From: a virus
Strand: one strand, 5' to 3'
DNA length: 53,402 bases
IMG/VR virus record: IMGVR_UViG_3300017782_000022
Coordinates: 1 to 53,402 of that record
The notes beneath the pieces are model-generated. The model had not been told where the DNA came from. It searched no databases and saw only the letters and a program-made list of their open reading frames with translations. Both the position numbers and the translations under genes were made by a program. Every line of letters starts with the position of its first letter. Position 1 is the first letter of the stretch. Below are positions 1-53,402 of this stretch, piece by piece.

Positions 1-123
1 TAGAACCAGAGACTTTTAAGTCACCTGAAATAGTTACTTGAGCAAACGTTACACTAGCACTTGTTGCTACATCCTGACCAATTGCTATATTACCAGCATT
101 GGCAGTTACACCAGTACCACCTA
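1..123. repeat. Terminal direct repeat identical to 53280-53402 (contig-end overlap; unit genome 53,279 bp)
   Basis: Read directly: the string tagaaccagagacttttaagtcacctgaaatag...cagtaccaccta is present at both window ends, 123/123 identical. Confidence 0.95.
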
Positions 124-1003
124 CAACATTTAAAGTAGGATTAATACTACTTGTACCAGTCTGTGTCATTCCATTTCCAGCAGTTACTGAAGTTACTGTA
201 CCAACAGTAGCTGACTTTGAGTTTATTTGAGTCTGGATATCAGAAGAAACTCCATCTAAGTAATTAAACTCAGTTGCTGTAACTCCAGTGTCATACAAAG
301 CTTTAGCGTAGTTTAAATCAGTACTGTCACCAGTAAAGCCATCTATCTTATTTATTTCAGTTGCTGTTGCAGAAATAGCAGTTGAACCAATATAAAGGTC
401 ATTAAGAACCCGCATATCTCTACCCCAAACTTCACCAAATACTTTACCATTTGCACCTAAGTGAACGGCTCTATCTGTTATTGGTCTTAAAACGTCTACA
501 CCTGAACTTTGATTAATAAATTCAAGAGTTTCTGTTGAGGTAACACCAAATTCAATACCTGCTGTATTTAAACCGCCTTGAAAATCTATATGAGCGGCGG
601 ACGTCCCGACACCTAATTTTAAAGATGAAGAATAAATTGAGCCTATAGTAGTTTGATTTGCACCTACACTTAAAGTTGGAGTACCTGAAGTACCACCTCC
701 TGATAGACCTGTTCCTGCTGTTACGCCTTCAATATCACCAGAAGCCGCAGATGCCCATGCAGGTACGCCTGAACCTCCTACTGTCAATACTTGACCTGAT
801 GAACCAATTCCTAGTTTTGATAGTGCACCAGCACTACTTGCGTACACTACGTCTCCAGTAGTATAACTTGTTAGATTTGTACCTCCCTTAGCCACAGCAA
901 GAGTAGCTGATAATCCTGCCGCAGTTCCAGAAGTATTCTGGTTAAGCGTAGGAAAATCACCTGTTGCTGAAGATTCGTGAAGGAGTTTTTTCCATGTAGC
1001 CAT
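1..1003 (-). CDS. Tail fibre protein, N-terminal part (ORF exits the left edge in frame and continues 53279->52882; about 466 aa when joined)
   Basis: ATG at 1003-1001 in a TAATG overlap with the upstream stop. Hand translation: MATWKKLLHESSATGDFPTLNQNTSGTAAGLSAT... The track shows no competing ORF over most of this span. The frame matches the ORF ending at 52882 once the 123-nt overlap is collapsed. It shares the MATWKK N-terminus with 51495..52622. Confidence 0.8.
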   Translation of the reverse strand, partial: MATWKKLLHESSATGDFPTLNQNTSGTAAGLSATLAVAKGGTNLTSYTTGDVVYASSAGALSKLGIGSSGQVLTVGGSGVPAWASAASGDIEGVTAGTGLSGGGTSGTPTLSVGANQTTIGSIYSSSLKLGVGTSAAHIDFQGGLNTAGIEFGVTSTETLEFINQSSGVDVLRPITDRAVHLGANGKVFGEVWGRDMRVLNDLYIGSTAISATATEINKIDGFTGDSTDLNYAKALYDTGVTATEFNYLDGVSSDIQTQINSKSATVGTVTSVTAGNGMTQTGTSSINPTLNVVGGTGVTANAGNIAIGQDVATSASVTFAQVTISGDLKVSGS

Positions 1004-1209
1004 TAGATGACCTCCTTGTGTTTCATTAGTGTTTCCATCTTACCTTGAAGTTTTATTTTAAGTTGTAGGGCCAACTCCAAGAATTTACCTTGATGGACTC
1101 CTTCGTCTATCATGCGTAACATAAACCCTACCTCTTTAACGTTTAAACTTAAATCTGGCTCTACTTTATCTTTAGCCAAAGCTTTTTTTCTCCACTCTTG
1201 TTCTGGCAT
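1003..1209 (-). CDS. Small protein preceding a fibre gene; paralog of 52626..52856
   Basis: 68-aa ORF with 1-nt TAATG coupling on both sides. By eye it shares EP..L...V.F..MID....G with the 76-aa ORF that precedes the other MATWKK fibre. Confidence 0.7.
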   Translation of the reverse strand: MPEQEWRKKALAKDKVEPDLSLNVKEVGFMLRMIDEGVHQGKFLELALQLKIKLQGKMETLMKHKEVI

Positions 1210-1568
1210 TATTGAACACCTAAATACAAAGTATCGTTTTTATAATACAACCCACCCTCTACTGCGGTAGGATTACCTGCTTGTTCTTTTAAGACTAGTA
1301 CTCCATTAAAATCTACAGCAAATTTAACATCACCTTCATTAGAAAACTGAGCTAAATTTCCAGAGGTTAATGCACTACTTACACTAGCTGAATCAGTAGA
1401 TTCAAATTCAAATCTTCCGTCATTGTCAGCATCTGTGCCTCCTATTCCAGCTAAGTCTAAAACCTCTATATCGGTAGTCCCATTATCATAATATAGCTTA
1501 TCATCAGCCTTTCTAAATATCAAGCTTGTATAAGCACTTGATATTACTGTATCTGTTAAAAATGACAT
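1209..1568 (-). CDS. Hypothetical virion/tail-module protein
   Basis: 119-aa ORF with SD GGAGG upstream of the ATG (read on the minus strand at 1569-1580). Stop coupled to the next gene. Confidence 0.75.
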   Translation of the reverse strand: MSFLTDTVISSAYTSLIFRKADDKLYYDNGTTDIEVLDLAGIGGTDADNDGRFEFESTDSASVSSALTSGNLAQFSNEGDVKFAVDFNGVLVLKEQAGNPTAVEGGLYYKNDTLYLGVQ

Positions 1569-1576
1569 CTTACCTC

Positions 1577-1798
1577 CTATGCCGGTGTAAACGTTACTTC
1601 TATTGAGTCAACGGGTGAAAAAATTGAGTTTGTACTATCTACTGGAGTAAAAATTGTATTTAAAGGGTCTACGCCACTATAAATATCATCAATACTAAGT
1701 GAATGAAAGAAAGAATCAGTTATACTTGGAAATAATATTCCAGTTAACTGCGCAAATGTAAAAGAACCTACGTTTGTTCCTGTATATCCTTCAGGCAT
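1577..1798 (-). CDS. Hypothetical small structural-module protein
   Basis: 73-aa ORF, TAATG-coupled to the upstream gene, in a co-directional structural block. Confidence 0.65.
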   Translation of the reverse strand: MPEGYTGTNVGSFTFAQLTGILFPSITDSFFHSLSIDDIYSGVDPLNTIFTPVDSTNSIFSPVDSIEVTFTPA

Positions 1799-2265
1799 TA
1801 AAACTCCACTGGGTTTATGTTTATAGGTGCTCCACTTCTAGCTTGGTAAGCAAACCTCTTGCCTAACTTAACACCTTTTTCAAATTTTTGATTATAATAC
1901 TGAGCAATATCTAATTGAGCTTTCTTTTCGTGACCAAGCTGGATAGCTCTGTCTACAAGATACTCATGATATTGTTCTGGTATGTCACTTCTTTGTCCTA
2001 GAAAATCAGCACCTACTTCATAACTTCCTGCACTACCTGAAACAGTTGCACCAAGATACTGACTTCCACTTACTGCCCTATCATCTACAGATTGACCTTC
2101 AAATTTAAAAGGGTCTGCTTTTTTATAGTAATAGATATGAACATCCTTACTAGAATCTGTAGGAGAGGTATATCTGTCTGCGCCATGCTTAGAAGAATCA
2201 TAATAAGCAACCCAAATTGCCCCTCTTTCTGTCCAATAAACGTATTGTGCGTTAATTCTTGCCAT
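1798..2265 (-). CDS. Hypothetical head-tail/tail-module protein
   Basis: 155-aa ORF with 1-nt start-stop overlaps on both sides. Confidence 0.75.
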   Translation of the reverse strand: MARINAQYVYWTERGAIWVAYYDSSKHGADRYTSPTDSSKDVHIYYYKKADPFKFEGQSVDDRAVSGSQYLGATVSGSAGSYEVGADFLGQRSDIPEQYHEYLVDRAIQLGHEKKAQLDIAQYYNQKFEKGVKLGKRFAYQARSGAPININPVEF

Positions 2266-2528
2266 TATGTTAAATCCCTATGTTCAGGTCGACCAGCGAG
2301 TCGCTTTATACTTTTACCATCAAAGTCAACAGAGCGTATTTCCAGTATGTGGTCAGCAAGTTTGTAGCCCCGCTGGTTCGCCTGAATATCAAATTTATCA
2401 GCAGATTCTAAAATCTTAGTTCTTGCAGAAAACTCATCCTGTGCTCTATTTAAAAGCTTCATAGCTTCTATTGTTCCTATTTCTGGGTGTTGTTGATTTA
2501 TAATCTCAACCATTTCTTTAAGTTTCAT
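2265..2528 (-). CDS. Hypothetical head-tail connector-module protein
   Basis: 87-aa ORF, coupled to its neighbours. Confidence 0.7.
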   Translation of the reverse strand: MKLKEMVEIINQQHPEIGTIEAMKLLNRAQDEFSARTKILESADKFDIQANQRGYKLADHILEIRSVDFDGKSIKRLAGRPEHRDLT

Positions 2529-2529
2529 A

Positions 2530-2874
2530 TTAGTACCTACTAGCTCCAGTTTCTTTATAATGCCGGTCTAAGTCATTCATTGCTTCTATTATTCTTTGAC
2601 GACCACCGGGTTGGTCATACATAGTAAACATCTTAAGGGCTGGTTGGTCTTTTCTAGGAACACTTTGCCATCTAATGCGAAGCTGTGCGTCATCTACTAA
2701 TTGCTCTGGAGTAGTTTTTGCTATCTTTGCAGACCTTGATAATTGTTGTCCATTTTTACTAAGTATGCTTTTAGCTCTTTGCATAGTCATATTTATCCAA
2801 TCAGGAGTTTTACGCAATTGTCTTAGATTTGATACTATCGCTCTAAATCCTTGGGGGGAGCCTAGAAAAGCCAT
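2530..2874 (-). CDS. Hypothetical head-tail connector-module protein
   Basis: 114-aa ORF, coupled to its neighbours. Confidence 0.7.
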   Translation of the reverse strand: MAFLGSPQGFRAIVSNLRQLRKTPDWINMTMQRAKSILSKNGQQLSRSAKIAKTTPEQLVDDAQLRIRWQSVPRKDQPALKMFTMYDQPGGRQRIIEAMNDLDRHYKETGASRY

Positions 2875-3599
2875 TACTCTTTCCTCTCCCTTGTCATTCC
2901 TTCAAACTGGAACATTTGGTCGTACTCTTGAGCTATAATTTGTCTTTGGCTTTGTAGCCATTTATAATCTAATGCAAACTGTTGTTGTTCAGCGCTCATT
3001 GCACCTGATTTTGCTGATGCTAGTTCTACATCCTCATCATCTTCTATATAGTATCTAACTTTTTCCCATCCTTGAGAATTTTCACTAGGAGCACTATGAG
3101 AAGCGTCAAAGCTATCACTTATTGTAGCCAACGTGTCTCTCATGTCCATTAATTTTTTATCACATAATTTTTTAGCAGAATATAAAATTACTGCTCTATA
3201 CCATTCTTTTGGGAAGTTAGCTATAGCAGAAGTAGTCTGATTGGCGTTAGATACGGCCCCATACTGCACAATATTAGCTGAGGCACTAGTACCACTAGCA
3301 AATTGAGTTTGGAGCGGTATAACTGTATTACCACTTACATTCCCTAAACTATCATCAAAGTTTGTTTGTAAGTTGCCAGTTATCGTAGATACTAATTTAA
3401 AAGTATTTAAAGCTGGAGGCGTTGCTCCAGTATTAGTGCTTCTGTAAACTTTTCTACTCTTAATATCTAACAAGTCTTCTCTAGGAGGATTGTACAATCT
3501 TATACTAGTAGCTGTTCCGGTAACACTAGACACTTTTGAGGGCCCGGTTTCCTTGTCCTCTGAATCAATGTAAGTAAATCTGTAGTGATAAGTAGCCAT
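2874..3599 (-). CDS. Hypothetical virion structural protein
   Basis: 241-aa ORF with 1-nt overlaps at both ends. Lies between the capsid and tail genes. Confidence 0.75.
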   Translation of the reverse strand: MATYHYRFTYIDSEDKETGPSKVSSVTGTATSIRLYNPPREDLLDIKSRKVYRSTNTGATPPALNTFKLVSTITGNLQTNFDDSLGNVSGNTVIPLQTQFASGTSASANIVQYGAVSNANQTTSAIANFPKEWYRAVILYSAKKLCDKKLMDMRDTLATISDSFDASHSAPSENSQGWEKVRYYIEDDEDVELASAKSGAMSAEQQQFALDYKWLQSQRQIIAQEYDQMFQFEGMTRERKE

Positions 3600-4135
3600 T
3601 ATAGTCCTGAATTTACAGGTGCATCACCCTTAATAGCTGTAGAAATCTTCTTACTAGTAGAAGTTTTTTGACCAGTCTGAGCTTTTTTGTTCTTACCTTG
3701 ATTTGTTGAACTTTGACCATTTAGCTCTAAAATACAAGCATCAACTACATCGTCACTAGGAGCTTGGATATATGTATCGCCACCCGGAATTACATGAAGA
3801 GTTTGATTCATTGTATAATAGACAGGAGCAGTACTGTGAGCATAGTATATACTATCTACATCCCAAGCATTAAACCTTTCTTTTGGTTCTATTTCATGTG
3901 CACTAAATCCTGCTAAATTGACATCAAGTATCTTAGCTGTATCTGTTAAAGATAAGCCTCCAGAAGGCACAGCAACTTCATTAGAAAATTGCTTTAAAAG
4001 CTCAGGCTTTACAGCGGCTATTCTTTGTATTACGTCTCTTACTCCATCTGAGTAAAACTGAGGTAATTCACTAGAATAGGCAGTTATAGGCCCTGCTAAG
4101 AATTTGACTTGGTCATCAAATGATACATCAGCCAT
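3599..4135 (-). CDS. Hypothetical virion structural protein
   Basis: 178-aa ORF coupled to its neighbours. Ser/Thr/Lys-rich C-terminal tail. Confidence 0.75.
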   Translation of the reverse strand: MADVSFDDQVKFLAGPITAYSSELPQFYSDGVRDVIQRIAAVKPELLKQFSNEVAVPSGGLSLTDTAKILDVNLAGFSAHEIEPKERFNAWDVDSIYYAHSTAPVYYTMNQTLHVIPGGDTYIQAPSDDVVDACILELNGQSSTNQGKNKKAQTGQKTSTSKKISTAIKGDAPVNSGL

Positions 4136-4266
4136 TACTTCTTAGCCTTTTTCTTTTTACTTGTACCTCTTTTCTTACGAGTATCTGGCTTTTCGCCTTC
4201 CCACTTTTTTCCGGGAGTTGTACTTGTTATTAATTGAGTGCTCACTTTTATCTTTGGATTATTCAT
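4135..4266 (-). CDS. Tiny lysine-rich protein (43 aa), below the ORF-track cutoff
   Basis: Hand translation codon by codon: MNNPKIKVSTQLITSTTPGKKWEGEKPDTRKKRGTSKKKKAKK*. GGAG lies 6 nt upstream of the ATG. The stop overlaps the next ATG (TAATG). Confidence 0.5.
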   Translation of the reverse strand: MNNPKIKVSTQLITSTTPGKKWEGEKPDTRKKRGTSKKKKAKK

Positions 4267-4275
4267 TTATAACTC

Positions 4276-4551
4276 CTATTCGTAATAAACAACTGCTTTA
4301 CCAGCTGATAAAGTAATTTTTAAACTAGCGTCAAAGGCAACTGGTTGATTAAACCAAATACTATTTTTATTAACAAAAGCAATGTTTGTTGTATTATCAG
4401 TTATTTTACCAACAGCTTCAAAATCTGCAGAAAACCCCCAAAGCAAACCAGCATTATTTAATACTGTTACAGCGTTTGTACCAGAAATAGCTTTTGATTT
4501 TACTTTTTGAGCGCTAGAATTTCCATAAAATGTTTTTTCTATTGCGGCCAT
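4276..4551 (-). CDS. Hypothetical small virion protein
   Basis: 91-aa ORF just downstream of the terminator-like hairpin, in the structural block. Confidence 0.7.
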   Translation of the reverse strand: MAAIEKTFYGNSSAQKVKSKAISGTNAVTVLNNAGLLWGFSADFEAVGKITDNTTNIAFVNKNSIWFNQPVAFDASLKITLSAGKAVVYYE

Positions 4552-4561
4552 TATATTATTC

Positions 4562-4593
4562 CTTATTTAAAGACAGGGGGCATAAAGCCCCCT
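4562..4593 (-). terminator. Intrinsic terminator/attenuator after the capsid-decoration genes
   Basis: On the minus-strand RNA: AGGGGGC-UUUAU-GCCCCCU, a 7-bp GC stem pairing 4575-4581 with 4587-4593. It is followed by GUCUUUAAAU. Confidence 0.55.
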
Positions 4594-4604
4594 ATCCATT
4601 GTTG

Positions 4605-5078
4605 TTAAGAAGGGTCAATCCCTATTCCACCTACGGTCATACCAATCCCAGATGACTTTCCATCATACCAAATTTCAGTAGCTTCAGTAATAGCACTAGT
4701 GCCATCAGCCGCTGTATACAGAATACGAACATATTCTGCACTCTTTGGAAGAAGAAAAGCCTCGAGTGTATCGTCATCCATAGCTCCAGTGGCGGCATCG
4801 CCTTCTGTTGCTTTGGCGGCAACCCATGTCTGAGAACCAAGTTCTCTTCCATTTGGGTCTGCCCCAATACCTCCGATTGAGATAACAGAAGAATCTAAAG
4901 TATACTGCAAAACAGCAGTAACTCCAGTTGATTCATCTGCCTTGGCAAATACCATACCTTTACCTTTTACAGCTAAAGAACTCCCAGCAGTACTAACTGC
5001 ACTACCAGAAGCCGCCGCAACGGCAACATCTTCAGAAGCTATTATATAACCTTCTGATGTACTATATGCAAATGCCAT
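4605..5078 (-). CDS. Putative capsid decoration/accessory protein
   Basis: 157-aa Ala/Gly/Ser/Thr-rich ORF directly after the major capsid gene and followed by a hairpin. The call rests on position only. Confidence 0.45.
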   Translation of the reverse strand: MAFAYSTSEGYIIASEDVAVAAASGSAVSTAGSSLAVKGKGMVFAKADESTGVTAVLQYTLDSSVISIGGIGADPNGRELGSQTWVAAKATEGDAATGAMDDDTLEAFLLPKSAEYVRILYTAADGTSAITEATEIWYDGKSSGIGMTVGGIGIDPS

Positions 5079-5089
5079 AGATTACCTCC

Positions 5090-6439
5090 TTAAGACCATT
5101 TCATAACAGCGTGAGTTTCAGGTAAAGAAATCTCAAGACCAGCTTCGGTCATTACGATGTCTTTTCTTCCGTCTACGTTGTTATTCTGTACGTTAGTAAT
5201 AATGTGAGTGTCCCTTGAAACACCATTGCCAGCAAGTGGTCTATAAGCTACATTAGCCATATCTACTGCTACACAATAGTTCTCATAAGGCCCACGAAGT
5301 AGTGGGTCAGCAACAAAATGAAGATTACCAAAGATGGTATTCACCATAGTTACCTGATGTCCAAAAGCACCTTTGATGCTTTGAACGTCTAGGCTGTACT
5401 GAGAAGAACCTACACTATTATTTAAGAAAGAACCAGAACCTAACTTGTTCAAGTAAGATATAACCTTACGAGAAGCAAGTACAAGCTTGTTTCCAGAGTT
5501 ACCAGACTCAGGTGCAAAATAATCTTCCATTGCATCTAAGAAAGCATCATACCCTGAAGAAGCGTAAGCAAAATTATAAATTTTACCATTTGCTTCAGTG
5601 TAAGGGATAATACCATGTGTGCGTCTAGCCGGGCCACCAGAAGCTGATTCATCAGCTCCACCTAAACTAAAAAGCATTGCGTGCTCTAAGTCCATTTTGT
5701 GTTCCATTAGCTTTTCCTGCCACACTCTTTTATACTCATCAGCTTTCCCTCTGTAACGAGTGGCTAGAGCTGTTCCAGAGAACATAGGAATACCAGTTTT
5801 AAAAATCTGGCAATATCCTTCTCTGTCAAACATCTCATCACGCCATCCATCAGGGTCAGTTGAACCCTCAGCATATACACTACCAATCAATTGAATTTTA
5901 GCGTCAGCGGCTAAAGAAATTGATGTGTTTGCTGAGCCGTCCATATCCATTAAACCTAAACGTATAGCGGCGGCATCACCTGAGCCACCAGTACCAGTTC
6001 CTGCTGGAATTACGTTTTTGATTCTGTATCTTTCTACGCTAGATGCGCCTTGTACTGCAATTACCGAATCTTTAACAAAAAATTCTGGTGCAACTGCGGT
6101 TGAAACAGCCTTTCCGTACTTGTCGTAGTTACAATCAACTAAGATACCACCTGCGGCGGCGTCATTAGCTGTTTTAGCTGTAGCTACTCCAGTAGCATTA
6201 GAAATGGTAGCTTTCACTGCGGCATTTCTACGTTGCCACTGATGACGTTGTACAAGAAACTTGAAAACAGGGTCATCAGTAGACTTCTTTGCTACTTTTG
6301 ACAAATAAACAAAGAAAGGAGACTGCTGTGGTGCGAGTTCTGCAACTCGCTCACCGAAATTAAACATTCGGCGGTTATCGTTGATAGACACTGAGCCATT
6401 TACATCTACGCCCGGGTCTATACTATATTGATTAGCCAT
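5090..6439 (-). CDS. Major capsid protein (putative)
   Basis: 449-aa ORF in the canonical terminase-portal-scaffold-capsid order. The call rests on size and position; no motif was verified. Confidence 0.7.
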   Translation of the reverse strand: MANQYSIDPGVDVNGSVSINDNRRMFNFGERVAELAPQQSPFFVYLSKVAKKSTDDPVFKFLVQRHQWQRRNAAVKATISNATGVATAKTANDAAAGGILVDCNYDKYGKAVSTAVAPEFFVKDSVIAVQGASSVERYRIKNVIPAGTGTGGSGDAAAIRLGLMDMDGSANTSISLAADAKIQLIGSVYAEGSTDPDGWRDEMFDREGYCQIFKTGIPMFSGTALATRYRGKADEYKRVWQEKLMEHKMDLEHAMLFSLGGADESASGGPARRTHGIIPYTEANGKIYNFAYASSGYDAFLDAMEDYFAPESGNSGNKLVLASRKVISYLNKLGSGSFLNNSVGSSQYSLDVQSIKGAFGHQVTMVNTIFGNLHFVADPLLRGPYENYCVAVDMANVAYRPLAGNGVSRDTHIITNVQNNNVDGRKDIVMTEAGLEISLPETHAVMKWS

Positions 6440-6491
6440 GCTAAACCTCTTTATCTTTTAACTAATCATCATTTCGTCCAAGGAAACTATT

Positions 6492-7484
6492 TTACTTCCA
6501 CGGATTCTTCGACTCATAGTTTGTTATTATATCGTTCATAATTGAGTCCTCAGTCGACTGTGAAGTCGCCTCATTCGAGGAGTTCAATACACCCATGGGC
6601 GATGGAATACTTTGTGCATTCTTCGTTTGTTGAAACTCAGGGCTCGGAGGAGGTACCTGTGTCTTAACTGGAGGATTCACATTTAGTTGTCCATTTTCCA
6701 TTTGATAAAGCTTCCAGAGATTATCAAGGGATACAGATGATGGGTCAGACATTTTTTCAATAAAATCAGCGACTACGTTTTCATCAGTTACTCCATGAGT
6801 ATCCGCAATATGCTTCCGAACACTTTGCATAGAATCTTGACGCTCTTGCTGAGCTCTCAATGTGTCTTGCCTTTGTTTTTCTGCTTTTTGCATAGTCTCA
6901 CGTTCTGCTTGTAACATAGCACCTTGGTATTCTACATATAAACGATTATACTCGTCCATATCGTCCCTCCAACTGTCAATATCATCAAGATATTGTGCTG
7001 AATCTGAATTAGGGTCTTCACTAGCATCTGCCCTATTAAATCCTCTGGGCTTTTGTGGCTTGTCAGGAGCACTAGGAAACTCTTCAACTGGTTCTTCCTT
7101 TGCAGGTTCTACTGCTTGCTGAGGTGTTTGAGCAGGTTGTTGCATTGTAGAAATCAATTGATTCTTCAATTCTTCGTTCTGCTTTTGCATCTCAGTAACC
7201 GTGTTTTTCATCTTATCAGCTTCAGATTGCCAGTATTGAAAACGAGTTGTATCGTTATCTGCTGGTGCTTCTTGAGCTGGTTGTTGAGTTCCTTCTTTAT
7301 CTCCATTTTCAATTGGGGCCGCTAAAGGTCTTGCTTCTTGGGGTGCCCATATAGAGTCCTGATTTTCGCCTCCAAATATAGCTTCTTCTATAGAGTCCTG
7401 TTCACTATCTACCTGTGGAGCCTCTAATTGAGGTTCTGGTGCAGGAGTTTGAACTGGAGTGTCTATTATTTCTTGTTCTGCCAT
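6492..7484 (-). CDS. Scaffolding protein (putative)
   Basis: 330-aa Glu/Gln/Asp/Pro-rich, predicted helical protein between the portal and capsid genes. Confidence 0.6.
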   Translation of the reverse strand: MAEQEIIDTPVQTPAPEPQLEAPQVDSEQDSIEEAIFGGENQDSIWAPQEARPLAAPIENGDKEGTQQPAQEAPADNDTTRFQYWQSEADKMKNTVTEMQKQNEELKNQLISTMQQPAQTPQQAVEPAKEEPVEEFPSAPDKPQKPRGFNRADASEDPNSDSAQYLDDIDSWRDDMDEYNRLYVEYQGAMLQAERETMQKAEKQRQDTLRAQQERQDSMQSVRKHIADTHGVTDENVVADFIEKMSDPSSVSLDNLWKLYQMENGQLNVNPPVKTQVPPPSPEFQQTKNAQSIPSPMGVLNSSNEATSQSTEDSIMNDIITNYESKNPWK

Positions 7485-7502
7485 TCTTGTTTTCCTGTTG
7501 TT

Positions 7503-9884
7503 TTAGGAGTCCTTCTTTTTCTTACCAGACGAAGGAGTGTCCTGTTTCTTGTCCTTTGAAGCCTCTCTGACTTCCTTGGCTATTTGTCCGGTTGCATCGT
7601 TAAGTCTTTTTTCAAATACAGTTCCAGCCGCTCTCGCTTTGCTTGACTGAGAATCTAAATCAGACTTAAATTTTTCTAATTCAGCTTTTTGCTTAGCGTG
7701 ATATACTTCTCGCTCTCTTGTTTGCAAATCGCCTTCCATATCTTTTATTTGCTCTTGTAAAGACTGTAATTGCTCCTCTAACTTTCCAATGTAATCAGTT
7801 CTTTCCATTACACCTTCAACATCAAAAATCTCAGTCTTCTTTAGAACTTCTTGCCTATCAATTATTTGATTCTTATAAGCATCCATGTAAAGTTCTAATT
7901 GAGCATATCTATTAGTTGGTAAGGTACTACCTGTAACAACTACTACGTCATAAGAGCCAACTCCTATGTCGTTTAATTTTTTAATCTCACCTGTCTTGTC
8001 ATCAACCATTCTTTTATTTATCATATACTCTGACATAGTTTGATTAGGATTAATTAATCTAAAAAGTTTTTCTGACTTATACAACTGTTGAGCCATAGGA
8101 ATTGCTACTTCTCCACATCTTTTTAATCCAGCTTCAATATCCATTAATTTAGACCGTATCTTCCGTTGCCCAAACTCATCAAGAGATACAGTTGCCTTGT
8201 ATGTATGAGGCGCAACATCAGAGTTACCCATCATTAGTTCATATAAGCCTAACTGGTGGTCGATATCGTTTTTTGCTGTATTTTCATTTTGATATAATTC
8301 GTTAGGCAACGGAGTCGGCTGTACTGGCTGAGGGGCACCTTGGTCAAAATCAACCTCGATGGCTACTCCCGGTTGAGCCCATTTTTGCTCAAACTCTCGC
8401 ATATCCACACTACCAGAAGGTACTAATATTTTTACATTAGTACTTGTAGTAGCATGAGCTATTATAAGACTCCTAGTCTTGTTTATGTATTCTTGCATAC
8501 CCTTTACCATTCTGACATCACCAATAGGATAAGGTGTGCGAGTGTGCTGATTCATAAACAAGACAATAGGATATTTATCTGTAGGTAATACCCTGCTATA
8601 GAGATATTTATCTCCCATTATTACGCATTGCTTAATTCTTTCTTGATTGATTTTAACAGTTTCAATCTGTTTTTCTCTTAATAAGTCATCTTTTGTTATT
8701 TCCTCTATCTGAGGAGGAAGAAGTTGCTCCATCTGAGCTTCAAACTGCTTTTGAGCTTGCTCTGCTTCTCCTTCTTGACTTTTCTGTAAATCCTGTAATT
8801 GTAATTCCATTCTTTCTGGAACCATATTGCCCATTTCAACTTGCTCTGCAAGCTTTTCTTGCATTTCTATATACTGGACTCCATGCTCTTGACCCATTCT
8901 AGATAGAGCATATTCACCTTTTTCAGATATCTTTTTTAATTCTAGTTGATATTCTCTCTCAAATTTTTCAGATTCCTGCTCTACAATGCTTGCGTCTTCT
9001 ACTACTTGACCATTAATCTTCCAAACTCTTGTCTGCTTGTACTCTTCGTACTCTCTACCTTCTTCAAGAAGATGTTCTTTGCCGTTGTATTTTTCGTATA
9101 CTCTATAAAGATTGACTGCAATTTTCATATAACGCTCGTAACCACGAACATATTCATCATTATCTCCCCATCCTACAGAATTTGTTTTAGTTTCTGTATC
9201 TTCTGGGAATACTAACTCACCATCATCTTCTCTATCTGTTGACGGTCTGTCAGTGTATTGGTCTGATTCAGACTGCTTAATTGCATCTTGATACATAGGA
9301 TAAAGCTTCATAGCCTGCTTCCTAGTATACATTCTTGATATTATAATATTTTCTGCGTCATCTCCAAATCTATCTCTAGCATTAGGGTCAATGTAAATAT
9401 CTAGAGGGTCAATGTCTTTCATACAGACTTCACCCTTACCATAATCTTTTGTGGGGTCTTGGTAAACTAAAAGAGCGCCAAGTCCAGTAACATAGTAATC
9501 ATCTACAACATTTCTTAATGCTGTATCACCATCGCTAATTTGCCAGATATATTCCAACAAACCATTAAGTACCTGAGCTATTTTATTATCACTATCTTCA
9601 CGAGGAGAGACTCGGAATGAAGGTCTTTTTGAGGTTAATAAAGCCTTGGCAGACTCAACTGCTGGATGGATTCGATTTACTACAACTGGAGCTTGGCCAC
9701 GTTCTTCTAAAATTCTTCTTTGCTCAGCTGTCCACTGTTTTCCTAATCTAAACTCTCTATCTTCTTGTGCGTGTAACGCCCAATTGTCTCTTTTAGTCGA
9801 GTACATACGAAAAGTATCTTGTGTATCATTCACAAGCTCCTTTTGTTCATCCTCTGACTGTGGAGTTTTATATGCTTCTATCAT
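7503..9884 (-). CDS. Portal protein (putative)
   Basis: 793-aa ORF immediately downstream of the large terminase, with a long charged coiled C-terminal tail. The call rests on size and synteny. Confidence 0.7.
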   Translation of the reverse strand: MIEAYKTPQSEDEQKELVNDTQDTFRMYSTKRDNWALHAQEDREFRLGKQWTAEQRRILEERGQAPVVVNRIHPAVESAKALLTSKRPSFRVSPREDSDNKIAQVLNGLLEYIWQISDGDTALRNVVDDYYVTGLGALLVYQDPTKDYGKGEVCMKDIDPLDIYIDPNARDRFGDDAENIIISRMYTRKQAMKLYPMYQDAIKQSESDQYTDRPSTDREDDGELVFPEDTETKTNSVGWGDNDEYVRGYERYMKIAVNLYRVYEKYNGKEHLLEEGREYEEYKQTRVWKINGQVVEDASIVEQESEKFEREYQLELKKISEKGEYALSRMGQEHGVQYIEMQEKLAEQVEMGNMVPERMELQLQDLQKSQEGEAEQAQKQFEAQMEQLLPPQIEEITKDDLLREKQIETVKINQERIKQCVIMGDKYLYSRVLPTDKYPIVLFMNQHTRTPYPIGDVRMVKGMQEYINKTRSLIIAHATTSTNVKILVPSGSVDMREFEQKWAQPGVAIEVDFDQGAPQPVQPTPLPNELYQNENTAKNDIDHQLGLYELMMGNSDVAPHTYKATVSLDEFGQRKIRSKLMDIEAGLKRCGEVAIPMAQQLYKSEKLFRLINPNQTMSEYMINKRMVDDKTGEIKKLNDIGVGSYDVVVVTGSTLPTNRYAQLELYMDAYKNQIIDRQEVLKKTEIFDVEGVMERTDYIGKLEEQLQSLQEQIKDMEGDLQTREREVYHAKQKAELEKFKSDLDSQSSKARAAGTVFEKRLNDATGQIAKEVREASKDKKQDTPSSGKKKKDS

Positions 9885-9924
9885 AACCTCAAAAAGTTCG
9901 TTTTTCCCTGAACAAACTTAAGCA

Positions 9925-11421
9925 CTACATTGTCAACCAGTCAAGCACTGTTCTAGATTTTTTTTGTACAGCATTCGGGTCAAAATCTGCTTTAGGAACT
10001 CGACAGGGTTTATGGCCATCAAGTGCGTAATATATAGCATCCATTACATCATCATGCTTGCCTTTTGGGTAAGATAAAAATTCCTGCTGTGCTGGTAAAT
10101 CTTTTGGTCTAAAGTAAAATTCTCCCTTTGCCAACATAGGAACGAGCGATATGAGCCTTTCGCTCTTCTTATTCCTTGGTTTTATACCTTTTTCTAATCC
10201 GGGAATATATAAATTTTGCTCTAACATGGTTTTTCTAACTTGTTGTCGTAAAGCCTCCTGATAACCAGTAGTTTCTACTTTCATTCTTTTTGGTCTGAAT
10301 TTCTTGAATATGTCAATAATAGTGTCTGGCTGTAAAGCTGGATTAATCTTATCACGGAATATATCGACAATATACTTATTACCATCAGCATCAACAGCAA
10401 TTGTGGCAATAACAAAAAAGTCACTACGAGCAGTGAGTGAAGAAGCTGGGTCAATTCCTGAATAGAGCTCGACTGGTAAGATTTCTTTTGTTCCATCTAT
10501 TGTCCTTACGAGGCATGACTGCCCCTGTATTCGTTCATGGGAATAATGATGTAGCTTTACATACTCAGGTTTAAAAGGCGCATTGTCAGGTGCTTGAGCC
10601 TCATTCATATATTCTTGAAAAAAGCCATTTAAGTTTCCTACACCCTCAAACTCTGCTTTAATGTTGTCAATTCTTGTCATTGGGAATCTACTAGGCCATA
10701 TAGAACTTCCATCATCGTTTATAATAGAATACCAGAGAACTTTCCATGCAGGCGATTCTTTTGCCCAATATAAAAAACAATCTTCAGAAATAACAGTCCC
10801 AATCATAATAATACGTCCATCGTCTGATAGGGATGGTATGACTGCTTCAGTCATCCATTTACGATTCTTAGCTCTTGCTTCTGGAGTAGCGGCGTTTAAT
10901 TCAGATTCGAAGTCATCAACAATAATAAGATTAGGACGAGTATCACCTTCAATAAAACCCCTAACTCTTTGACCCGTTCCAACTGCAATTATTCTTGTTC
11001 CATTAGATAGGACGATGTCATTCCCAGTCCATCTTTTAGCTGTGCTAGGCCCCATATCTCCGAAGAGTCTTCTGTAAGTATCCGAATTTTCGAGATGGTA
11101 CTTAATCCTTGAGAGGAAATTAATTGACTGCGTCTGACTCTCGGAAATGATAACAATAAACAGGTCTTCATCTTCAGGTTTAAATGCAGTACGCCACAGT
11201 GGGAGTATTAATGATGATACAGTAGACTTAGCAGTGCCACGAGGAGCGGCAACCAATACTCTGGGTACTTTAGGGTTCTGTAAATTCTTATATACCTCTG
11301 TATGAAAAGGTGGAATCTCAGCCTTAAGAGCAGTGGGAAAGCATATTTTCCCAAAGAGTCCCATAGACTTATAAAACTTCTTAAGCGTTTGTCCCAACTC
11401 ATACTTTGCCTCATAATCCAT
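9925..11421 (-). CDS. terL: Terminase large subunit
   Basis: Walker A VAAPRGTAKST and Walker B LIIVDDFESE in the N-terminal half. ~500 aa, followed by the portal gene. Confidence 0.9.
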   Translation of the reverse strand: MDYEAKYELGQTLKKFYKSMGLFGKICFPTALKAEIPPFHTEVYKNLQNPKVPRVLVAAPRGTAKSTVSSLILPLWRTAFKPEDEDLFIVIISESQTQSINFLSRIKYHLENSDTYRRLFGDMGPSTAKRWTGNDIVLSNGTRIIAVGTGQRVRGFIEGDTRPNLIIVDDFESELNAATPEARAKNRKWMTEAVIPSLSDDGRIIMIGTVISEDCFLYWAKESPAWKVLWYSIINDDGSSIWPSRFPMTRIDNIKAEFEGVGNLNGFFQEYMNEAQAPDNAPFKPEYVKLHHYSHERIQGQSCLVRTIDGTKEILPVELYSGIDPASSLTARSDFFVIATIAVDADGNKYIVDIFRDKINPALQPDTIIDIFKKFRPKRMKVETTGYQEALRQQVRKTMLEQNLYIPGLEKGIKPRNKKSERLISLVPMLAKGEFYFRPKDLPAQQEFLSYPKGKHDDVMDAIYYALDGHKPCRVPKADFDPNAVQKKSRTVLDWLTM

Positions 11422-11435
11422 ACTTCTTCTTTTTT

Positions 11436-12269
11436 TTATACAGAAGCTTCTTGGCCGCTTTCTTTCGAGGATTTGGCTTTTTCTTCACCTTCTCTTTTCT
11501 CCGGTAATTTTTGTGGCTCAATTCTAACCTCCGTTTGATGCGCAGTTAATTTACGCTCTTCTTCAGCAATGTCACTAATCAATCTTTTTGTCTCAACTGC
11601 TTCTAAAGATTGTGTAGTAACTGTCTTTTGCTTTTCATTCATTCCATGTAAGTCCATTAACTTCTCTGCGGCTCTCATAAGATTAGTAACATCCTTCTTA
11701 TTCTTAGCCATTTCAATAGTTTCACGCAACAAATCCATTGTTGTATCAGCTGTTAAGTCATGATTTAACAATAGCTTTTGCAATTCTTCTCTTACCATTG
11801 ATTTAAATACCTCCGATTTCATATGCCGTTTCCATTTTCTATTTGTTCTGGGGTCTGTTGAACCCAACGCCATATCGATTGACAAATTATAATCCATTGT
11901 TTGAGCGTAGGCCATAGCTAGATTCTTCATCTTATCTTGACCTGCCCTAACCTCTAACTGAGACTTACCACTTAAAGTGTGCGGAGTCTTTCTTCCTTGC
12001 GCATTTAACTTTGTATTCTTGTATTTAGGCTGGAATATATGATACCCCCAAGGGAATCTAAGGTAAATACTATCTGAACCTGAAGCTTTGTGGGGATATT
12101 GCTTCTTAGAAATTACCAAAGCAACTACTTCATCATCTGAAAGGGCGTATTCTCCTGCGTTTACATCTTTCCAGTGTTTGTACGGTATACTAGACTCATC
12201 TGCCTCTTCTTTTGTGTAAATACTGTACCATACTTTACCTTGTTTATGGTTGACGGGTATTTGATACAC
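11436..12269 (-). CDS. Hypothetical protein; possible terminase small subunit by position
   Basis: 277-aa ORF directly upstream of terL with a helical, charged C-terminal half. No motif recognised. Confidence 0.35.
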   Translation of the reverse strand: MYQIPVNHKQGKVWYSIYTKEEADESSIPYKHWKDVNAGEYALSDDEVVALVISKKQYPHKASGSDSIYLRFPWGYHIFQPKYKNTKLNAQGRKTPHTLSGKSQLEVRAGQDKMKNLAMAYAQTMDYNLSIDMALGSTDPRTNRKWKRHMKSEVFKSMVREELQKLLLNHDLTADTTMDLLRETIEMAKNKKDVTNLMRAAEKLMDLHGMNEKQKTVTTQSLEAVETKRLISDIAEEERKLTAHQTEVRIEPQKLPEKREGEEKAKSSKESGQEASV

Positions 12270-12667
12270 TAGTCAAGCAGTTCAAAATGCACTAAATCAT
12301 CAAAGGAATTATCCTTAGTTGTGCGTTGTCCCTTAAATAGACTTGAAGCATTCCAGTCCCCGCCCCAGCGAACTTTTACACCCATCTTTGCGGCTACAGC
12401 TAACACCCATCCACCTAAGTAATGGAAATCATCACGAGCATTCCAGTCAATAGGATATGGAGCAATATCAACAGCCCTACCCTGAACGTGTTTCCCGAAT
12501 TTAGTCTTACTTTTACCTTGTTTAACCAGTTCATTTTGCCTTTCTTGGCTTCTTAAGCCCTCTATTACTGTGATATCGAAGTTTTTTACAACCTCATTTA
12601 GTACATTTACAAGTTTTGAGTCTACTCCTTTGAGTCTTTCTCTACTTTTTTTACCAAATCTTGGCAT
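12269..12667 (-). CDS. Peptidase M15 family endolysin (VanY / L-alanyl-D-glutamate peptidase-like)
   Basis: Zn-ligand motifs typical of M15 cell-wall peptidases: KHVQGRAVDI (HxxxxxxD) and DDLVHFEL near the C-terminus. 132 aa. Confidence 0.8.
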   Translation of the reverse strand: MPRFGKKSRERLKGVDSKLVNVLNEVVKNFDITVIEGLRSQERQNELVKQGKSKTKFGKHVQGRAVDIAPYPIDWNARDDFHYLGGWVLAVAAKMGVKVRWGGDWNASSLFKGQRTTKDNSFDDLVHFELLD

Positions 12668-12768
12668 TAGTACTTCTTTTTTGTCCGTACCATCTTTTGT
12701 CCGGACTTTTTTGCGGCTTGCTTAGCCTTCTTTACTGTCTTATACAATTTCTTTCCTACTTTTGGCAT
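12667..12768 (-). CDS. Tiny lysine-rich protein (33 aa), below the ORF-track cutoff
   Basis: Hand translation: MPKVGKKLYKTVKKAKQAAKKSGQKMVRTKKKY*. AGGAG lies 7 nt upstream of the ATG at 12768. The stop overlaps the endolysin ATG (TAATG). It overlaps the 3' end of 12740..12934 in another frame. Confidence 0.45.
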   Translation of the reverse strand: MPKVGKKLYKTVKKAKQAAKKSGQKMVRTKKKY

Positions 12769-12934
12769 TTTCTTGCTCCTTTTTTGTTTTAAACCACTCA
12801 GTAACACTGAGATAAAGCTTTTCTTGGTTCTCTTTTCTACTAAATTTTTCTAAATTACCCATATCTTCATACAATTTCTGGTAATCTAGTGTACCTACAG
12901 GCGTAATATATTTATCATAGCTATGCATAATCAA
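12740..12934 (-). CDS. Hypothetical small protein
   Basis: 64-aa ORF, ATGA-coupled to the upstream ORF. Confidence 0.6.
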   Translation of the reverse strand: MIMHSYDKYITPVGTLDYQKLYEDMGNLEKFSRKENQEKLYLSVTEWFKTKKEQENAKSRKEIV

Positions 12935-13131
12935 GGATAAAATATAATAAAGTCTGAAGTAGTGGAATAATTAGAATCTACAGTGTCTTCGTGTATCTTA
13001 GCAGTCTTTTTATTGTCTTTTGACCACACTAGCTTTCTCCATAAAGATACACCTTTACTGTCTCGCTTACGAAAGCGCTTTAGATTATGTGGTTTTGTAT
13101 AGTATTTTACTTTTGGAATTAAGACCGTCAT
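12931..13131 (-). CDS. Hypothetical small basic protein
   Basis: 66-aa ORF preceded by a 131-nt gap that contains a promoter-like element. Confidence 0.55.
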   Translation of the reverse strand: MTVLIPKVKYYTKPHNLKRFRKRDSKGVSLWRKLVWSKDNKKTAKIHEDTVDSNYSTTSDFIIFYP

Positions 13132-13211
13132 AACTTACTACTAGCAGTACAACTGCTAGACCCATATACTTGTTATAATCAACGATTTATACTCTCACTC
13201 GTACTGCTAGT

Positions 13212-13239
13212 ATACTACCATTTATAGTATACAAGTCAA
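13212..13239 (-). promoter_or_regulatory. Sigma70-like promoter candidate for the leftward block
   Basis: Minus strand reads TTGACT (13239-13234), a 16-nt spacer, then TAGTAT (13217-13212). The host is unknown, so the promoter model is an assumption. Confidence 0.25.
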
Positions 13240-13262
13240 GTGATTTTTAAAAAAATTAGAGA

Positions 13263-13463
13263 TTAAGGTAATAAAACAAGTCGTTCATACTTTAAATGCT
13301 TATAACAATAGGTTGAACCTTCAAGCAACTCATTAAAGTGATGGATAGTACCTGAAGAATCAGGAACCTCATAGAACACTGTATTAACCTCATCTAACTC
13401 GTTATCATTAACAAGACAAGTTACACTAACTATACAAAAAGTTATTAAAAAATAATTTATCAT
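13263..13463 (-). CDS. Hypothetical small protein with hydrophobic N-terminus
   Basis: 66-aa ORF and first gene of the leftward block. N-terminus MINYFLITFCIVSVTCLV looks like a signal peptide or TM segment. Confidence 0.55.
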   Translation of the reverse strand: MINYFLITFCIVSVTCLVNDNELDEVNTVFYEVPDSSGTIHHFNELLEGSTYCYKHLKYERLVLLP

Positions 13464-13532
13464 AGGGCAAAGTTACGCATAAGAGACCCTTTCTTAAAAA
13501 TTGTTTTACATTGAGAGTGCATGATATACACT

Positions 13533-13653
13533 GCACCCGTCCCGTTCAATTTTCACGGGGTGGGGTGTCAACTTCGTTGAAACCGCTCGTTACAGCTGAC
13601 AGTCCCAGTACAATCCGGTAGGTTGTACTCTGCCTATCCCAGAGCCACTGTCA
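13533..13653. ncRNA. GC-rich multi-hairpin element in the divergent control region (candidate structured RNA/leader or hairpin promoter/origin)
   Basis: Helices traced by hand. (1) 13533-13568 forms a ~12-bp stem, with the CCCGU/ACGGG core extended by G-U pairs and CCC/GGG. (2) tgacagt 13597-13603 pairs with actgtca 13647-13653. (3) That pair encloses agtacaa 13607-13613 paired with ttgtact 13623-13629. No ORF with an RBS. Confidence 0.3.
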
Positions 13654-13773
13654 TCTTAACTCACTCCCCACTCCGCTCAATCTCCGTGACGTTGGTGCGA
13701 GAGCCCGCTCTAACTGTGCAGTTATGATTGGTTTCATTACTGTATTTAATCCATAACAAAGGGAAACAACATT

Positions 13774-14112
13774 ATGTCTAAAGCAAATACAGGTACATTC
13801 ACCAATACTTATAAGGGCAACACTAATAACAGGGGTGAATTTATCCATGATACTGATACAAACGGTAAATGGATAAAGACACATAACCTCAAAATGGTAG
13901 GGCCTGAGGGATACACCATGCCTAAATCATTGACAAAGAAATACATCAAAGATTCAGTCATTGATACATATGGTGATACTATCCTAGTACAGGAAAATAG
14001 CAACTATATCCTAGTAAGCTCTTCATCGATGGAGCGTAATGAAGACAAGGATTTAGATGCCTGTACTATGGGGTGGTATAAGCCTCAAAGAGCAGAGGTT
14101 AAGTTACCGTAA
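13774..14112 (+). CDS. Hypothetical early protein
   Basis: 112-aa ORF and first gene of the rightward block, followed by an intrinsic terminator. Confidence 0.65.
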   Translation: MSKANTGTFTNTYKGNTNNRGEFIHDTDTNGKWIKTHNLKMVGPEGYTMPKSLTKKYIKDSVIDTYGDTILVQENSNYILVSSSSMERNEDKDLDACTMGWYKPQRAEVKLP

Positions 14113-14133
14113 GGTTGCTCTAAGTCTGTAAGG

Positions 14134-14158
14134 CCCATGCGTATGTATGGGTTTTATT
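14134..14158 (+). terminator. Intrinsic terminator
   Basis: cccatgc (14134-14140), gtat loop, gtatggg (14145-14151): a 7-bp stem with one G-U pair, followed by ttttatt. Confidence 0.6.
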
Positions 14159-14159
14159 A

Positions 14160-14700
14160 CACGGAAAGTAAATGGGGCAGTTGTTTGACTGTCTCATTTG
14201 TTTCGTTTATATCATTATAATTAAACTGAATTAGATGGATGAAATGGTAGTGTTACTAGGCCAAGTAATGATACTGTTGTAATGTAGTCTTTGAGATAAT
14301 TCCTATTGGAACTAATGCGGGAATCAAAGGCTGATGGATGGGGTATACCTCATAGTTGTTAACCTAAAATCAATGGTTCGCATCACACGAAAGTGTCATC
14401 AAGTAAGTAGAGAACACAAACGTAGAGCGTTTAACCCGTTAATCAATATGCGAGGGAAAGTCATCCTGAATCATATAATAGTGAAAGCAATGTGCATAAG
14501 TAAATGTAAGTTTACAATGTACAGTATGGTAGCCAAGAGAGCTGTGGTGTAATACCCCTAATGCCATTTATTGTAATGATAACACTATGATTGCGTGAGT
14601 CGAAAGACCAAGAACAAATGACTCTCTATTGTAGGGTAGGTACTATAAAACTGTACTACTACAAATCCTGCTACATACATCCATCTATAATATTAACCAT
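14160..14700 (+). ncRNA. ORF-free ~0.55-kb stretch; candidate large structured RNA
   Basis: No SD-preceded ORF. Several local hairpins, including GAAA-capped ones (acac-gaaa-gtgt near 14385, gtc-gaaa-gac near 14600) and gttact-aggcca-agtaat near 14253. Visibly less AT-rich than the flanking genes. Confidence 0.25.
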
Positions 14701-14730
14701 AACGTAAACAGTAATTAACTGGAGGACACT

Positions 14731-14907
14731 ATGTCAAACAAACCTGAAAGTAAAGAGATAGTAATATCTCGTAACGCTACTATGGAAATGGTAGTTATTA
14801 AAACACCACTTATTGGTGTAAAGACTAGGACAGGCAAACAAGCCTATTCTAGTGTTACTAAGCATCGCAAGATTGCTAAGAAATCCAAAACCAACAAAGG
14901 AGAGTAG
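14731..14907 (+). CDS. Small basic early protein (58 aa), below the ORF-track cutoff
   Basis: Hand translation: MSNKPESKEIVISRNATMEMVVIKTPLIGVKTRTGKQAYSSVTKHRKIAKKSKTNKGE*. GGAGG lies 7 nt upstream of the ATG. Confidence 0.6.
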   Translation: MSNKPESKEIVISRNATMEMVVIKTPLIGVKTRTGKQAYSSVTKHRKIAKKSKTNKGE

Positions 14908-14908
14908 T

Positions 14909-15127
14909 ATGTTTAAATGTACACCTGAAACATTAAGAGGACTCGTCAATGATGTTGTCTTCTGGAGCAAACACACCAATGGGAAGAGAGTTCCCAAGTC
15001 TATGGTAGTGAAAGCTATAATAAATGGTAATGCTAATAAGCTGAGACAATATGTTGTCAATGCTAAGTCAAATAAAGGCATTTCACTAAAACCCGGCTGG
15101 CATAAACCAGCGCAACCAAAGGAGTAA
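14909..15127 (+). CDS. Hypothetical early protein (72 aa)
   Basis: Internal ATG of track ORF 14852..15127 (MFKCTPETL...). AAAGGAGAG lies upstream, and the ATG is 1 nt after the previous stop. Confidence 0.6.
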   Translation: MFKCTPETLRGLVNDVVFWSKHTNGKRVPKSMVVKAIINGNANKLRQYVVNAKSNKGISLKPGWHKPAQPKE

Positions 15128-15130
15128 ACT

Positions 15131-15277
15131 ATGATTGTTTTTGACATACCACAATGGCTAGTATGGCTGTTAACGTCTGGTATTGCTTTTTGTTTTTGGG
15201 CTATAGCTGTTGCTGTAACCATGATGATAGGCAGTTTTGTCAATAAGACCATTTACCAATGGTGGACAAATGGGTGA
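15131..15277 (+). CDS. Small membrane protein (48 aa)
   Basis: Hand translation: MIVFDIPQWLVWLLTSGIAFCFWAIAVAVTMMIGSFVNKTIYQWWTNG*. GGAG upstream. One hydrophobic span. Confidence 0.5.
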   Translation: MIVFDIPQWLVWLLTSGIAFCFWAIAVAVTMMIGSFVNKTIYQWWTNG

Positions 15278-15413
15278 CTATCAGAGTATTATGCATGAGG
15301 TTCTAGCAGACGCATTAGCAGAGCTAGAACTTCATAAGGTTAACAAGCCTAAAAAGAAGAAAGTCAAGAAAGGCTTTACAATTAAATCATATAAAGGAAA
15401 GGTAATTAAATGA
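15270..15413 (+). CDS. Small basic early protein (47 aa)
   Basis: Hand translation: MGDYQSIMHEVLADALAELELHKVNKPKKKKVKKGFTIKSYKGKVIK*. Overlaps the upstream stop and is ATGA-coupled to the next ORF. Confidence 0.45.
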   Translation: MGDYQSIMHEVLADALAELELHKVNKPKKKKVKKGFTIKSYKGKVIK

Positions 15414-15634
15414 TTTCTTTTAACAAATATGTGGACGAGTCAGTTGCTCGTTCTAGAACAGTGTGCAATATGGCGAAAGCTATAGCAGTATTACTTAAGT
15501 ATAAAAGTAAGAATAAGCACCTGCCAAAGAGTTTCCGTCTTAAATGTGAGCAAATGTTAGCCGAACATCACGCCGCTATCCACGATGGAAAAGGTCAGAC
15601 AACATCGCAATGGTATGATTATTTGAAAGAATAA
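15410..15634 (+). CDS. Hypothetical early protein
   Basis: 74-aa track ORF, ATGA-coupled to the upstream micro-ORF. Confidence 0.65.
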   Translation: MISFNKYVDESVARSRTVCNMAKAIAVLLKYKSKNKHLPKSFRLKCEQMLAEHHAAIHDGKGQTTSQWYDYLKE

Positions 15635-15684
15635 TTAACTGTTGCGTAAATGTATTATTTTTAATATATTACAAATGCTGGCTC

Positions 15685-15965
15685 GAGGGGGCGAATTGCT
15701 CTTGGAAAAGACAACGGAGAAATACCGTCATCTGCTTTTAAGTAGAAATGTTCGTCCTCTCCCTAAATATTAGCCTATCATATCTCCTGCGACTCAATGT
15801 ACCGAAATCTAGATTAAAAACACTAACAGCATCGGTGTGTTCTTTGAGCGTATACAGTTAAGATTAAATGATAGGCTAAAAATATTAGTAAACCTTTCCT
15901 TTGGCGGGGTATAGGTTTTCATAAGGTTTTTGTTTTTTCCTTATGTTTAGATTACCCCGCTTTCA
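15685..15965 (+). ncRNA. Candidate structured RNA (3' UTR/ncRNA) ending in a nested terminator-like hairpin
   Basis: Long-range helices traced by hand. gagggggcg 15685-15693 pairs with cgtcctctc 15753-15761 (9 bp, 2 G-U). ttagcctatcat 15770-15781 pairs with atgataggctaa 15868-15879 (12 bp perfect, plus 4 more bp after a 3-nt bulge). No ORF. Confidence 0.35.
15904..15965 (+). terminator. Nested hairpin, terminator-like
   Basis: Outer stem gcggggta 15904-15911 pairs with taccccgc 15953-15960. Inner stem cataagg 15920-15926 pairs with ccttatg 15939-15945. Followed by tttcaat. Confidence 0.45.
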
Positions 15966-16147
15966 ATAAATAATTAAACTTGCAATTACTGCGTTATTAC
16001 AGGAAATGTAATGTTAAATATCAAGTGAACACCCGTTTTACTAAGTGTGATTTGATATGGCCATTACTCAGAGTGGAGTGTAAAGCCTATTCCCTCTACT
16101 AACAATACCCAGAGCGTAAGCGCCAAAGTGAGTTAGGGACAGTAATA

Positions 16148-16234
16148 ATATGATAGAAGGTTGAAGCCAGCACATAATAAAACCGAGTGCGTGAACCATT
16201 AACGTGGACAAAAGCCGGACATCTTCTATCATAT
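16148..16234 (+). promoter_or_regulatory. Structured 5' leader of the radical-SAM/Ubl operon
   Basis: A perfect 12-bp helix pairs atatgatagaag (16148-16159) with cttctatcatat (16223-16234) and encloses 63 nt. It ends 22 nt before the ATG at 16257. Confidence 0.4.
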
Positions 16235-16256
16235 TGTGCAACAAACTAGAGGTACT

Positions 16257-17111
16257 ATGTTAAAACCAATTAATCGTAAATCAATGAAGATTAGAGCATC
16301 AGGTAGAAGCTCTGATTTTATTAGTCCATCATTTGGGTTCGGTTGTTTATTAAATTGTTCTTATTGTTATATGAAGCGTCATATGAAAGAAGGATTAAAC
16401 TATGCAACAAACTTAGATGATATTTTATTAGCCATTGACAATCATGTCAAGAATGTATCAATTAATAAACCAAATCAAACAGACCCCGACTATATTACAT
16501 ACGACATTTCATGTAATGAAGACTTTGCACTACATAGTAAGTACTATGATTGGCAATATATATTTGAGTACTTTGTTTCACATGACAAAGCTAAGGCAAC
16601 ATTAGCAACTAAGATTATACCAAATAATTTCTTATCATATGACCCAAGTAATAAAGTTCGTATAAGATTCAGTCTTATGCCGCAGAAACTTTCATCTGTG
16701 CTAGAACCTAATACAAGTTTAATCTATGATAGGCTAAAAGCAGTAAATACATTTATAGATGCAGGTTATGATGTTCATCTAAACTTCTCTCCAGTAGTAG
16801 TTTACGAGGATTGGTTGCATGAATACTCTAAGTTGTTTGAACAGGTAAATTCACTTGTAAGGTACAAGGATAAAGTAAAAGCTGAGGTTATTTTTTTAAC
16901 TCATAACAAGAATAAACACGAATACAACAAGCAAGAAAGCCTAGGTGATGAAAGTTTGTTATGGCAACCAGAGATACAAGAAGCAAAAGTCTCACAATAT
17001 GGTGGTGATAATATCAGATATCAATGGGAATTAAAAAATCAGTTTATACATCAATTTAAAACACTACATAACAAGATTATACCTTGGAATACAATAAGGT
17101 ATATCTTTTAA
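16257..17111 (+). CDS. Radical SAM enzyme (cluster motif resembles the spore-photoproduct-lyase/COG1533 type)
   Basis: CxxxCxxC motif GCLLNCSYCYMKRH near the N-terminus. ATG 16257 has AGAGG upstream. The track start at 16236 is an in-frame GTG alternative. Confidence 0.75.
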   Translation: MLKPINRKSMKIRASGRSSDFISPSFGFGCLLNCSYCYMKRHMKEGLNYATNLDDILLAIDNHVKNVSINKPNQTDPDYITYDISCNEDFALHSKYYDWQYIFEYFVSHDKAKATLATKIIPNNFLSYDPSNKVRIRFSLMPQKLSSVLEPNTSLIYDRLKAVNTFIDAGYDVHLNFSPVVVYEDWLHEYSKLFEQVNSLVRYKDKVKAEVIFLTHNKNKHEYNKQESLGDESLLWQPEIQEAKVSQYGGDNIRYQWELKNQFIHQFKTLHNKIIPWNTIRYIF

Positions 17112-17120
17112 GGAGGACAC

Positions 17121-17417
17121 ATGATAGAGAATACATTACTATTTCTTTATATTAGTTTAGCAGTAGTAGTTACATATTTCATAGTATGGTTAACACGAAA
17201 CCTATTGATAGCAACTCAAGAGCGTGATGAATGGCGAGTATTGGCAGTAAATACGAATACTCAGTTACAAAATCTTGAACAACTAGTATACTGTGAAAAT
17301 AAGATAACAAAGTACCGTGATACTCTGTTACGCCCATTTAGGACGTCCACTCAATTGACTTGGAGTAAATCTATGCAGAGTGGCATAGAATCCACAAACC
17401 GCAACAAAGGAGAATAG
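17121..17417 (+). CDS. Small membrane protein (N-terminal TM plus helical region)
   Basis: 98 aa. N-terminus LLFLYISLAVVVTYFIVWL. AAGGAGG lies upstream of the ATG. Confidence 0.7.
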   Translation: MIENTLLFLYISLAVVVTYFIVWLTRNLLIATQERDEWRVLAVNTNTQLQNLEQLVYCENKITKYRDTLLRPFRTSTQLTWSKSMQSGIESTNRNKGE

Positions 17418-17420
17418 TCT

Positions 17421-17639
17421 ATGGCTAAAGTTTATGCGATATCTTTCCACTCAGGTGGTCAGGTACACGAACTGGAAGCAGATTCCCCCGCTGATATAGC
17501 ATCTGGCTGGGACTTATCTCTGGATAGTGTTGAAATCTTCGTTAATGAAGACAAAGCACAAGTAAGCGCAACCCTCAGAGATGGGGATTACGTTTCTTTC
17601 CAGAAGAATAAAGTCACTTCCGGTAGCTCTAAGGGCTAG
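17421..17639 (+). CDS. Ubiquitin-like beta-grasp protein (ThiS/MoaD-like) ending in Gly
   Basis: 72 aa. C-terminal pattern LRDGDYVSFQKNKVTSGSSKG-stop matches the ThiS/MoaD signature L.DGD.V.......G(G). AAAGGAG lies upstream. Confidence 0.65.
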   Translation: MAKVYAISFHSGGQVHELEADSPADIASGWDLSLDSVEIFVNEDKAQVSATLRDGDYVSFQKNKVTSGSSKG

Positions 17640-17657
17640 GGACTGATTAAGTTCTGT

Positions 17658-17686
17658 TGGGGTCGAATGTATCGGCCCCACTTTTA
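17658..17686 (+). terminator. Hairpin plus T-run between the Ubl and E2-like genes (attenuator/partial terminator)
   Basis: tggggtcg 17658-17665 pairs with cggcccca 17673-17680 (8 bp, one G-U). The loop is aatgtat, followed by cTTTTaa. Confidence 0.45.
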
Positions 17687-17707
17687 ATAACTAACAAAGG
17701 AGGTATC

Positions 17708-19111
17708 ATGAATACCAATTTAAAAAGATGCCTTATGGATTTATTTCCCAGTCTTAAAAGTATGGGAGGTGAAAGTAGGGACATTCAATTTAAACTTATA
17801 TCTGAACATTATGATATTGTAGACTTCAAGAACCTTGGAGACACAAATCATCCATATAGTGAGAAAGATGTAATAAATGAGTATTATTTTTCTCAAAGCT
17901 CACAAACTGTTAACGCACCATATCTTATTGTTAAATATGATAAAGTAGAAATGCGTGGTCGTAGAAAAGTAACATTTGCGCCGCAGTATGCATATATTCA
18001 GTTTGCAGGTACAGGAAATACTCCTATATTAAGAATGTATGAAAATACAGCAGTCGAAACTGGTGAATTTGGTAACAATTTCTCTATGAATCGTATTGAT
18101 GGCTGGGATAGACCTCTACATCCACATATTCAAAATAACAAACCATGTTTAGGTGCGTTTGAGAGTATGTTATATAAAGCATCAATGTCAAATCCGTTAG
18201 AATATTTTGCATTATTATCAAAGTTCTATAGAACATGGAATGTGCAAAGTCCCTTCTGGAATATTAATGACATGAGACCTTTGTATAGTAGAAGAGATGA
18301 AAATGGTGATAGAAAAAGACTACTAACTTCATTTGAACATGAAAGGTTAAAGCAGGTTGGTATTTCAGTGTTAACATTGCAAAAATACCTACCAACTATA
18401 GACATATCTAAGCTTCATTTATCAAGACTAAGTTATCCTTTAAGGGTTATGGACAGAATTGAAAGGACTTGGAATGATATGTTTTATGGTAATTTAACTC
18501 AAGAGTTCTTTTTAAGAGCTAGGCGTATATCTGCTTTTACAGATATTTGGTCTAGTGTTTACTCTAATATGAGAAAACTTGCTCGTCTTAATTATGTTTA
18601 TTACAAACAAACTGCTCCTGATGTAACAAAGTTAGAAGCAATGGTAGAGGGAGCAACGCTTTTCTTTGATATGGGCTTATGCGAAAAGGTAAAAAGCAAC
18701 TGGGATGAATCAATAGAAGAAAACGGTCAAGAGATATTTGAAGCATTAATAAATATGTCTCCTGATAGACTTTTAGATGCTGATGAAAGTTCAGATTACA
18801 GAAGAGAGCTCTTATTTAGTAATGACTTAATTAACTATTGGATGTTGTCTGATATGGAATGTGCTGAAATGTTATCAAGCTCTATACCGTATTGGAAAAG
18901 AGCTGGTAATGCGTTCAAAGAACCAGATGGAGAAATGCAAAGGTTTTGGCCCGAAGAGTTCGTAGAGTTAGATAAACATAATCAATACGAAAGTGGCAAA
19001 ATTGCAATAACTAAACTAGAAAAACAAAAGGAGAAAATAGCTAATGAAATTAGACATCTCGACAAAAACTCAGTCGAAAATTCAATACTTCAACAGCAGA
19101 TTCAGTTCTAA
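17708..19111 (+). CDS. E2 (UBC)-like protein with a long C-terminal extension
   Basis: LHPHIQNNKPCLGAFES (His at 18119-18121, Cys at 18146-18148) resembles the UBC HPN...C-L active-site flap. ATG 17708 has AAAGGAGG upstream. The track start at 17657 is TTG inside the hairpin. Confidence 0.5.
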   Translation: MNTNLKRCLMDLFPSLKSMGGESRDIQFKLISEHYDIVDFKNLGDTNHPYSEKDVINEYYFSQSSQTVNAPYLIVKYDKVEMRGRRKVTFAPQYAYIQFAGTGNTPILRMYENTAVETGEFGNNFSMNRIDGWDRPLHPHIQNNKPCLGAFESMLYKASMSNPLEYFALLSKFYRTWNVQSPFWNINDMRPLYSRRDENGDRKRLLTSFEHERLKQVGISVLTLQKYLPTIDISKLHLSRLSYPLRVMDRIERTWNDMFYGNLTQEFFLRARRISAFTDIWSSVYSNMRKLARLNYVYYKQTAPDVTKLEAMVEGATLFFDMGLCEKVKSNWDESIEENGQEIFEALINMSPDRLLDADESSDYRRELLFSNDLINYWMLSDMECAEMLSSSIPYWKRAGNAFKEPDGEMQRFWPEEFVELDKHNQYESGKIAITKLEKQKEKIANEIRHLDKNSVENSILQQQIQF

Positions 19112-19886
19112 AGAATGGTCTGGGCCTGCGTGGTATCGTTTATCGGCTGACAAGAATGGGTTTCCGGACAAGTTTGTCTTGGAACACTTTCATCCATTAG
19201 ACTTAGGTCATGGAACAGCAACAGAATGGGAAGCTAAAGACCTTGCAAAGGTGTTAAGAAGCACATATCAAACAATGCCAAAGTTAAAGGATTGTTATAT
19301 GGGCTTAATTCACAGTCATCATAGCATGGGTGCTTTCTTTTCAGGAACAGATACAAAAACCTTAGAAGAAATGGCACCTGATAAAGGTTTCTATTGTAGC
19401 TTAGTTGTAGCTACAGCTAAAGACCCTTTTGCTTTTGCATTTGCGTATAAAGACCAGTATGGTCAACCTCAAGTGTATGAAGCAGACTCAGACGATATAA
19501 TGACAGAAACACCAACAGCTAGTAAAGCATGGATAGCAATTGCAGACGGCATAGAGAAAAATGCTGCTCCTATAAATAACTATGCTATAGGAGCTGGTGG
19601 TCAGATATCAATGATGGGTGGTGGTTGGAACAGTCCTCAAAAATACTACAATAAAATCACTGATATTGAAAAAGCTGGTAATCCAGAATTTCGTAAATCA
19701 CATGATTATACTGAAGAGGAATGTACTGCTGTTGAGTCTATGGTTAAGGACTTAGAAGACGGTAAGATTAACTGGCTAGAGTTCCAAGAACAAATGGAAT
19801 TACAAAAGCTAGATGCATATGAATATTATGATAGAGTTCCAGATGATTATGCAGGTTACCAAGGATGGAGTGGCTATGGATACTAA
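19044..19886 (+). CDS. JAB/JAMM (MPN+) metalloisopeptidase
   Basis: Exact JAMM motif HSHHSMGAFFSGTD (HxHx7Sx2D, 19311-19352) with an upstream Glu (KEWSG). AAAGGAG precedes the ATG. It overlaps the E2-like ORF by 68 nt. Confidence 0.8.
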   Translation: MKLDISTKTQSKIQYFNSRFSSKEWSGPAWYRLSADKNGFPDKFVLEHFHPLDLGHGTATEWEAKDLAKVLRSTYQTMPKLKDCYMGLIHSHHSMGAFFSGTDTKTLEEMAPDKGFYCSLVVATAKDPFAFAFAYKDQYGQPQVYEADSDDIMTETPTASKAWIAIADGIEKNAAPINNYAIGAGGQISMMGGGWNSPQKYYNKITDIEKAGNPEFRKSHDYTEEECTAVESMVKDLEDGKINWLEFQEQMELQKLDAYEYYDRVPDDYAGYQGWSGYGY

Positions 19887-20553
19887 GTTCTTAAGAAACA
19901 AGGACTTAATTGACCAAAGTAAGTTGGATGAATTAACTATTGTAGGCTTGGGTGGCATCGGTTCTGCTGTTGTCACCCTAGCTAGTGCAATGGGATTTAA
20001 CAAGATAATAGGTTATGATGATGATACTTTAGAAGAGCATAACCTTTCAACTTGTATGTATTCTCATGAGTTTCTTCATAAAACAAAAGCTTACGCCGCT
20101 CAACAGACTGCTTTGCGTCACGGATGTCCTGATGTAATAATGGATGAAGCTAGATGGACTCTTGGTTCTGATTTACCTTTATCAAATAAAGTAATAATGG
20201 GCCCAGATAACATGGATGCTCGTATGGATATTTATCGTGGATGGAAAGATAACCCTGACAGAGAATGGCTTATAGACCTGCGTATGGGTGCTTTAGCTAT
20301 GGAAATAATAACAGTCACACCAGAAAACGATAACTTTTTAGATACTTGGATTCCACAGGGCGACAGTCCAGTAGAACCATGTACTGCTAAACATACTATT
20401 TTTACCGCATCAATGGTAGCAAGTATGGGTTTAAACCAAGTGTTAATGCTTGACAAAAAACCATACTATCAGTATATTTGGATTGGTCTTTTGCCTCTTT
20501 CAGTAACTAAAGAGAACCTCATTAGACCTAATGTAAAACAGGAGAGACAATAA
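19876..20553 (+). CDS. E1-like adenylating enzyme (ThiF/MoeB/UBA family), minimal 225 aa
   Basis: Rossmann loop IVGLGGIGS (19945-19962), DDDTLEEHNLS, GPDNMDAR, and a candidate catalytic Cys in VEPCTAKH (20380-20382). ATG 19876 has GGATGGAG upstream. The track start at 19813 is less likely. Confidence 0.8.
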   Translation: MDTKFLRNKDLIDQSKLDELTIVGLGGIGSAVVTLASAMGFNKIIGYDDDTLEEHNLSTCMYSHEFLHKTKAYAAQQTALRHGCPDVIMDEARWTLGSDLPLSNKVIMGPDNMDARMDIYRGWKDNPDREWLIDLRMGALAMEIITVTPENDNFLDTWIPQGDSPVEPCTAKHTIFTASMVASMGLNQVLMLDKKPYYQYIWIGLLPLSVTKENLIRPNVKQERQ

Positions 20554-20555
20554 CA

Positions 20556-21422
20556 ATGGAACTAAATATCCGTAAAGTATCTACGGACTGGGAAGAGATG
20601 CCTACTGGTCTGACTTATATGATAATAGGTCAACCTAAGACTGGTAAGACAACTGCAACTAGTTCGTGGAGCCCTAAGGGTCAAGAGGGCGTGTTGATGT
20701 TAGACACAGACCTTGGCTCAGACTTCGTAGATGGAGCAAACACTGTAACTATCACTTCTTTAAATGCACCTGTCAGAGAGAAAACAATCGATGGCAAAGT
20801 AGTTAAAGAAAATGGTAAACCAGTGTTGGAGGTGATTCCTCCTATAGAGCGTGGTCACTGCATCCGTAGTGGCAAAAACAAAGGTGAGCCCTTAGAGACA
20901 TACAGTATGATTGAGGTATATCTATATCTTAAAGACAACTGGGACAAATTACCTTATGACACTATAGTAATTGACACACTAGGTCAAGTCAATCGTTGGA
21001 TTGAAGACGTAGTAACTCAAGAACTAGGCATTAGTGAAATGGGTGAGGGTCAATGGGGTGCTGACTGGGGCAAAGCTCGTAAAAAACATCTAGACGTTGT
21101 AAAGCGATTCCAAGAACTTGTAAAGCAAAAAGGTGCAAACCTAGTGCTTGTAGTTCACAGTAAGACCAGTACTCTTACCGATGGCAAAGTTCAACTTATG
21201 CCGGAATTGCCTCGTGGTTTGGCTTATGGTTTAACTGCATCAGCTGATGTTATCGGCTATACAACAGCTTCAAAAGATGATGAAAAGTATTACATATCCT
21301 TTTTATCTTACGATGAACGTACTGTTGGCAGTAGACTAAGGCCATTAGCACAAAAGACGTTGCCTTTTAACTATAAAGCGATAGAAAATGAAGTTTTATC
21401 GTTCAAACCAGATAAGGAGTAG
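20556..21422 (+). CDS. RecA-superfamily ATPase (phage AAA_24/Sak4-like recombination ATPase)
   Basis: Walker A IIGQPKTGKTT and Walker B IVIDTLGQ. 288 aa. Sits in the replication/recombination module. Confidence 0.6.
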   Translation: MELNIRKVSTDWEEMPTGLTYMIIGQPKTGKTTATSSWSPKGQEGVLMLDTDLGSDFVDGANTVTITSLNAPVREKTIDGKVVKENGKPVLEVIPPIERGHCIRSGKNKGEPLETYSMIEVYLYLKDNWDKLPYDTIVIDTLGQVNRWIEDVVTQELGISEMGEGQWGADWGKARKKHLDVVKRFQELVKQKGANLVLVVHSKTSTLTDGKVQLMPELPRGLAYGLTASADVIGYTTASKDDEKYYISFLSYDERTVGSRLRPLAQKTLPFNYKAIENEVLSFKPDKE

Positions 21423-21424
21423 CG

Positions 21425-22036
21425 ATGGCTATATTCAGACCACAAGCCGCTAATGGGAGCGGTAATTACCTAGGTTATCAAGCGTGTGGAATAGAAGGCT
21501 TTGAAGACAAATCAGATAGATTTGACTGGGCCGATGTTTACATAACTGTTAATCTAAAAATGGAAAATAGTCAATACATCCAGCCTATGCAAATAAGCGG
21601 AAGTTTTGACAGAGACACAGATAACACAATTAAGGATTGCACATTGCTAAGGCGATTGTATTACTTATTTGATGCTCTAGGGTTTCAAGGCGGCGTAACT
21701 AAAGAAGGTAACTTTGAAGATGCAGATGGCAAAGCTATCGATGACATCGTAAGTTATCTTGATGAAGTTTACGCACCCTCATTTCCATCAGAACCGTCAA
21801 TGGATTACATGGCGTATCTATACAAAGAGTTAAACAAGAAAGATGGTAAGGTCTATACAAGGGTCGTACCTAAGCTTGTCCGTAACACTGCTTCTGAAAA
21901 GAAGGACTTTGAAGGATACATTAACTTTTGCATTAGCAAAGGTGTCATTGTAGAAGCTGACAATGCAACTACACCAACAACACCGGGCTCCGCATCCCCT
22001 AATGTTGGTGGAACTACCCAAACCTCCTCTTTCTAA
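21425..22036 (+). CDS. Hypothetical replication-module protein (possible ssDNA-binding role by position only)
   Basis: 203-aa ORF between the ATPase and the primase-helicase. Flexible Thr/Pro/Gly tail ending in Phe. No motif verified. Confidence 0.6.
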   Translation: MAIFRPQAANGSGNYLGYQACGIEGFEDKSDRFDWADVYITVNLKMENSQYIQPMQISGSFDRDTDNTIKDCTLLRRLYYLFDALGFQGGVTKEGNFEDADGKAIDDIVSYLDEVYAPSFPSEPSMDYMAYLYKELNKKDGKVYTRVVPKLVRNTASEKKDFEGYINFCISKGVIVEADNATTPTTPGSASPNVGGTTQTSSF

Positions 22037-22069
22037 GAGTTAGTAATTGCACTGGGTAGAAGTAGCAGT

Positions 22070-22097
22070 GGGGAGTCCTCGTAACAGGGGACTCCTC
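22070..22097 (+). promoter_or_regulatory. Stable intergenic hairpin upstream of the primase-helicase gene
   Basis: 11-bp stem pairing 22070-22080 with 22087-22097. The core is ggagtcc/ggactcc plus G-U and G-C extensions. The loop is gtaaca. No U-tract follows. Confidence 0.4.
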
Positions 22098-22112
22098 ATC
22101 CCTATAGAGGAA

Positions 22113-23885
22113 ATGCACCTCTATATATTAGACGAAGGTAAAGATAAACCTGTATATCGTAGTATGTATTTTTACGATGAAGAGGGCAAGCAATATGTAA
22201 GTCAAAATGGTACGCTAAAGAATTACTTTGGTATAAGATACATTGACGAAGTATTAATTGACATCGACAAAGGACAAAATACAGATGACTATACTCTTAA
22301 ATTAGCACAAAGCATCCTATATGAGTTGGAACAACTAAATACTCCGGGAGGAGCAATACAACCATATTTTAGTGGAACTGGTTATCATATTTCATTAACA
22401 AATGAATTATTTAACTTTCCTGCTAGTAAAGACCTGCCGTTTATAGTTAAAAATACTATGACGCAAATGTTAGAAGGTCTTGATGCAAGTGTTTATCAAA
22501 GAACAGGTATATACCGCCTTCCACATACACTCAATGAAAAGAGAGGCTTGTATAAAATCCCACTAGATATCAAGGAAATAAAAGAACTTACTGCAAAAGA
22601 TATATTACATCTTGCAAAAGGTCAAAGATATGACTTTGAATATCCAGATTTATGGGCTGATGGTGAATTAGAAGAACAAGTAATCACTGAAGTTCCACAA
22701 ATCAGGGCTTTAAAAACAGTTGCAGAGCCTAAGAATATAGTACCATGTGTACAGCAAATGTATTCTGAGGGCCCACAACAAGGAAATAGGAATAATACTA
22801 TTCTTAGAATAGCTTCTCACTTTCGTAGAAACGGTATTCCATCAGATGCAACCAAAGCATCTTTAATGTATTGGAATGATAATCAGTTGGAAGACACCGT
22901 TATACACGAAAAAGTTGAGGCAGTTTACAATGCTGGCTATAAGTACAGTTGTAATGACTCGCTTATGAAAGAGTATTGTAAACCTCATTGTGTTCATTAT
23001 AACAGGAAAGATTATCTTGTTGATGTTCACACATCCGAAGACTTACATGAAGAGTTGCGTGACAGATTAACTTCTGACTTTTCAGGTAAAGTAATTGACT
23101 TAGCTAGGAATCTTGGTATCAACAGAGATTGTATGATATATCCCGGTGAGTTAGTAACTGTTTTCGGTAGTACAGGTGCAAATAAAACTACTTTAGCACA
23201 TAATCTTGTTCTTGGATACGATGCCAAAACAGATATGATTAGGCCAGAGTGGCAAGTACCAACACTATATTTAAGTTTAGAACTTAGTGGCTGGTATATG
23301 CATCGAAGAAGTCTTCAGATAATTAGCGGAAAAAGCAAAGACTATGTAAATGAAAACTATGAAACGTTGTATAAACATCATAGAGATTTACTAAGTCATA
23401 TTGTTTTTCAGACAATATCTCCAACGGTTGAACAAATCAAGGAGAAGATTAAAGAACTTAATCCATCAGTCGTAGTCGTTGATTATATTGACCTTAGCGA
23501 ACCACCGAGAGGTGTAAGAGGAGAATATGAGGCCATTAGGTACATATCTCATCAGTTGTCAAGTCTAGCAGTTAATTATGATTGTATCATAATGCAAGTC
23601 TCTCAAGTTTCAAGACAGTATAGTAGAGATGATGTTTTAGATTTGTATGCTGGCAAAGGTTCTGGAGCAATAGAAAATGCTTCTCGTAAAGTTATAGGTA
23701 TTGAAGGCCAAGCCGACAATACTACCAAGCGAGTTAGCTTATTTAAAAACTCAGATGGTGATTTATTCGACAATGTTGAATTAGAATGGACACCATCATT
23801 CAGATTAAGGAGAAAAGACTATGCACCAACGCCTGATAGTCGTGTCGTCACACGACAACACCGAGGGGGACATTCAATCCCTTGA
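22113..23885 (+). CDS. Primase-helicase fusion: AEP (prim-pol) N-domain plus DnaB/RecA-type helicase C-domain
   Basis: AEP motifs VLIDIDKG, SGTGYHIS and YRLPHTLNEKRG. Helicase Walker A GSTGANKTT and Walker B VVVVDYIDL. The start is uncertain: ATG 22113 follows the hairpin, while the track TTG 22047 precedes it. Confidence 0.8.
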   Translation: MHLYILDEGKDKPVYRSMYFYDEEGKQYVSQNGTLKNYFGIRYIDEVLIDIDKGQNTDDYTLKLAQSILYELEQLNTPGGAIQPYFSGTGYHISLTNELFNFPASKDLPFIVKNTMTQMLEGLDASVYQRTGIYRLPHTLNEKRGLYKIPLDIKEIKELTAKDILHLAKGQRYDFEYPDLWADGELEEQVITEVPQIRALKTVAEPKNIVPCVQQMYSEGPQQGNRNNTILRIASHFRRNGIPSDATKASLMYWNDNQLEDTVIHEKVEAVYNAGYKYSCNDSLMKEYCKPHCVHYNRKDYLVDVHTSEDLHEELRDRLTSDFSGKVIDLARNLGINRDCMIYPGELVTVFGSTGANKTTLAHNLVLGYDAKTDMIRPEWQVPTLYLSLELSGWYMHRRSLQIISGKSKDYVNENYETLYKHHRDLLSHIVFQTISPTVEQIKEKIKELNPSVVVVDYIDLSEPPRGVRGEYEAIRYISHQLSSLAVNYDCIIMQVSQVSRQYSRDDVLDLYAGKGSGAIENASRKVIGIEGQADNTTKRVSLFKNSDGDLFDNVELEWTPSFRLRRKDYAPTPDSRVVTRQHRGGHSIP

Positions 23886-24480
23886 CGTTTCAAACATAGT
23901 ATCTGATACCCTAACAGAAGAAGGATTTGCTAATCAAGATGGCCGCTGGAATTATGGCCCTGCTGATTGGTTCCTTGTTGGAGGTAGATGGTCAGGAGAA
24001 CTGGCTAAAATAGAAGCTGGTTTAACTTGGAGAGACCTAGTAAATCATCTTGACTCTTGTTTAACAGAAGAAGAAAAGAAAAATCACAACAGTGACTTTA
24101 TTAATTCTGAGCACATAAAATCTCATAAGAAAGAGTTAGATATTTGGTGGCAGAAGAAAACTAAGTCTAAAAGCTTACATCCTTGGAATAGAAGCTCATA
24201 TAATGGTGGGTACTCAGATGATAGTGTACGATTAAACCAAAAGTTGTGGGATTACTTTAACAACCCAGATGACAAAGATAACTTATTTTCATCTCAAGCT
24301 GAAGACTCTTTTATTGTGATATGCAGATGGCAAGATGGAGAAATAAATTACGATGATGACACAACATGGGAAAATCTAAAAGGAAAGTGGGAAAGCACTA
24401 ATCCGGATGACTTTTTAGATGAAAGTAAGCTAAATCCAAAAGATGATGTATGGTTAACAGTAATAGACTACCATAACTAA
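23821..24480 (+). CDS. Hypothetical protein
   Basis: 219-aa ORF. AAGGAG lies 8 nt upstream of the ATG. It overlaps the primase-helicase 3' end by 65 nt. Confidence 0.7.
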   Translation: MHQRLIVVSSHDNTEGDIQSLDVSNIVSDTLTEEGFANQDGRWNYGPADWFLVGGRWSGELAKIEAGLTWRDLVNHLDSCLTEEEKKNHNSDFINSEHIKSHKKELDIWWQKKTKSKSLHPWNRSSYNGGYSDDSVRLNQKLWDYFNNPDDKDNLFSSQAEDSFIVICRWQDGEINYDDDTTWENLKGKWESTNPDDFLDESKLNPKDDVWLTVIDYHN

Positions 24481-25025
24481 TGGCTATTACTACAAAAGAG
24501 CTAATAGGAGAACTTATCGACACAGAGTTAAATCTAATGTTAGAAGAAGACCCTGAAGAAAAGAAAGTTATTCAAACTCAATTAGCCAACATACACACTC
24601 AAATAAAAAGTAAAGTAGAAAAGTTAGATTACTTTTTAATACAAGTAAACAAGAAAGAAGGGTTAATAGATGCCGAAATAGAAGTATATAAAGATGAAAT
24701 AGAGAGACTAAAAAACCGTAAAAAAGCGGCGGAAAAGACGAAGAGTTTCTTCAATTCTGTTTTGTTACCTATGGTAATAGAAGAAGTGGGAGATAGTAAT
24801 GGCGTATGGCAGACAGACACTGCAAGGTACAAATTGTACGAAACATACGGCCCGTTAATAATCGAAGATACAGAAGCACTAGATAGCAAGTATAAAAATG
24901 TCGAGATTACAGAAAAGATTGACAAAAAACTTGCAAGAGCTGATGCTATGTCTGCTCATAAATCAGGGGAAGAACTTCCTGCTGGTATGAGTTTGTATAA
25001 AATAAAAAGAGTAAGGAGGTCATAA
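24480..25025 (+). CDS. Coiled-coil protein (possibly Gp157-like recombination-module protein)
   Basis: 181-aa charged helical ORF, TAATG-coupled. The family assignment comes from memory of sequence style only. Confidence 0.65.
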   Translation: MAITTKELIGELIDTELNLMLEEDPEEKKVIQTQLANIHTQIKSKVEKLDYFLIQVNKKEGLIDAEIEVYKDEIERLKNRKKAAEKTKSFFNSVLLPMVIEEVGDSNGVWQTDTARYKLYETYGPLIIEDTEALDSKYKNVEITEKIDKKLARADAMSAHKSGEELPAGMSLYKIKRVRRS

Positions 25026-25252
25026 TGGCTACAACTAATGGAGCGAGACCAAGTAGAGGAAAGTCACAAAAAACATATGTCTTGGAGGCTTTGCAAAAAG
25101 GTGCTAAAATAACACCTATAACAGCATTGAACTCTTGGGGAATTATGCGTTTAGCGGCTATAATTTGTACATTAAATAAAGAGGGGTATCAAATTGATAC
25201 TAAAATGGTTAAAGGACGGACTGGAAACAAGTTCGCCCAATACTCTTTATAA
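25025..25252 (+). CDS. Small winged-helix DNA-binding protein
   Basis: 75 aa. ITPITALNSWGIMRLAAIICTLNKEGYQI resembles the phage wHTH pattern (..rLaaRI.eLr..Gy.I). Confidence 0.6.
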   Translation: MATTNGARPSRGKSQKTYVLEALQKGAKITPITALNSWGIMRLAAIICTLNKEGYQIDTKMVKGRTGNKFAQYSL

Positions 25253-25262
25253 TAATAGTATA

Positions 25263-25586
25263 ATGACACTAAGCCCCTATCGTATAGAGGCAGGTATGTT
25301 TGCATTTGATGACCCTGTAACTGGGTTATTTAGAGAACCATTTATTGGTGGTGCAAACTATCATCTCGACAGATTCGCTAAAAGCGGAAACTCATGTGTT
25401 ATATCATTTTCAGCAAATAAAATACCTGATTATGATGTAAAACTAAAGTTGCAAGATACAGACAAAAATGAAGGTAGTAACTATATTGACGAAGACAATC
25501 GTAATATTTGGTTATGTCCCGCATTCTTTAAGTATTTTGAAAAAGCGCCAAAAGAGTTCTATGTTAAGGATATGACAACAACATAA
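25263..25586 (+). CDS. Hypothetical protein
   Basis: Internal ATG (MTLSPYRIEAG...) of track ORF 25194..25586. The longer form would overlap the wHTH gene by 59 nt. Confidence 0.6.
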   Translation: MTLSPYRIEAGMFAFDDPVTGLFREPFIGGANYHLDRFAKSGNSCVISFSANKIPDYDVKLKLQDTDKNEGSNYIDEDNRNIWLCPAFFKYFEKAPKEFYVKDMTTT

Positions 25587-25589
25587 ACT

Positions 25590-26033
25590 ATGGCAAAAAT
25601 CACAAAAGCTCAATTTCAGGTTGTTTTAGAACCTGTTCACAGAACATTCTGGAAACAAGCATATAAAAAGCTGAGGAGAAAAATCTCTTCACTAAAGTCC
25701 TCATTAAAAAAGCGTAGCGAAATGTCTAAGGTTGATTTTGATATCACCACAGAAGAGCTAGAGCTTATGTTTTATGAAAGTTATGGAAAACAATGTAAAT
25801 ACTGTATAAAAGTATTAAACATTAGGACAATTGCTTGCGACCATATTGTTCCATTAGCAAAGAACGGCCCATCTAATGCACAAAACTTACAGTTAGTGTG
25901 TCGTACTTGTAATACTAGGAAAGGCCCTTTGGATGAGAAAGACTTTCTTAGAATAATGGAGTGGGTAAAAGAGCAACCTGAAGAGCTTTGTGGTTATTTA
26001 TTAAGAAAACTAGCAAAAGGAGGTAGATATTAA
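25590..26033 (+). CDS. HNH endonuclease
   Basis: CKYC...ACDHIVPLAKNGPSNAQNLQLVCRTCNTRKG: classic HNH with CxxC pairs. Confidence 0.85.
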   Translation: MAKITKAQFQVVLEPVHRTFWKQAYKKLRRKISSLKSSLKKRSEMSKVDFDITTEELELMFYESYGKQCKYCIKVLNIRTIACDHIVPLAKNGPSNAQNLQLVCRTCNTRKGPLDEKDFLRIMEWVKEQPEELCGYLLRKLAKGGRY

Positions 26034-26127
26034 TGCATAATTTCTACAATATAGACGTATTTATATTTTTATCAAATCTTGTCATTTTAATACTTGTTCT
26101 TTGGAACAGTAAGCTAAGAGATAAGGA

Positions 26128-26523
26128 ATGAGAAACGAATATAAAGAGTTATTAAAAGAGTTTAAATGTGTAATCCCAGATATGAAAGGTAAATTACCTG
26201 TAACCTTAGAAAGTGGCAAAAAAACTAGTGTACACGTTAATACTAGTGATGTATTTGGATTAGAAACTTTAGATGCTACTGGATTGCTAAGCCAATTTAA
26301 AAAGAATTGGCCTACACATAAAAATGATTTTATAATCTCAGGAAGACATGGTAATACTAGATATATCTGGCATTGTTGTAAATCAAAAAATGATTGCGGC
26401 ATAGTTACATTACATATGCCTTCAAGTGAAGAAGAACTAGCTAACACTTTAATGAAAGATTTAGCTATAAAAATCAAAGCAGATAAAATATCACAAACAC
26501 CAAGGAATATAGGAGAAGCGTAA
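26128..26523 (+). CDS. Hypothetical protein
   Basis: 131-aa ORF co-directional with the block and TAATG-coupled to the next micro-ORF. A same-size antisense ORF was rejected. Confidence 0.6.
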   Translation: MRNEYKELLKEFKCVIPDMKGKLPVTLESGKKTSVHVNTSDVFGLETLDATGLLSQFKKNWPTHKNDFIISGRHGNTRYIWHCCKSKNDCGIVTLHMPSSEEELANTLMKDLAIKIKADKISQTPRNIGEA

Positions 26524-26660
26524 TGAACTGGTTACAAACATTTATTGAAGCTCAACATTTTCCTTTTTACGAAATGATGTGGGTATTTATGCTCGTATTA
26601 TGGTGGAGTGTTATTGTTAGATTACAAAGAATAGAAGGTAAATTAAATGAAGTTAAATAA
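26523..26660 (+). CDS. Small membrane protein (45 aa), below the ORF-track cutoff
   Basis: Hand translation: MNWLQTFIEAQHFPFYEMMWVFMLVLWWSVIVRLQRIEGKLNEVK*. TAATG start. Overlaps the next ORF by 14 nt. Confidence 0.4.
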   Translation: MNWLQTFIEAQHFPFYEMMWVFMLVLWWSVIVRLQRIEGKLNEVK

Positions 26661-26937
26661 AAATAAAAAATACAAATATGATGAAAAAGTATTGCCTAAA
26701 GCAACATTGCAAGATGAAGAATTGACTATAATTTTAAAATCATTAGAATGCTTTATAAGCAAAGATATTGATGAAGAAAGTTTTGCTCAAGACTTGGCAA
26801 TGAGATTAAGGAAAAAAGCTGGTTGGAAAGGTTATTATCCACCAACTGCTATAGAAAAACTACCATCAGATTTACCACAAGATAGACTAAAGCAATATTC
26901 AAATCCAGCAGAATGTAAATCTGGAGTTTGTGATTAA
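26647..26937 (+). CDS. Hypothetical protein
   Basis: 96-aa track ORF. Confidence 0.65.
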   Translation: MKLNKNKKYKYDEKVLPKATLQDEELTIILKSLECFISKDIDEESFAQDLAMRLRKKAGWKGYYPPTAIEKLPSDLPQDRLKQYSNPAECKSGVCD

Positions 26938-26948
26938 AAAATAGGAAA

Positions 26949-27089
26949 GGGCTCCACATTAGTCTGAGTTTGTAACCGAAAGGTTGCTCAGTGAGGAATA
27001 AGAGTAGCAATGATGGAATAATCCTAGCGATACTTAAACCAAAAAAGTTAAAGGCTTGACAAATGTAAACTGGTTGGCGCTAGGAGCCC
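26949..27089 (+). ncRNA. Structured intergenic element with mutually exclusive pairings (candidate regulatory RNA/leader)
   Basis: gggctcc 26949-26955 can pair with ggagccc 27083-27089. cctagcg 27023-27029 can pair with cgctagg 27078-27084, which overlaps the first partner. A GAAA-capped hairpin spans 26964-26991 (ctgag...aacc-gaaa-ggtt...ctcag). Confidence 0.3.
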
Positions 27090-27108
27090 AACCTAGAAAG
27101 AGGAAAAA

Positions 27109-27336
27109 ATGAATAAAAAGAAATTAATGGCAAGAACAGATAACAATATACGTTGCGTATGTGGTAAATTAAGAGGTATAAAGCACTTTAGACTACATAC
27201 AGAGTGTGACAGATGTAAAACTTATTGTGCGGCAAGAGGTAGCAAAGGTAAAACTTTGTATGCTGGAGATGTAAAAAGAGCCGTAAAGTCAGGAAAATAT
27301 AGAGCATCTAAAGACGGAACATTGACGGGGTATTAA
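27109..27336 (+). CDS. Small Cys-rich (zinc-binding?) basic protein
   Basis: 75 aa. CVCG...H..ECDRCKTYC. AAGAGGA lies upstream. Confidence 0.65.
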   Translation: MNKKKLMARTDNNIRCVCGKLRGIKHFRLHTECDRCKTYCAARGSKGKTLYAGDVKRAVKSGKYRASKDGTLTGY

Positions 27337-27600
27337 GTGAAGTATAAAATACAAAAGCTACAACAAAGAGTAGACTGGTTAGAAAATGGTTTAAATAAAA
27401 TTTATCAAGATTTAGTAAGTAAGCCAATGAAAGCAAGAGACTATAAAGATGCTCAAAGGTTGCTAGAATTATGTCAATCAATTTCAGACGGAGAACCTAC
27501 AACAGCTGATAGTTTTAATTCAAATCATCTTGATAAATGGGAACAAGAATACTGGGGGAAATATGATAAGAAGCGAAGAGGAAGAAAAGACAACATATGA
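27337..27600 (+). CDS. Hypothetical protein (GTG start)
   Basis: 87-aa track ORF that starts directly after the previous stop. Confidence 0.55.
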   Translation: MKYKIQKLQQRVDWLENGLNKIYQDLVSKPMKARDYKDAQRLLELCQSISDGEPTTADSFNSNHLDKWEQEYWGKYDKKRRGRKDNI

Positions 27601-27748
27601 ATGTCCTGAATGTAGTGAATATCTATATTCAGCAGAGTACGGAGAAGCACAATTTGACACATCTGAAGGAGGACTTATTTGTGAGAATGACGAATGTGAT
27701 TTCGAAGTTTTACCAGACGAATTACAGGACTTTTGTGAGCCACATTAA
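27563..27748 (+). CDS. Zinc-ribbon protein (61 aa)
   Basis: MIRSEEEEKTTYECPECSEY...LICENDECDF has two CxxC-type pairs. The ATG at 27563 has GGGGGA upstream. The track start at 27530 is the alternative. Confidence 0.55.
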   Translation: MIRSEEEEKTTYECPECSEYLYSAEYGEAQFDTSEGGLICENDECDFEVLPDELQDFCEPH

Positions 27749-27950
27749 AAAAGCTCAATTATATTGTGCTAATTGGAACACAGGCAAGTGCTGTGGAGTA
27801 GTATTTAACATAAAAAAGAATAGGGAAGAAGGTTATAAATACCTTACTAACCAAAGGTTAGACGAGAAAATTGCTAATAAAGATTGCATAGTTGAAAAAG
27901 GCTGTGCTTATTATAAAAATTTCGTCCAACCCGGACTTGTGGAAAAGTAA
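27735..27950 (+). CDS. Cys-rich small protein (start uncertain)
   Basis: Shares its stop with track ORF 27597..27950. GTG 27735 (or ATG 27687) avoids the long out-of-frame overlap with the zinc-ribbon gene. Contains CANWNTGKCCG and DCIVEKGC. Confidence 0.4.
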   Translation: MSHIKKAQLYCANWNTGKCCGVVFNIKKNREEGYKYLTNQRLDEKIANKDCIVEKGCAYYKNFVQPGLVEK

Positions 27951-27976
27951 CCTCCTTTACACACAAGTCAACAGTG

Positions 27977-28019
27977 AGTGAGGGTTCTATTTCGGTAGAG
28001 CTCTCACTTTTCTTTTTTT
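27977..28019 (+). terminator. Strong intrinsic terminator at the convergence of the two transcription blocks
   Basis: 13-bp stem pairing 27977-27989 with 27996-28008 (2 G-U pairs). The loop is tttcgg, followed by tttcttttttt. Confidence 0.8.
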
Positions 28020-28039
28020 ATATTGCAGGTACATGAATG

Positions 28040-30154
28040 CTATTTTTCTTTATCTTCAATAGAAAACTTAAATCCCGGAGCTAATGGTGCGGCATATCCA
28101 AAGTTTTGCCTTAAAAAATCCTTAGCTAATGTTGTTTCTCTAACAGAAACACCAGAATGATAAATCTTTATAACTGGGTTGTCAGGTATAAACTTTCCTG
28201 CTGAATCAAATTGAGTTGATGAAACATCCATAAAAAGCTTTGCTTCATCTCCAAATTGCCGTTTAAATGTCCTTTCTATATCTACAACTTCATCAGATAA
28301 ATCTGAAATAAACTTTTTATGACTAACTCCACTAGGTAAAACATTATCTAAAAACTTTGTGAAGTCTAAACCGGGAGACGCTTGGTCTAAACTTGTTATA
28401 AGGCTGTTAACTACATCAAGCTTACGACTGAAGTTTCCTTCTTTTTGAATCTTATCTAATAAAGATTTTGCTGTATATCTTACATTGGACTCTTCTGACA
28501 TTATTTCATCAACCGCTTTTCTAAGTCTTTCTTTAGAACCGGTTTTTAAATTCCTTCCTTCAAAAAAACCATCTATTCTAATATTTTTTCCAATAGGGTC
28601 TTGTTTCATTACTCCGTCTATTTTTCTATATGGATTTAATTCAAGGATTCCCTCCATTTTTGTTCTATAGCTTATCATTTCACCATTGTACTTAAGCATT
28701 TTTTCACTATCACCAAGCCAGTTAGCTTGAACTTCTCTAATAGGGGTTTTTTCTCTTCTTTGAATAGTGTTTAAACCTTGTTTTTCTGAACTAACTCTAA
28801 CTTTTCCTATATAGTCAGGATTAGATAAACCTTGTTCTAACAAATTTTCTACTCTTTTAGTTTGTCTTTGAGCTTTTTTTGACAATAGTCCTAAAAGTTG
28901 AAGAGATGATTGACTCATGTTTGTACTAGTATATTCTGCACCTAATCCTAAAGTTTTTAATGCTTTTATTACATTATTAGTGTCATCTACTCCTTCTTTA
29001 TGTGCAAATCCTTCTAGCTTTTTCTTATGTTTTATAGGCACAAGGTCTGCTTCACTATCTAAACCAAATATATCTTTAAATCTTTTACCTTCATTATTAT
29101 ATAATTTATTAATTGTTACAGATAAAGCTTCATTACCCTCTTCAAACCTAGTATTCCTAGGGTTAACAGAAGATGCCCTAGAAGCTACTTCTTCACGTTG
29201 TCTGTAACTTAGTAACTGAGGAGGTATTTTACTATTAGGCTCTAATTTGATACTATACTTATCTCCATTTTTTGCTAAATAATGAATGTTAGCTTCCTGT
29301 TTAGAAGACCATATCCACTTTAAAAACCTTGTATCTGCTAGCTCATTTCCCTTTAAAACAATAGAGTTGTGGTCATTAAATTTTGTCAAATCTTTTGCCA
29401 TAGGTCTTATTTGCTTTTCAAGCTGTGTCGCTTGATAAGTAGTAAGATTTGGGTCATATTCATCAAGCTTTTTCATTAATGGAGCTAATTTTTTTGACAT
29501 ATTATGATGATGGTCAAGTATTTCGTCATTCCAATTTAATCTTTGAAAGTCGTCCCAGCTTTTATAAGGAGATGAATCAATAAAAGGCTTTGTTATAACC
29601 TTCATTGCTTCGTTTATTTCGTTCATATGGCTTTTTACAGCATTATCTCCCATTCTAGGAAGAGATAAATGACCTTGTGTAGTTCCTGCATTTGTCTCTA
29701 TCTTAAAATTATTATTAATATCTTCAATATCTCTTATTATCTTTGTTTTTAATTCACCAGTAAGAGCTTCTAGCCTAGGCATAAAGTCTTCAGGCATACC
29801 TTTTATAAGTTCAGATATCCCTTTATTACCACCTAAAACTCTATTTAATTGTTTTTTATAATTTGCTACAGCGTCTACTGCTTGAGTTTCAGTCCCTTGA
29901 CCTCCCGCAAATTGAGCACCACCATAACGTTGATTAAAACCTTCACGAAAAGCATCATCAATCTGCCCGTTTACAACACTTTTTACTTGTTCAACTTGTT
30001 CCTTGACATCAGTTATATCACCAAATGTTTTAGAGTTTTTAGAAAGTTGACCATATTTTCTTACGCCAGAGCCTACAACTTCTGCAATGTTTGACTCTAC
30101 AGCGGATGTTTTTCCCATTAACTTTAATGCTCTTGCAAATAAACTAATAGCCAT
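28040..30154 (-). CDS. Large hypothetical virion (internal/ejection-module) protein
   Basis: 704-aa ORF, TAATG-coupled to the giant gene and last gene of the leftward block. Confidence 0.8.
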   Translation of the reverse strand: MAISLFARALKLMGKTSAVESNIAEVVGSGVRKYGQLSKNSKTFGDITDVKEQVEQVKSVVNGQIDDAFREGFNQRYGGAQFAGGQGTETQAVDAVANYKKQLNRVLGGNKGISELIKGMPEDFMPRLEALTGELKTKIIRDIEDINNNFKIETNAGTTQGHLSLPRMGDNAVKSHMNEINEAMKVITKPFIDSSPYKSWDDFQRLNWNDEILDHHHNMSKKLAPLMKKLDEYDPNLTTYQATQLEKQIRPMAKDLTKFNDHNSIVLKGNELADTRFLKWIWSSKQEANIHYLAKNGDKYSIKLEPNSKIPPQLLSYRQREEVASRASSVNPRNTRFEEGNEALSVTINKLYNNEGKRFKDIFGLDSEADLVPIKHKKKLEGFAHKEGVDDTNNVIKALKTLGLGAEYTSTNMSQSSLQLLGLLSKKAQRQTKRVENLLEQGLSNPDYIGKVRVSSEKQGLNTIQRREKTPIREVQANWLGDSEKMLKYNGEMISYRTKMEGILELNPYRKIDGVMKQDPIGKNIRIDGFFEGRNLKTGSKERLRKAVDEIMSEESNVRYTAKSLLDKIQKEGNFSRKLDVVNSLITSLDQASPGLDFTKFLDNVLPSGVSHKKFISDLSDEVVDIERTFKRQFGDEAKLFMDVSSTQFDSAGKFIPDNPVIKIYHSGVSVRETTLAKDFLRQNFGYAAPLAPGFKFSIEDKEK

Positions 30155-33100
30155 TACTTATAATCTCCTGAACTTAAAATCTCACTATCTTGATATTTGG
30201 TTACTTGCTTTGCAAACTGCATATAAGGTAACCCTGTCATTTTTTCAAAACTCATCATTGGGTTTTCTAACATTCCTCCGGGGCCAGCAACATCTCTCAT
30301 TATTCTACCAAAAGGAAACATTGTCCACACTGTATAATCTGATAATTTAGCATAATCATCATTAACTAAACCCTTAAATAATGTAGGCAATAACCTTAAA
30401 CTAGGAGGTGTAATTAATTGCAATGGAGCTACTGCTGTAGGATAAGCTCCAAAAAAGGCCCTATCCCTCTCTTTTTCGTCACCAAGCAACCAGTCAGCAG
30501 TGTCTTGGAAATAACTCCAAGGTGCAGGTAGTGTGCTTTCAAATAATGAATACATAAACACATTACTCATTGCCATCATAAATAAATCAGCCGTAGCTAG
30601 GCGTTTAAAACGCTCCATTTCGACAGTTCCTTCTTGATAACCTTGTAAATTTGCTTCTTTTAAGATATCTTTTCTAAATCTTACAGCATTCCAAGCCCAT
30701 AATTGGAACCTAGTCATCATTTTACCAAGAGAAGTAGCGGCAAACATTGGTCTAAAAGGTGCAGAATAAAGAAATTGAGTTGCTTTTACATTCTTTTTAG
30801 CCATTTCTATTAGAATTGGGTGGTTCCATTCCTTGATAACACCGCCAAATCTTTGCCTAGCCTGTACTAATCCAGACATAAATGCATCTCTTCTTAAAAT
30901 TCTTTCAGGTTCACGCATAAACCAACCAGCTTTTTGAAATATAGTTTCAGTAATACCATTACTTTTTGCTAATTCCAACAATGAACTATCTTTAAAGTTA
31001 GGGTCTTTCTTTATTTTGCTAACTGCTTGACTCATAAATTTAGACCACTTTTCTCCCTTTATTTCAGGGTTTAAAGTAGCTTCATACATTAAAAATTCTT
31101 CAATAACTCCAAACTTTTTAACTGCTGCTTCAACATCTTTCATATTTTTCCATTCAGGATTAACATAAGTCCTTAAGTAGTCAATATCACGACCTTTTTT
31201 AAAGTTGTCCCAACCAGTATTAATAATAGTATGCACTGACCCGCCATAGAGATTGGCGACAGCACTCTTGGGATGAGCAAGGAGAGAGGCCAGTGCATAT
31301 TTTGCTTCCATATTACTAAGCCTAGCTATAGCAGACATATCATAAGGGCCTCCTAATTCAGGAAATCTCTTTTGGGCTTCAGTCTTACTTATACCAAGCT
31401 TATTAGCTATACTATTTAATTTTTTTGTAACCTCTGAATCAGCAGTAAAGGCGTAAAAACTTCCCTTTAACTTCATATCTGGGTTTTTCATTACAGCTTC
31501 AGGTATCTTTGTAGGATAACCCATAGCTCCTTGAGTGTATAAATTAAAGAAAGACCTCCAAGAATTAATTAAATCTATATCTTGTCCTTCAGCCTTTCCC
31601 TTTCCTCCTGCTTTTAAGTAGTTCTGATAAGACCAGTCTACAATTGCATCTTTAGTTATAACCTGAGACGCTAATCTATAGTATGTATCAGTAATATTCT
31701 TGATATAAGTTTCATAAGCTTCTGGAGTTCTCTCCCATCCGTCAATGTGTGCAGTTCTACTAAACTGATTTCCCATTTTATTGTTATGAAACCAAGTAAT
31801 TCTATCTTTACTAACTTTCTTTTTTGTAGCAATCTCTTGCATAATGCCCTGCATTTGGTCAAAATGCTCACCAAACTTATCAGTTGCCATAAAGTCGCCA
31901 GTCATTTGATTGTGATGTATTACTATTTTCTTTACTTCTCTATCCTTTTCTTTCTTAGACATAGATTTATTGTTTAGAATATAATCAATACCTCTTTCCA
32001 TCTGTCTTCCAGCTTCAGCTCTGTTAAAATTTAAATGAGGAAAGTATATATCAAAATCATATCTACCTGTAGATTCACTATCTTTAGGTATAGATTCCAT
32101 TAATGATTTTCTTTCCTTTGCATATTGAGCTGGTATTTGACTAATCATAATTCTTCTAGCAACCCACCTAAGGCCATCAACACCTAAGTCCATGTTAAAT
32201 CTTTCGCCACCTTCAATTGATTTAACCATATCTGAAAAGAATTTCTTCTTTACGGCTCTAAAATAATCATATTCACTCTTTTTGTTACCTTCTTTGTTAT
32301 ATTCTAGAGCTTTATATTTATCTAAAGCACCCGGTTTACCTGTTAGCCAAGTATGAGCTTCCTCATTTTTCTTGGTATATGCTTCATTTATCTCCTTTAC
32401 TATTTGTTCTCCAGTGAGCGATTCTACTTTGTTTCTTTTTTGAACGAGGAAAGTTTGTTTTTTAAGTGTTTCCCAATCGTGTTTTTTAGGGATTTCACGA
32501 TGTGCTTTTTCATAAGCTTCTTTAATCCATAAGTACATAGAGTTATCAACGGTTTCATATTTTTCCTTCCATTTTTTAGGTACATTTATTTCTCTTAACG
32601 CAATTGCAATTTCATGAAGGTCATACCCTCTTTTAAGATTCATATATGGAGCTAACTCTTCACGAAACCTACCCTTTTCGCTTTCAGATGCATCAATGCT
32701 CCATTCTTGTCCCTTATGTATATAGTCTTGTATGACCTCCATTATTCCCGTGGGTTTCATTGTCCGTCCAGATATTATATTCCCATGAGAGTCTTTAAAC
32801 ATTCCTCTTCTCTCAAGAAGCAGAATCTCTTTCCTCATTAAATCTTGATTAATAGCTTCAGGAAACATAGAGTAATGCCACTTACTTAGAGCAGGTAGTT
32901 TCTTTTTAATTTTACTAAATGTTTTCTGATACCAACTTCCAGTCAAAGTATCATCTAACCATCTATCAAATACTTTTAAATCATGTAAATCGACTTTATT
33001 TATATCCTTATTAAATCTGTCTCGCATCAAACCATTTAAGTCTCTCCCCACGATATTAGGAAATGCAATTTCAATCTTTTGTTTTAAAGATGATAACAGC

Positions 33101-36100
33101 TGTCTATGCTCTTTCTTTTCAAGAGTTCCCTCTTTTATACCTTCAAATGGCCCTATTTCGTCTATATATTTTCTTGTTTTTGCATCGTAGTCACTAGCTT
33201 CTAACGGTTGTCCTTTAACTTTTTCCCCTGTTTTTGGGTCAAATATTTCTATAGGCTTATTTGATTCAACAGCTTCTTGTTTAATTCTAGCTTTATCAGA
33301 CTCAGTAACTATATCAATAGACCTGTCAAATATTTTTCTATATTCCTGAAAAAACTCTTTTTTACTAGAATTACTTATAGCTTCTGATTCTATACCAAGC
33401 TTAGTAGTCGATGTATTACTAGCCATTTCACGCAAATTATTTATTTCATTAGTAAATTCTTCTGACCATATAGGAGATTTGTAAGATTCTACTCTTTTAT
33501 TTAACTCATGCAAAGTACCTCTAGAATATGTACCAAGCATTATAGACTCAAACAGACTAGTTTCTTTATCGTTTAATCCCTCTGCTCTTTTAAATAAAGT
33601 AATTCTTCTATCTATTTCTGCTTTATTCATAGCAGAAGATGTCTTTTCTGGAGCTATCTGTAACTCCATTTCTCTAATAAAATTAGCTTCAGCTTCTGAC
33701 AACGTACTCAAGCCTTTTACAGGGCTACTTTTTCTTTTTGCAAATAGATAACTAGCCTTCTTTATTTTGTCAGCTTCAGTCCATATCTGCTTAATTCTTT
33801 CTTTAGAAATACCTTCAGTCTTTGAGCTTATCATCTTTAAAGATGCAAAATCAGAAATATCATCACTAATAAATCTTTCTGCTTTAGCCATAATGTCACG
33901 CATTATTTCAGCTCTATGTTCCATGTTTTCTTCAGGGTTTAGCTTTCTTCTGCCATTTAAAAAGCCGTTATAAGCCTTACCACTAAATAATTTTGGTTTA
34001 AAAGAACGACTATTAACGTCTAATTGAGAATTAAATCCTTGTTGTTCAAATAAATTGTTCTTATATATGTCTTTTAAGTAGGTATTCATAGGTGTTTTAA
34101 AACTACCCCTGCCTAAAATAGACTTTAAGTCACCTAAACTATCAGCTAATTTGTTATGTTCTTCATAAGATTTCTCAAATTCTGTAAATTTTATTCTTCT
34201 TAATATACTATCACTAAGGTCTACGCCTCTTAATGTCTCAGCTAATTTTGGAAACAATGTATTAGATTCTACTCCACCCAAAGCTTCATTAGCTTCTTCA
34301 AGGTACATTTGTATTTCTTCTGGAAACCAGCGCCTTCCTTCTGCTAAATTTCTACCAAACAATACAGAGTTTATACGACTTAGGGATTTTATTAGTCCAG
34401 CTCTCATTTGACCTTCGTTATTACTAAACATCTTAGAAAACTTATCATGTTTCTTGCCATTTTTAAATCTTACTTCAAAATCAAAAGCTCTTTTAGCGGC
34501 TTCTTTAAAAAATAAATCTCTTCCTCTTAGGCCTGCTTCATCCATAGGGTCAGAGCCTAATGCTATACTTGCCCTTGTTATACCTCTAAAGCTTTCCATT
34601 GATTTAGCATCTGTTTTTGGTTTAATAACTATATCAAACTTTTTATAAAGTCCTTTTGTTTGAGGAATCTTAAGCTCACCACTTTCTGTACCTCTTATTG
34701 CGGCGTATGCACTTGTTAGCACAGCTTTATTTACAACAGCTGGCCCAAGTTGTTGGCGTCCACCAGAAGCTCCAAATGATGCTTTCATTCTTTGTAAAGG
34801 ACTAAGTTTTAATACTGAACTATTTATCTTATCTAAAGTCTCTTTATCTGTAAAAGCCAATATGTCTCTATACTGCCTTCCTGATATAGGGTCTATCTCA
34901 GTTTTGTTATTAGATACTGTTCCATCCTTCTTGTAAAACTCTTGTTTTTGAGAGTTATACATATCCATCCACTCTTCTTTAAAACCTCCACCTCTCATGC
35001 CATCCTTAGATAAACCACCAAAGAATCCAAATGCTTTATCACCATCTAAATCGGCTCCTCCTAGCGCTTCCATAGTTCTTGGATGTAAGAGTACCCCTAT
35101 TCCTTTTACCCCTGTAAAACCCTTAAATTTAAGCTTATGAGCACCACTCATTGAGTCCATAGGAGTTCTTTGTACAATAGCGTTTAGAGTTTCTTCTATT
35201 TGACGTTTAACTTTACCTCTATATCTACCTGCATTGTAATCATTCCATATATCTTCAAGTCTCATACTGCCTTGAAAGGCTTTAGAGTAAATTTTTAAAT
35301 CCTTATAGTTATTATCAAGAAAGAAAATATCATCTCTCTTTTCTAATAAAGAGGTGTTTTGACCCTTTACACGCTGATTTCTTAAGCCTATCTCATAAGG
35401 TCTCATCCTTGATGCAAAAGAGTTTTCTAATTTTGGCCTTACTAATTGGTTTACAACCCAATTTCTAATAATAGTTTGCCTATAAGGAGTTACATACTTA
35501 TGCATTAGGCCTGCAAGTGAGTCTCCTACAAGCTCCTGTATCTTTTCATGGACAACATTTAACTCATACTTCTGTCCTTTTACAGCTTCATATTCTTCTT
35601 TTGTTAGCTCTCCTTCTTGTAATGCCATTTCAGCATCAGTCATTAAGTCCATTCTTTGTATTTTTCTATAGACTTCAGTAGCAAACTTCTCTAAACCGGG
35701 AGTTTTTAACGCAACTAATAGCTCTTTTGTTCCAATATTGTCAATATTATTTAGTAAATCTCTTTTATATGCTTCATTAGTAGGGTCTTTCATAAGCAAT
35801 TGCAACTTACCGTTCATTTCAGGCTGACCTAGAAATGATTTTCTACTCAGCTGGTCATACATATTTTCAATAGTTTCCGGTTGTATCCTAGACCAAGAAT
35901 AAGGTGTAAGGTTAGAAAGCATTTGCTTTGGTAATCTTTGCATATCTAAAGAGTGATTGTCAAATCTTTCAGAAAATATACCTTTCATTTCATTAGGAGC
36001 TAGTAAATAATCTTGTCCACCCTTTAGTTCAATTCCTTTTTTACTACGAGTTAACTCACCAAATTCTCTTGAACCATATTGTTTAGCGGCAGTTTCTGGA

Positions 36101-38823
36101 ATAATAAAATGCAATTTGTTTTTCATCATATAAGACTCTAGCTCAGGAGATGCTTGAAAGACAGCATATTTACCAAGCATTGCACCAAGGCCCTTACTAC
36201 TATTACTTACTATAAAACTTTTATGACCACTACCTTCGTTATTCATACCCCAGTCTTTATTCTGAGCTTTAATAACATCAGACCTTCCATAAATAGCACC
36301 ATCAGTGCCTTGAACCATCTTACTAGCTGGAGTTGTTTGGTTCCAGTTTTTTTCAGCTAGTGACTCATCTTTTATTAACCTGTATTTAAAATTACCATTT
36401 TCTAAGTCAGGTACTTCAGCCTCTATCATTCTTTTGTCACCAGAATGACCAGTAGTAAACCATATTTGAGCTCTTTTGTTATATGCCTTAGAACTATTTA
36501 TCATTCCCGGCCCATATATCTGAGCTAGATTTTCAGAAGTTAGCTTTGAATTAAATCCATTTAACTCTAGTTCATACAAAGCATTAGATAAATAAGCTCT
36601 GTTAAACATTTTTCTAGCAGTTTGTTTTACATTCATACCCTCTCTCATATAAGGAGCGTATGTATCTTCATATTCTTTTCTTTCTGCTTTTAATTCTCTT
36701 GTAAATTGATTCTTTAACGACTGTAAAGAACTTCCTTTTTTACCTTGTTTCCTAAAAGTAGCTGTAGCCCATGCATCACGAAGAACATTCATTTCAGATG
36801 TACTAGGATTTACACTTGCTTCTGGATGGTATTTCATAAAATACATTCTTTCTGCATCACCTTTACCACCATAGTAATACATATCTGCTTTTCTATGTAA
36901 TGAGTAAAAGTTTTTAGCATGAAATTTAGTAGCCATTCTTTGGCCTTCTAATTCAGAAGCTTGTTTAGCATATCTATATGGACTAGGAACACCTAACTCT
37001 TGAGCTCTTGCTAATTCTTTAGGGAATTGACTCCTAGCATAAAACTCAGGGAGCTTTAATAACCCCATTTCTTTCATTGTTTGACCTTCTATTGCAGTAA
37101 AATGGTCTAAGACTGAGTATGCTTTAGCATTAGGAAGGCTACCATTTAATCTTTGAAATGCACTTGAATAAACTTCATCTATTAACTTAGGCTCTTCTCT
37201 TAAAAGCTTTATATTACCTGCTCTATTTTGATGACCTTCAGGCATTTGTTCCCAAAAATCTTCTCCTTTCTTAGCAAAAGGCTTTGCAGTAAGCTGGTCT
37301 ACCACTTTATCTCTTAAAGATGTAGTTGCATATTGTCTCCACCACCTATCATGCTCGTCTTTAGGAAGTTGTCCAAATTTCTTTTGAAGATAGTCTGTCA
37401 TAGTTTTTTCTGGAGTAATATCTTTACCTTCAAAAGCATTTTTTAAAGTCTTTTGCCATTGCTTATGCACATCAAGAACTGTTTCTACACGAGTTTTATT
37501 AGGTGTCTCGCTTGAACTCCAAGAAGGCTCCATATTTCTTGTAACAAAACTATCTATTTTTAAAGGTACTTGTTCATTTATTGTGCCTACATCAGAATCT
37601 GTAACTTCTGCATTTCTAATTCTACCACCTTCTAATGGCTTTTCTTGTCCGGGCAATGTAACGCTTTTTACTATCTCACCGTACTCGTTTACAGTTACTC
37701 CCTTTTCTAGTAACTTGTTAGCCATCTCTGTACGTTCTTGTTTATTCATACCGGGCATATCTTTTAATAATTCATTTACTATTATATTTGCAGTAACGGG
37801 TCTACCAAGCGAATCTACTTTACCTCTAATTTGCTCAGCTAATTTTAAAGTTGCTTGTTGAGAAGCTTCTGGTAACTTAGCAAACTCAGGATTACCTTCA
37901 ACTGGCTCACCAATAGTCCCATCTTTAAATCTTTCTGCTATAAACTTTCTACTCTGCCTTGTTGTATATGGAGCTTCTTTATAACCAAAGTATGCACCTA
38001 ATAAATAATGATAAATCTGTTCAGGATTAGTTTGTCCAGCCATTGTCGCAGGCAACCCAGAAAATGCAGATGCAGACATCATCCTTAAGAGTTTATCACC
38101 TTCCGGATTGCCAGTTTTAACAAAGTTTCCTATACCTCTAAAAACAGCTCCAGTTTGAGCACCGCCTACAAAAGCACCCATCATTTCATCTACACCACCT
38201 TGCCAAGCGCTTATAGCACTAGCAGTACCTAAATGGAAAGCGCCTGCTACCATATCTTCTGCAATAGGAGCACCTTTACCCATAAAATCAAAGGCATCTT
38301 TAGTAGCTCTTCCTCTTAATTTAGCGGCTTCAGCTTTTGCTCCAAGAGCAACTCTAGATGCTTTCTTTTGCAGAAAGTTTGCACCCATCATAGGAATACT
38401 TTGACCTTTTAATTTTCTAGCGGCATTAACAAGATACCCTGCTTTGCCTACAGCTCCAACAGCGGGAACAGGTAACCAACCTACAAAACCTGCAAGGTGT
38501 CCTACGTTCCTAGCAATAGCTTCCCATTCATTCTTTGGGTCTTCTCCCATTTTAAATGTAGACCAACCTTCACCAAAACCTGCACCAGCTTGTTTTATAA
38601 TCCCTTTTATAGAGACTTCGTTGTCTTCCTTACTTTTAGCAAAGGGTATTTTATAATGCTGAGCGTGTAATTCTACTTGTTGTATCTTCTCTTCGTCAAA
38701 TTTGTGAGAGTAGTGCTTATAATAATTAACAAGCTTTTGTGTTGTTTGCCTATCAATAGACGGGGTAAATCCTTCTTCAGGATTAAAATCTTTCGATGGC
38801 TTCTCTGGGTAGTATGATGCCAT
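30154..38823 (-). CDS. Giant 2889-aa protein with a beta-prime-like double-psi beta-barrel RNA polymerase active site (putative virion RNAP)
   Basis: QRTPMDSMSGAHKLKF...VLLHPRTMEALGGADLDGDKAF (35038-35172) aligns by eye with bacterial beta-prime NRAPTLHRLGIQAF...[22 protein letters not shown]. Uninterrupted 8.7-kb ORF in the structural block. Confidence 0.65.
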   Translation of the reverse strand: MASYYPEKPSKDFNPEEGFTPSIDRQTTQKLVNYYKHYSHKFDEEKIQQVELHAQHYKIPFAKSKEDNEVSIKGIIKQAGAGFGEGWSTFKMGEDPKNEWEAIARNVGHLAGFVGWLPVPAVGAVGKAGYLVNAARKLKGQSIPMMGANFLQKKASRVALGAKAEAAKLRGRATKDAFDFMGKGAPIAEDMVAGAFHLGTASAISAWQGGVDEMMGAFVGGAQTGAVFRGIGNFVKTGNPEGDKLLRMMSASAFSGLPATMAGQTNPEQIYHYLLGAYFGYKEAPYTTRQSRKFIAERFKDGTIGEPVEGNPEFAKLPEASQQATLKLAEQIRGKVDSLGRPVTANIIVNELLKDMPGMNKQERTEMANKLLEKGVTVNEYGEIVKSVTLPGQEKPLEGGRIRNAEVTDSDVGTINEQVPLKIDSFVTRNMEPSWSSSETPNKTRVETVLDVHKQWQKTLKNAFEGKDITPEKTMTDYLQKKFGQLPKDEHDRWWRQYATTSLRDKVVDQLTAKPFAKKGEDFWEQMPEGHQNRAGNIKLLREEPKLIDEVYSSAFQRLNGSLPNAKAYSVLDHFTAIEGQTMKEMGLLKLPEFYARSQFPKELARAQELGVPSPYRYAKQASELEGQRMATKFHAKNFYSLHRKADMYYYGGKGDAERMYFMKYHPEASVNPSTSEMNVLRDAWATATFRKQGKKGSSLQSLKNQFTRELKAERKEYEDTYAPYMREGMNVKQTARKMFNRAYLSNALYELELNGFNSKLTSENLAQIYGPGMINSSKAYNKRAQIWFTTGHSGDKRMIEAEVPDLENGNFKYRLIKDESLAEKNWNQTTPASKMVQGTDGAIYGRSDVIKAQNKDWGMNNEGSGHKSFIVSNSSKGLGAMLGKYAVFQASPELESYMMKNKLHFIIPETAAKQYGSREFGELTRSKKGIELKGGQDYLLAPNEMKGIFSERFDNHSLDMQRLPKQMLSNLTPYSWSRIQPETIENMYDQLSRKSFLGQPEMNGKLQLLMKDPTNEAYKRDLLNNIDNIGTKELLVALKTPGLEKFATEVYRKIQRMDLMTDAEMALQEGELTKEEYEAVKGQKYELNVVHEKIQELVGDSLAGLMHKYVTPYRQTIIRNWVVNQLVRPKLENSFASRMRPYEIGLRNQRVKGQNTSLLEKRDDIFFLDNNYKDLKIYSKAFQGSMRLEDIWNDYNAGRYRGKVKRQIEETLNAIVQRTPMDSMSGAHKLKFKGFTGVKGIGVLLHPRTMEALGGADLDGDKAFGFFGGLSKDGMRGGGFKEEWMDMYNSQKQEFYKKDGTVSNNKTEIDPISGRQYRDILAFTDKETLDKINSSVLKLSPLQRMKASFGASGGRQQLGPAVVNKAVLTSAYAAIRGTESGELKIPQTKGLYKKFDIVIKPKTDAKSMESFRGITRASIALGSDPMDEAGLRGRDLFFKEAAKRAFDFEVRFKNGKKHDKFSKMFSNNEGQMRAGLIKSLSRINSVLFGRNLAEGRRWFPEEIQMYLEEANEALGGVESNTLFPKLAETLRGVDLSDSILRRIKFTEFEKSYEEHNKLADSLGDLKSILGRGSFKTPMNTYLKDIYKNNLFEQQGFNSQLDVNSRSFKPKLFSGKAYNGFLNGRRKLNPEENMEHRAEIMRDIMAKAERFISDDISDFASLKMISSKTEGISKERIKQIWTEADKIKKASYLFAKRKSSPVKGLSTLSEAEANFIREMELQIAPEKTSSAMNKAEIDRRITLFKRAEGLNDKETSLFESIMLGTYSRGTLHELNKRVESYKSPIWSEEFTNEINNLREMASNTSTTKLGIESEAISNSSKKEFFQEYRKIFDRSIDIVTESDKARIKQEAVESNKPIEIFDPKTGEKVKGQPLEASDYDAKTRKYIDEIGPFEGIKEGTLEKKEHRQLLSSLKQKIEIAFPNIVGRDLNGLMRDRFNKDINKVDLHDLKVFDRWLDDTLTGSWYQKTFSKIKKKLPALSKWHYSMFPEAINQDLMRKEILLLERRGMFKDSHGNIISGRTMKPTGIMEVIQDYIHKGQEWSIDASESEKGRFREELAPYMNLKRGYDLHEIAIALREINVPKKWKEKYETVDNSMYLWIKEAYEKAHREIPKKHDWETLKKQTFLVQKRNKVESLTGEQIVKEINEAYTKKNEEAHTWLTGKPGALDKYKALEYNKEGNKKSEYDYFRAVKKKFFSDMVKSIEGGERFNMDLGVDGLRWVARRIMISQIPAQYAKERKSLMESIPKDSESTGRYDFDIYFPHLNFNRAEAGRQMERGIDYILNNKSMSKKEKDREVKKIVIHHNQMTGDFMATDKFGEHFDQMQGIMQEIATKKKVSKDRITWFHNNKMGNQFSRTAHIDGWERTPEAYETYIKNITDTYYRLASQVITKDAIVDWSYQNYLKAGGKGKAEGQDIDLINSWRSFFNLYTQGAMGYPTKIPEAVMKNPDMKLKGSFYAFTADSEVTKKLNSIANKLGISKTEAQKRFPELGGPYDMSAIARLSNMEAKYALASLLAHPKSAVANLYGGSVHTIINTGWDNFKKGRDIDYLRTYVNPEWKNMKDVEAAVKKFGVIEEFLMYEATLNPEIKGEKWSKFMSQAVSKIKKDPNFKDSSLLELAKSNGITETIFQKAGWFMREPERILRRDAFMSGLVQARQRFGGVIKEWNHPILIEMAKKNVKATQFLYSAPFRPMFAATSLGKMMTRFQLWAWNAVRFRKDILKEANLQGYQEGTVEMERFKRLATADLFMMAMSNVFMYSLFESTLPAPWSYFQDTADWLLGDEKERDRAFFGAYPTAVAPLQLITPPSLRLLPTLFKGLVNDDYAKLSDYTVWTMFPFGRIMRDVAGPGGMLENPMMSFEKMTGLPYMQFAKQVTKYQDSEILSSGDYK

Positions 38824-40128
38824 TTAAAAAGGAGATGAGTTATCTATTTCATCCATCCCTTCGGAACTTCCCATAAATCCTGTTTCTAGAGTTGCTATTC
38901 CTGCTGGTACTGCAAGATTACTTAAAGCACCCATAAGACTAGTATCAGAATCTGGAGTATTTTCTGCAAGCTTCTTTAGCATATCAGCACGGCTTTCAGG
39001 GTCTTTCCACATTTTCTTTATTGCATCACCTCTAGATTTTGGTATCTTAGCTTCTTTAATAATTTCATCAATGCTCTTATTGTTCTTTAAGCCAGTTCTT
39101 AAGCTTTCCATAACTTTTCCAGCGTGATTTCTAGCTACTTTACCAGTTTTTTTATAACCCATATAGCTTTTTGCAATTCCATCTAACGCATCATCAGCAA
39201 AGCTACTTTTTCCAAATTTGCTTCCAGCTTCTTTTAATAAGTCACCAGCCGCTCCTTTTACTTTACCTGATTTAACTAAAGACTCCATTGCGTCACTCAT
39301 GTATGGAGCATATTCTTGACCAACTTCTGACAAAGCTTCTTTCATTCCGTCAACATCACCTTTTTTAGCAAACTTAGATGCTTTCTTTGCAATAGACTCT
39401 GCACCTTCTTTTATACCTTGTTTAGCTACTCTTGTCCCAAGAATAGAACTCCCTATTCCCGATGTTAAGCCAAACTTACTTAGCAACTGACCAGCTCCTT
39501 GAGCCGCTTGAGGAATATATCTACCAACAAGACCGCCGGGAGTAAAACTTAAAGCTTTTGAAGCCTTAGCTAAACTTTTTTCAGACATTCTTAAAGCATT
39601 TAAACCTTCTTTACTACCAAGTTTCATTGAGGCTTTCTTAGCACCACCTTTTAATCCAATCTTAGCTATAGCGGCACCAACAACAGGTGTCCCTGCCCCC
39701 ATAGTTCCTATTGTAGTAATTACTGCTGGAATAATAATACCAGCCCAATTACCTATAGTCCTAGCTGTTTCAGTCCTCCTTGATGAATATACATCATCAG
39801 GAATCATATCAAATAACAAGCCATCTAATGCTCCAACCATTCCAGCTCCTAATTGCTCTAAAACATTTGCTTTATCACCAGAAGCCAAATCTACATTTAA
39901 TCCGTATTCAGCTCCTTTTTGTTGCAATCTAAGTAAATCTTCATTACTATAAGACTTAGGGTCTTCATAATACCTACTTATGTCCTTGTATAATCTTGAC
40001 ATTTCTTTAGTTTTACTATCGTTAAGTAAAGAAGCAGTTAAAGCTTGTTGCAGTCCCATTGGATTGCTTTGTGTTTGAGGAGGATTATACCCTATACCCA
40101 GTCTTTGTTTAAGATTTGATTGTGCCAT
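38824..40128 (-). CDS. Gly/Ala/Lys-rich internal virion protein with hydrophobic segment
   Basis: 434-aa ORF abutting the giant gene. Contains GNWAGIIIPAVITTIGTMGAGTPVVGAAIA. Confidence 0.75.
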   Translation of the reverse strand: MAQSNLKQRLGIGYNPPQTQSNPMGLQQALTASLLNDSKTKEMSRLYKDISRYYEDPKSYSNEDLLRLQQKGAEYGLNVDLASGDKANVLEQLGAGMVGALDGLLFDMIPDDVYSSRRTETARTIGNWAGIIIPAVITTIGTMGAGTPVVGAAIAKIGLKGGAKKASMKLGSKEGLNALRMSEKSLAKASKALSFTPGGLVGRYIPQAAQGAGQLLSKFGLTSGIGSSILGTRVAKQGIKEGAESIAKKASKFAKKGDVDGMKEALSEVGQEYAPYMSDAMESLVKSGKVKGAAGDLLKEAGSKFGKSSFADDALDGIAKSYMGYKKTGKVARNHAGKVMESLRTGLKNNKSIDEIIKEAKIPKSRGDAIKKMWKDPESRADMLKKLAENTPDSDTSLMGALSNLAVPAGIATLETGFMGSSEGMDEIDNSSPF

Positions 40129-40130
40129 TA

Positions 40131-41036
40131 TTACCTGCCCCCTCCTAATACGTCTTGCATATTACCACCTTGTAATAAACCTAAAGTTTTAGTTAACATT
40201 TCTATTCTCTTTGAGACGTCCCTAGCTTTTTTATTATTACCTGCGTCAAACAATTCTTGCTCTTCAATAGTCAACCTATCTATTTCATCTTGTTGTAGCT
40301 TTTGGTTTTTTATTCTTGCGTCTCCTAAGTCTAGCAATTGCCCTTGATAATTTCTTGAGCGCTTATCTATTCCAAATTGGTCAAACAGTTTATTATAATC
40401 TTCAGTTTTAGCTAAAGTTGGATTAATATAGTTATTATTAATAATTCCACTAGCCAATTCTCTTAATCTATCAGGGTCATTTGCTACAGTATCTGTAAAC
40501 TGTTTACCGGTCTCCCTAGCTATTAATGCATCTATATTATTTAAATCTGCATCTATTCCTTGCAATGTATCAGTTTCTCTTAAACCCCCTTCAACAACTT
40601 TATCCATTAATCCTCTTCTTGTATCAATTTTTTCTTGTTGTTTTTCAGTAGTTGCAGTGCCATAACCATATTGACTAGAATCTTGCCCTCTACTATAAGT
40701 GCTATAATCTAAATCACTTCTTTTCTTAGCTTCACTTAAAATATGCTCTTGCTTATCTGCTCTTGTTTTTTCTCTATGCCTAGAAATACTAGAATCTAAA
40801 GTATTAAATTTTAATTGGTTTTCGTACAATCTTAAAGATTCCATCAAGGGATTCATTGTTTTAGCGGCACGAGTATCTTCTTCAGCTCTGTCTATAAAAG
40901 CATCATGCTTATCTCTTGCTCTTTTTTCACCAAATATACTAAAAGCTAATTTTTGATTATCTTGCTCATCTTGCCTTCTGTTTTGCCTACCTTGTTGATA
41001 AGCTGTCATAAATGTTTGTGGGCCTTCTACTCTCAT
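40131..41036 (-). CDS. Charged coiled-coil virion protein
   Basis: 301-aa Gln/Arg/Asp/Glu-rich ORF, ATGA-coupled. Confidence 0.75.
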   Translation of the reverse strand: MRVEGPQTFMTAYQQGRQNRRQDEQDNQKLAFSIFGEKRARDKHDAFIDRAEEDTRAAKTMNPLMESLRLYENQLKFNTLDSSISRHREKTRADKQEHILSEAKKRSDLDYSTYSRGQDSSQYGYGTATTEKQQEKIDTRRGLMDKVVEGGLRETDTLQGIDADLNNIDALIARETGKQFTDTVANDPDRLRELASGIINNNYINPTLAKTEDYNKLFDQFGIDKRSRNYQGQLLDLGDARIKNQKLQQDEIDRLTIEEQELFDAGNNKKARDVSKRIEMLTKTLGLLQGGNMQDVLGGGR

Positions 41037-41863
41037 TCTATTACTCCTTCCTCTTCTAATAAACTTTGTTGAGGATTTTGATTTAATCTAAAGCTACTAT
41101 AACCTCCAAAACCAGCTGGCATCTGTGGTTGACCACCATATGGAGACCCATAACCTCCATAGCTCTGCACTGCGCTTGGAGACTGATTCTGATATGCATT
41201 TCCCGCATAATTTAAAAGTCCTGTAAAATTAGATTGTATTTGCTGGTCATTATTAAAACTATCTGCATAAGGCTTTGCAAAATTCTCCATCATAGTTCCT
41301 TTACCAGCCATTGCTCCTCCTAATAAGCTACCAACTCCGGGCATTAGCATATTTAACCCAGCTCCAGCTATCATTTGCTTCATACCAGCTTTTTTTGAAG
41401 AATTAATAGAATCTTGTTGCATTTTAACCTGATTTGCACCAGCGTATATATTATCACCTAATTGCCTGTTCTGCATTCCCATCTTACCTGCACTCATACC
41501 AAGGCCAAATGAATTTTGGTATGCTTTGTTTAAAGCATTGGCTGTATCTCCTCCAGCTCTTCTTCTTGCTTGTAATACATTTTGAGCACCTATACCACTA
41601 GAAGATACATTGTTTCCTTGTTGTGCCATTGTAGCTTGATAATCTCTAATACCAGATGCTGTATTGTCCTGTATTGCCGACTCTAGTATTCCAAACCTTG
41701 AATTGTTTATGGAGGAGTTTGGGTCAAAGAATTGGTCTGACATATTTTGAAACTTGTCAGCTTGCCCCATATAGTTATCAGCAGTATCTTGCCTGTCTTC
41801 TAAAAAATCATCTCTTTTGCCTGAGGAACTTTCAATTCCCATTAATGAATCATACCACGCCAT
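41033..41863 (-). CDS. Gly/Gln/Asn/Met-rich low-complexity virion protein
   Basis: 276-aa ORF with C-terminal GGYGSPYGGQPQMPAGFGGYSSF. Confidence 0.75.
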   Translation of the reverse strand: MAWYDSLMGIESSSGKRDDFLEDRQDTADNYMGQADKFQNMSDQFFDPNSSINNSRFGILESAIQDNTASGIRDYQATMAQQGNNVSSSGIGAQNVLQARRRAGGDTANALNKAYQNSFGLGMSAGKMGMQNRQLGDNIYAGANQVKMQQDSINSSKKAGMKQMIAGAGLNMLMPGVGSLLGGAMAGKGTMMENFAKPYADSFNNDQQIQSNFTGLLNYAGNAYQNQSPSAVQSYGGYGSPYGGQPQMPAGFGGYSSFRLNQNPQQSLLEEEGVIE

Positions 41864-41864
41864 T

Positions 41865-42116
41865 TTAATTCTCCTTTAATTTGTAATTAGCGGAGTCTTC
41901 GCTAATCCAACCATTTTTACCTTTAAATTCAACAAAATAACTATTTGATTGTCCGTCCTGTACAATTCTAAAGGCACCAGTAGGTTGACCCAAAGCTTTA
42001 TTATCTTGCTTTGAAACTACTGATAATATTTCATTTATTTCACGGTAAATGTTATCTAATACACTATTTAATTCTTTTACATCAAGTTGCTTTAATTGTC
42101 TACTTTTTATTGCCAT
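41865..42116 (-). CDS. Hypothetical small protein
   Basis: 83-aa ORF coupled to both neighbours. Confidence 0.7.
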   Translation of the reverse strand: MAIKSRQLKQLDVKELNSVLDNIYREINEILSVVSKQDNKALGQPTGAFRIVQDGQSNSYFVEFKGKNGWISEDSANYKLKEN

Positions 42117-45100
42117 TACTTTGCCTTTGGTTTTCTATAAATTATTCCCAAACTATCAACAGCAGTTGAACCATCTCCCCTAACAGAAAGTTTTATTCTT
42201 TTACCTTTCTTTGTTGCAACTTTTTCATTTGCCGCTACACCAAGCCCAAGAAGAGCATCATCAACTTTATATTGGATTATAGGGCTACCATTTTGGGACA
42301 CTGCTCTAATTTTATAGAATCTTTTATCAAGAGTAGGGAAGCCCATTACAAAGTTTTTAGAAATCCATTGCCAAGCTTTTCTAATTAGTCCTGTGCCTAA
42401 TCTAAACAATCCATTTTTATTCATATAAAGTACACCACCTTCCCAGTCTCTGCAAACAGAAAGCGTTGGTTTACCTAAACCACTATCATCAGCATCTGTT
42501 AACTGCCAATAATCCCATCTTTTTTTCTCTATATGAAAAGCCCAAACTGCCGCTTGAATACCCTCTTCTGTTCTTTGATTGTAATTTGTACCTTCATCTG
42601 CTCCAGCTATTTGCGTATATTCTAATTTTGGTTTGTGAAAAACACAAAAACATTTAGATATAGCATCAAATTCAACATGAACACTGTAGGGCAAATTATG
42701 TCGATTTCTGTAAGAAGAATCTAACCCTTGTTCTATAGGTAGACCTATATTTTGAATACTTGTTCCTTGATATAACCAAATACTCTTTTTATCAGCCCAA
42801 AACATACCATAATCAGAGCTTACTATTGAATCGTTAGATAGACACCCAGATTGAAGAAAAGTCTCTTCTATGACCATATTTCGAGGATTTATCATATAGG
42901 TAGTAGTTTGACTAAAAGCAAATAACTTACCATTGTAATAGCTAATTGCGCTTGGATACTCAGGTAGTTCTAAAAAGTCAGAGCTCCAATCAAATATAGA
43001 ATATTTTCCGGGTTTTGACCTATAAATATAATTTGTATTTTTATCTGCAGTTTGATGCCAAGCTTGAGTTATAAACAAGTAACCTTCTCCCTCACAAGAT
43101 AAACCATAGTGAGGCATTGTGTTATCTAATAACTCAGATACTCCAGTTCTAGTTTCAAATGTTTCTCCAGTCTTACCTGTATCAAGTATAGTACAGTACC
43201 ATTTATTTGAATCATTTGAGTCTACTACCCACCTTACATCGTTTAGACCTATATTCTCTACTAATTGATAGAAAGCTTTTGCAAAAGGCTCGTTTTTCCT
43301 GTTTACAGACCTATATATATTTATATGTGAAACTCTTCTAGAGATATTTCTAATATCTGGAACAGTAATCTTTATATTTAAGCAATCACCTGTTGTTTGA
43401 ACTGTCCATCCGCTATTAGTATCAACACTTGAGCCTATAGAATCACTTAATGGAGACTCTTGATATCCATCATAAACTAAGTTGAAGGTGTAGTACATAA
43501 AATCTGGGCCTAGTGCTTCTTTGTTAGCATCATAACCAAGACTTCCAGTAGGAGGGGTATCTTTACCCCACCAGCCATTAAAAACACTTGTACCTACTGA
43601 TAGTGGGCCAGATATTCTAGCTTGGTTATCAGCAGGTGAACCATTTCCAACATTATCAAATCCAGTAATAGTTAAGCCTAGGTCAGAAGCAACAAATCCT
43701 CTACTACTAGTTGCTGGTAAAATACCACTTTGATTAGTGTATGAGATATAAGACCAAGAACCTTTTCTTTGATTTAATAAAAAAGCCCTAGAGCCTATTA
43801 TTATAGATGTTGGTGTAAAGTCCCACATTTTTTCTTTATCACTATCTGAATGCTGTATTTGACTTTGAAATGCACTGCTTCGTTCATGGTCTAAAAGAAA
43901 GACTCTTAAATGGCCAAATTTACCTGCATAAGCGTTTTCCCAGTCATCAAAATTGTTTGAAGTTCCATTTGTACTGTAATTAATAGCACTTACATCTGTA
44001 TATCTATTACTTGCTCTAGTAGTCCTATCTCTATATGCTACACTAGCTCCTTCTAATCCAGTTTGAAGACCTTTAAACATATTATTTGCTCTTGGGTGTT
44101 GAATTAATCCAGTAGAAGTTCCATTTGCATTAAAAACTCCCGGTATCCTTTCACTTGCTGATAATCCAGCATTAGATGTACTTAGAAAATTATCATTTTC
44201 TTTGTGAAATGGATTTTTGTAAAAAAAAGTTTCTTTAACCCAACTATTTGCCCCTTGATTTGTTTGTTCAGATGCCTTAGCTCGTAAAGATTCTATATTG
44301 TGTGTAAAAATCTTTCCATCCTCATGGTACATAACAAGATATGCTACATTACTATTGCGATGATAAACAATTCTTTCTAAGTCAGATGGTTTACTACCTG
44401 CTCCTAGAAAACTTCTATTTGAATTTGTATATGAGCTTCCATTGCCCCACCCTGAGTTATTAAACTCTAGTTCAGTTATTTCTTGGTTGTATCCACCAGC
44501 TTGAACATTAGCGTTTGTAGGTATAATTAATGGTTTTTCAGTAAATCCAGTAGCTGTTCCGTCTATTATGTTAAAAGTAACGCAACCAGATGCTGGCAAT
44601 GCTACTTGCTCTACTTCTTTAGGTTTATTACCTGCTGTTAGTGAAAGTCTATCTCTCATTTTGCCAGCAGTTGCCATTGTAATACTGCTATCCCCATCAC
44701 TTCCTGTAATAAAACTATCAATGTAAAAACAAGAACTTGAAATAACTTCAGCATACAAAGCATTCCATTTTTGACTATGCCCATAATGCTTACCATAACT
44801 AGTAGACCCTTTTTTTGAATAGTCACTCCCACTATATACAACGCTTACTCCAACTCTAGTTGCTTCTCCAACATCTGTTAGACCAAATTGAAATAACTGT
44901 AAAACACCTGCTTCATTTATTTGAATTTTTTTACCCATTCCAGCATCAAGAGCACCTTCACTATTTCCTAAAATACTATCTTCACCAAGAAGAACACTAT
45001 CAGTCTCAAAATAATTTGTACCATTGATGTTATTTTCGTCTTTTGCAGTTCCTTGCGGATGTCCACCTTCTTCTATGTTATAGTCACCTCTTATTACAGG

Positions 45101-46900
45101 CAAAACCCACCCAAAACTTTGAATAGTATTTTGTTTGTAAAATTGATTTAAAGCTGGACTTCTATTTACTAGTAATAACTTGCCCTTATCACTTAACTGG
45201 GGAGACATTCCACTAGGATGAGCAGGATTAGCTAAATCTATTGACCATATCCATTCTTTATTGGAAGTATGTCCCATTATAGGTGGCTTCCAAAGGCCAT
45301 CATTAGTCGTATAGACTTCACCGTCTTCATTTAAGTAATCTTTATGATAATCATTATCTTTATCAAACTCCCAACTTGCTTGTATCCAAATTCTTCCTTG
45401 CCCTCCAGAGCTTGTATTAAATCTAGCATCTTGAGGAGTAACCATAATGTCACTATACCAAGCACCACTATGAGGTTCCCCTACAATATCTCTTGTTCCA
45501 CAAATACCAGCAGGACTATTAGGTAAAGCATATGGCCAATTTGAACTGTATTTTTTAAATTCACTTACTATAGGACTATCTGTATCTCCTGAGTCTTCTA
45601 AGCCTATAAATTTGTAACAATGAACTAAACCACTTCCTACGTCATCTAGAACAAATAAATGAGGGCCATCAGTAGAGATAGATAAAGGTCTTACTAAGTT
45701 TGTATCTTCTGCTCCATATCGAATATAACTTGTTGCTTTGTAAACGTTTCCTCCACCAAATGCATTAGTATCCGTTCTAAAAATATATAAGTTTGGCTCT
45801 CCTGTAACAAATCCAGCAAAATAAACTTGAGTCCAACTACCTGAAGCACCGCCTTTAGCTCCTGAAGCATTGTACCATTCGCTTACATCTAATTTTACCA
45901 TATCACTTAAAGCTGGAACGTCTTTAGGTATTTTTAATTCAGCATCTTCTATTGTAATTGTAGTTTCATTTAATTCATTAGACCATTGCTTGTGTTGAGC
46001 CATGCCAACCCATTTAGGTGGCGTAGCTTTACTTCCACCTAGTCCTACACTTAAGCTTTTACTATTAATTTGAGCAAAATCTGCTTTTCTAGCGCTTCTT
46101 GTAAGATAGCCAACCCTAGAGTTCTCTTTTTCTACAGTAGGGTCATTATTACCATCAATTGCAGAAGCAGTGCTAATGTTATATGTAACATCTAAAGCGC
46201 CATTCCAAAACTTAATTAAATGAGAACCGTCTTTAGTCTTTAATACAAACATATCAGACGTAGTAGCTCCATTTGCTAAAATATTAAATACTATCTGCTC
46301 TCCTTTTAAGAAGAAATCAAAACTTCTCCAACCAAGAGATAGGCCATATCCAATAGAATTATAACTATCGTCTCCTGCCGTAGGTGTAACTTCACTACTA
46401 TATCCCGAAGGTAACCCATCAATAACTTTTTGCGTTTGATATTTTAAATTAGTATTTGTTACCGACAGTATTGTAAGAACAATATCTTTAGCTGGCGTTG
46501 TGCCACCTATTAAATTTCCTGCTATTTTTATAGTATCATTTTCTTTATATCCACTTCCTCCACTGTCTATATGATTAACAGTAGAAGTAGTATGAACAGT
46601 CCCTAGTTTAACTTCTAAGGTAACGGTAAGTCCAGTTCCAGATGAGCTTACATTTGTAGTTGCAAGATTAGCGTATGTCCCATTTGTTAAGCCAGAAGGA
46701 TTTGAACTTGGAGCAAAGTTTATGTTAGAGACAACCCCGGCAGTAAGCTCAGTAATTTTTATATTATATTCAGTATCTTTTTCGCCTGTAAATTTTCCTT
46801 TTAACTCTATACTATTATCTTTTGAAAGAGTAGGTATATTTGTAGCTGTTACAGAACTAGCTCCTTGACTTATAAAATCTTGATTAGTTGCTAATGCCAT
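42116..46900 (-). CDS. Very large tail/host-recognition structural protein
   Basis: 1594-aa ORF rich in Gly/Ser/Thr/Asn/Trp/Tyr (beta-rich style). Lies in the tail module and is TAATG-coupled. Confidence 0.8.
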   Translation of the reverse strand: MALATNQDFISQGASSVTATNIPTLSKDNSIELKGKFTGEKDTEYNIKITELTAGVVSNINFAPSSNPSGLTNGTYANLATTNVSSSGTGLTVTLEVKLGTVHTTSTVNHIDSGGSGYKENDTIKIAGNLIGGTTPAKDIVLTILSVTNTNLKYQTQKVIDGLPSGYSSEVTPTAGDDSYNSIGYGLSLGWRSFDFFLKGEQIVFNILANGATTSDMFVLKTKDGSHLIKFWNGALDVTYNISTASAIDGNNDPTVEKENSRVGYLTRSARKADFAQINSKSLSVGLGGSKATPPKWVGMAQHKQWSNELNETTITIEDAELKIPKDVPALSDMVKLDVSEWYNASGAKGGASGSWTQVYFAGFVTGEPNLYIFRTDTNAFGGGNVYKATSYIRYGAEDTNLVRPLSISTDGPHLFVLDDVGSGLVHCYKFIGLEDSGDTDSPIVSEFKKYSSNWPYALPNSPAGICGTRDIVGEPHSGAWYSDIMVTPQDARFNTSSGGQGRIWIQASWEFDKDNDYHKDYLNEDGEVYTTNDGLWKPPIMGHTSNKEWIWSIDLANPAHPSGMSPQLSDKGKLLLVNRSPALNQFYKQNTIQSFGWVLPVIRGDYNIEEGGHPQGTAKDENNINGTNYFETDSVLLGEDSILGNSEGALDAGMGKKIQINEAGVLQLFQFGLTDVGEATRVGVSVVYSGSDYSKKGSTSYGKHYGHSQKWNALYAEVISSSCFYIDSFITGSDGDSSITMATAGKMRDRLSLTAGNKPKEVEQVALPASGCVTFNIIDGTATGFTEKPLIIPTNANVQAGGYNQEITELEFNNSGWGNGSSYTNSNRSFLGAGSKPSDLERIVYHRNSNVAYLVMYHEDGKIFTHNIESLRAKASEQTNQGANSWVKETFFYKNPFHKENDNFLSTSNAGLSASERIPGVFNANGTSTGLIQHPRANNMFKGLQTGLEGASVAYRDRTTRASNRYTDVSAINYSTNGTSNNFDDWENAYAGKFGHLRVFLLDHERSSAFQSQIQHSDSDKEKMWDFTPTSIIIGSRAFLLNQRKGSWSYISYTNQSGILPATSSRGFVASDLGLTITGFDNVGNGSPADNQARISGPLSVGTSVFNGWWGKDTPPTGSLGYDANKEALGPDFMYYTFNLVYDGYQESPLSDSIGSSVDTNSGWTVQTTGDCLNIKITVPDIRNISRRVSHINIYRSVNRKNEPFAKAFYQLVENIGLNDVRWVVDSNDSNKWYCTILDTGKTGETFETRTGVSELLDNTMPHYGLSCEGEGYLFITQAWHQTADKNTNYIYRSKPGKYSIFDWSSDFLELPEYPSAISYYNGKLFAFSQTTTYMINPRNMVIEETFLQSGCLSNDSIVSSDYGMFWADKKSIWLYQGTSIQNIGLPIEQGLDSSYRNRHNLPYSVHVEFDAISKCFCVFHKPKLEYTQIAGADEGTNYNQRTEEGIQAAVWAFHIEKKRWDYWQLTDADDSGLGKPTLSVCRDWEGGVLYMNKNGLFRLGTGLIRKAWQWISKNFVMGFPTLDKRFYKIRAVSQNGSPIIQYKVDDALLGLGVAANEKVATKKGKRIKLSVRGDGSTAVDSLGIIYRKPKAK

Positions 46901-48051
46901 TACGGTTTTGTAAACCCTTTTGTTCCGTCATCATCACTATCTCCAGAACCATCATCCCCACCACTAGAACCACCGTCTTCAAGAATTAGTATATTCCAGT
47001 CAGTAGTCCCGTCAAAAATAAAATCATTTGTAGCAAAATTACCTGTATCAAACCTAACAAGACTTTGAAGATTAGTATCTAACGATAAGTAGGAAGAGCT
47101 TCCATTAGATGAAGCTGTAACGCTTAAATTTACATTTTGGTTCCCATTTTTTTCTGCAACATCTACACCAAAAGGTTCTAAAGTTTGATAAGTCCCATAA
47201 TTAGCGTTATTAAATGAAAGAGTCTTAGAGTTAACAGCACTTTGATTATCCGCTTTATGAGCTTTTAATAAAGATGTATTTTGACTTACAAATGTTAAAT
47301 CTACTGTCCCAGTAGATGTTGCAAAGTTTGGGTTAGTAGATAGTTTGAATTGTAGCTGACTACTCCCTTGCAATCCCTGTTGGCATACATTGTCAAAAGT
47401 ACTTTCTTTTACTAAAACAGCAGGAATAATATTACTTATATAGTTAAAACTTCTACTAAAGTCAACATCTGAGCTATTCCAGTTAGAGTCACTAGACTGA
47501 GCTGTTATCTGAAGAACAAGAGCTAACTCTTGTGTTATTGTGATATTTTGAGGCCTAACATAAACTAATTGAACTGCCGCCCAATTTGACGATGTAAATG
47601 TTATATCTAACTCTTCGCCTTCTGATGGAGGAATAGTGCCACTACTAGTGCTATGTAACTTTACAAAGGAACCTACACTTGCATAATCATCAATTTTTAT
47701 TTTCACAACAACGTTTGATGTTGGTGCTGGCCCACTAAGAGTAACTTCACCTCTTAAAAACTGATTTTGAAATAACGAATGTTCAGCCGGTTGGGCATTA
47801 TTAGCAGTCCAAACTATACTAATTTCTCTTGGGACATTTCCAGCTGTTTCTGGAGGAATAAATTGAAAAACAGTTTTACTAGCACTGCTATCAATTAAAA
47901 CATCTTTATAACGGCCTTTTAACCTTCCTTGAGTACTATTAGGGTCTATGTCTCTAGAAAAAGTAGCGGCATCTTTTTTGATATCATTATCATCAGCCGC
48001 AGTGACTACTCCTAAATTAAAATTCTTTACTTCTCGTACTGCTTTAGGCAT
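46900..48051 (-). CDS. Tail structural protein with acidic Gly/Ser/Asp tail
   Basis: 383-aa ORF with C-terminus GGSSGGDDGSGDSDDDGTKGFTKP. Confidence 0.75.
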   Translation of the reverse strand: MPKAVREVKNFNLGVVTAADDNDIKKDAATFSRDIDPNSTQGRLKGRYKDVLIDSSASKTVFQFIPPETAGNVPREISIVWTANNAQPAEHSLFQNQFLRGEVTLSGPAPTSNVVVKIKIDDYASVGSFVKLHSTSSGTIPPSEGEELDITFTSSNWAAVQLVYVRPQNITITQELALVLQITAQSSDSNWNSSDVDFSRSFNYISNIIPAVLVKESTFDNVCQQGLQGSSQLQFKLSTNPNFATSTGTVDLTFVSQNTSLLKAHKADNQSAVNSKTLSFNNANYGTYQTLEPFGVDVAEKNGNQNVNLSVTASSNGSSSYLSLDTNLQSLVRFDTGNFATNDFIFDGTTDWNILILEDGGSSGGDDGSGDSDDDGTKGFTKP

Positions 48052-48244
48052 TCTTTTTATCCTGTTTAATCTGCATCAACTTAGCTGTTATATATACAGT
48101 TAAATCTAATGCTTCTTCTAGTGCTTCTTGCACCCATTCTCTACCATCATTTATATCAAGCTCATCTGGATACTCTTTCTTTCCATGCTCTAGTCTTTCC
48201 CTTATGGCGTCTATTATTTCTTTGTTCAAATGACTTCTCCCCAT
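48044..48244 (-). CDS. Hypothetical small helical protein
   Basis: 66-aa ORF overlapping both neighbours by a few nt. Confidence 0.6.
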   Translation of the reverse strand: MGRSHLNKEIIDAIRERLEHGKKEYPDELDINDGREWVQEALEEALDLTVYITAKLMQIKQDKKNA

Positions 48245-49005
48245 AATGAAGCATGACCATTTATAATCTGTATTATATGTACAGTAAAATGTCCACCATT
48301 AAAGTAGTCTACTACTGCAAATGCGTGTTGCCAATTATGTTTTCTATTCATAAGCCAATCATTTGATTTAGAGTCTAATCTTTTTAGACATCCTATCGAC
48401 CACGCACTTTTAACACCATCCAAGTGAGTAACCGAAGATTGCTGAATATCATGATGATGCCCGTACATAACGTTTGAACCCAAACGAATAAGATGATTAC
48501 GGGTATGATTAATACCAGCGAAGTGATTTCCATGATAGTAATGAAGTTTACCAATCTTAAGATATTTCCCAACTGGATAGTATTTATAACCTCTACCAGA
48601 TAATACAGCTTCCTCAAAAGTATAGCCCTCAAGGTATGGGTTTTCTTGACAAAACCTATTAAGCCAGTCATCGTGGTTTCCTTCACAAAAATACTTCTCA
48701 GTGCAATTGACTTTATCAAGAGCCTCATCTATACTATCTATTCCTTTGTTTACTGCCGCTATTTCTTCATCAACAGATGGTAGTTGGTATTCTAATGGTG
48801 GACGCTTTTTTTTCTTCCACTGCCACGAACTCACTGAAAACCATTCTCCTACATCTCCTAAATCAACATAAAAATCAGGCTTAACTATCTCAATAGCCTT
48901 ATTTAAACATCTTATAGCACCTTTATCTTCTAAGGGAAAATGTTTATCTGGTGTAATTATTCCCCTTTTTACTACACCCTTGTCTAGTTTGGTTGCTGTT
49001 CCCAA
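48226..49005 (-). CDS. Calcineurin-like metallophosphoesterase
   Basis: Ordered motifs PDKHFP (DxH), DLGDVGEW (GD), EGNHDDW (GNHD/E), HGNH and YGHHHD. Confidence 0.8.
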   Translation of the reverse strand: MGTATKLDKGVVKRGIITPDKHFPLEDKGAIRCLNKAIEIVKPDFYVDLGDVGEWFSVSSWQWKKKKRPPLEYQLPSVDEEIAAVNKGIDSIDEALDKVNCTEKYFCEGNHDDWLNRFCQENPYLEGYTFEEAVLSGRGYKYYPVGKYLKIGKLHYYHGNHFAGINHTRNHLIRLGSNVMYGHHHDIQQSSVTHLDGVKSAWSIGCLKRLDSKSNDWLMNRKHNWQHAFAVVDYFNGGHFTVHIIQIINGHASLWGEVI

Positions 49006-49259
49006 ATTTCCTCCCAGTTACTAACATCAATAAGTAAATTCTTCGCTTTCTGGAGATGCTTCTCCGTAGTACGACTTGTGAATCTTAATAGAAAAGTATG
49101 ACAATAATCGCATTCCCACATAAGTGCTCCATTATATGCACCAAGTATTTCTACTTCATGAATCTTTTTACACTGACAGTAAGGACAACTATCTGGCATT
49201 TTTTTAAAGGTTTTTGTTCCTTTAATTTTAAACTTATCTATTATTTTACTGGTTCCCAT
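48984..49259 (-). CDS. Zinc-ribbon protein
   Basis: 91 aa. Contains CPYCQC...CDYCH. Confidence 0.65.
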   Translation of the reverse strand: MGTSKIIDKFKIKGTKTFKKMPDSCPYCQCKKIHEVEILGAYNGALMWECDYCHTFLLRFTSRTTEKHLQKAKNLLIDVSNWEEIWEQQPN

Positions 49260-49490
49260 TTATTTTCTAAACATACCCTCAAGTATATCTGAAACTACAT
49301 CAACACATTTCTCAAAAAAGATTTGCTCTTTTTCTTCTGATACGAAAGGAATATCAATCTTTTCGTTAATCCTAGTTGCTATTGTATCAGTCATTTCATC
49401 ACTAGCAAGATGATTTACCATTTCTTCTTTCATCTTTTCAGCTTGTGCTTCTGCCATATCCATTAACATTTTCTTTAAATCCATTCCCAT
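49260..49490 (-). CDS. Hypothetical acidic helical protein (76 aa)
   Basis: Internal ATG (MGMDLKKML...) of track ORF 49260..49589, with AAGGAG 8 nt upstream. The upstream portion is better explained by the 41-aa TM ORF. Confidence 0.6.
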   Translation of the reverse strand: MGMDLKKMLMDMAEAQAEKMKEEMVNHLASDEMTDTIATRINEKIDIPFVSEEKEQIFFEKCVDVVSDILEGMFRK

Positions 49491-49615
49491 TACTTGTTCT
49501 CCTTTATTCTCTTTGTTTTTAAATATAAATAATAAATTTGTATTCCAAACATCAAGCACATTAATATGCCTGATAAAACGTCTGTCCAATAAACAAATCC
49601 CAAACCTGTTGTCAT
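49490..49615 (-). CDS. Small membrane protein (41 aa), below the ORF-track cutoff
   Basis: Hand translation: MTTGLGFVYWTDVLSGILMCLMFGIQIYYLYLKTKRIKENK*. The stop overlaps the next ATG (TAATG). Confidence 0.45.
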   Translation of the reverse strand: MTTGLGFVYWTDVLSGILMCLMFGIQIYYLYLKTKRIKENK

Positions 49616-49631
49616 GCCTGTTACCCTTAGA

Positions 49632-49766
49632 CTATCCATTTCCCCGCCTTTTTATTTTTTTAACCTTACCATTGTGCGTTAAAGCATAAATATATTCTTT
49701 AGTCTTCCTAATTAATTTACCATAATATCTCTTACCACCAAACATCCAACTTACTTTTTTAGCCAT
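49632..49766 (-). CDS. Tiny basic protein (44 aa), below the ORF-track cutoff
   Basis: Hand translation: MAKKVSWMFGGKRYYGKLIRKTKEYIYALTHNGKVKKIKRRGNG*. The ATG overlaps the upstream stop (TAATG). Confidence 0.4.
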   Translation of the reverse strand: MAKKVSWMFGGKRYYGKLIRKTKEYIYALTHNGKVKKIKRRGNG

Positions 49767-50092
49767 TAGTGTTTTCCATTTACTCTACTTAAACTACCTT
49801 TTATTTCAGAAACTTGGTTATCGAGGTCATTAATTTCTTTATTGAGACCATCAAATTTTCTATCAAGCTTATCATCTGACTTGTTCCACCTTGCAATAAG
49901 TTTGATAACCATCCCTTCCATGTTTTCAAGTGTCTCACTTTGCCCTTTATTTTCAACTTCCAAGTTCCTCAATGCCTCTGCTTGTTCGTTTCCTCTCTTG
50001 TTCATTGAGTAAACCATAAACATAAACATAGCCCCTACAACGCCTATCATACCCGCTTCTGCGTATAAGGCTAAAAATTCTTCCATTCGCAC
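49766..50092 (-). CDS. Membrane protein: N-terminal TM plus coiled coil
   Basis: 108 aa. AEAGMIGVVGAMFMFMVYSM followed by a heptad-like charged region. The start may be ATG 50086 rather than GTG 50092. Confidence 0.65.
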   Translation of the reverse strand: MRMEEFLALYAEAGMIGVVGAMFMFMVYSMNKRGNEQAEALRNLEVENKGQSETLENMEGMVIKLIARWNKSDDKLDRKFDGLNKEINDLDNQVSEIKGSLSRVNGKH

Positions 50093-50202
50093 CCCCCATT
50101 ATTTAAATGGCGACTCTAAAAACTTTTTAAAACCGTCCCTTACCTTTATAAAAAACACATCTTCTGCACCTCTAAAGTTACCAACTTTATTCGATTTTAT
50201 TT

Positions 50203-50529
50203 TTATCTTTTTTTTGATTTTTTTCTCCAACTTAATGGATTTAAATTTAATTCCTTTTGATACCAAGTCAACTCCTCTTCCATTTTAGCAAATTTTATAT
50301 CCTCTTGAATTTGGTAATTTTCTACCAGTTCTGTGACTGTGTTATCAGCAATTTCCATTCTTCGTTCAAGGTCTGTAATTCGTTGGATAACCATATAGTA
50401 CGAATAGACAAGTCCAGCGACAAGTACAAACATTTGACCAAGCCACTTAAGGTTAATAGATACAACAGCGTTGTCATCGACCACAGTTCCACGATAGCTC
50501 CTTGCCGTTTTAGGTTTGGCATCGCTCAT
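50203..50529 (-). CDS. Membrane protein: TM plus coiled coil (i-spanin-like architecture)
   Basis: 108 aa. WLGQMFVLVAGLVYSYYMVI followed by a charged helical region and a basic C-terminus. Confidence 0.65.
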   Translation of the reverse strand: MSDAKPKTARSYRGTVVDDNAVVSINLKWLGQMFVLVAGLVYSYYMVIQRITDLERRMEIADNTVTELVENYQIQEDIKFAKMEEELTWYQKELNLNPLSWRKKSKKR

Positions 50530-50645
50530 ATTTCATATCCAACAACACTGCATCCACTATTGCAACTACCAACAAGAACTAAGCCTCCTAGTATCACTAC
50601 AAGGAACGTAACAACTTTAATTATATCTTTTAAATCTTCTGACAT
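50526..50645 (-). CDS. Small signal-peptide/lipobox-like protein (39 aa), below the ORF-track cutoff
   Basis: Hand translation: MSEDLKDIIKVVTFLVVILGGLVLVGSCNSGCSVVGYEI*. TAATG start and ATGA stop coupling. VGS-C is only an imperfect lipobox. Confidence 0.4.
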   Translation of the reverse strand: MSEDLKDIIKVVTFLVVILGGLVLVGSCNSGCSVVGYEI

Positions 50646-51493
50646 TACTTAACTGCGTCTAACAATCCTTTTGCAAAGATTAATTCTCTTGTTTGCCCTT
50701 TTGAATTGTAAACAAGATTTAACTTACCCGTATACCCTGAAACAGCGGCATTTGAACCAGCGGCTCCTGTTGCACCAGTTGCACCTTGTGGCCCCTGACT
50801 TCCTGTATCGCCCTTATCACCTTTCGCACCAGCTGAACCATTTGTTCCATTTGAGCCTGCAGAACCAGTATCTCCTTTGTCACCTTTAGCACCTGCACTT
50901 CCGTTACTTCCAGCAGAGCCAGTATCCCCTTTATCACCTTTTGCTCCCGCACTTCCAGTAGGCCCTTGTGGGCCAGTATCTCCGGTATCTCCTTTATCAC
51001 CCTTAGCGCCTGCTGAACCATTAGTCCCATTAGTCCCATTACTTCCAGCGGCACCAGTAGCTCCAGTGTCACCCTTGTCTCCTTTTGCTCCAGCACTTCC
51101 GTTTGAACCTGCGTTACCAGTGTCTCCCTTATCTCCCTTGTCTCCCTTAGCTCCAGCTGAACCGTTGGTTCCATTTGTTCCAGCATTTCCTTTAGCACCT
51201 GTAGCACCTCTTGCTCCAGTAGCTCCTTGAGATGACCATTGTTCTGACTCAGCAGAACCAAAAGCATTAAATACCATCTTATACATATGATGGACATCAT
51301 CGTGGAGTTTATTAAGGTCACCTCTTAATTCTTCAATAACATCTACTATGTTATTTGAAATAGGGTCTTCATCAGCAGACATTAGACTATCATCTGCTTT
51401 ATACATATGAGCCAACTTAGCCTTAGTTTTATAAGTGGTTGGCTTACTAGTTAGGTTTAATAAATTTGAGTTTGTTAATTTTTCTTTTGCCAT
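50645..51493 (-). CDS. Collagen-like repeat tail fibre protein
   Basis: About 160 aa of uninterrupted G-X-Y triplets with six copies of GSAGAKGDKGDTG. Non-collagenous N- and C-domains. Sits among the fibre genes. Confidence 0.85.
   Translation of the reverse strand: MAKEKLTNSNLLNLTSKPTTYKTKAKLAHMYKADDSLMSADEDPISNNIVDVIEELRGDLNKLHDDVHHMYKMVFNAFGSAESEQWSSQGATGARGATGAKGNAGTNGTNGSAGAKGDKGDKGDTGNAGSNGSAGAKGDKGDTGATGAAGSNGTNGTNGSAGAKGDKGDTGDTGPQGPTGSAGAKGDKGDTGSAGSNGSAGAKGDKGDTGSAGSNGTNGSAGAKGDKGDTGSQGPQGATGATGAAGSNAAVSGYTGKLNLVYNSKGQTRELIFAKGLLDAVK
50750..51226 (-). repeat. Tandem G-X-Y coding repeats (nucleotide-level near-repeats)
   Basis: Recurrent ggtgataaaggagatac / gcaggtgctaaaggtga-type strings. 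These generate the spurious alternative-frame ORFs in the track. Confidence 0.85.
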
Positions 51494-51494
51494 T

Positions 51495-52622
51495 TTATAT
51501 TTTCGCTATTGTTAGTACTGCTCCATAAAGATATTGAGATACACTAGTTGGATGCCATCCTAGTATAAAATACCTACCATTAGTATCGTCAGCAGTTATT
51601 CCCGAACTTGGATTTGTAACATTAGTGTTGTTTGTATATTGTGATTGTGGAACTTGAGCACTTGTTGTAGAACCTGTGGCAATAGTAGAATAGTAAGCAC
51701 TTGCGGCTACACTAGAAGTTCCATTAATTCTCCAATGAGTTACTTTATACCCACTTGGTATTGGAACATTTGCATAACCCTCATGAACAGCATACATAAC
51801 TTTTGCTTGACCACCATTATCCATCAAAGCTAGGTTACCATAATTTTGGTCATCATTAACCTTAAAATCGCTTGGGGGTACAAATATTTTTGTTTGTGTG
51901 TGCCAACCGAGATTTGCTTTTGCTGATGTTACTGCATTATTTGCTAACTTTGCATTAGTTACGGCACTATTCTCAAGTCTAGCGGTTGTAATACTACCTT
52001 CAGAAACATCAACGCTAGTTTCTCTAGTACTTTCATTAGTGTTAAATCCAATCGAACCCTCACTGGTAAGATTCCAATGTTGAGTAGAACCAGTACTTGG
52101 GTTTAAACTTACAATACAGTCTGGATTATTCTCAGTAATGTCAAGCGTGTATGTAGTATTAGTATTAGTAGGAGTTGCCCAAGTAAATGTGCTGTCTCCA
52201 TCAGACCTTAAAAATTGAGAAGTACTACCATTACCACTTACTGATAATTCTGTTGCAGTTACAGCTCCACTGTCTATTGCTTGATTACCAACTACATTAT
52301 TAGCAAGCTTAGAAGGATGTCCCACTGCACCTGTAGCTAGTTTGTCACTAGTAACTACACTATCTTGTATTGATGCAGTATCTACGGCCTCATCTGCAAG
52401 ATTAGCCGCCCTAACTGCTCCAGAAGCTAATTTGAATCTATCAACAGCCCCACTAGCAATTTTAGCATTAGTTATTGCAGAATCTGCAATTCTAGCTGTT
52501 GCAAAAGTGCCACTTGTGACTAAACTAGCAGAATGACTTGGAACAGATGTAAGATAGTTTGAATCATTAGTTAATTCAGATATGTCACTACCTTCAGTTA
52601 ATATTTTTTTCCAAGTAGCCAT
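51495..52622 (-). CDS. Tail fibre protein
   Basis: 375 aa. N-terminus MATWKKILTEGS matches the other fibre (MATWKKLLHESS). Internal repeats of the form (S)A(I/V)TNAK(I/L)A.(G/N)AV. Confidence 0.8.
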   Translation of the reverse strand: MATWKKILTEGSDISELTNDSNYLTSVPSHSASLVTSGTFATARIADSAITNAKIASGAVDRFKLASGAVRAANLADEAVDTASIQDSVVTSDKLATGAVGHPSKLANNVVGNQAIDSGAVTATELSVSGNGSTSQFLRSDGDSTFTWATPTNTNTTYTLDITENNPDCIVSLNPSTGSTQHWNLTSEGSIGFNTNESTRETSVDVSEGSITTARLENSAVTNAKLANNAVTSAKANLGWHTQTKIFVPPSDFKVNDDQNYGNLALMDNGGQAKVMYAVHEGYANVPIPSGYKVTHWRINGTSSVAASAYYSTIATGSTTSAQVPQSQYTNNTNVTNPSSGITADDTNGRYFILGWHPTSVSQYLYGAVLTIAKI

Positions 52623-52625
52623 GTT

Positions 52626-52856
52626 TTACTGTGTACCTTCTTGTATTATCTCCGTATTTGGAGGCTGATATCCAACAAATTCACCAGTCTTAGTTTCATG
52701 AGTTTCTAACAACTTCTGAACTCTGTCTCTAAGATTCCCAATCTTACCAGCCTCGCTTCCTTTAACTTGACATTGGTCAATCAATTGCATTATAAAAAAT
52801 GCCTCAACTGGTTCCAATTTTAAGTTATATGTTGGCTCTTTCTCTAATTTAGCCAT
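52626..52856 (-). CDS. Small protein preceding a fibre gene; paralog of 1003..1209
   Basis: 76-aa ORF with the same position relative to a MATWKK fibre and shared motifs (see 1003..1209). Confidence 0.7.
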   Translation of the reverse strand: MAKLEKEPTYNLKLEPVEAFFIMQLIDQCQVKGSEAGKIGNLRDRVQKLLETHETKTGEFVGYQPPNTEIIQEGTQ

Positions 52857-52881
52857 TTTACTCTCCTTTATTATCTGTTTG

Positions 52882-53402
52882 TTAACTTATTCTAATGTAT
52901 GGTGTTCCACTATTTAAGTTGTTATCTACTGCTATGCTCCCAATAGGTGCTTGGTCTCCACTTGGTGTACTGTCTGAGTTTGTACACAATGCAACATAGT
53001 GTTCATTCTCAGTAGAGCTTAAAGTGATTAAATCATCAGGAGTATTATCACCTGTATTTAAGTCATTTGCTACTCCAGCAACCATAAAGTGACCAGTTCC
53101 ACCATCATACCATAATGCGGCATCTTTAGCGTTTGTTGTTACAATACCTTCTGTTACAGCATTTGAACCACCTCTGTCAACTAAAATACCAGCATCTTTA
53201 GAACTTGTACTACCTTGAGCAAGTTTAATAAAGTGGTCTTTTATATTAACATTTTCAGTTGTAGTGTTCTCTATTACACTAGAACCAGAGACTTTTAAGT
53301 CACCTGAAATAGTTACTTGAGCAAACGTTACACTAGCACTTGTTGCTACATCCTGACCAATTGCTATATTACCAGCATTGGCAGTTACACCAGTACCACC
53401 TA
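52882..53402 (-). CDS. Tail fibre protein, C-terminal part (continuation of the ORF starting at 1003)
   Basis: I read the frame triplet by triplet from the track ORF (52882..53085) up to 53280 and found no stop. The frame is continuous with 1..1003 via the 123-nt overlap. Confidence 0.8.
   Translation of the reverse strand, partial: GGTGVTANAGNIAIGQDVATSASVTFAQVTISGDLKVSGSSVIENTTTENVNIKDHFIKLAQGSTSSKDAGILVDRGGSNAVTEGIVTTNAKDAALWYDGGTGHFMVAGVANDLNTGDNTPDDLITLSSTENEHYVALCTNSDSTPSGDQAPIGSIAVDNNLNSGTPYIRIS
53280..53402. repeat. Terminal direct repeat identical to 1-123
   Basis: See 1-123. Confidence 0.95.

What the first reader, a model, noticed from the sequence alone, without database searches (positions are those of the whole stretch)
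17421..20553. Phage-encoded ubiquitin-like conjugation cassette: Ubl, E2-like, JAB isopeptidase and E1-like in four consecutive coupled genes
Seen in sequence:
- A 72-aa beta-grasp-style protein ends exactly in Gly (..LRDGDYVSFQKNKVTSGSSKG-stop).
- A 467-aa protein carries a UBC-flap-like LHPHIQNNKPCLGAF.
- A JAMM protein has the exact motif HxHx7Sx2D.
- A minimal ThiF/UBA-type E1 has GLGGIGS and a candidate Cys in EPCTAKH.
- All four have SD sites and overlapping or abutting boundaries, so they form one expression unit.

Established knowledge: Ubl-E1-E2-JAB operons exist in bacteria. Examples are Bil antiphage systems, which modify phage tail proteins, and the CBASS Cap2/Cap3 modules. Both are host-encoded.

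Inference: here the full set sits in the early/middle operon of a phage with no lysogeny genes. That is the opposite side of the conflict. It could be a counter-defence (a decoy Ubl or a deconjugating JAB), a way to modify host proteins, or a virion-maturation step.

The long C-terminal extension of the E2-like protein (roughly 18400-19111) may supply target recognition. The Ubl needs no C-terminal processing.
Basis: partly seen in the sequence, partly recalled or inferred. Interest (0 to 1): 0.9.

Follow-up and report, generated by a model that had tools for sequence, protein, structure and literature searches.

The report
Phage-encoded ubiquitin-like conjugation gene cassette
A marine phage, and relatives that include the cultured gut phage crAss001, carry a strictly co-conserved four-gene set in their DNA-replication gene block: a ubiquitin-like protein, a Cys-containing E2-like protein, a JAB peptidase and a minimal E1, which looks like a virus-owned protein-tagging system whose target is unknown.

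Summary
All four ORFs exist as described, with Shine-Dalgarno (SD) motifs and overlapping or abutting boundaries.

- **72-aa protein:** it models as a beta-grasp, with TtuB and SUMO as the top fold matches.
- **JAB:** it has an intact JAMM motif.
- **ThiF:** it is a minimal E1 with a single invariant Cys.
- **467-aa protein:** it belongs to an unannotated family of about 45 clusters. All members keep HPH-x6-8-C-x-G after a helix and beta-meander. A UBC fold is suggested (hhalign P=0.005, in active-site register) but not proven, because Foldseek gave nothing significant.

the terminal Gly72 is not conserved. The invariant C-terminus is ...K-x-S-Gly68, followed by a tail of 0 to about 220 aa, so the Ubl is made as a precursor and must be trimmed, presumably by the JAB.

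**Synteny:** the order Ubl, HPH-Cys protein, JAB, ThiF held in all 36 metagenomic phage loci with enough flank. It recurs in crAss001 (gp79-gp76), in four of five other Steigviridae loci read (interrupted by an HNH gene in cr106_1) and in Flavobacterium phage FpV4, always in the replication module. GenBank labels these genes "thiamine biosynthesis", "metalloprotease" and "hypothetical".

**Best reading:** a phage-encoded Ubl-conjugation cascade (confidence 0.55).

**Untested lead:** the E2-like C-terminus carries a beta-clamp-binding-like peptide.

The parts
17421..17639 (+). Ubl precursor gene (72 aa): a beta-grasp protein and the most conserved component of the cassette.
   Evidence: The ORF is. 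The AF2 model has b-b-a-b-b-b topology at pLDDT 81.6. Foldseek gives TtuB, SUMO, Mth1743 and Caldiarchaeum ubiquitin at probability 1.0. Residues 1-68 are 51-100% identical across 9 loci, against 24-82% for the E2-like protein. Against L001, L003 and L004 there are 21-22 synonymous and 7-10 nonsynonymous codon differences.
17622..17636 (+). Codon of invariant Gly68 (17622-17624), the predicted mature C-terminus, followed by the non-conserved 4-aa tail SSKG (17625-17636).
   Evidence: All homologues end ...[K/T/E]-S-G followed by a variable tail of 0-82 aa. In crAss-like phages and FpV4 the same ...K-I/V-K/R-S-G junction precedes a 100-220 aa C-terminal region. In cr106_1 an HNH gene sits just after this junction, leaving a 92-aa Ubl that ends KSG-KF. 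The tail is disordered in the model, with pLDDT below 50 for residues 68-72.
17708..19111 (+). HPH-Cys protein (467 aa), the candidate E2-like carrier/ligase. It has an N-terminal alpha/beta domain (about aa 1-200) and a variable all-helical C-terminal half.
   Evidence: The start is ATG 17708 with an AAAGGAGG SD. The AF2 model has pLDDT 84 and pTM 0.72, with a helix, five to six strands, a loop and two helices, followed by long helices. The family has 10 close and about 45 remote clusters, none with a Pfam hit in the members scanned. It is the least conserved of the four proteins.
18119..18154 (+). Candidate active-site motif H138-P-H140-x6-C147-L-G149. The C147 codon is 18146-18148.
   Evidence: H, P, H, C and G are invariant in 31 divergent relatives, together with W177 and S181. 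The Cys is also kept in the most divergent IMG/VR members, where the G is replaced by A. hhalign against 9 canonical E2s aligns HPH with HPN and C147 with the catalytic Cys (score 24.06, P 0.005). None of 40 column shuffles reached that score.
19076..19108 (+). Conserved C-terminal peptide ENSILQQQIQF of the HPH-Cys protein, a short linear motif of type Q-x-x-[LIM]-(x)-[FL].
   Evidence: The motif lies in the last 14 aa of 40 of 57 dereplicated family C-termini, against 14 of 499 other ORFs of at least 100 aa in the same loci. A stricter form is found in 17 of 57 against 1 of 499. This stretch also overlaps the JAB start, so dual coding may add to its conservation.
19044..19886 (+). JAB/MPN+ metallopeptidase (280 aa). 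Predicted to trim the Ubl tail and possibly to deconjugate.
   Evidence: Pfam Prok-JAB scores E 9e-6, 26 bits against a cutoff of 25. PADLOC JAB is weak. The true start, MKL..., overlaps the upstream gene and is conserved in L001 and L007. tblastn hits the crAss001 gp77 'metalloprotease' and FpV4 gp51 at E 1e-9 to 4e-15.
19311..19352 (+). JAMM motif H90-S-H92-H-S-M-G-A-F-F-S100-G-T-D103, with the upstream acidic residues E61/E63.
   Evidence: The motif is invariant across 9 loci. Divergent members have HxH-x9-SxxD.
19876..20553 (+). Minimal ThiF/E1-type adenylating enzyme, about 225 aa from ATG 19876. The ORF opens at 19813.
   Evidence: Pfam ThiF scores E 6e-12. NCBIfam and PADLOC hits to ThiF, MoeB, Cap2 and BilD cover only the Rossmann region and fall far below cutoffs. 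The PDB profile search hits MccB, UBA5 and SAE2 at E 5e-5 to 8e-3.
19945..19965 (+). Nucleotide-binding loop GLGGIGS of the E1.
   Evidence: The loop is invariant in 9 loci.
20380..20382 (+). The only invariant Cys of the E1, in (E/A)PCT(A/M)KHTIF. It is the candidate thioester (crossover-loop) Cys.
   Evidence: The alignment of 9 loci is. C81 and C105 are not invariant, and there are no CxxC zinc pairs.

Best explanation
The cassette is a phage-encoded ubiquitin-like protein-conjugation system expressed with the replication and recombination genes.

Proposed steps:
1. The 72-aa Ubl is made as a precursor. The JAB/JAMM peptidase removes whatever follows the invariant Ser-Gly68 (4 aa here).
2. 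The minimal ThiF-type E1 adenylates Gly68 and probably takes it onto its single invariant Cys.
3. The Ubl passes to Cys147 of the HPH-Cys protein. Its N-terminal alpha/beta domain acts as a very divergent E2 (HPH standing in for HPN).
4. Its fast-evolving helical C-terminal half and C-terminal peptide choose the partner or target.
5. The JAB can also reverse the modification.

Shown:
- the gene set;
- the beta-grasp fold;
- the JAMM and E1 motifs;
- the invariant C-terminal Gly with variable tails;
- the invariant HPH...C motif;
- strict co-conservation inside phage replication modules.

Inferred:
- every chemical step;
- the E2 role;
- protein (rather than sulfur) transfer;
- the target.
For: - **Component identities:**
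- **Precursor logic:** conservation stops exactly at SG. Tails run from 0 to about 220 aa, two homologues end at SG-stop, and cr106_1 has a natural split at that point.
- **Conservation order:** Ubl, then E1, then JAB, then the HPH-Cys protein. This is the pattern expected for a modifier, its enzymes and a specificity factor. The Ubl is under strong purifying selection.
- **E2-like evidence:** H-P-H-x6-8-C-x-G is invariant in 31-43 relatives and in divergent IMG/VR members. In the model a helix and beta-meander precede the motif and two helices follow it, which is UBC order. hhalign against canonical E2s gives P 0.005 in the correct active-site register, with 0 of 40 shuffles as high. The only recognisable folds among the weak Foldseek hits are UBC/RWD proteins: Atg3, CENP-O/Mcm21 and a giant-virus E2.
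- **Co-conservation:** the gene order was the same in 9 of 9 inspected metagenomic loci and 27 of 27 IMG/VR loci with at least 3.3 kb upstream. It also holds in crAss001, cr126_1, DAC15, cr111_1, cr128_1 and FpV4, and in cr106_1 with an HNH gene and a separate 130-aa ORF inserted after the Ubl.
- **No sulfur-pathway neighbours:** there is no PP-loop or CxxC motif in the 467-aa protein.
Against: - The UBC fold is unproven. No Pfam (UQ_con, Prok-E2_A-E), PADLOC (BilB, E2) or NCBIfam hit was found at E up to 1-10.
- The PDB profile search found nothing.
- Full-length Foldseek gave no hit better than E 0.47 in the PDB.
- The active-site loop is the least confident part of the model, with pLDDT below 50 at residues 140-146.
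- The closest structural match of the Ubl is TtuB, which is also a sulfur carrier.
- E2-independent conjugation (the SAMP/UbaA or TtuB/TtuC type) would work without an E2.
- No target, no E3 and no experimental data exist.
Confidence: 0.55

Rival explanations
1. Sulfur-carrier system. The E1 adenylates the Ubl, which is converted to a C-terminal thiocarboxylate using host persulfide. The sulfur is then delivered to a nucleoside or cofactor. The JAB only matures the carrier, and the 467-aa protein is the sulfur-using or sulfur-donating enzyme with a Cys persulfide.
For: - The Ubl's best fold match is the sulfur carrier TtuB, and it also matches the ThiS/MoaD-like protein Mth1743.
- The E1 hits ThiF and MoeB models weakly.
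- Tail trimming of sulfur carriers by JAMM peptidases is known from my own knowledge (QbsE/QbsD and CysO/Mec+), not tested here.
- An SPL-like radical-SAM gene lies just upstream in the window and in L002, and an ORF with a similar N- and C-terminus lies upstream in L060.
Against: - ThiF and MoeB scores are 23-29 bits against cutoffs of 159-376.
- No rhodanese domain was detected on the E1, and no cysteine desulfurase, ThiG/ThiH, MoaE or TtuA-like PP-loop protein was found. The 467-aa protein has no SGGxDS or CxxC motif.
- The radical-SAM gene is absent from most loci.
- The fast-evolving helical half and C-terminal docking peptide of the 467-aa protein fit a specificity factor better than a metabolic enzyme.
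Confidence: 0.13
2. E2-independent conjugation or a non-E2 fourth protein. The E1 alone conjugates the Ubl, as in archaeal SAMP/UbaA or Thermus TtuB/TtuC. The HPH-Cys protein would then be the main substrate, a scaffold or E3-like adaptor, or a Cys/His metal-binding protein or peptidase, rather than a thioester carrier.
For: - No significant sequence or fold match to any E2 was found.
- HxH...C could equally be a metal site.
- In crAss-like homologues the His-to-Cys spacing grows to about 16 residues and HPH becomes HSH.
Against: - The HPH/Cys motif is invariant over very large distances, while the rest of the protein drifts to 24% identity.
- The marginal E2 match is in the correct register.
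- The secondary-structure order matches UBC.
Confidence: 0.2
3. Counter-defence module. The phage Ubl and JAB act mainly as a decoy and deconjugase against host Ubl-based immunity (Bil, CBASS Cap2/Cap3 or Bub type), with the E1 and E2-like proteins serving to load the decoy.
For: - The component set is the same as in host Bil systems.
- The E1 gives weak PADLOC hits to Cap2 (E1-E2) and BilD models.
- The early-to-middle genomic position is typical of anti-defence genes.
Against: - The cassette is a fixed, vertically conserved part of the replication module, next to Sak4 and the primase or primase-helicase. This holds from marine podophages to crAss001 and FpV4, which is unlike accessory anti-defence genes.
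- No similarity to BilA, BilB or BilC was detected.
- The extreme conservation of the Ubl argues for a conserved partner set.
Confidence: 0.1

Closest known systems
Bil (BilABCD) bacterial ISG15-like antiphage system
   Same: It has the same four parts: a Ubl with a C-terminal Gly, an E2, a JAB deubiquitinase and an E1, all in one operon. The proposed adenylate to thioester to isopeptide logic is also the same (bioRxiv 10.1101/2023.09.04.556158 and PMC10557695 abstracts).
   Different: Bil is host-encoded and defensive, whereas this cassette sits in a phage replication module. PADLOC found no BilA, BilB or BilC similarity, and BilD scored only 18.5 bits on the Rossmann region. The E1 here is about 225 aa with one Cys. 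The E2-like protein is 467 aa with a large helical extension.
Prokaryotic Ubl-JAB-E1-E2 operons of Iyer, Burroughs and Aravind 2006 (class 6d and related; PMC1779556)
   Same: These are operons with a Ubl, a JAB, an E1-like and an E2-like protein on mobile elements. Their E2-like proteins are divergent, with altered His/Cys signatures.
   Different: Those operons are bacterial or on ICEs and plasmids. The only phage case in that paper is the lambda/T1 TAPI-TAPK tail-assembly pair, which lacks E1 and E2. The Pfam Prok-E2 families do not match the protein here.
Type II CBASS Cap2/Cap3
   Same: E1 and E2 chemistry is paired with a JAB that trims or reverses the modification. The best NCBIfam and PADLOC hits of the E1 are Cap2-type models.
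   Different: Cap2 is an E1-E2 fusion that conjugates the CD-NTase itself. Here there is no CD-NTase and no fusion, a separate Ubl is present, and the scores are far below cutoffs (28.8 against 320 bits).
Thermus TtuB/TtuC(/TtuD) and archaeal SAMP/UbaA/JAMM1
   Same: The Ubl fold is closest to TtuB. All have a minimal E1 and a JAMM partner. These systems show that one Ubl can serve both sulfur transfer and protein conjugation.
   Different: Those systems are cellular, lack an E2, and are linked to tRNA thiolation or MoCo enzymes that are absent here.
Caldiarchaeum subterraneum ubiquitin operon (Ub precursor, Rpn11-like JAMM, E1, E2, RING)
   Same: A Ubl precursor is processed by an operon-encoded JAMM before E1/E2 use (PMC6043591 abstract). 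Caldiarchaeum ubiquitin is among the fold matches.
   Different: That operon has a canonical UBC E2 and a RING E3 and is cellular. Here the E2-like protein is unrecognisable to family models, and no RING protein is present.

Membership tests
Beta-grasp ubiquitin-like modifiers / ThiS-MoaD-like carriers | Beta-grasp fold (b-b-a-b-b). | tested here: met
   The AF2 model has pLDDT 81.6, with strands 2-8, 14-20, 37-41, 44-46 and 57-62 and a helix at 23-30. Foldseek matches TtuB, SUMO and ubiquitin at probability 1.0 and TM up to 0.74.
Beta-grasp ubiquitin-like modifiers / ThiS-MoaD-like carriers | Conserved C-terminal Gly on a flexible tail, exposed directly or after processing. | tested here: met
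   S67-G68 is invariant in every homologue inspected, and the downstream tail varies from 0 to about 220 aa. Actual cleavage was not tested.
Beta-grasp ubiquitin-like modifiers / ThiS-MoaD-like carriers | Match to the curated family models (Pfam ThiS, ubiquitin, Prok_Ub and similar). | tested here: not met
   There was no Pfam, NCBIfam, PHROG or PADLOC hit at E up to 1-10.
JAMM/MPN+ metallopeptidases | E...HxHx7Sx2D zinc site. | tested here: met
   The site comprises E61/E63, H90, H92, S100 and D103. It is invariant in 9 loci. Pfam Prok-JAB scores 26 bits against a cutoff of 25.
E1/ThiF/MoeB adenylating superfamily | Rossmann fold with a Gly-rich ATP loop, an N-terminal Arg finger and a DN(M) Mg/adenylate motif. 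| tested here: met
   Pfam ThiF scores 45.7 bits against a cutoff of 28.1. F-x-R-N-x-D-L-I, GLGGIGS and (P/L)DNM(D/E) are invariant. Assigning these motifs to their roles rests on established knowledge of MoeB and ThiF.
E1/ThiF/MoeB adenylating superfamily | Membership of the ThiF or MoeB equivalogs (sulfur-carrier E1s). | tested here: not met
   NCBIfam ThiF and MoeB models score 23-29 bits against cutoffs of 159-376. There are no CxxC zinc motifs and no detected rhodanese domain.
E1/ThiF/MoeB adenylating superfamily | Catalytic Cys that forms the E1~Ubl thioester. | tested here: inconclusive
   There is one invariant Cys, in (E/A)PCTxKHTIF, at the expected crossover region. The chemistry was not tested.
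UBC/E2 superfamily (including Prok-E2 families) | UBC alpha/beta fold. | tested here: inconclusive
   The order of secondary-structure elements fits. However, the best Foldseek PDB hit is at E 0.47, and only weak Atg3, RWD and giant-virus E2 hits appear at E 2-5.
UBC/E2 superfamily (including Prok-E2 families) | HPN-type motif about 8-10 residues before a catalytic Cys. | tested here: met
   H138-P-H140-x6-C147 is invariant in the family. hhalign aligns it to HPN...C85 of UBE2D2 (P 0.005, 0 of 40 shuffles as high).
UBC/E2 superfamily (including Prok-E2 families) | Match to the curated family models (PF00179, Prok-E2_A-E, PADLOC E2/BilB). | tested here: not met
   No hit was found for the window protein, for 10 full-length relatives, or for 31 core domains at E up to 10.
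Bil antiphage system | BilA-D homologues in a host defence context. | tested here: not met
   The only hit is a weak BilD Rossmann match (18.5 bits). The context is a phage replication module.
PRTRC (ParB-related, ThiF-related cassette) | PRTRC_A and PRTRC_ThiF equivalog scores, together with ParB. | tested here: not met
   The scores are 12.9 bits against 101.8 and 17 bits against 144.75. No ParB was seen among the neighbours scanned.

The most novel reading that the evidence does not exclude
The cassette is a viral counterpart of PCNA ubiquitination and SUMOylation. The HPH-Cys E2-like protein would dock on the host beta sliding clamp, or another replisome hub, through its conserved C-terminal Q-x-x-[LI]-x-F peptide. 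Examples are QQQIQF here and QVPLSFE, QSELF and HQLSFEAI in relatives, which resemble the bacterial clamp-binding motifs QL[SD]LF and QLxLxL. It would then attach the phage Ubl to the clamp or to clamp-bound host proteins, redirecting the host replication machinery to phage DNA. The JAB would mature the Ubl and reset the mark. This would be the first Ubl-conjugation system owned by a bacteriophage and the first Ubl control of bacterial DNA replication. It is testable in crAss001 with Bacteroides intestinalis and in FpV4 with Flavobacterium psychrophilum.
Probability: 0.1. Interest if true: 0.93.

Novelty: new variant of a known kind. Interest (0 to 1): 0.78.

Why it matters
Every characterised bacterial Ubl-conjugation system (Bil, CBASS Cap2/Cap3, Bub) is host-encoded and works against phages. 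This cassette is a complete candidate set on the virus side. It is not a sporadic accessory gene. It is a fixed part of the replication module of a broad phage assemblage, including crAss-like Steigviridae, among them the cultured Bacteroides phages crAss001 and DAC15. In GenBank these genes are labelled only 'thiamine biosynthesis protein', 'metalloprotease domain' and 'hypothetical'.

If the cascade conjugates proteins, it would be a new mode of host takeover. It would also define a very divergent E2-like family. Because crAss001, DAC15 and FpV4 are cultured, the idea can be tested directly.

If the system instead proves to be a sulfur carrier, it would point to an unknown thio-modification made during phage replication.

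Tried and rejected
- **GenBank phage searches for the E2-like gene:** blastn of 17000-21000 and tblastn of the 467-aa protein found nothing. An IMG/VR scan with the single 467-aa protein also found nothing.
- **PDB profile searches:** the full-length family (A1), the core domain (A6), the JAB (A3) and the Ubl (A2) gave only chance-level hits.
- **Pfam at E up to 10:** scans of all family members found no E2 or Ubl family. PADLOC found no BilA, BilB or BilC.
- **Foldseek of the full-length 467-aa model:** the PDB search gave no significant hit. BFVD gave one uncharacterised viral protein, A0A516LW79, at E 1e-5.
- **Single-sequence links to crAss phages:** profile-versus-sequence comparisons with crAss001 gp78/gp79 and FpV4 gp52/gp53 were not significant (P 0.02-0.8). 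Profile-versus-profile comparison with the crAss gp78 family reached only P 0.002-0.003, although the register was correct. Homology of the E2-like and Ubl genes between the marine and crAss groups therefore rests mainly on synteny, motifs, and the significant JAB and ThiF matches.
- **The search for related loci:** The GTDB genome scan with ThiF patterns gave no confirmed hit. That scan used only two peptide patterns, so absence from bacterial genomes is not proven.
- **Literature searches:** I tried crAss, ThiF, MPN and ubiquitin terms, jumbo phages, and phage-encoded Ubl. None found a paper that describes this cassette. One look-up by PMC id (PMC5736458, from my memory of a 2018 crAss-like family paper) was not held. 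Prior mention in subscription papers cannot be excluded.
- **Explanations considered and rejected:**
  - Lambda TAPI/TAPK-type tail assembly was rejected because an E1 is present and the genes sit in the replication module.
  - PRTRC was rejected because the scores are far below cutoffs.
  - MccB-like peptide adenylation was rejected because only the Rossmann region matches and a folded beta-grasp substrate is present.

Full report
**1. What is in the sequence**

The interval 17421-20553 holds four consecutive + strand ORFs:
- 17421-17639, 72 aa;
- 17708-19111, 467 aa from the ATG (the ORF opens at TTG 17657);
- 19044-19886, 280 aa;
- 19813-20553, 246 aa.

AAGGAG-type Shine-Dalgarno motifs precede the first three starts. 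For the fourth gene, the ATG at 19876 has a GGATGGAG motif and agrees with the N-termini of homologues. The E1 is therefore most likely 225 aa and overlaps the JAB gene by 11 nt. The 467-aa gene and the JAB gene overlap by 68 nt. Gene callers missed this in several relatives, but re-reading shows the same MKL... start there.

The neighbours are an SPL-like radical-SAM gene and a small membrane protein upstream. Downstream lie a Sak4/AAA_24 annealing protein, a 203-aa protein and a primase-helicase. The window equals a whole 53,402-nt contig. It carries a P22-type portal, a terminase and a major head protein, no tRNA gene, and no close relative among GenBank phages.

**2. The four proteins**

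*Ubl.* No family model matches it. An AF2 model built on 12 homologues has pLDDT 81.6 and the b-b-a-b-b-b order of a beta-grasp. Foldseek returns TtuB (TM 0.71-0.74, rmsd 2.2), SUMO, Mth1743, Caldiarchaeum ubiquitin and many ubiquitin-family chains, all at probability 1.0.

*JAB.* It has E61/E63, H90-x-H92-x7-S100-x2-D103. It just passes the Pfam Prok-JAB threshold, at 26 bits against 25.

*E1.* It is a clear ThiF-superfamily Rossmann protein (Pfam E 6e-12). It scores far below the ThiF, MoeB, Cap2 and PRTRC equivalog cutoffs. Across nine loci down to 47% identity, the invariant features are F-x-R-N-x-D-L-I, GLGGIGS, H-N-[LI]-S, D-N-M and I-D-[LM]-R-M. There is one invariant Cys, in (E/A)PCT(A/M)KHTIF (codon 20380-20382). 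There are no CxxC zinc pairs.

*The 467-aa protein.* It has no hit in Pfam, NCBIfam, PHROGs or PADLOC. The word-indexed search found only 10 relatives. An exhaustive profile search of 1.84 billion representatives found 45, at E down to 9e-4. The 10 remote members scanned with Pfam had no domain hit.

In an alignment of 31 divergent core regions, the invariant residues are H138, P139, H140, C147, G149, W177 and S181. The Cys is also kept in the most divergent IMG/VR members.

The AF2 model (pLDDT 84, pTM 0.72) shows these elements in order:
- N-terminal helices;
- a five-to-six-strand beta meander;
- a low-confidence loop that carries HPH...C;
- two helices;
- an all-helical C-terminal half with two very long helices.

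**3. Is the 467-aa protein an E2?**

The evidence is suggestive but not decisive.

For:
- The motif H-P-H-[IV]-x5-C-L-G resembles the E2 signature HPN[IV]-x6-C-[LV]. One member even reads HPHINADGDICYG, against HPNINSNGSICLD in UBE2D2 (the UBE2D2 sequence is from my own knowledge).
- The order of secondary-structure elements is that of UBC.
- hhalign of the 31-sequence core profile against nine canonical E2s scores 24.06 (P 0.005). It aligns HPH with HPN, C147 with the catalytic Cys, and the following helix with E2 helix 2. The reversed E2 alignment scores 11.2, and none of 40 column shuffles reaches 24.06 (maximum 23.3).
- Among otherwise random weak Foldseek hits, the recognisable folds are UBC/RWD: Atg3, CENP-O/Mcm21 and a Bodo saltans virus E2, at E 2-5.

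Against:
- No HMM-level hit to any E2 family was found, even at E up to 10.
- PDB profile searches found nothing.
- No significant Foldseek hit was obtained.

**4. Correction: the Ubl is a precursor**

Comparative data contradict this. In 12 close homologues (71-99% identity), conservation ends at ...N-K-V-[TS]-S-G68. What follows varies: SSKG, SSRG, SDIVDFALR, CDIVDFALR, STCIVAQALDSQ, C, S or NQ. In distant loci the end is ...K-x-K-V-x-S-G, followed by K, S, V or a 20-aa tail.

In 27 IMG/VR loci the motif is [K/T/E]-S-G plus 0-82 aa. Two proteins stop exactly at SG.

In FpV4 and in five of the six Steigviridae loci read (crAss001, cr126_1, DAC15, cr111_1, cr128_1), the gene immediately upstream of the E2-like gene encodes a protein of about 200-310 aa. 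I read its first ~85-100 residues as the counterpart of the Ubl: they end N-K-K-I-[KR]-S-G (K-Q-V-K-S-G-G in FpV4) and are followed by a long, low-complexity C-terminal region. That N-terminal region was not modelled, and its profile comparison with the marine Ubls was not significant. In cr106_1 an HNH endonuclease gene lies just after this junction. It leaves a stand-alone 92-aa ORF ending KKIKSG-KF, and a separate 130-aa ORF downstream.

The invariant Gly is therefore G68 (codon 17622-17624). The operon-encoded JAMM peptidase is the obvious candidate for exposing it, as shown for the Caldiarchaeum Ub/Rpn11 pair (PMC6043591 abstract).

**5. Co-conservation**

The order small Ubl, HPH-Cys protein, JAB, ThiF was found in every locus that had enough sequence:
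- L001, L002, L003, L004, L006 and L007/L008, which are partly truncated;
- the remote L009, L011, L012 and L013;
- all 27 IMG/VR loci with at least 3.3 kb upstream of the ThiF match. Loci that my first regular expressions missed were inspected by eye and have the same four genes, with HxH-x9-SxxD JABs and HPH...C-x-A-G motifs.

Usually Sak4, a protein of about 200 aa and a primase-helicase follow. In L013, Sak4 is replaced but the cassette stays.

Identity to the window proteins falls in the order Ubl (51-100%), E1 (47-97%), JAB (44-90%), HPH-Cys protein (24-82%). The Ubl codons show 21-22 synonymous against 7-10 nonsynonymous differences to L001, L003 and L004. The conservation is therefore selection on the protein.

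**6. Link to cultured phages**

tblastn with the E1 and the JAB hits crAss-like Steigviridae and the Flavobacterium psychrophilum phages of the FpV4 group. The Steigviridae include crAss001, DAC15/17, PhiCrAssBcn isolates, cr106_1, cr111_1, cr126_1, cr128_1 and Kolpuevirus. E-values run from 6e-16 to 1e-9.

In crAss001 the order is primase, gp79 (Ubl fusion), gp78 (444 aa, hypothetical, with YMHSHV-x16-PCTG), gp77 ('metalloprotease domain', overlapping gp78 by 62 nt) and gp76 ('thiamine biosynthesis protein ThiF'). A further gene and UDG follow. The same order holds in FpV4 gp53-gp50 and in four of the five other Steigviridae read; cr106_1 keeps it but has an HNH gene and a separate 130-aa ORF between the Ubl and the E2-like gene.

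Profile-profile comparison of the marine core with the gp78 family gives P 0.002-0.003 over 100-112 columns, with HPH/HSH and PCLG aligned. Single-sequence comparisons are not significant. Homology of the E2-like and Ubl genes between the two groups is therefore inferred from synteny plus motifs. Homology of the JAB and E1 genes is demonstrated.

No bacterial genome in the GTDB representative set gave a confirmed hit, but only two peptide patterns were scanned.

**7. Mechanism proposed**

Shown:
- the gene set, the folds and the motifs;
- the invariant Gly with variable tails;
- the invariant Cys in the E1 and in the HPH-Cys protein;
- tight coupling of the genes;
- strict co-conservation in replication modules.

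Inferred, from established E1-E2 chemistry and by analogy with Bil, Cap2/Cap3 and archaeal Ub operons:
1. The JAB trims the tail.
2. The E1 adenylates Gly68 and forms a thioester.
3. The Ubl moves by transthioesterification to C147.
4. The Ubl is transferred to a Lys of a target, chosen by the variable helical half.
5. The JAB can reverse the modification.

My confidence that this is a protein-conjugation cascade with an E2-like carrier is 0.55. My confidence that the Ubl, E1 and JAB form one functional system acting on Gly68 is about 0.85.

Rivals, which overlap with one another and with the main reading (the counter-defence reading concerns purpose rather than chemistry), so the figures need not sum to one:
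- a sulfur-carrier system (0.13);
- E2-independent conjugation, with the fourth protein as substrate, adaptor or metal protein (0.2);
- a decoy and deconjugase counter-defence (0.1).

**8. An untested lead on the target**

The HPH-Cys proteins end in a conserved short peptide. Examples are:
- ...ILQQQI[SQ]F;
- ...QQV[HP]LSFE;
- ...Q[SGTA][EQ]LF...;
- ...HQLSFEAI;
- ...NQLSIETF;
- ...VQIxxLNL.

In FpV4 the end is ...SEQNQVPL.

A loose pattern, Q-x-x-[LIM]-(x)-[FL] in the last 14 residues, is present in 40 of 57 dereplicated family C-termini. It occurs in 14 of 499 other ORFs from the same loci. A stricter form is present in 17 of 57 against 1 of 499. The family members are homologous, so this measures conservation, not independent enrichment. 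The stretch is also dual-coded with the JAB start.

From my own knowledge, the peptide resembles bacterial beta-clamp-binding motifs (QL[SD]LF and QLxLxL). Together with the fixed position among replication genes, this suggests that the cassette acts at the replisome. Nothing here tests that idea.

**9. Novelty and value**

Ubl-E1-E2-JAB operons are known in bacteria (PMC1779556; Bil; CBASS; Bub, PMC11601596). The searchable literature yielded no description of such a cassette in phage genomes or in crAss-like phages. Subscription papers could not be searched. Database annotation is misleading ('thiamine biosynthesis') or absent.

I rate the finding a new variant of a known kind:
- the component logic is known;
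- it sits on the viral side;
- it is embedded in the replication module;
- its E2-like family is unrecognised;
- its Ubl is made as a precursor or fusion protein.

Interest is 0.78.

Noticed in passing
window 19076-19108 (+); also the C-termini of P0022-P0062 and L015 6012-6038: The E2-like proteins end in a conserved Q-x-x-[LI]-(x)-[FL] peptide. It resembles bacterial beta-clamp-binding motifs and is far commoner there than in other ORFs of the same loci (40 of 57 against 14 of 499). The stretch is dual-coded with the JAB start.
   Followed up: partly
window 19854-19883 (+): The JAB protein ends in a Gly/Tyr-rich tail (GYQGWSGYGY). Similar tails occur in many relatives (GYGYGGYYGY, SYGGYNY, GGGYYGF) but not in L011. 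Its function is unknown.
   Followed up: no
window 16236-17111 (+); L002 6522-7376; L060 1049-1909: A spore-photoproduct-lyase-family radical-SAM gene (NCBIfam TIGR03886, E 4e-88 but below the cutoff) lies two genes upstream of the Ubl. It is also annotated in L002 (PF20903), and L060 has a 287-aa ORF there with a similar N- and C-terminus (not scanned against family models). It is absent from most other loci, so it is not part of the conserved cassette.
   Followed up: partly
window 17121-17417 (+): A 98-aa protein with an N-terminal hydrophobic helix and ERDEWR and LRP[FY]R motifs lies directly upstream of the Ubl. It is conserved at 41-52% only within the near clade (L001, L003, L004, L007). 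No counterpart is recognisable in distant loci.
   Followed up: partly
L016 (crAssphage cr106_1) 2199-3402: An HNH endonuclease gene sits right after the KSG end of the Ubl domain. It splits what is a single fusion gene in crAss001 into a 92-aa Ubl ORF and a 130-aa C-terminal ORF.
   Followed up: yes
window 30154-38823 (-) and 42116-46900 (-): Two giant ORFs (2889 and 1594 aa) have no Pfam or PHROG hit. The larger one has a single GADLDGDKA motif at residue 1258. This is reminiscent of the DxDGD metal site of double-psi beta-barrel RNA polymerases, such as the virion RNA polymerase of crAss-like phages. If so, it would be a possible further link to that group.
   Followed up: no
window, whole: No DNA polymerase domain was recognised in any ORF scanned. 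The replication set seen consists of Sak4, a primase-helicase, a Gam-like protein and an HNH nuclease. The phage may therefore depend on the host polymerase.
   Followed up: partly
window 17391-21424 (gene starts): Strong AAGGAG Shine-Dalgarno motifs precede the cassette genes and their neighbours. The only cultured phages with the homologous cassette infect Bacteroidota, which from my own knowledge make little use of SD sequences. The host of this phage therefore remains open.
   Followed up: no
window 50645-51493 (-): A 282-aa protein has collagen triple-helix repeats (Pfam PF01391, E 1.7e-26). It is probably a fibre or tail component.
   Followed up: no
BFVD entry A0A516LW79 (474 aa): This was the only significant fold match of the 467-aa model (Foldseek E 1.3e-5, probability 1.0, 12% identity). 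It is an unnamed viral protein of similar length and is probably a further family member in UniProt.
   Followed up: no
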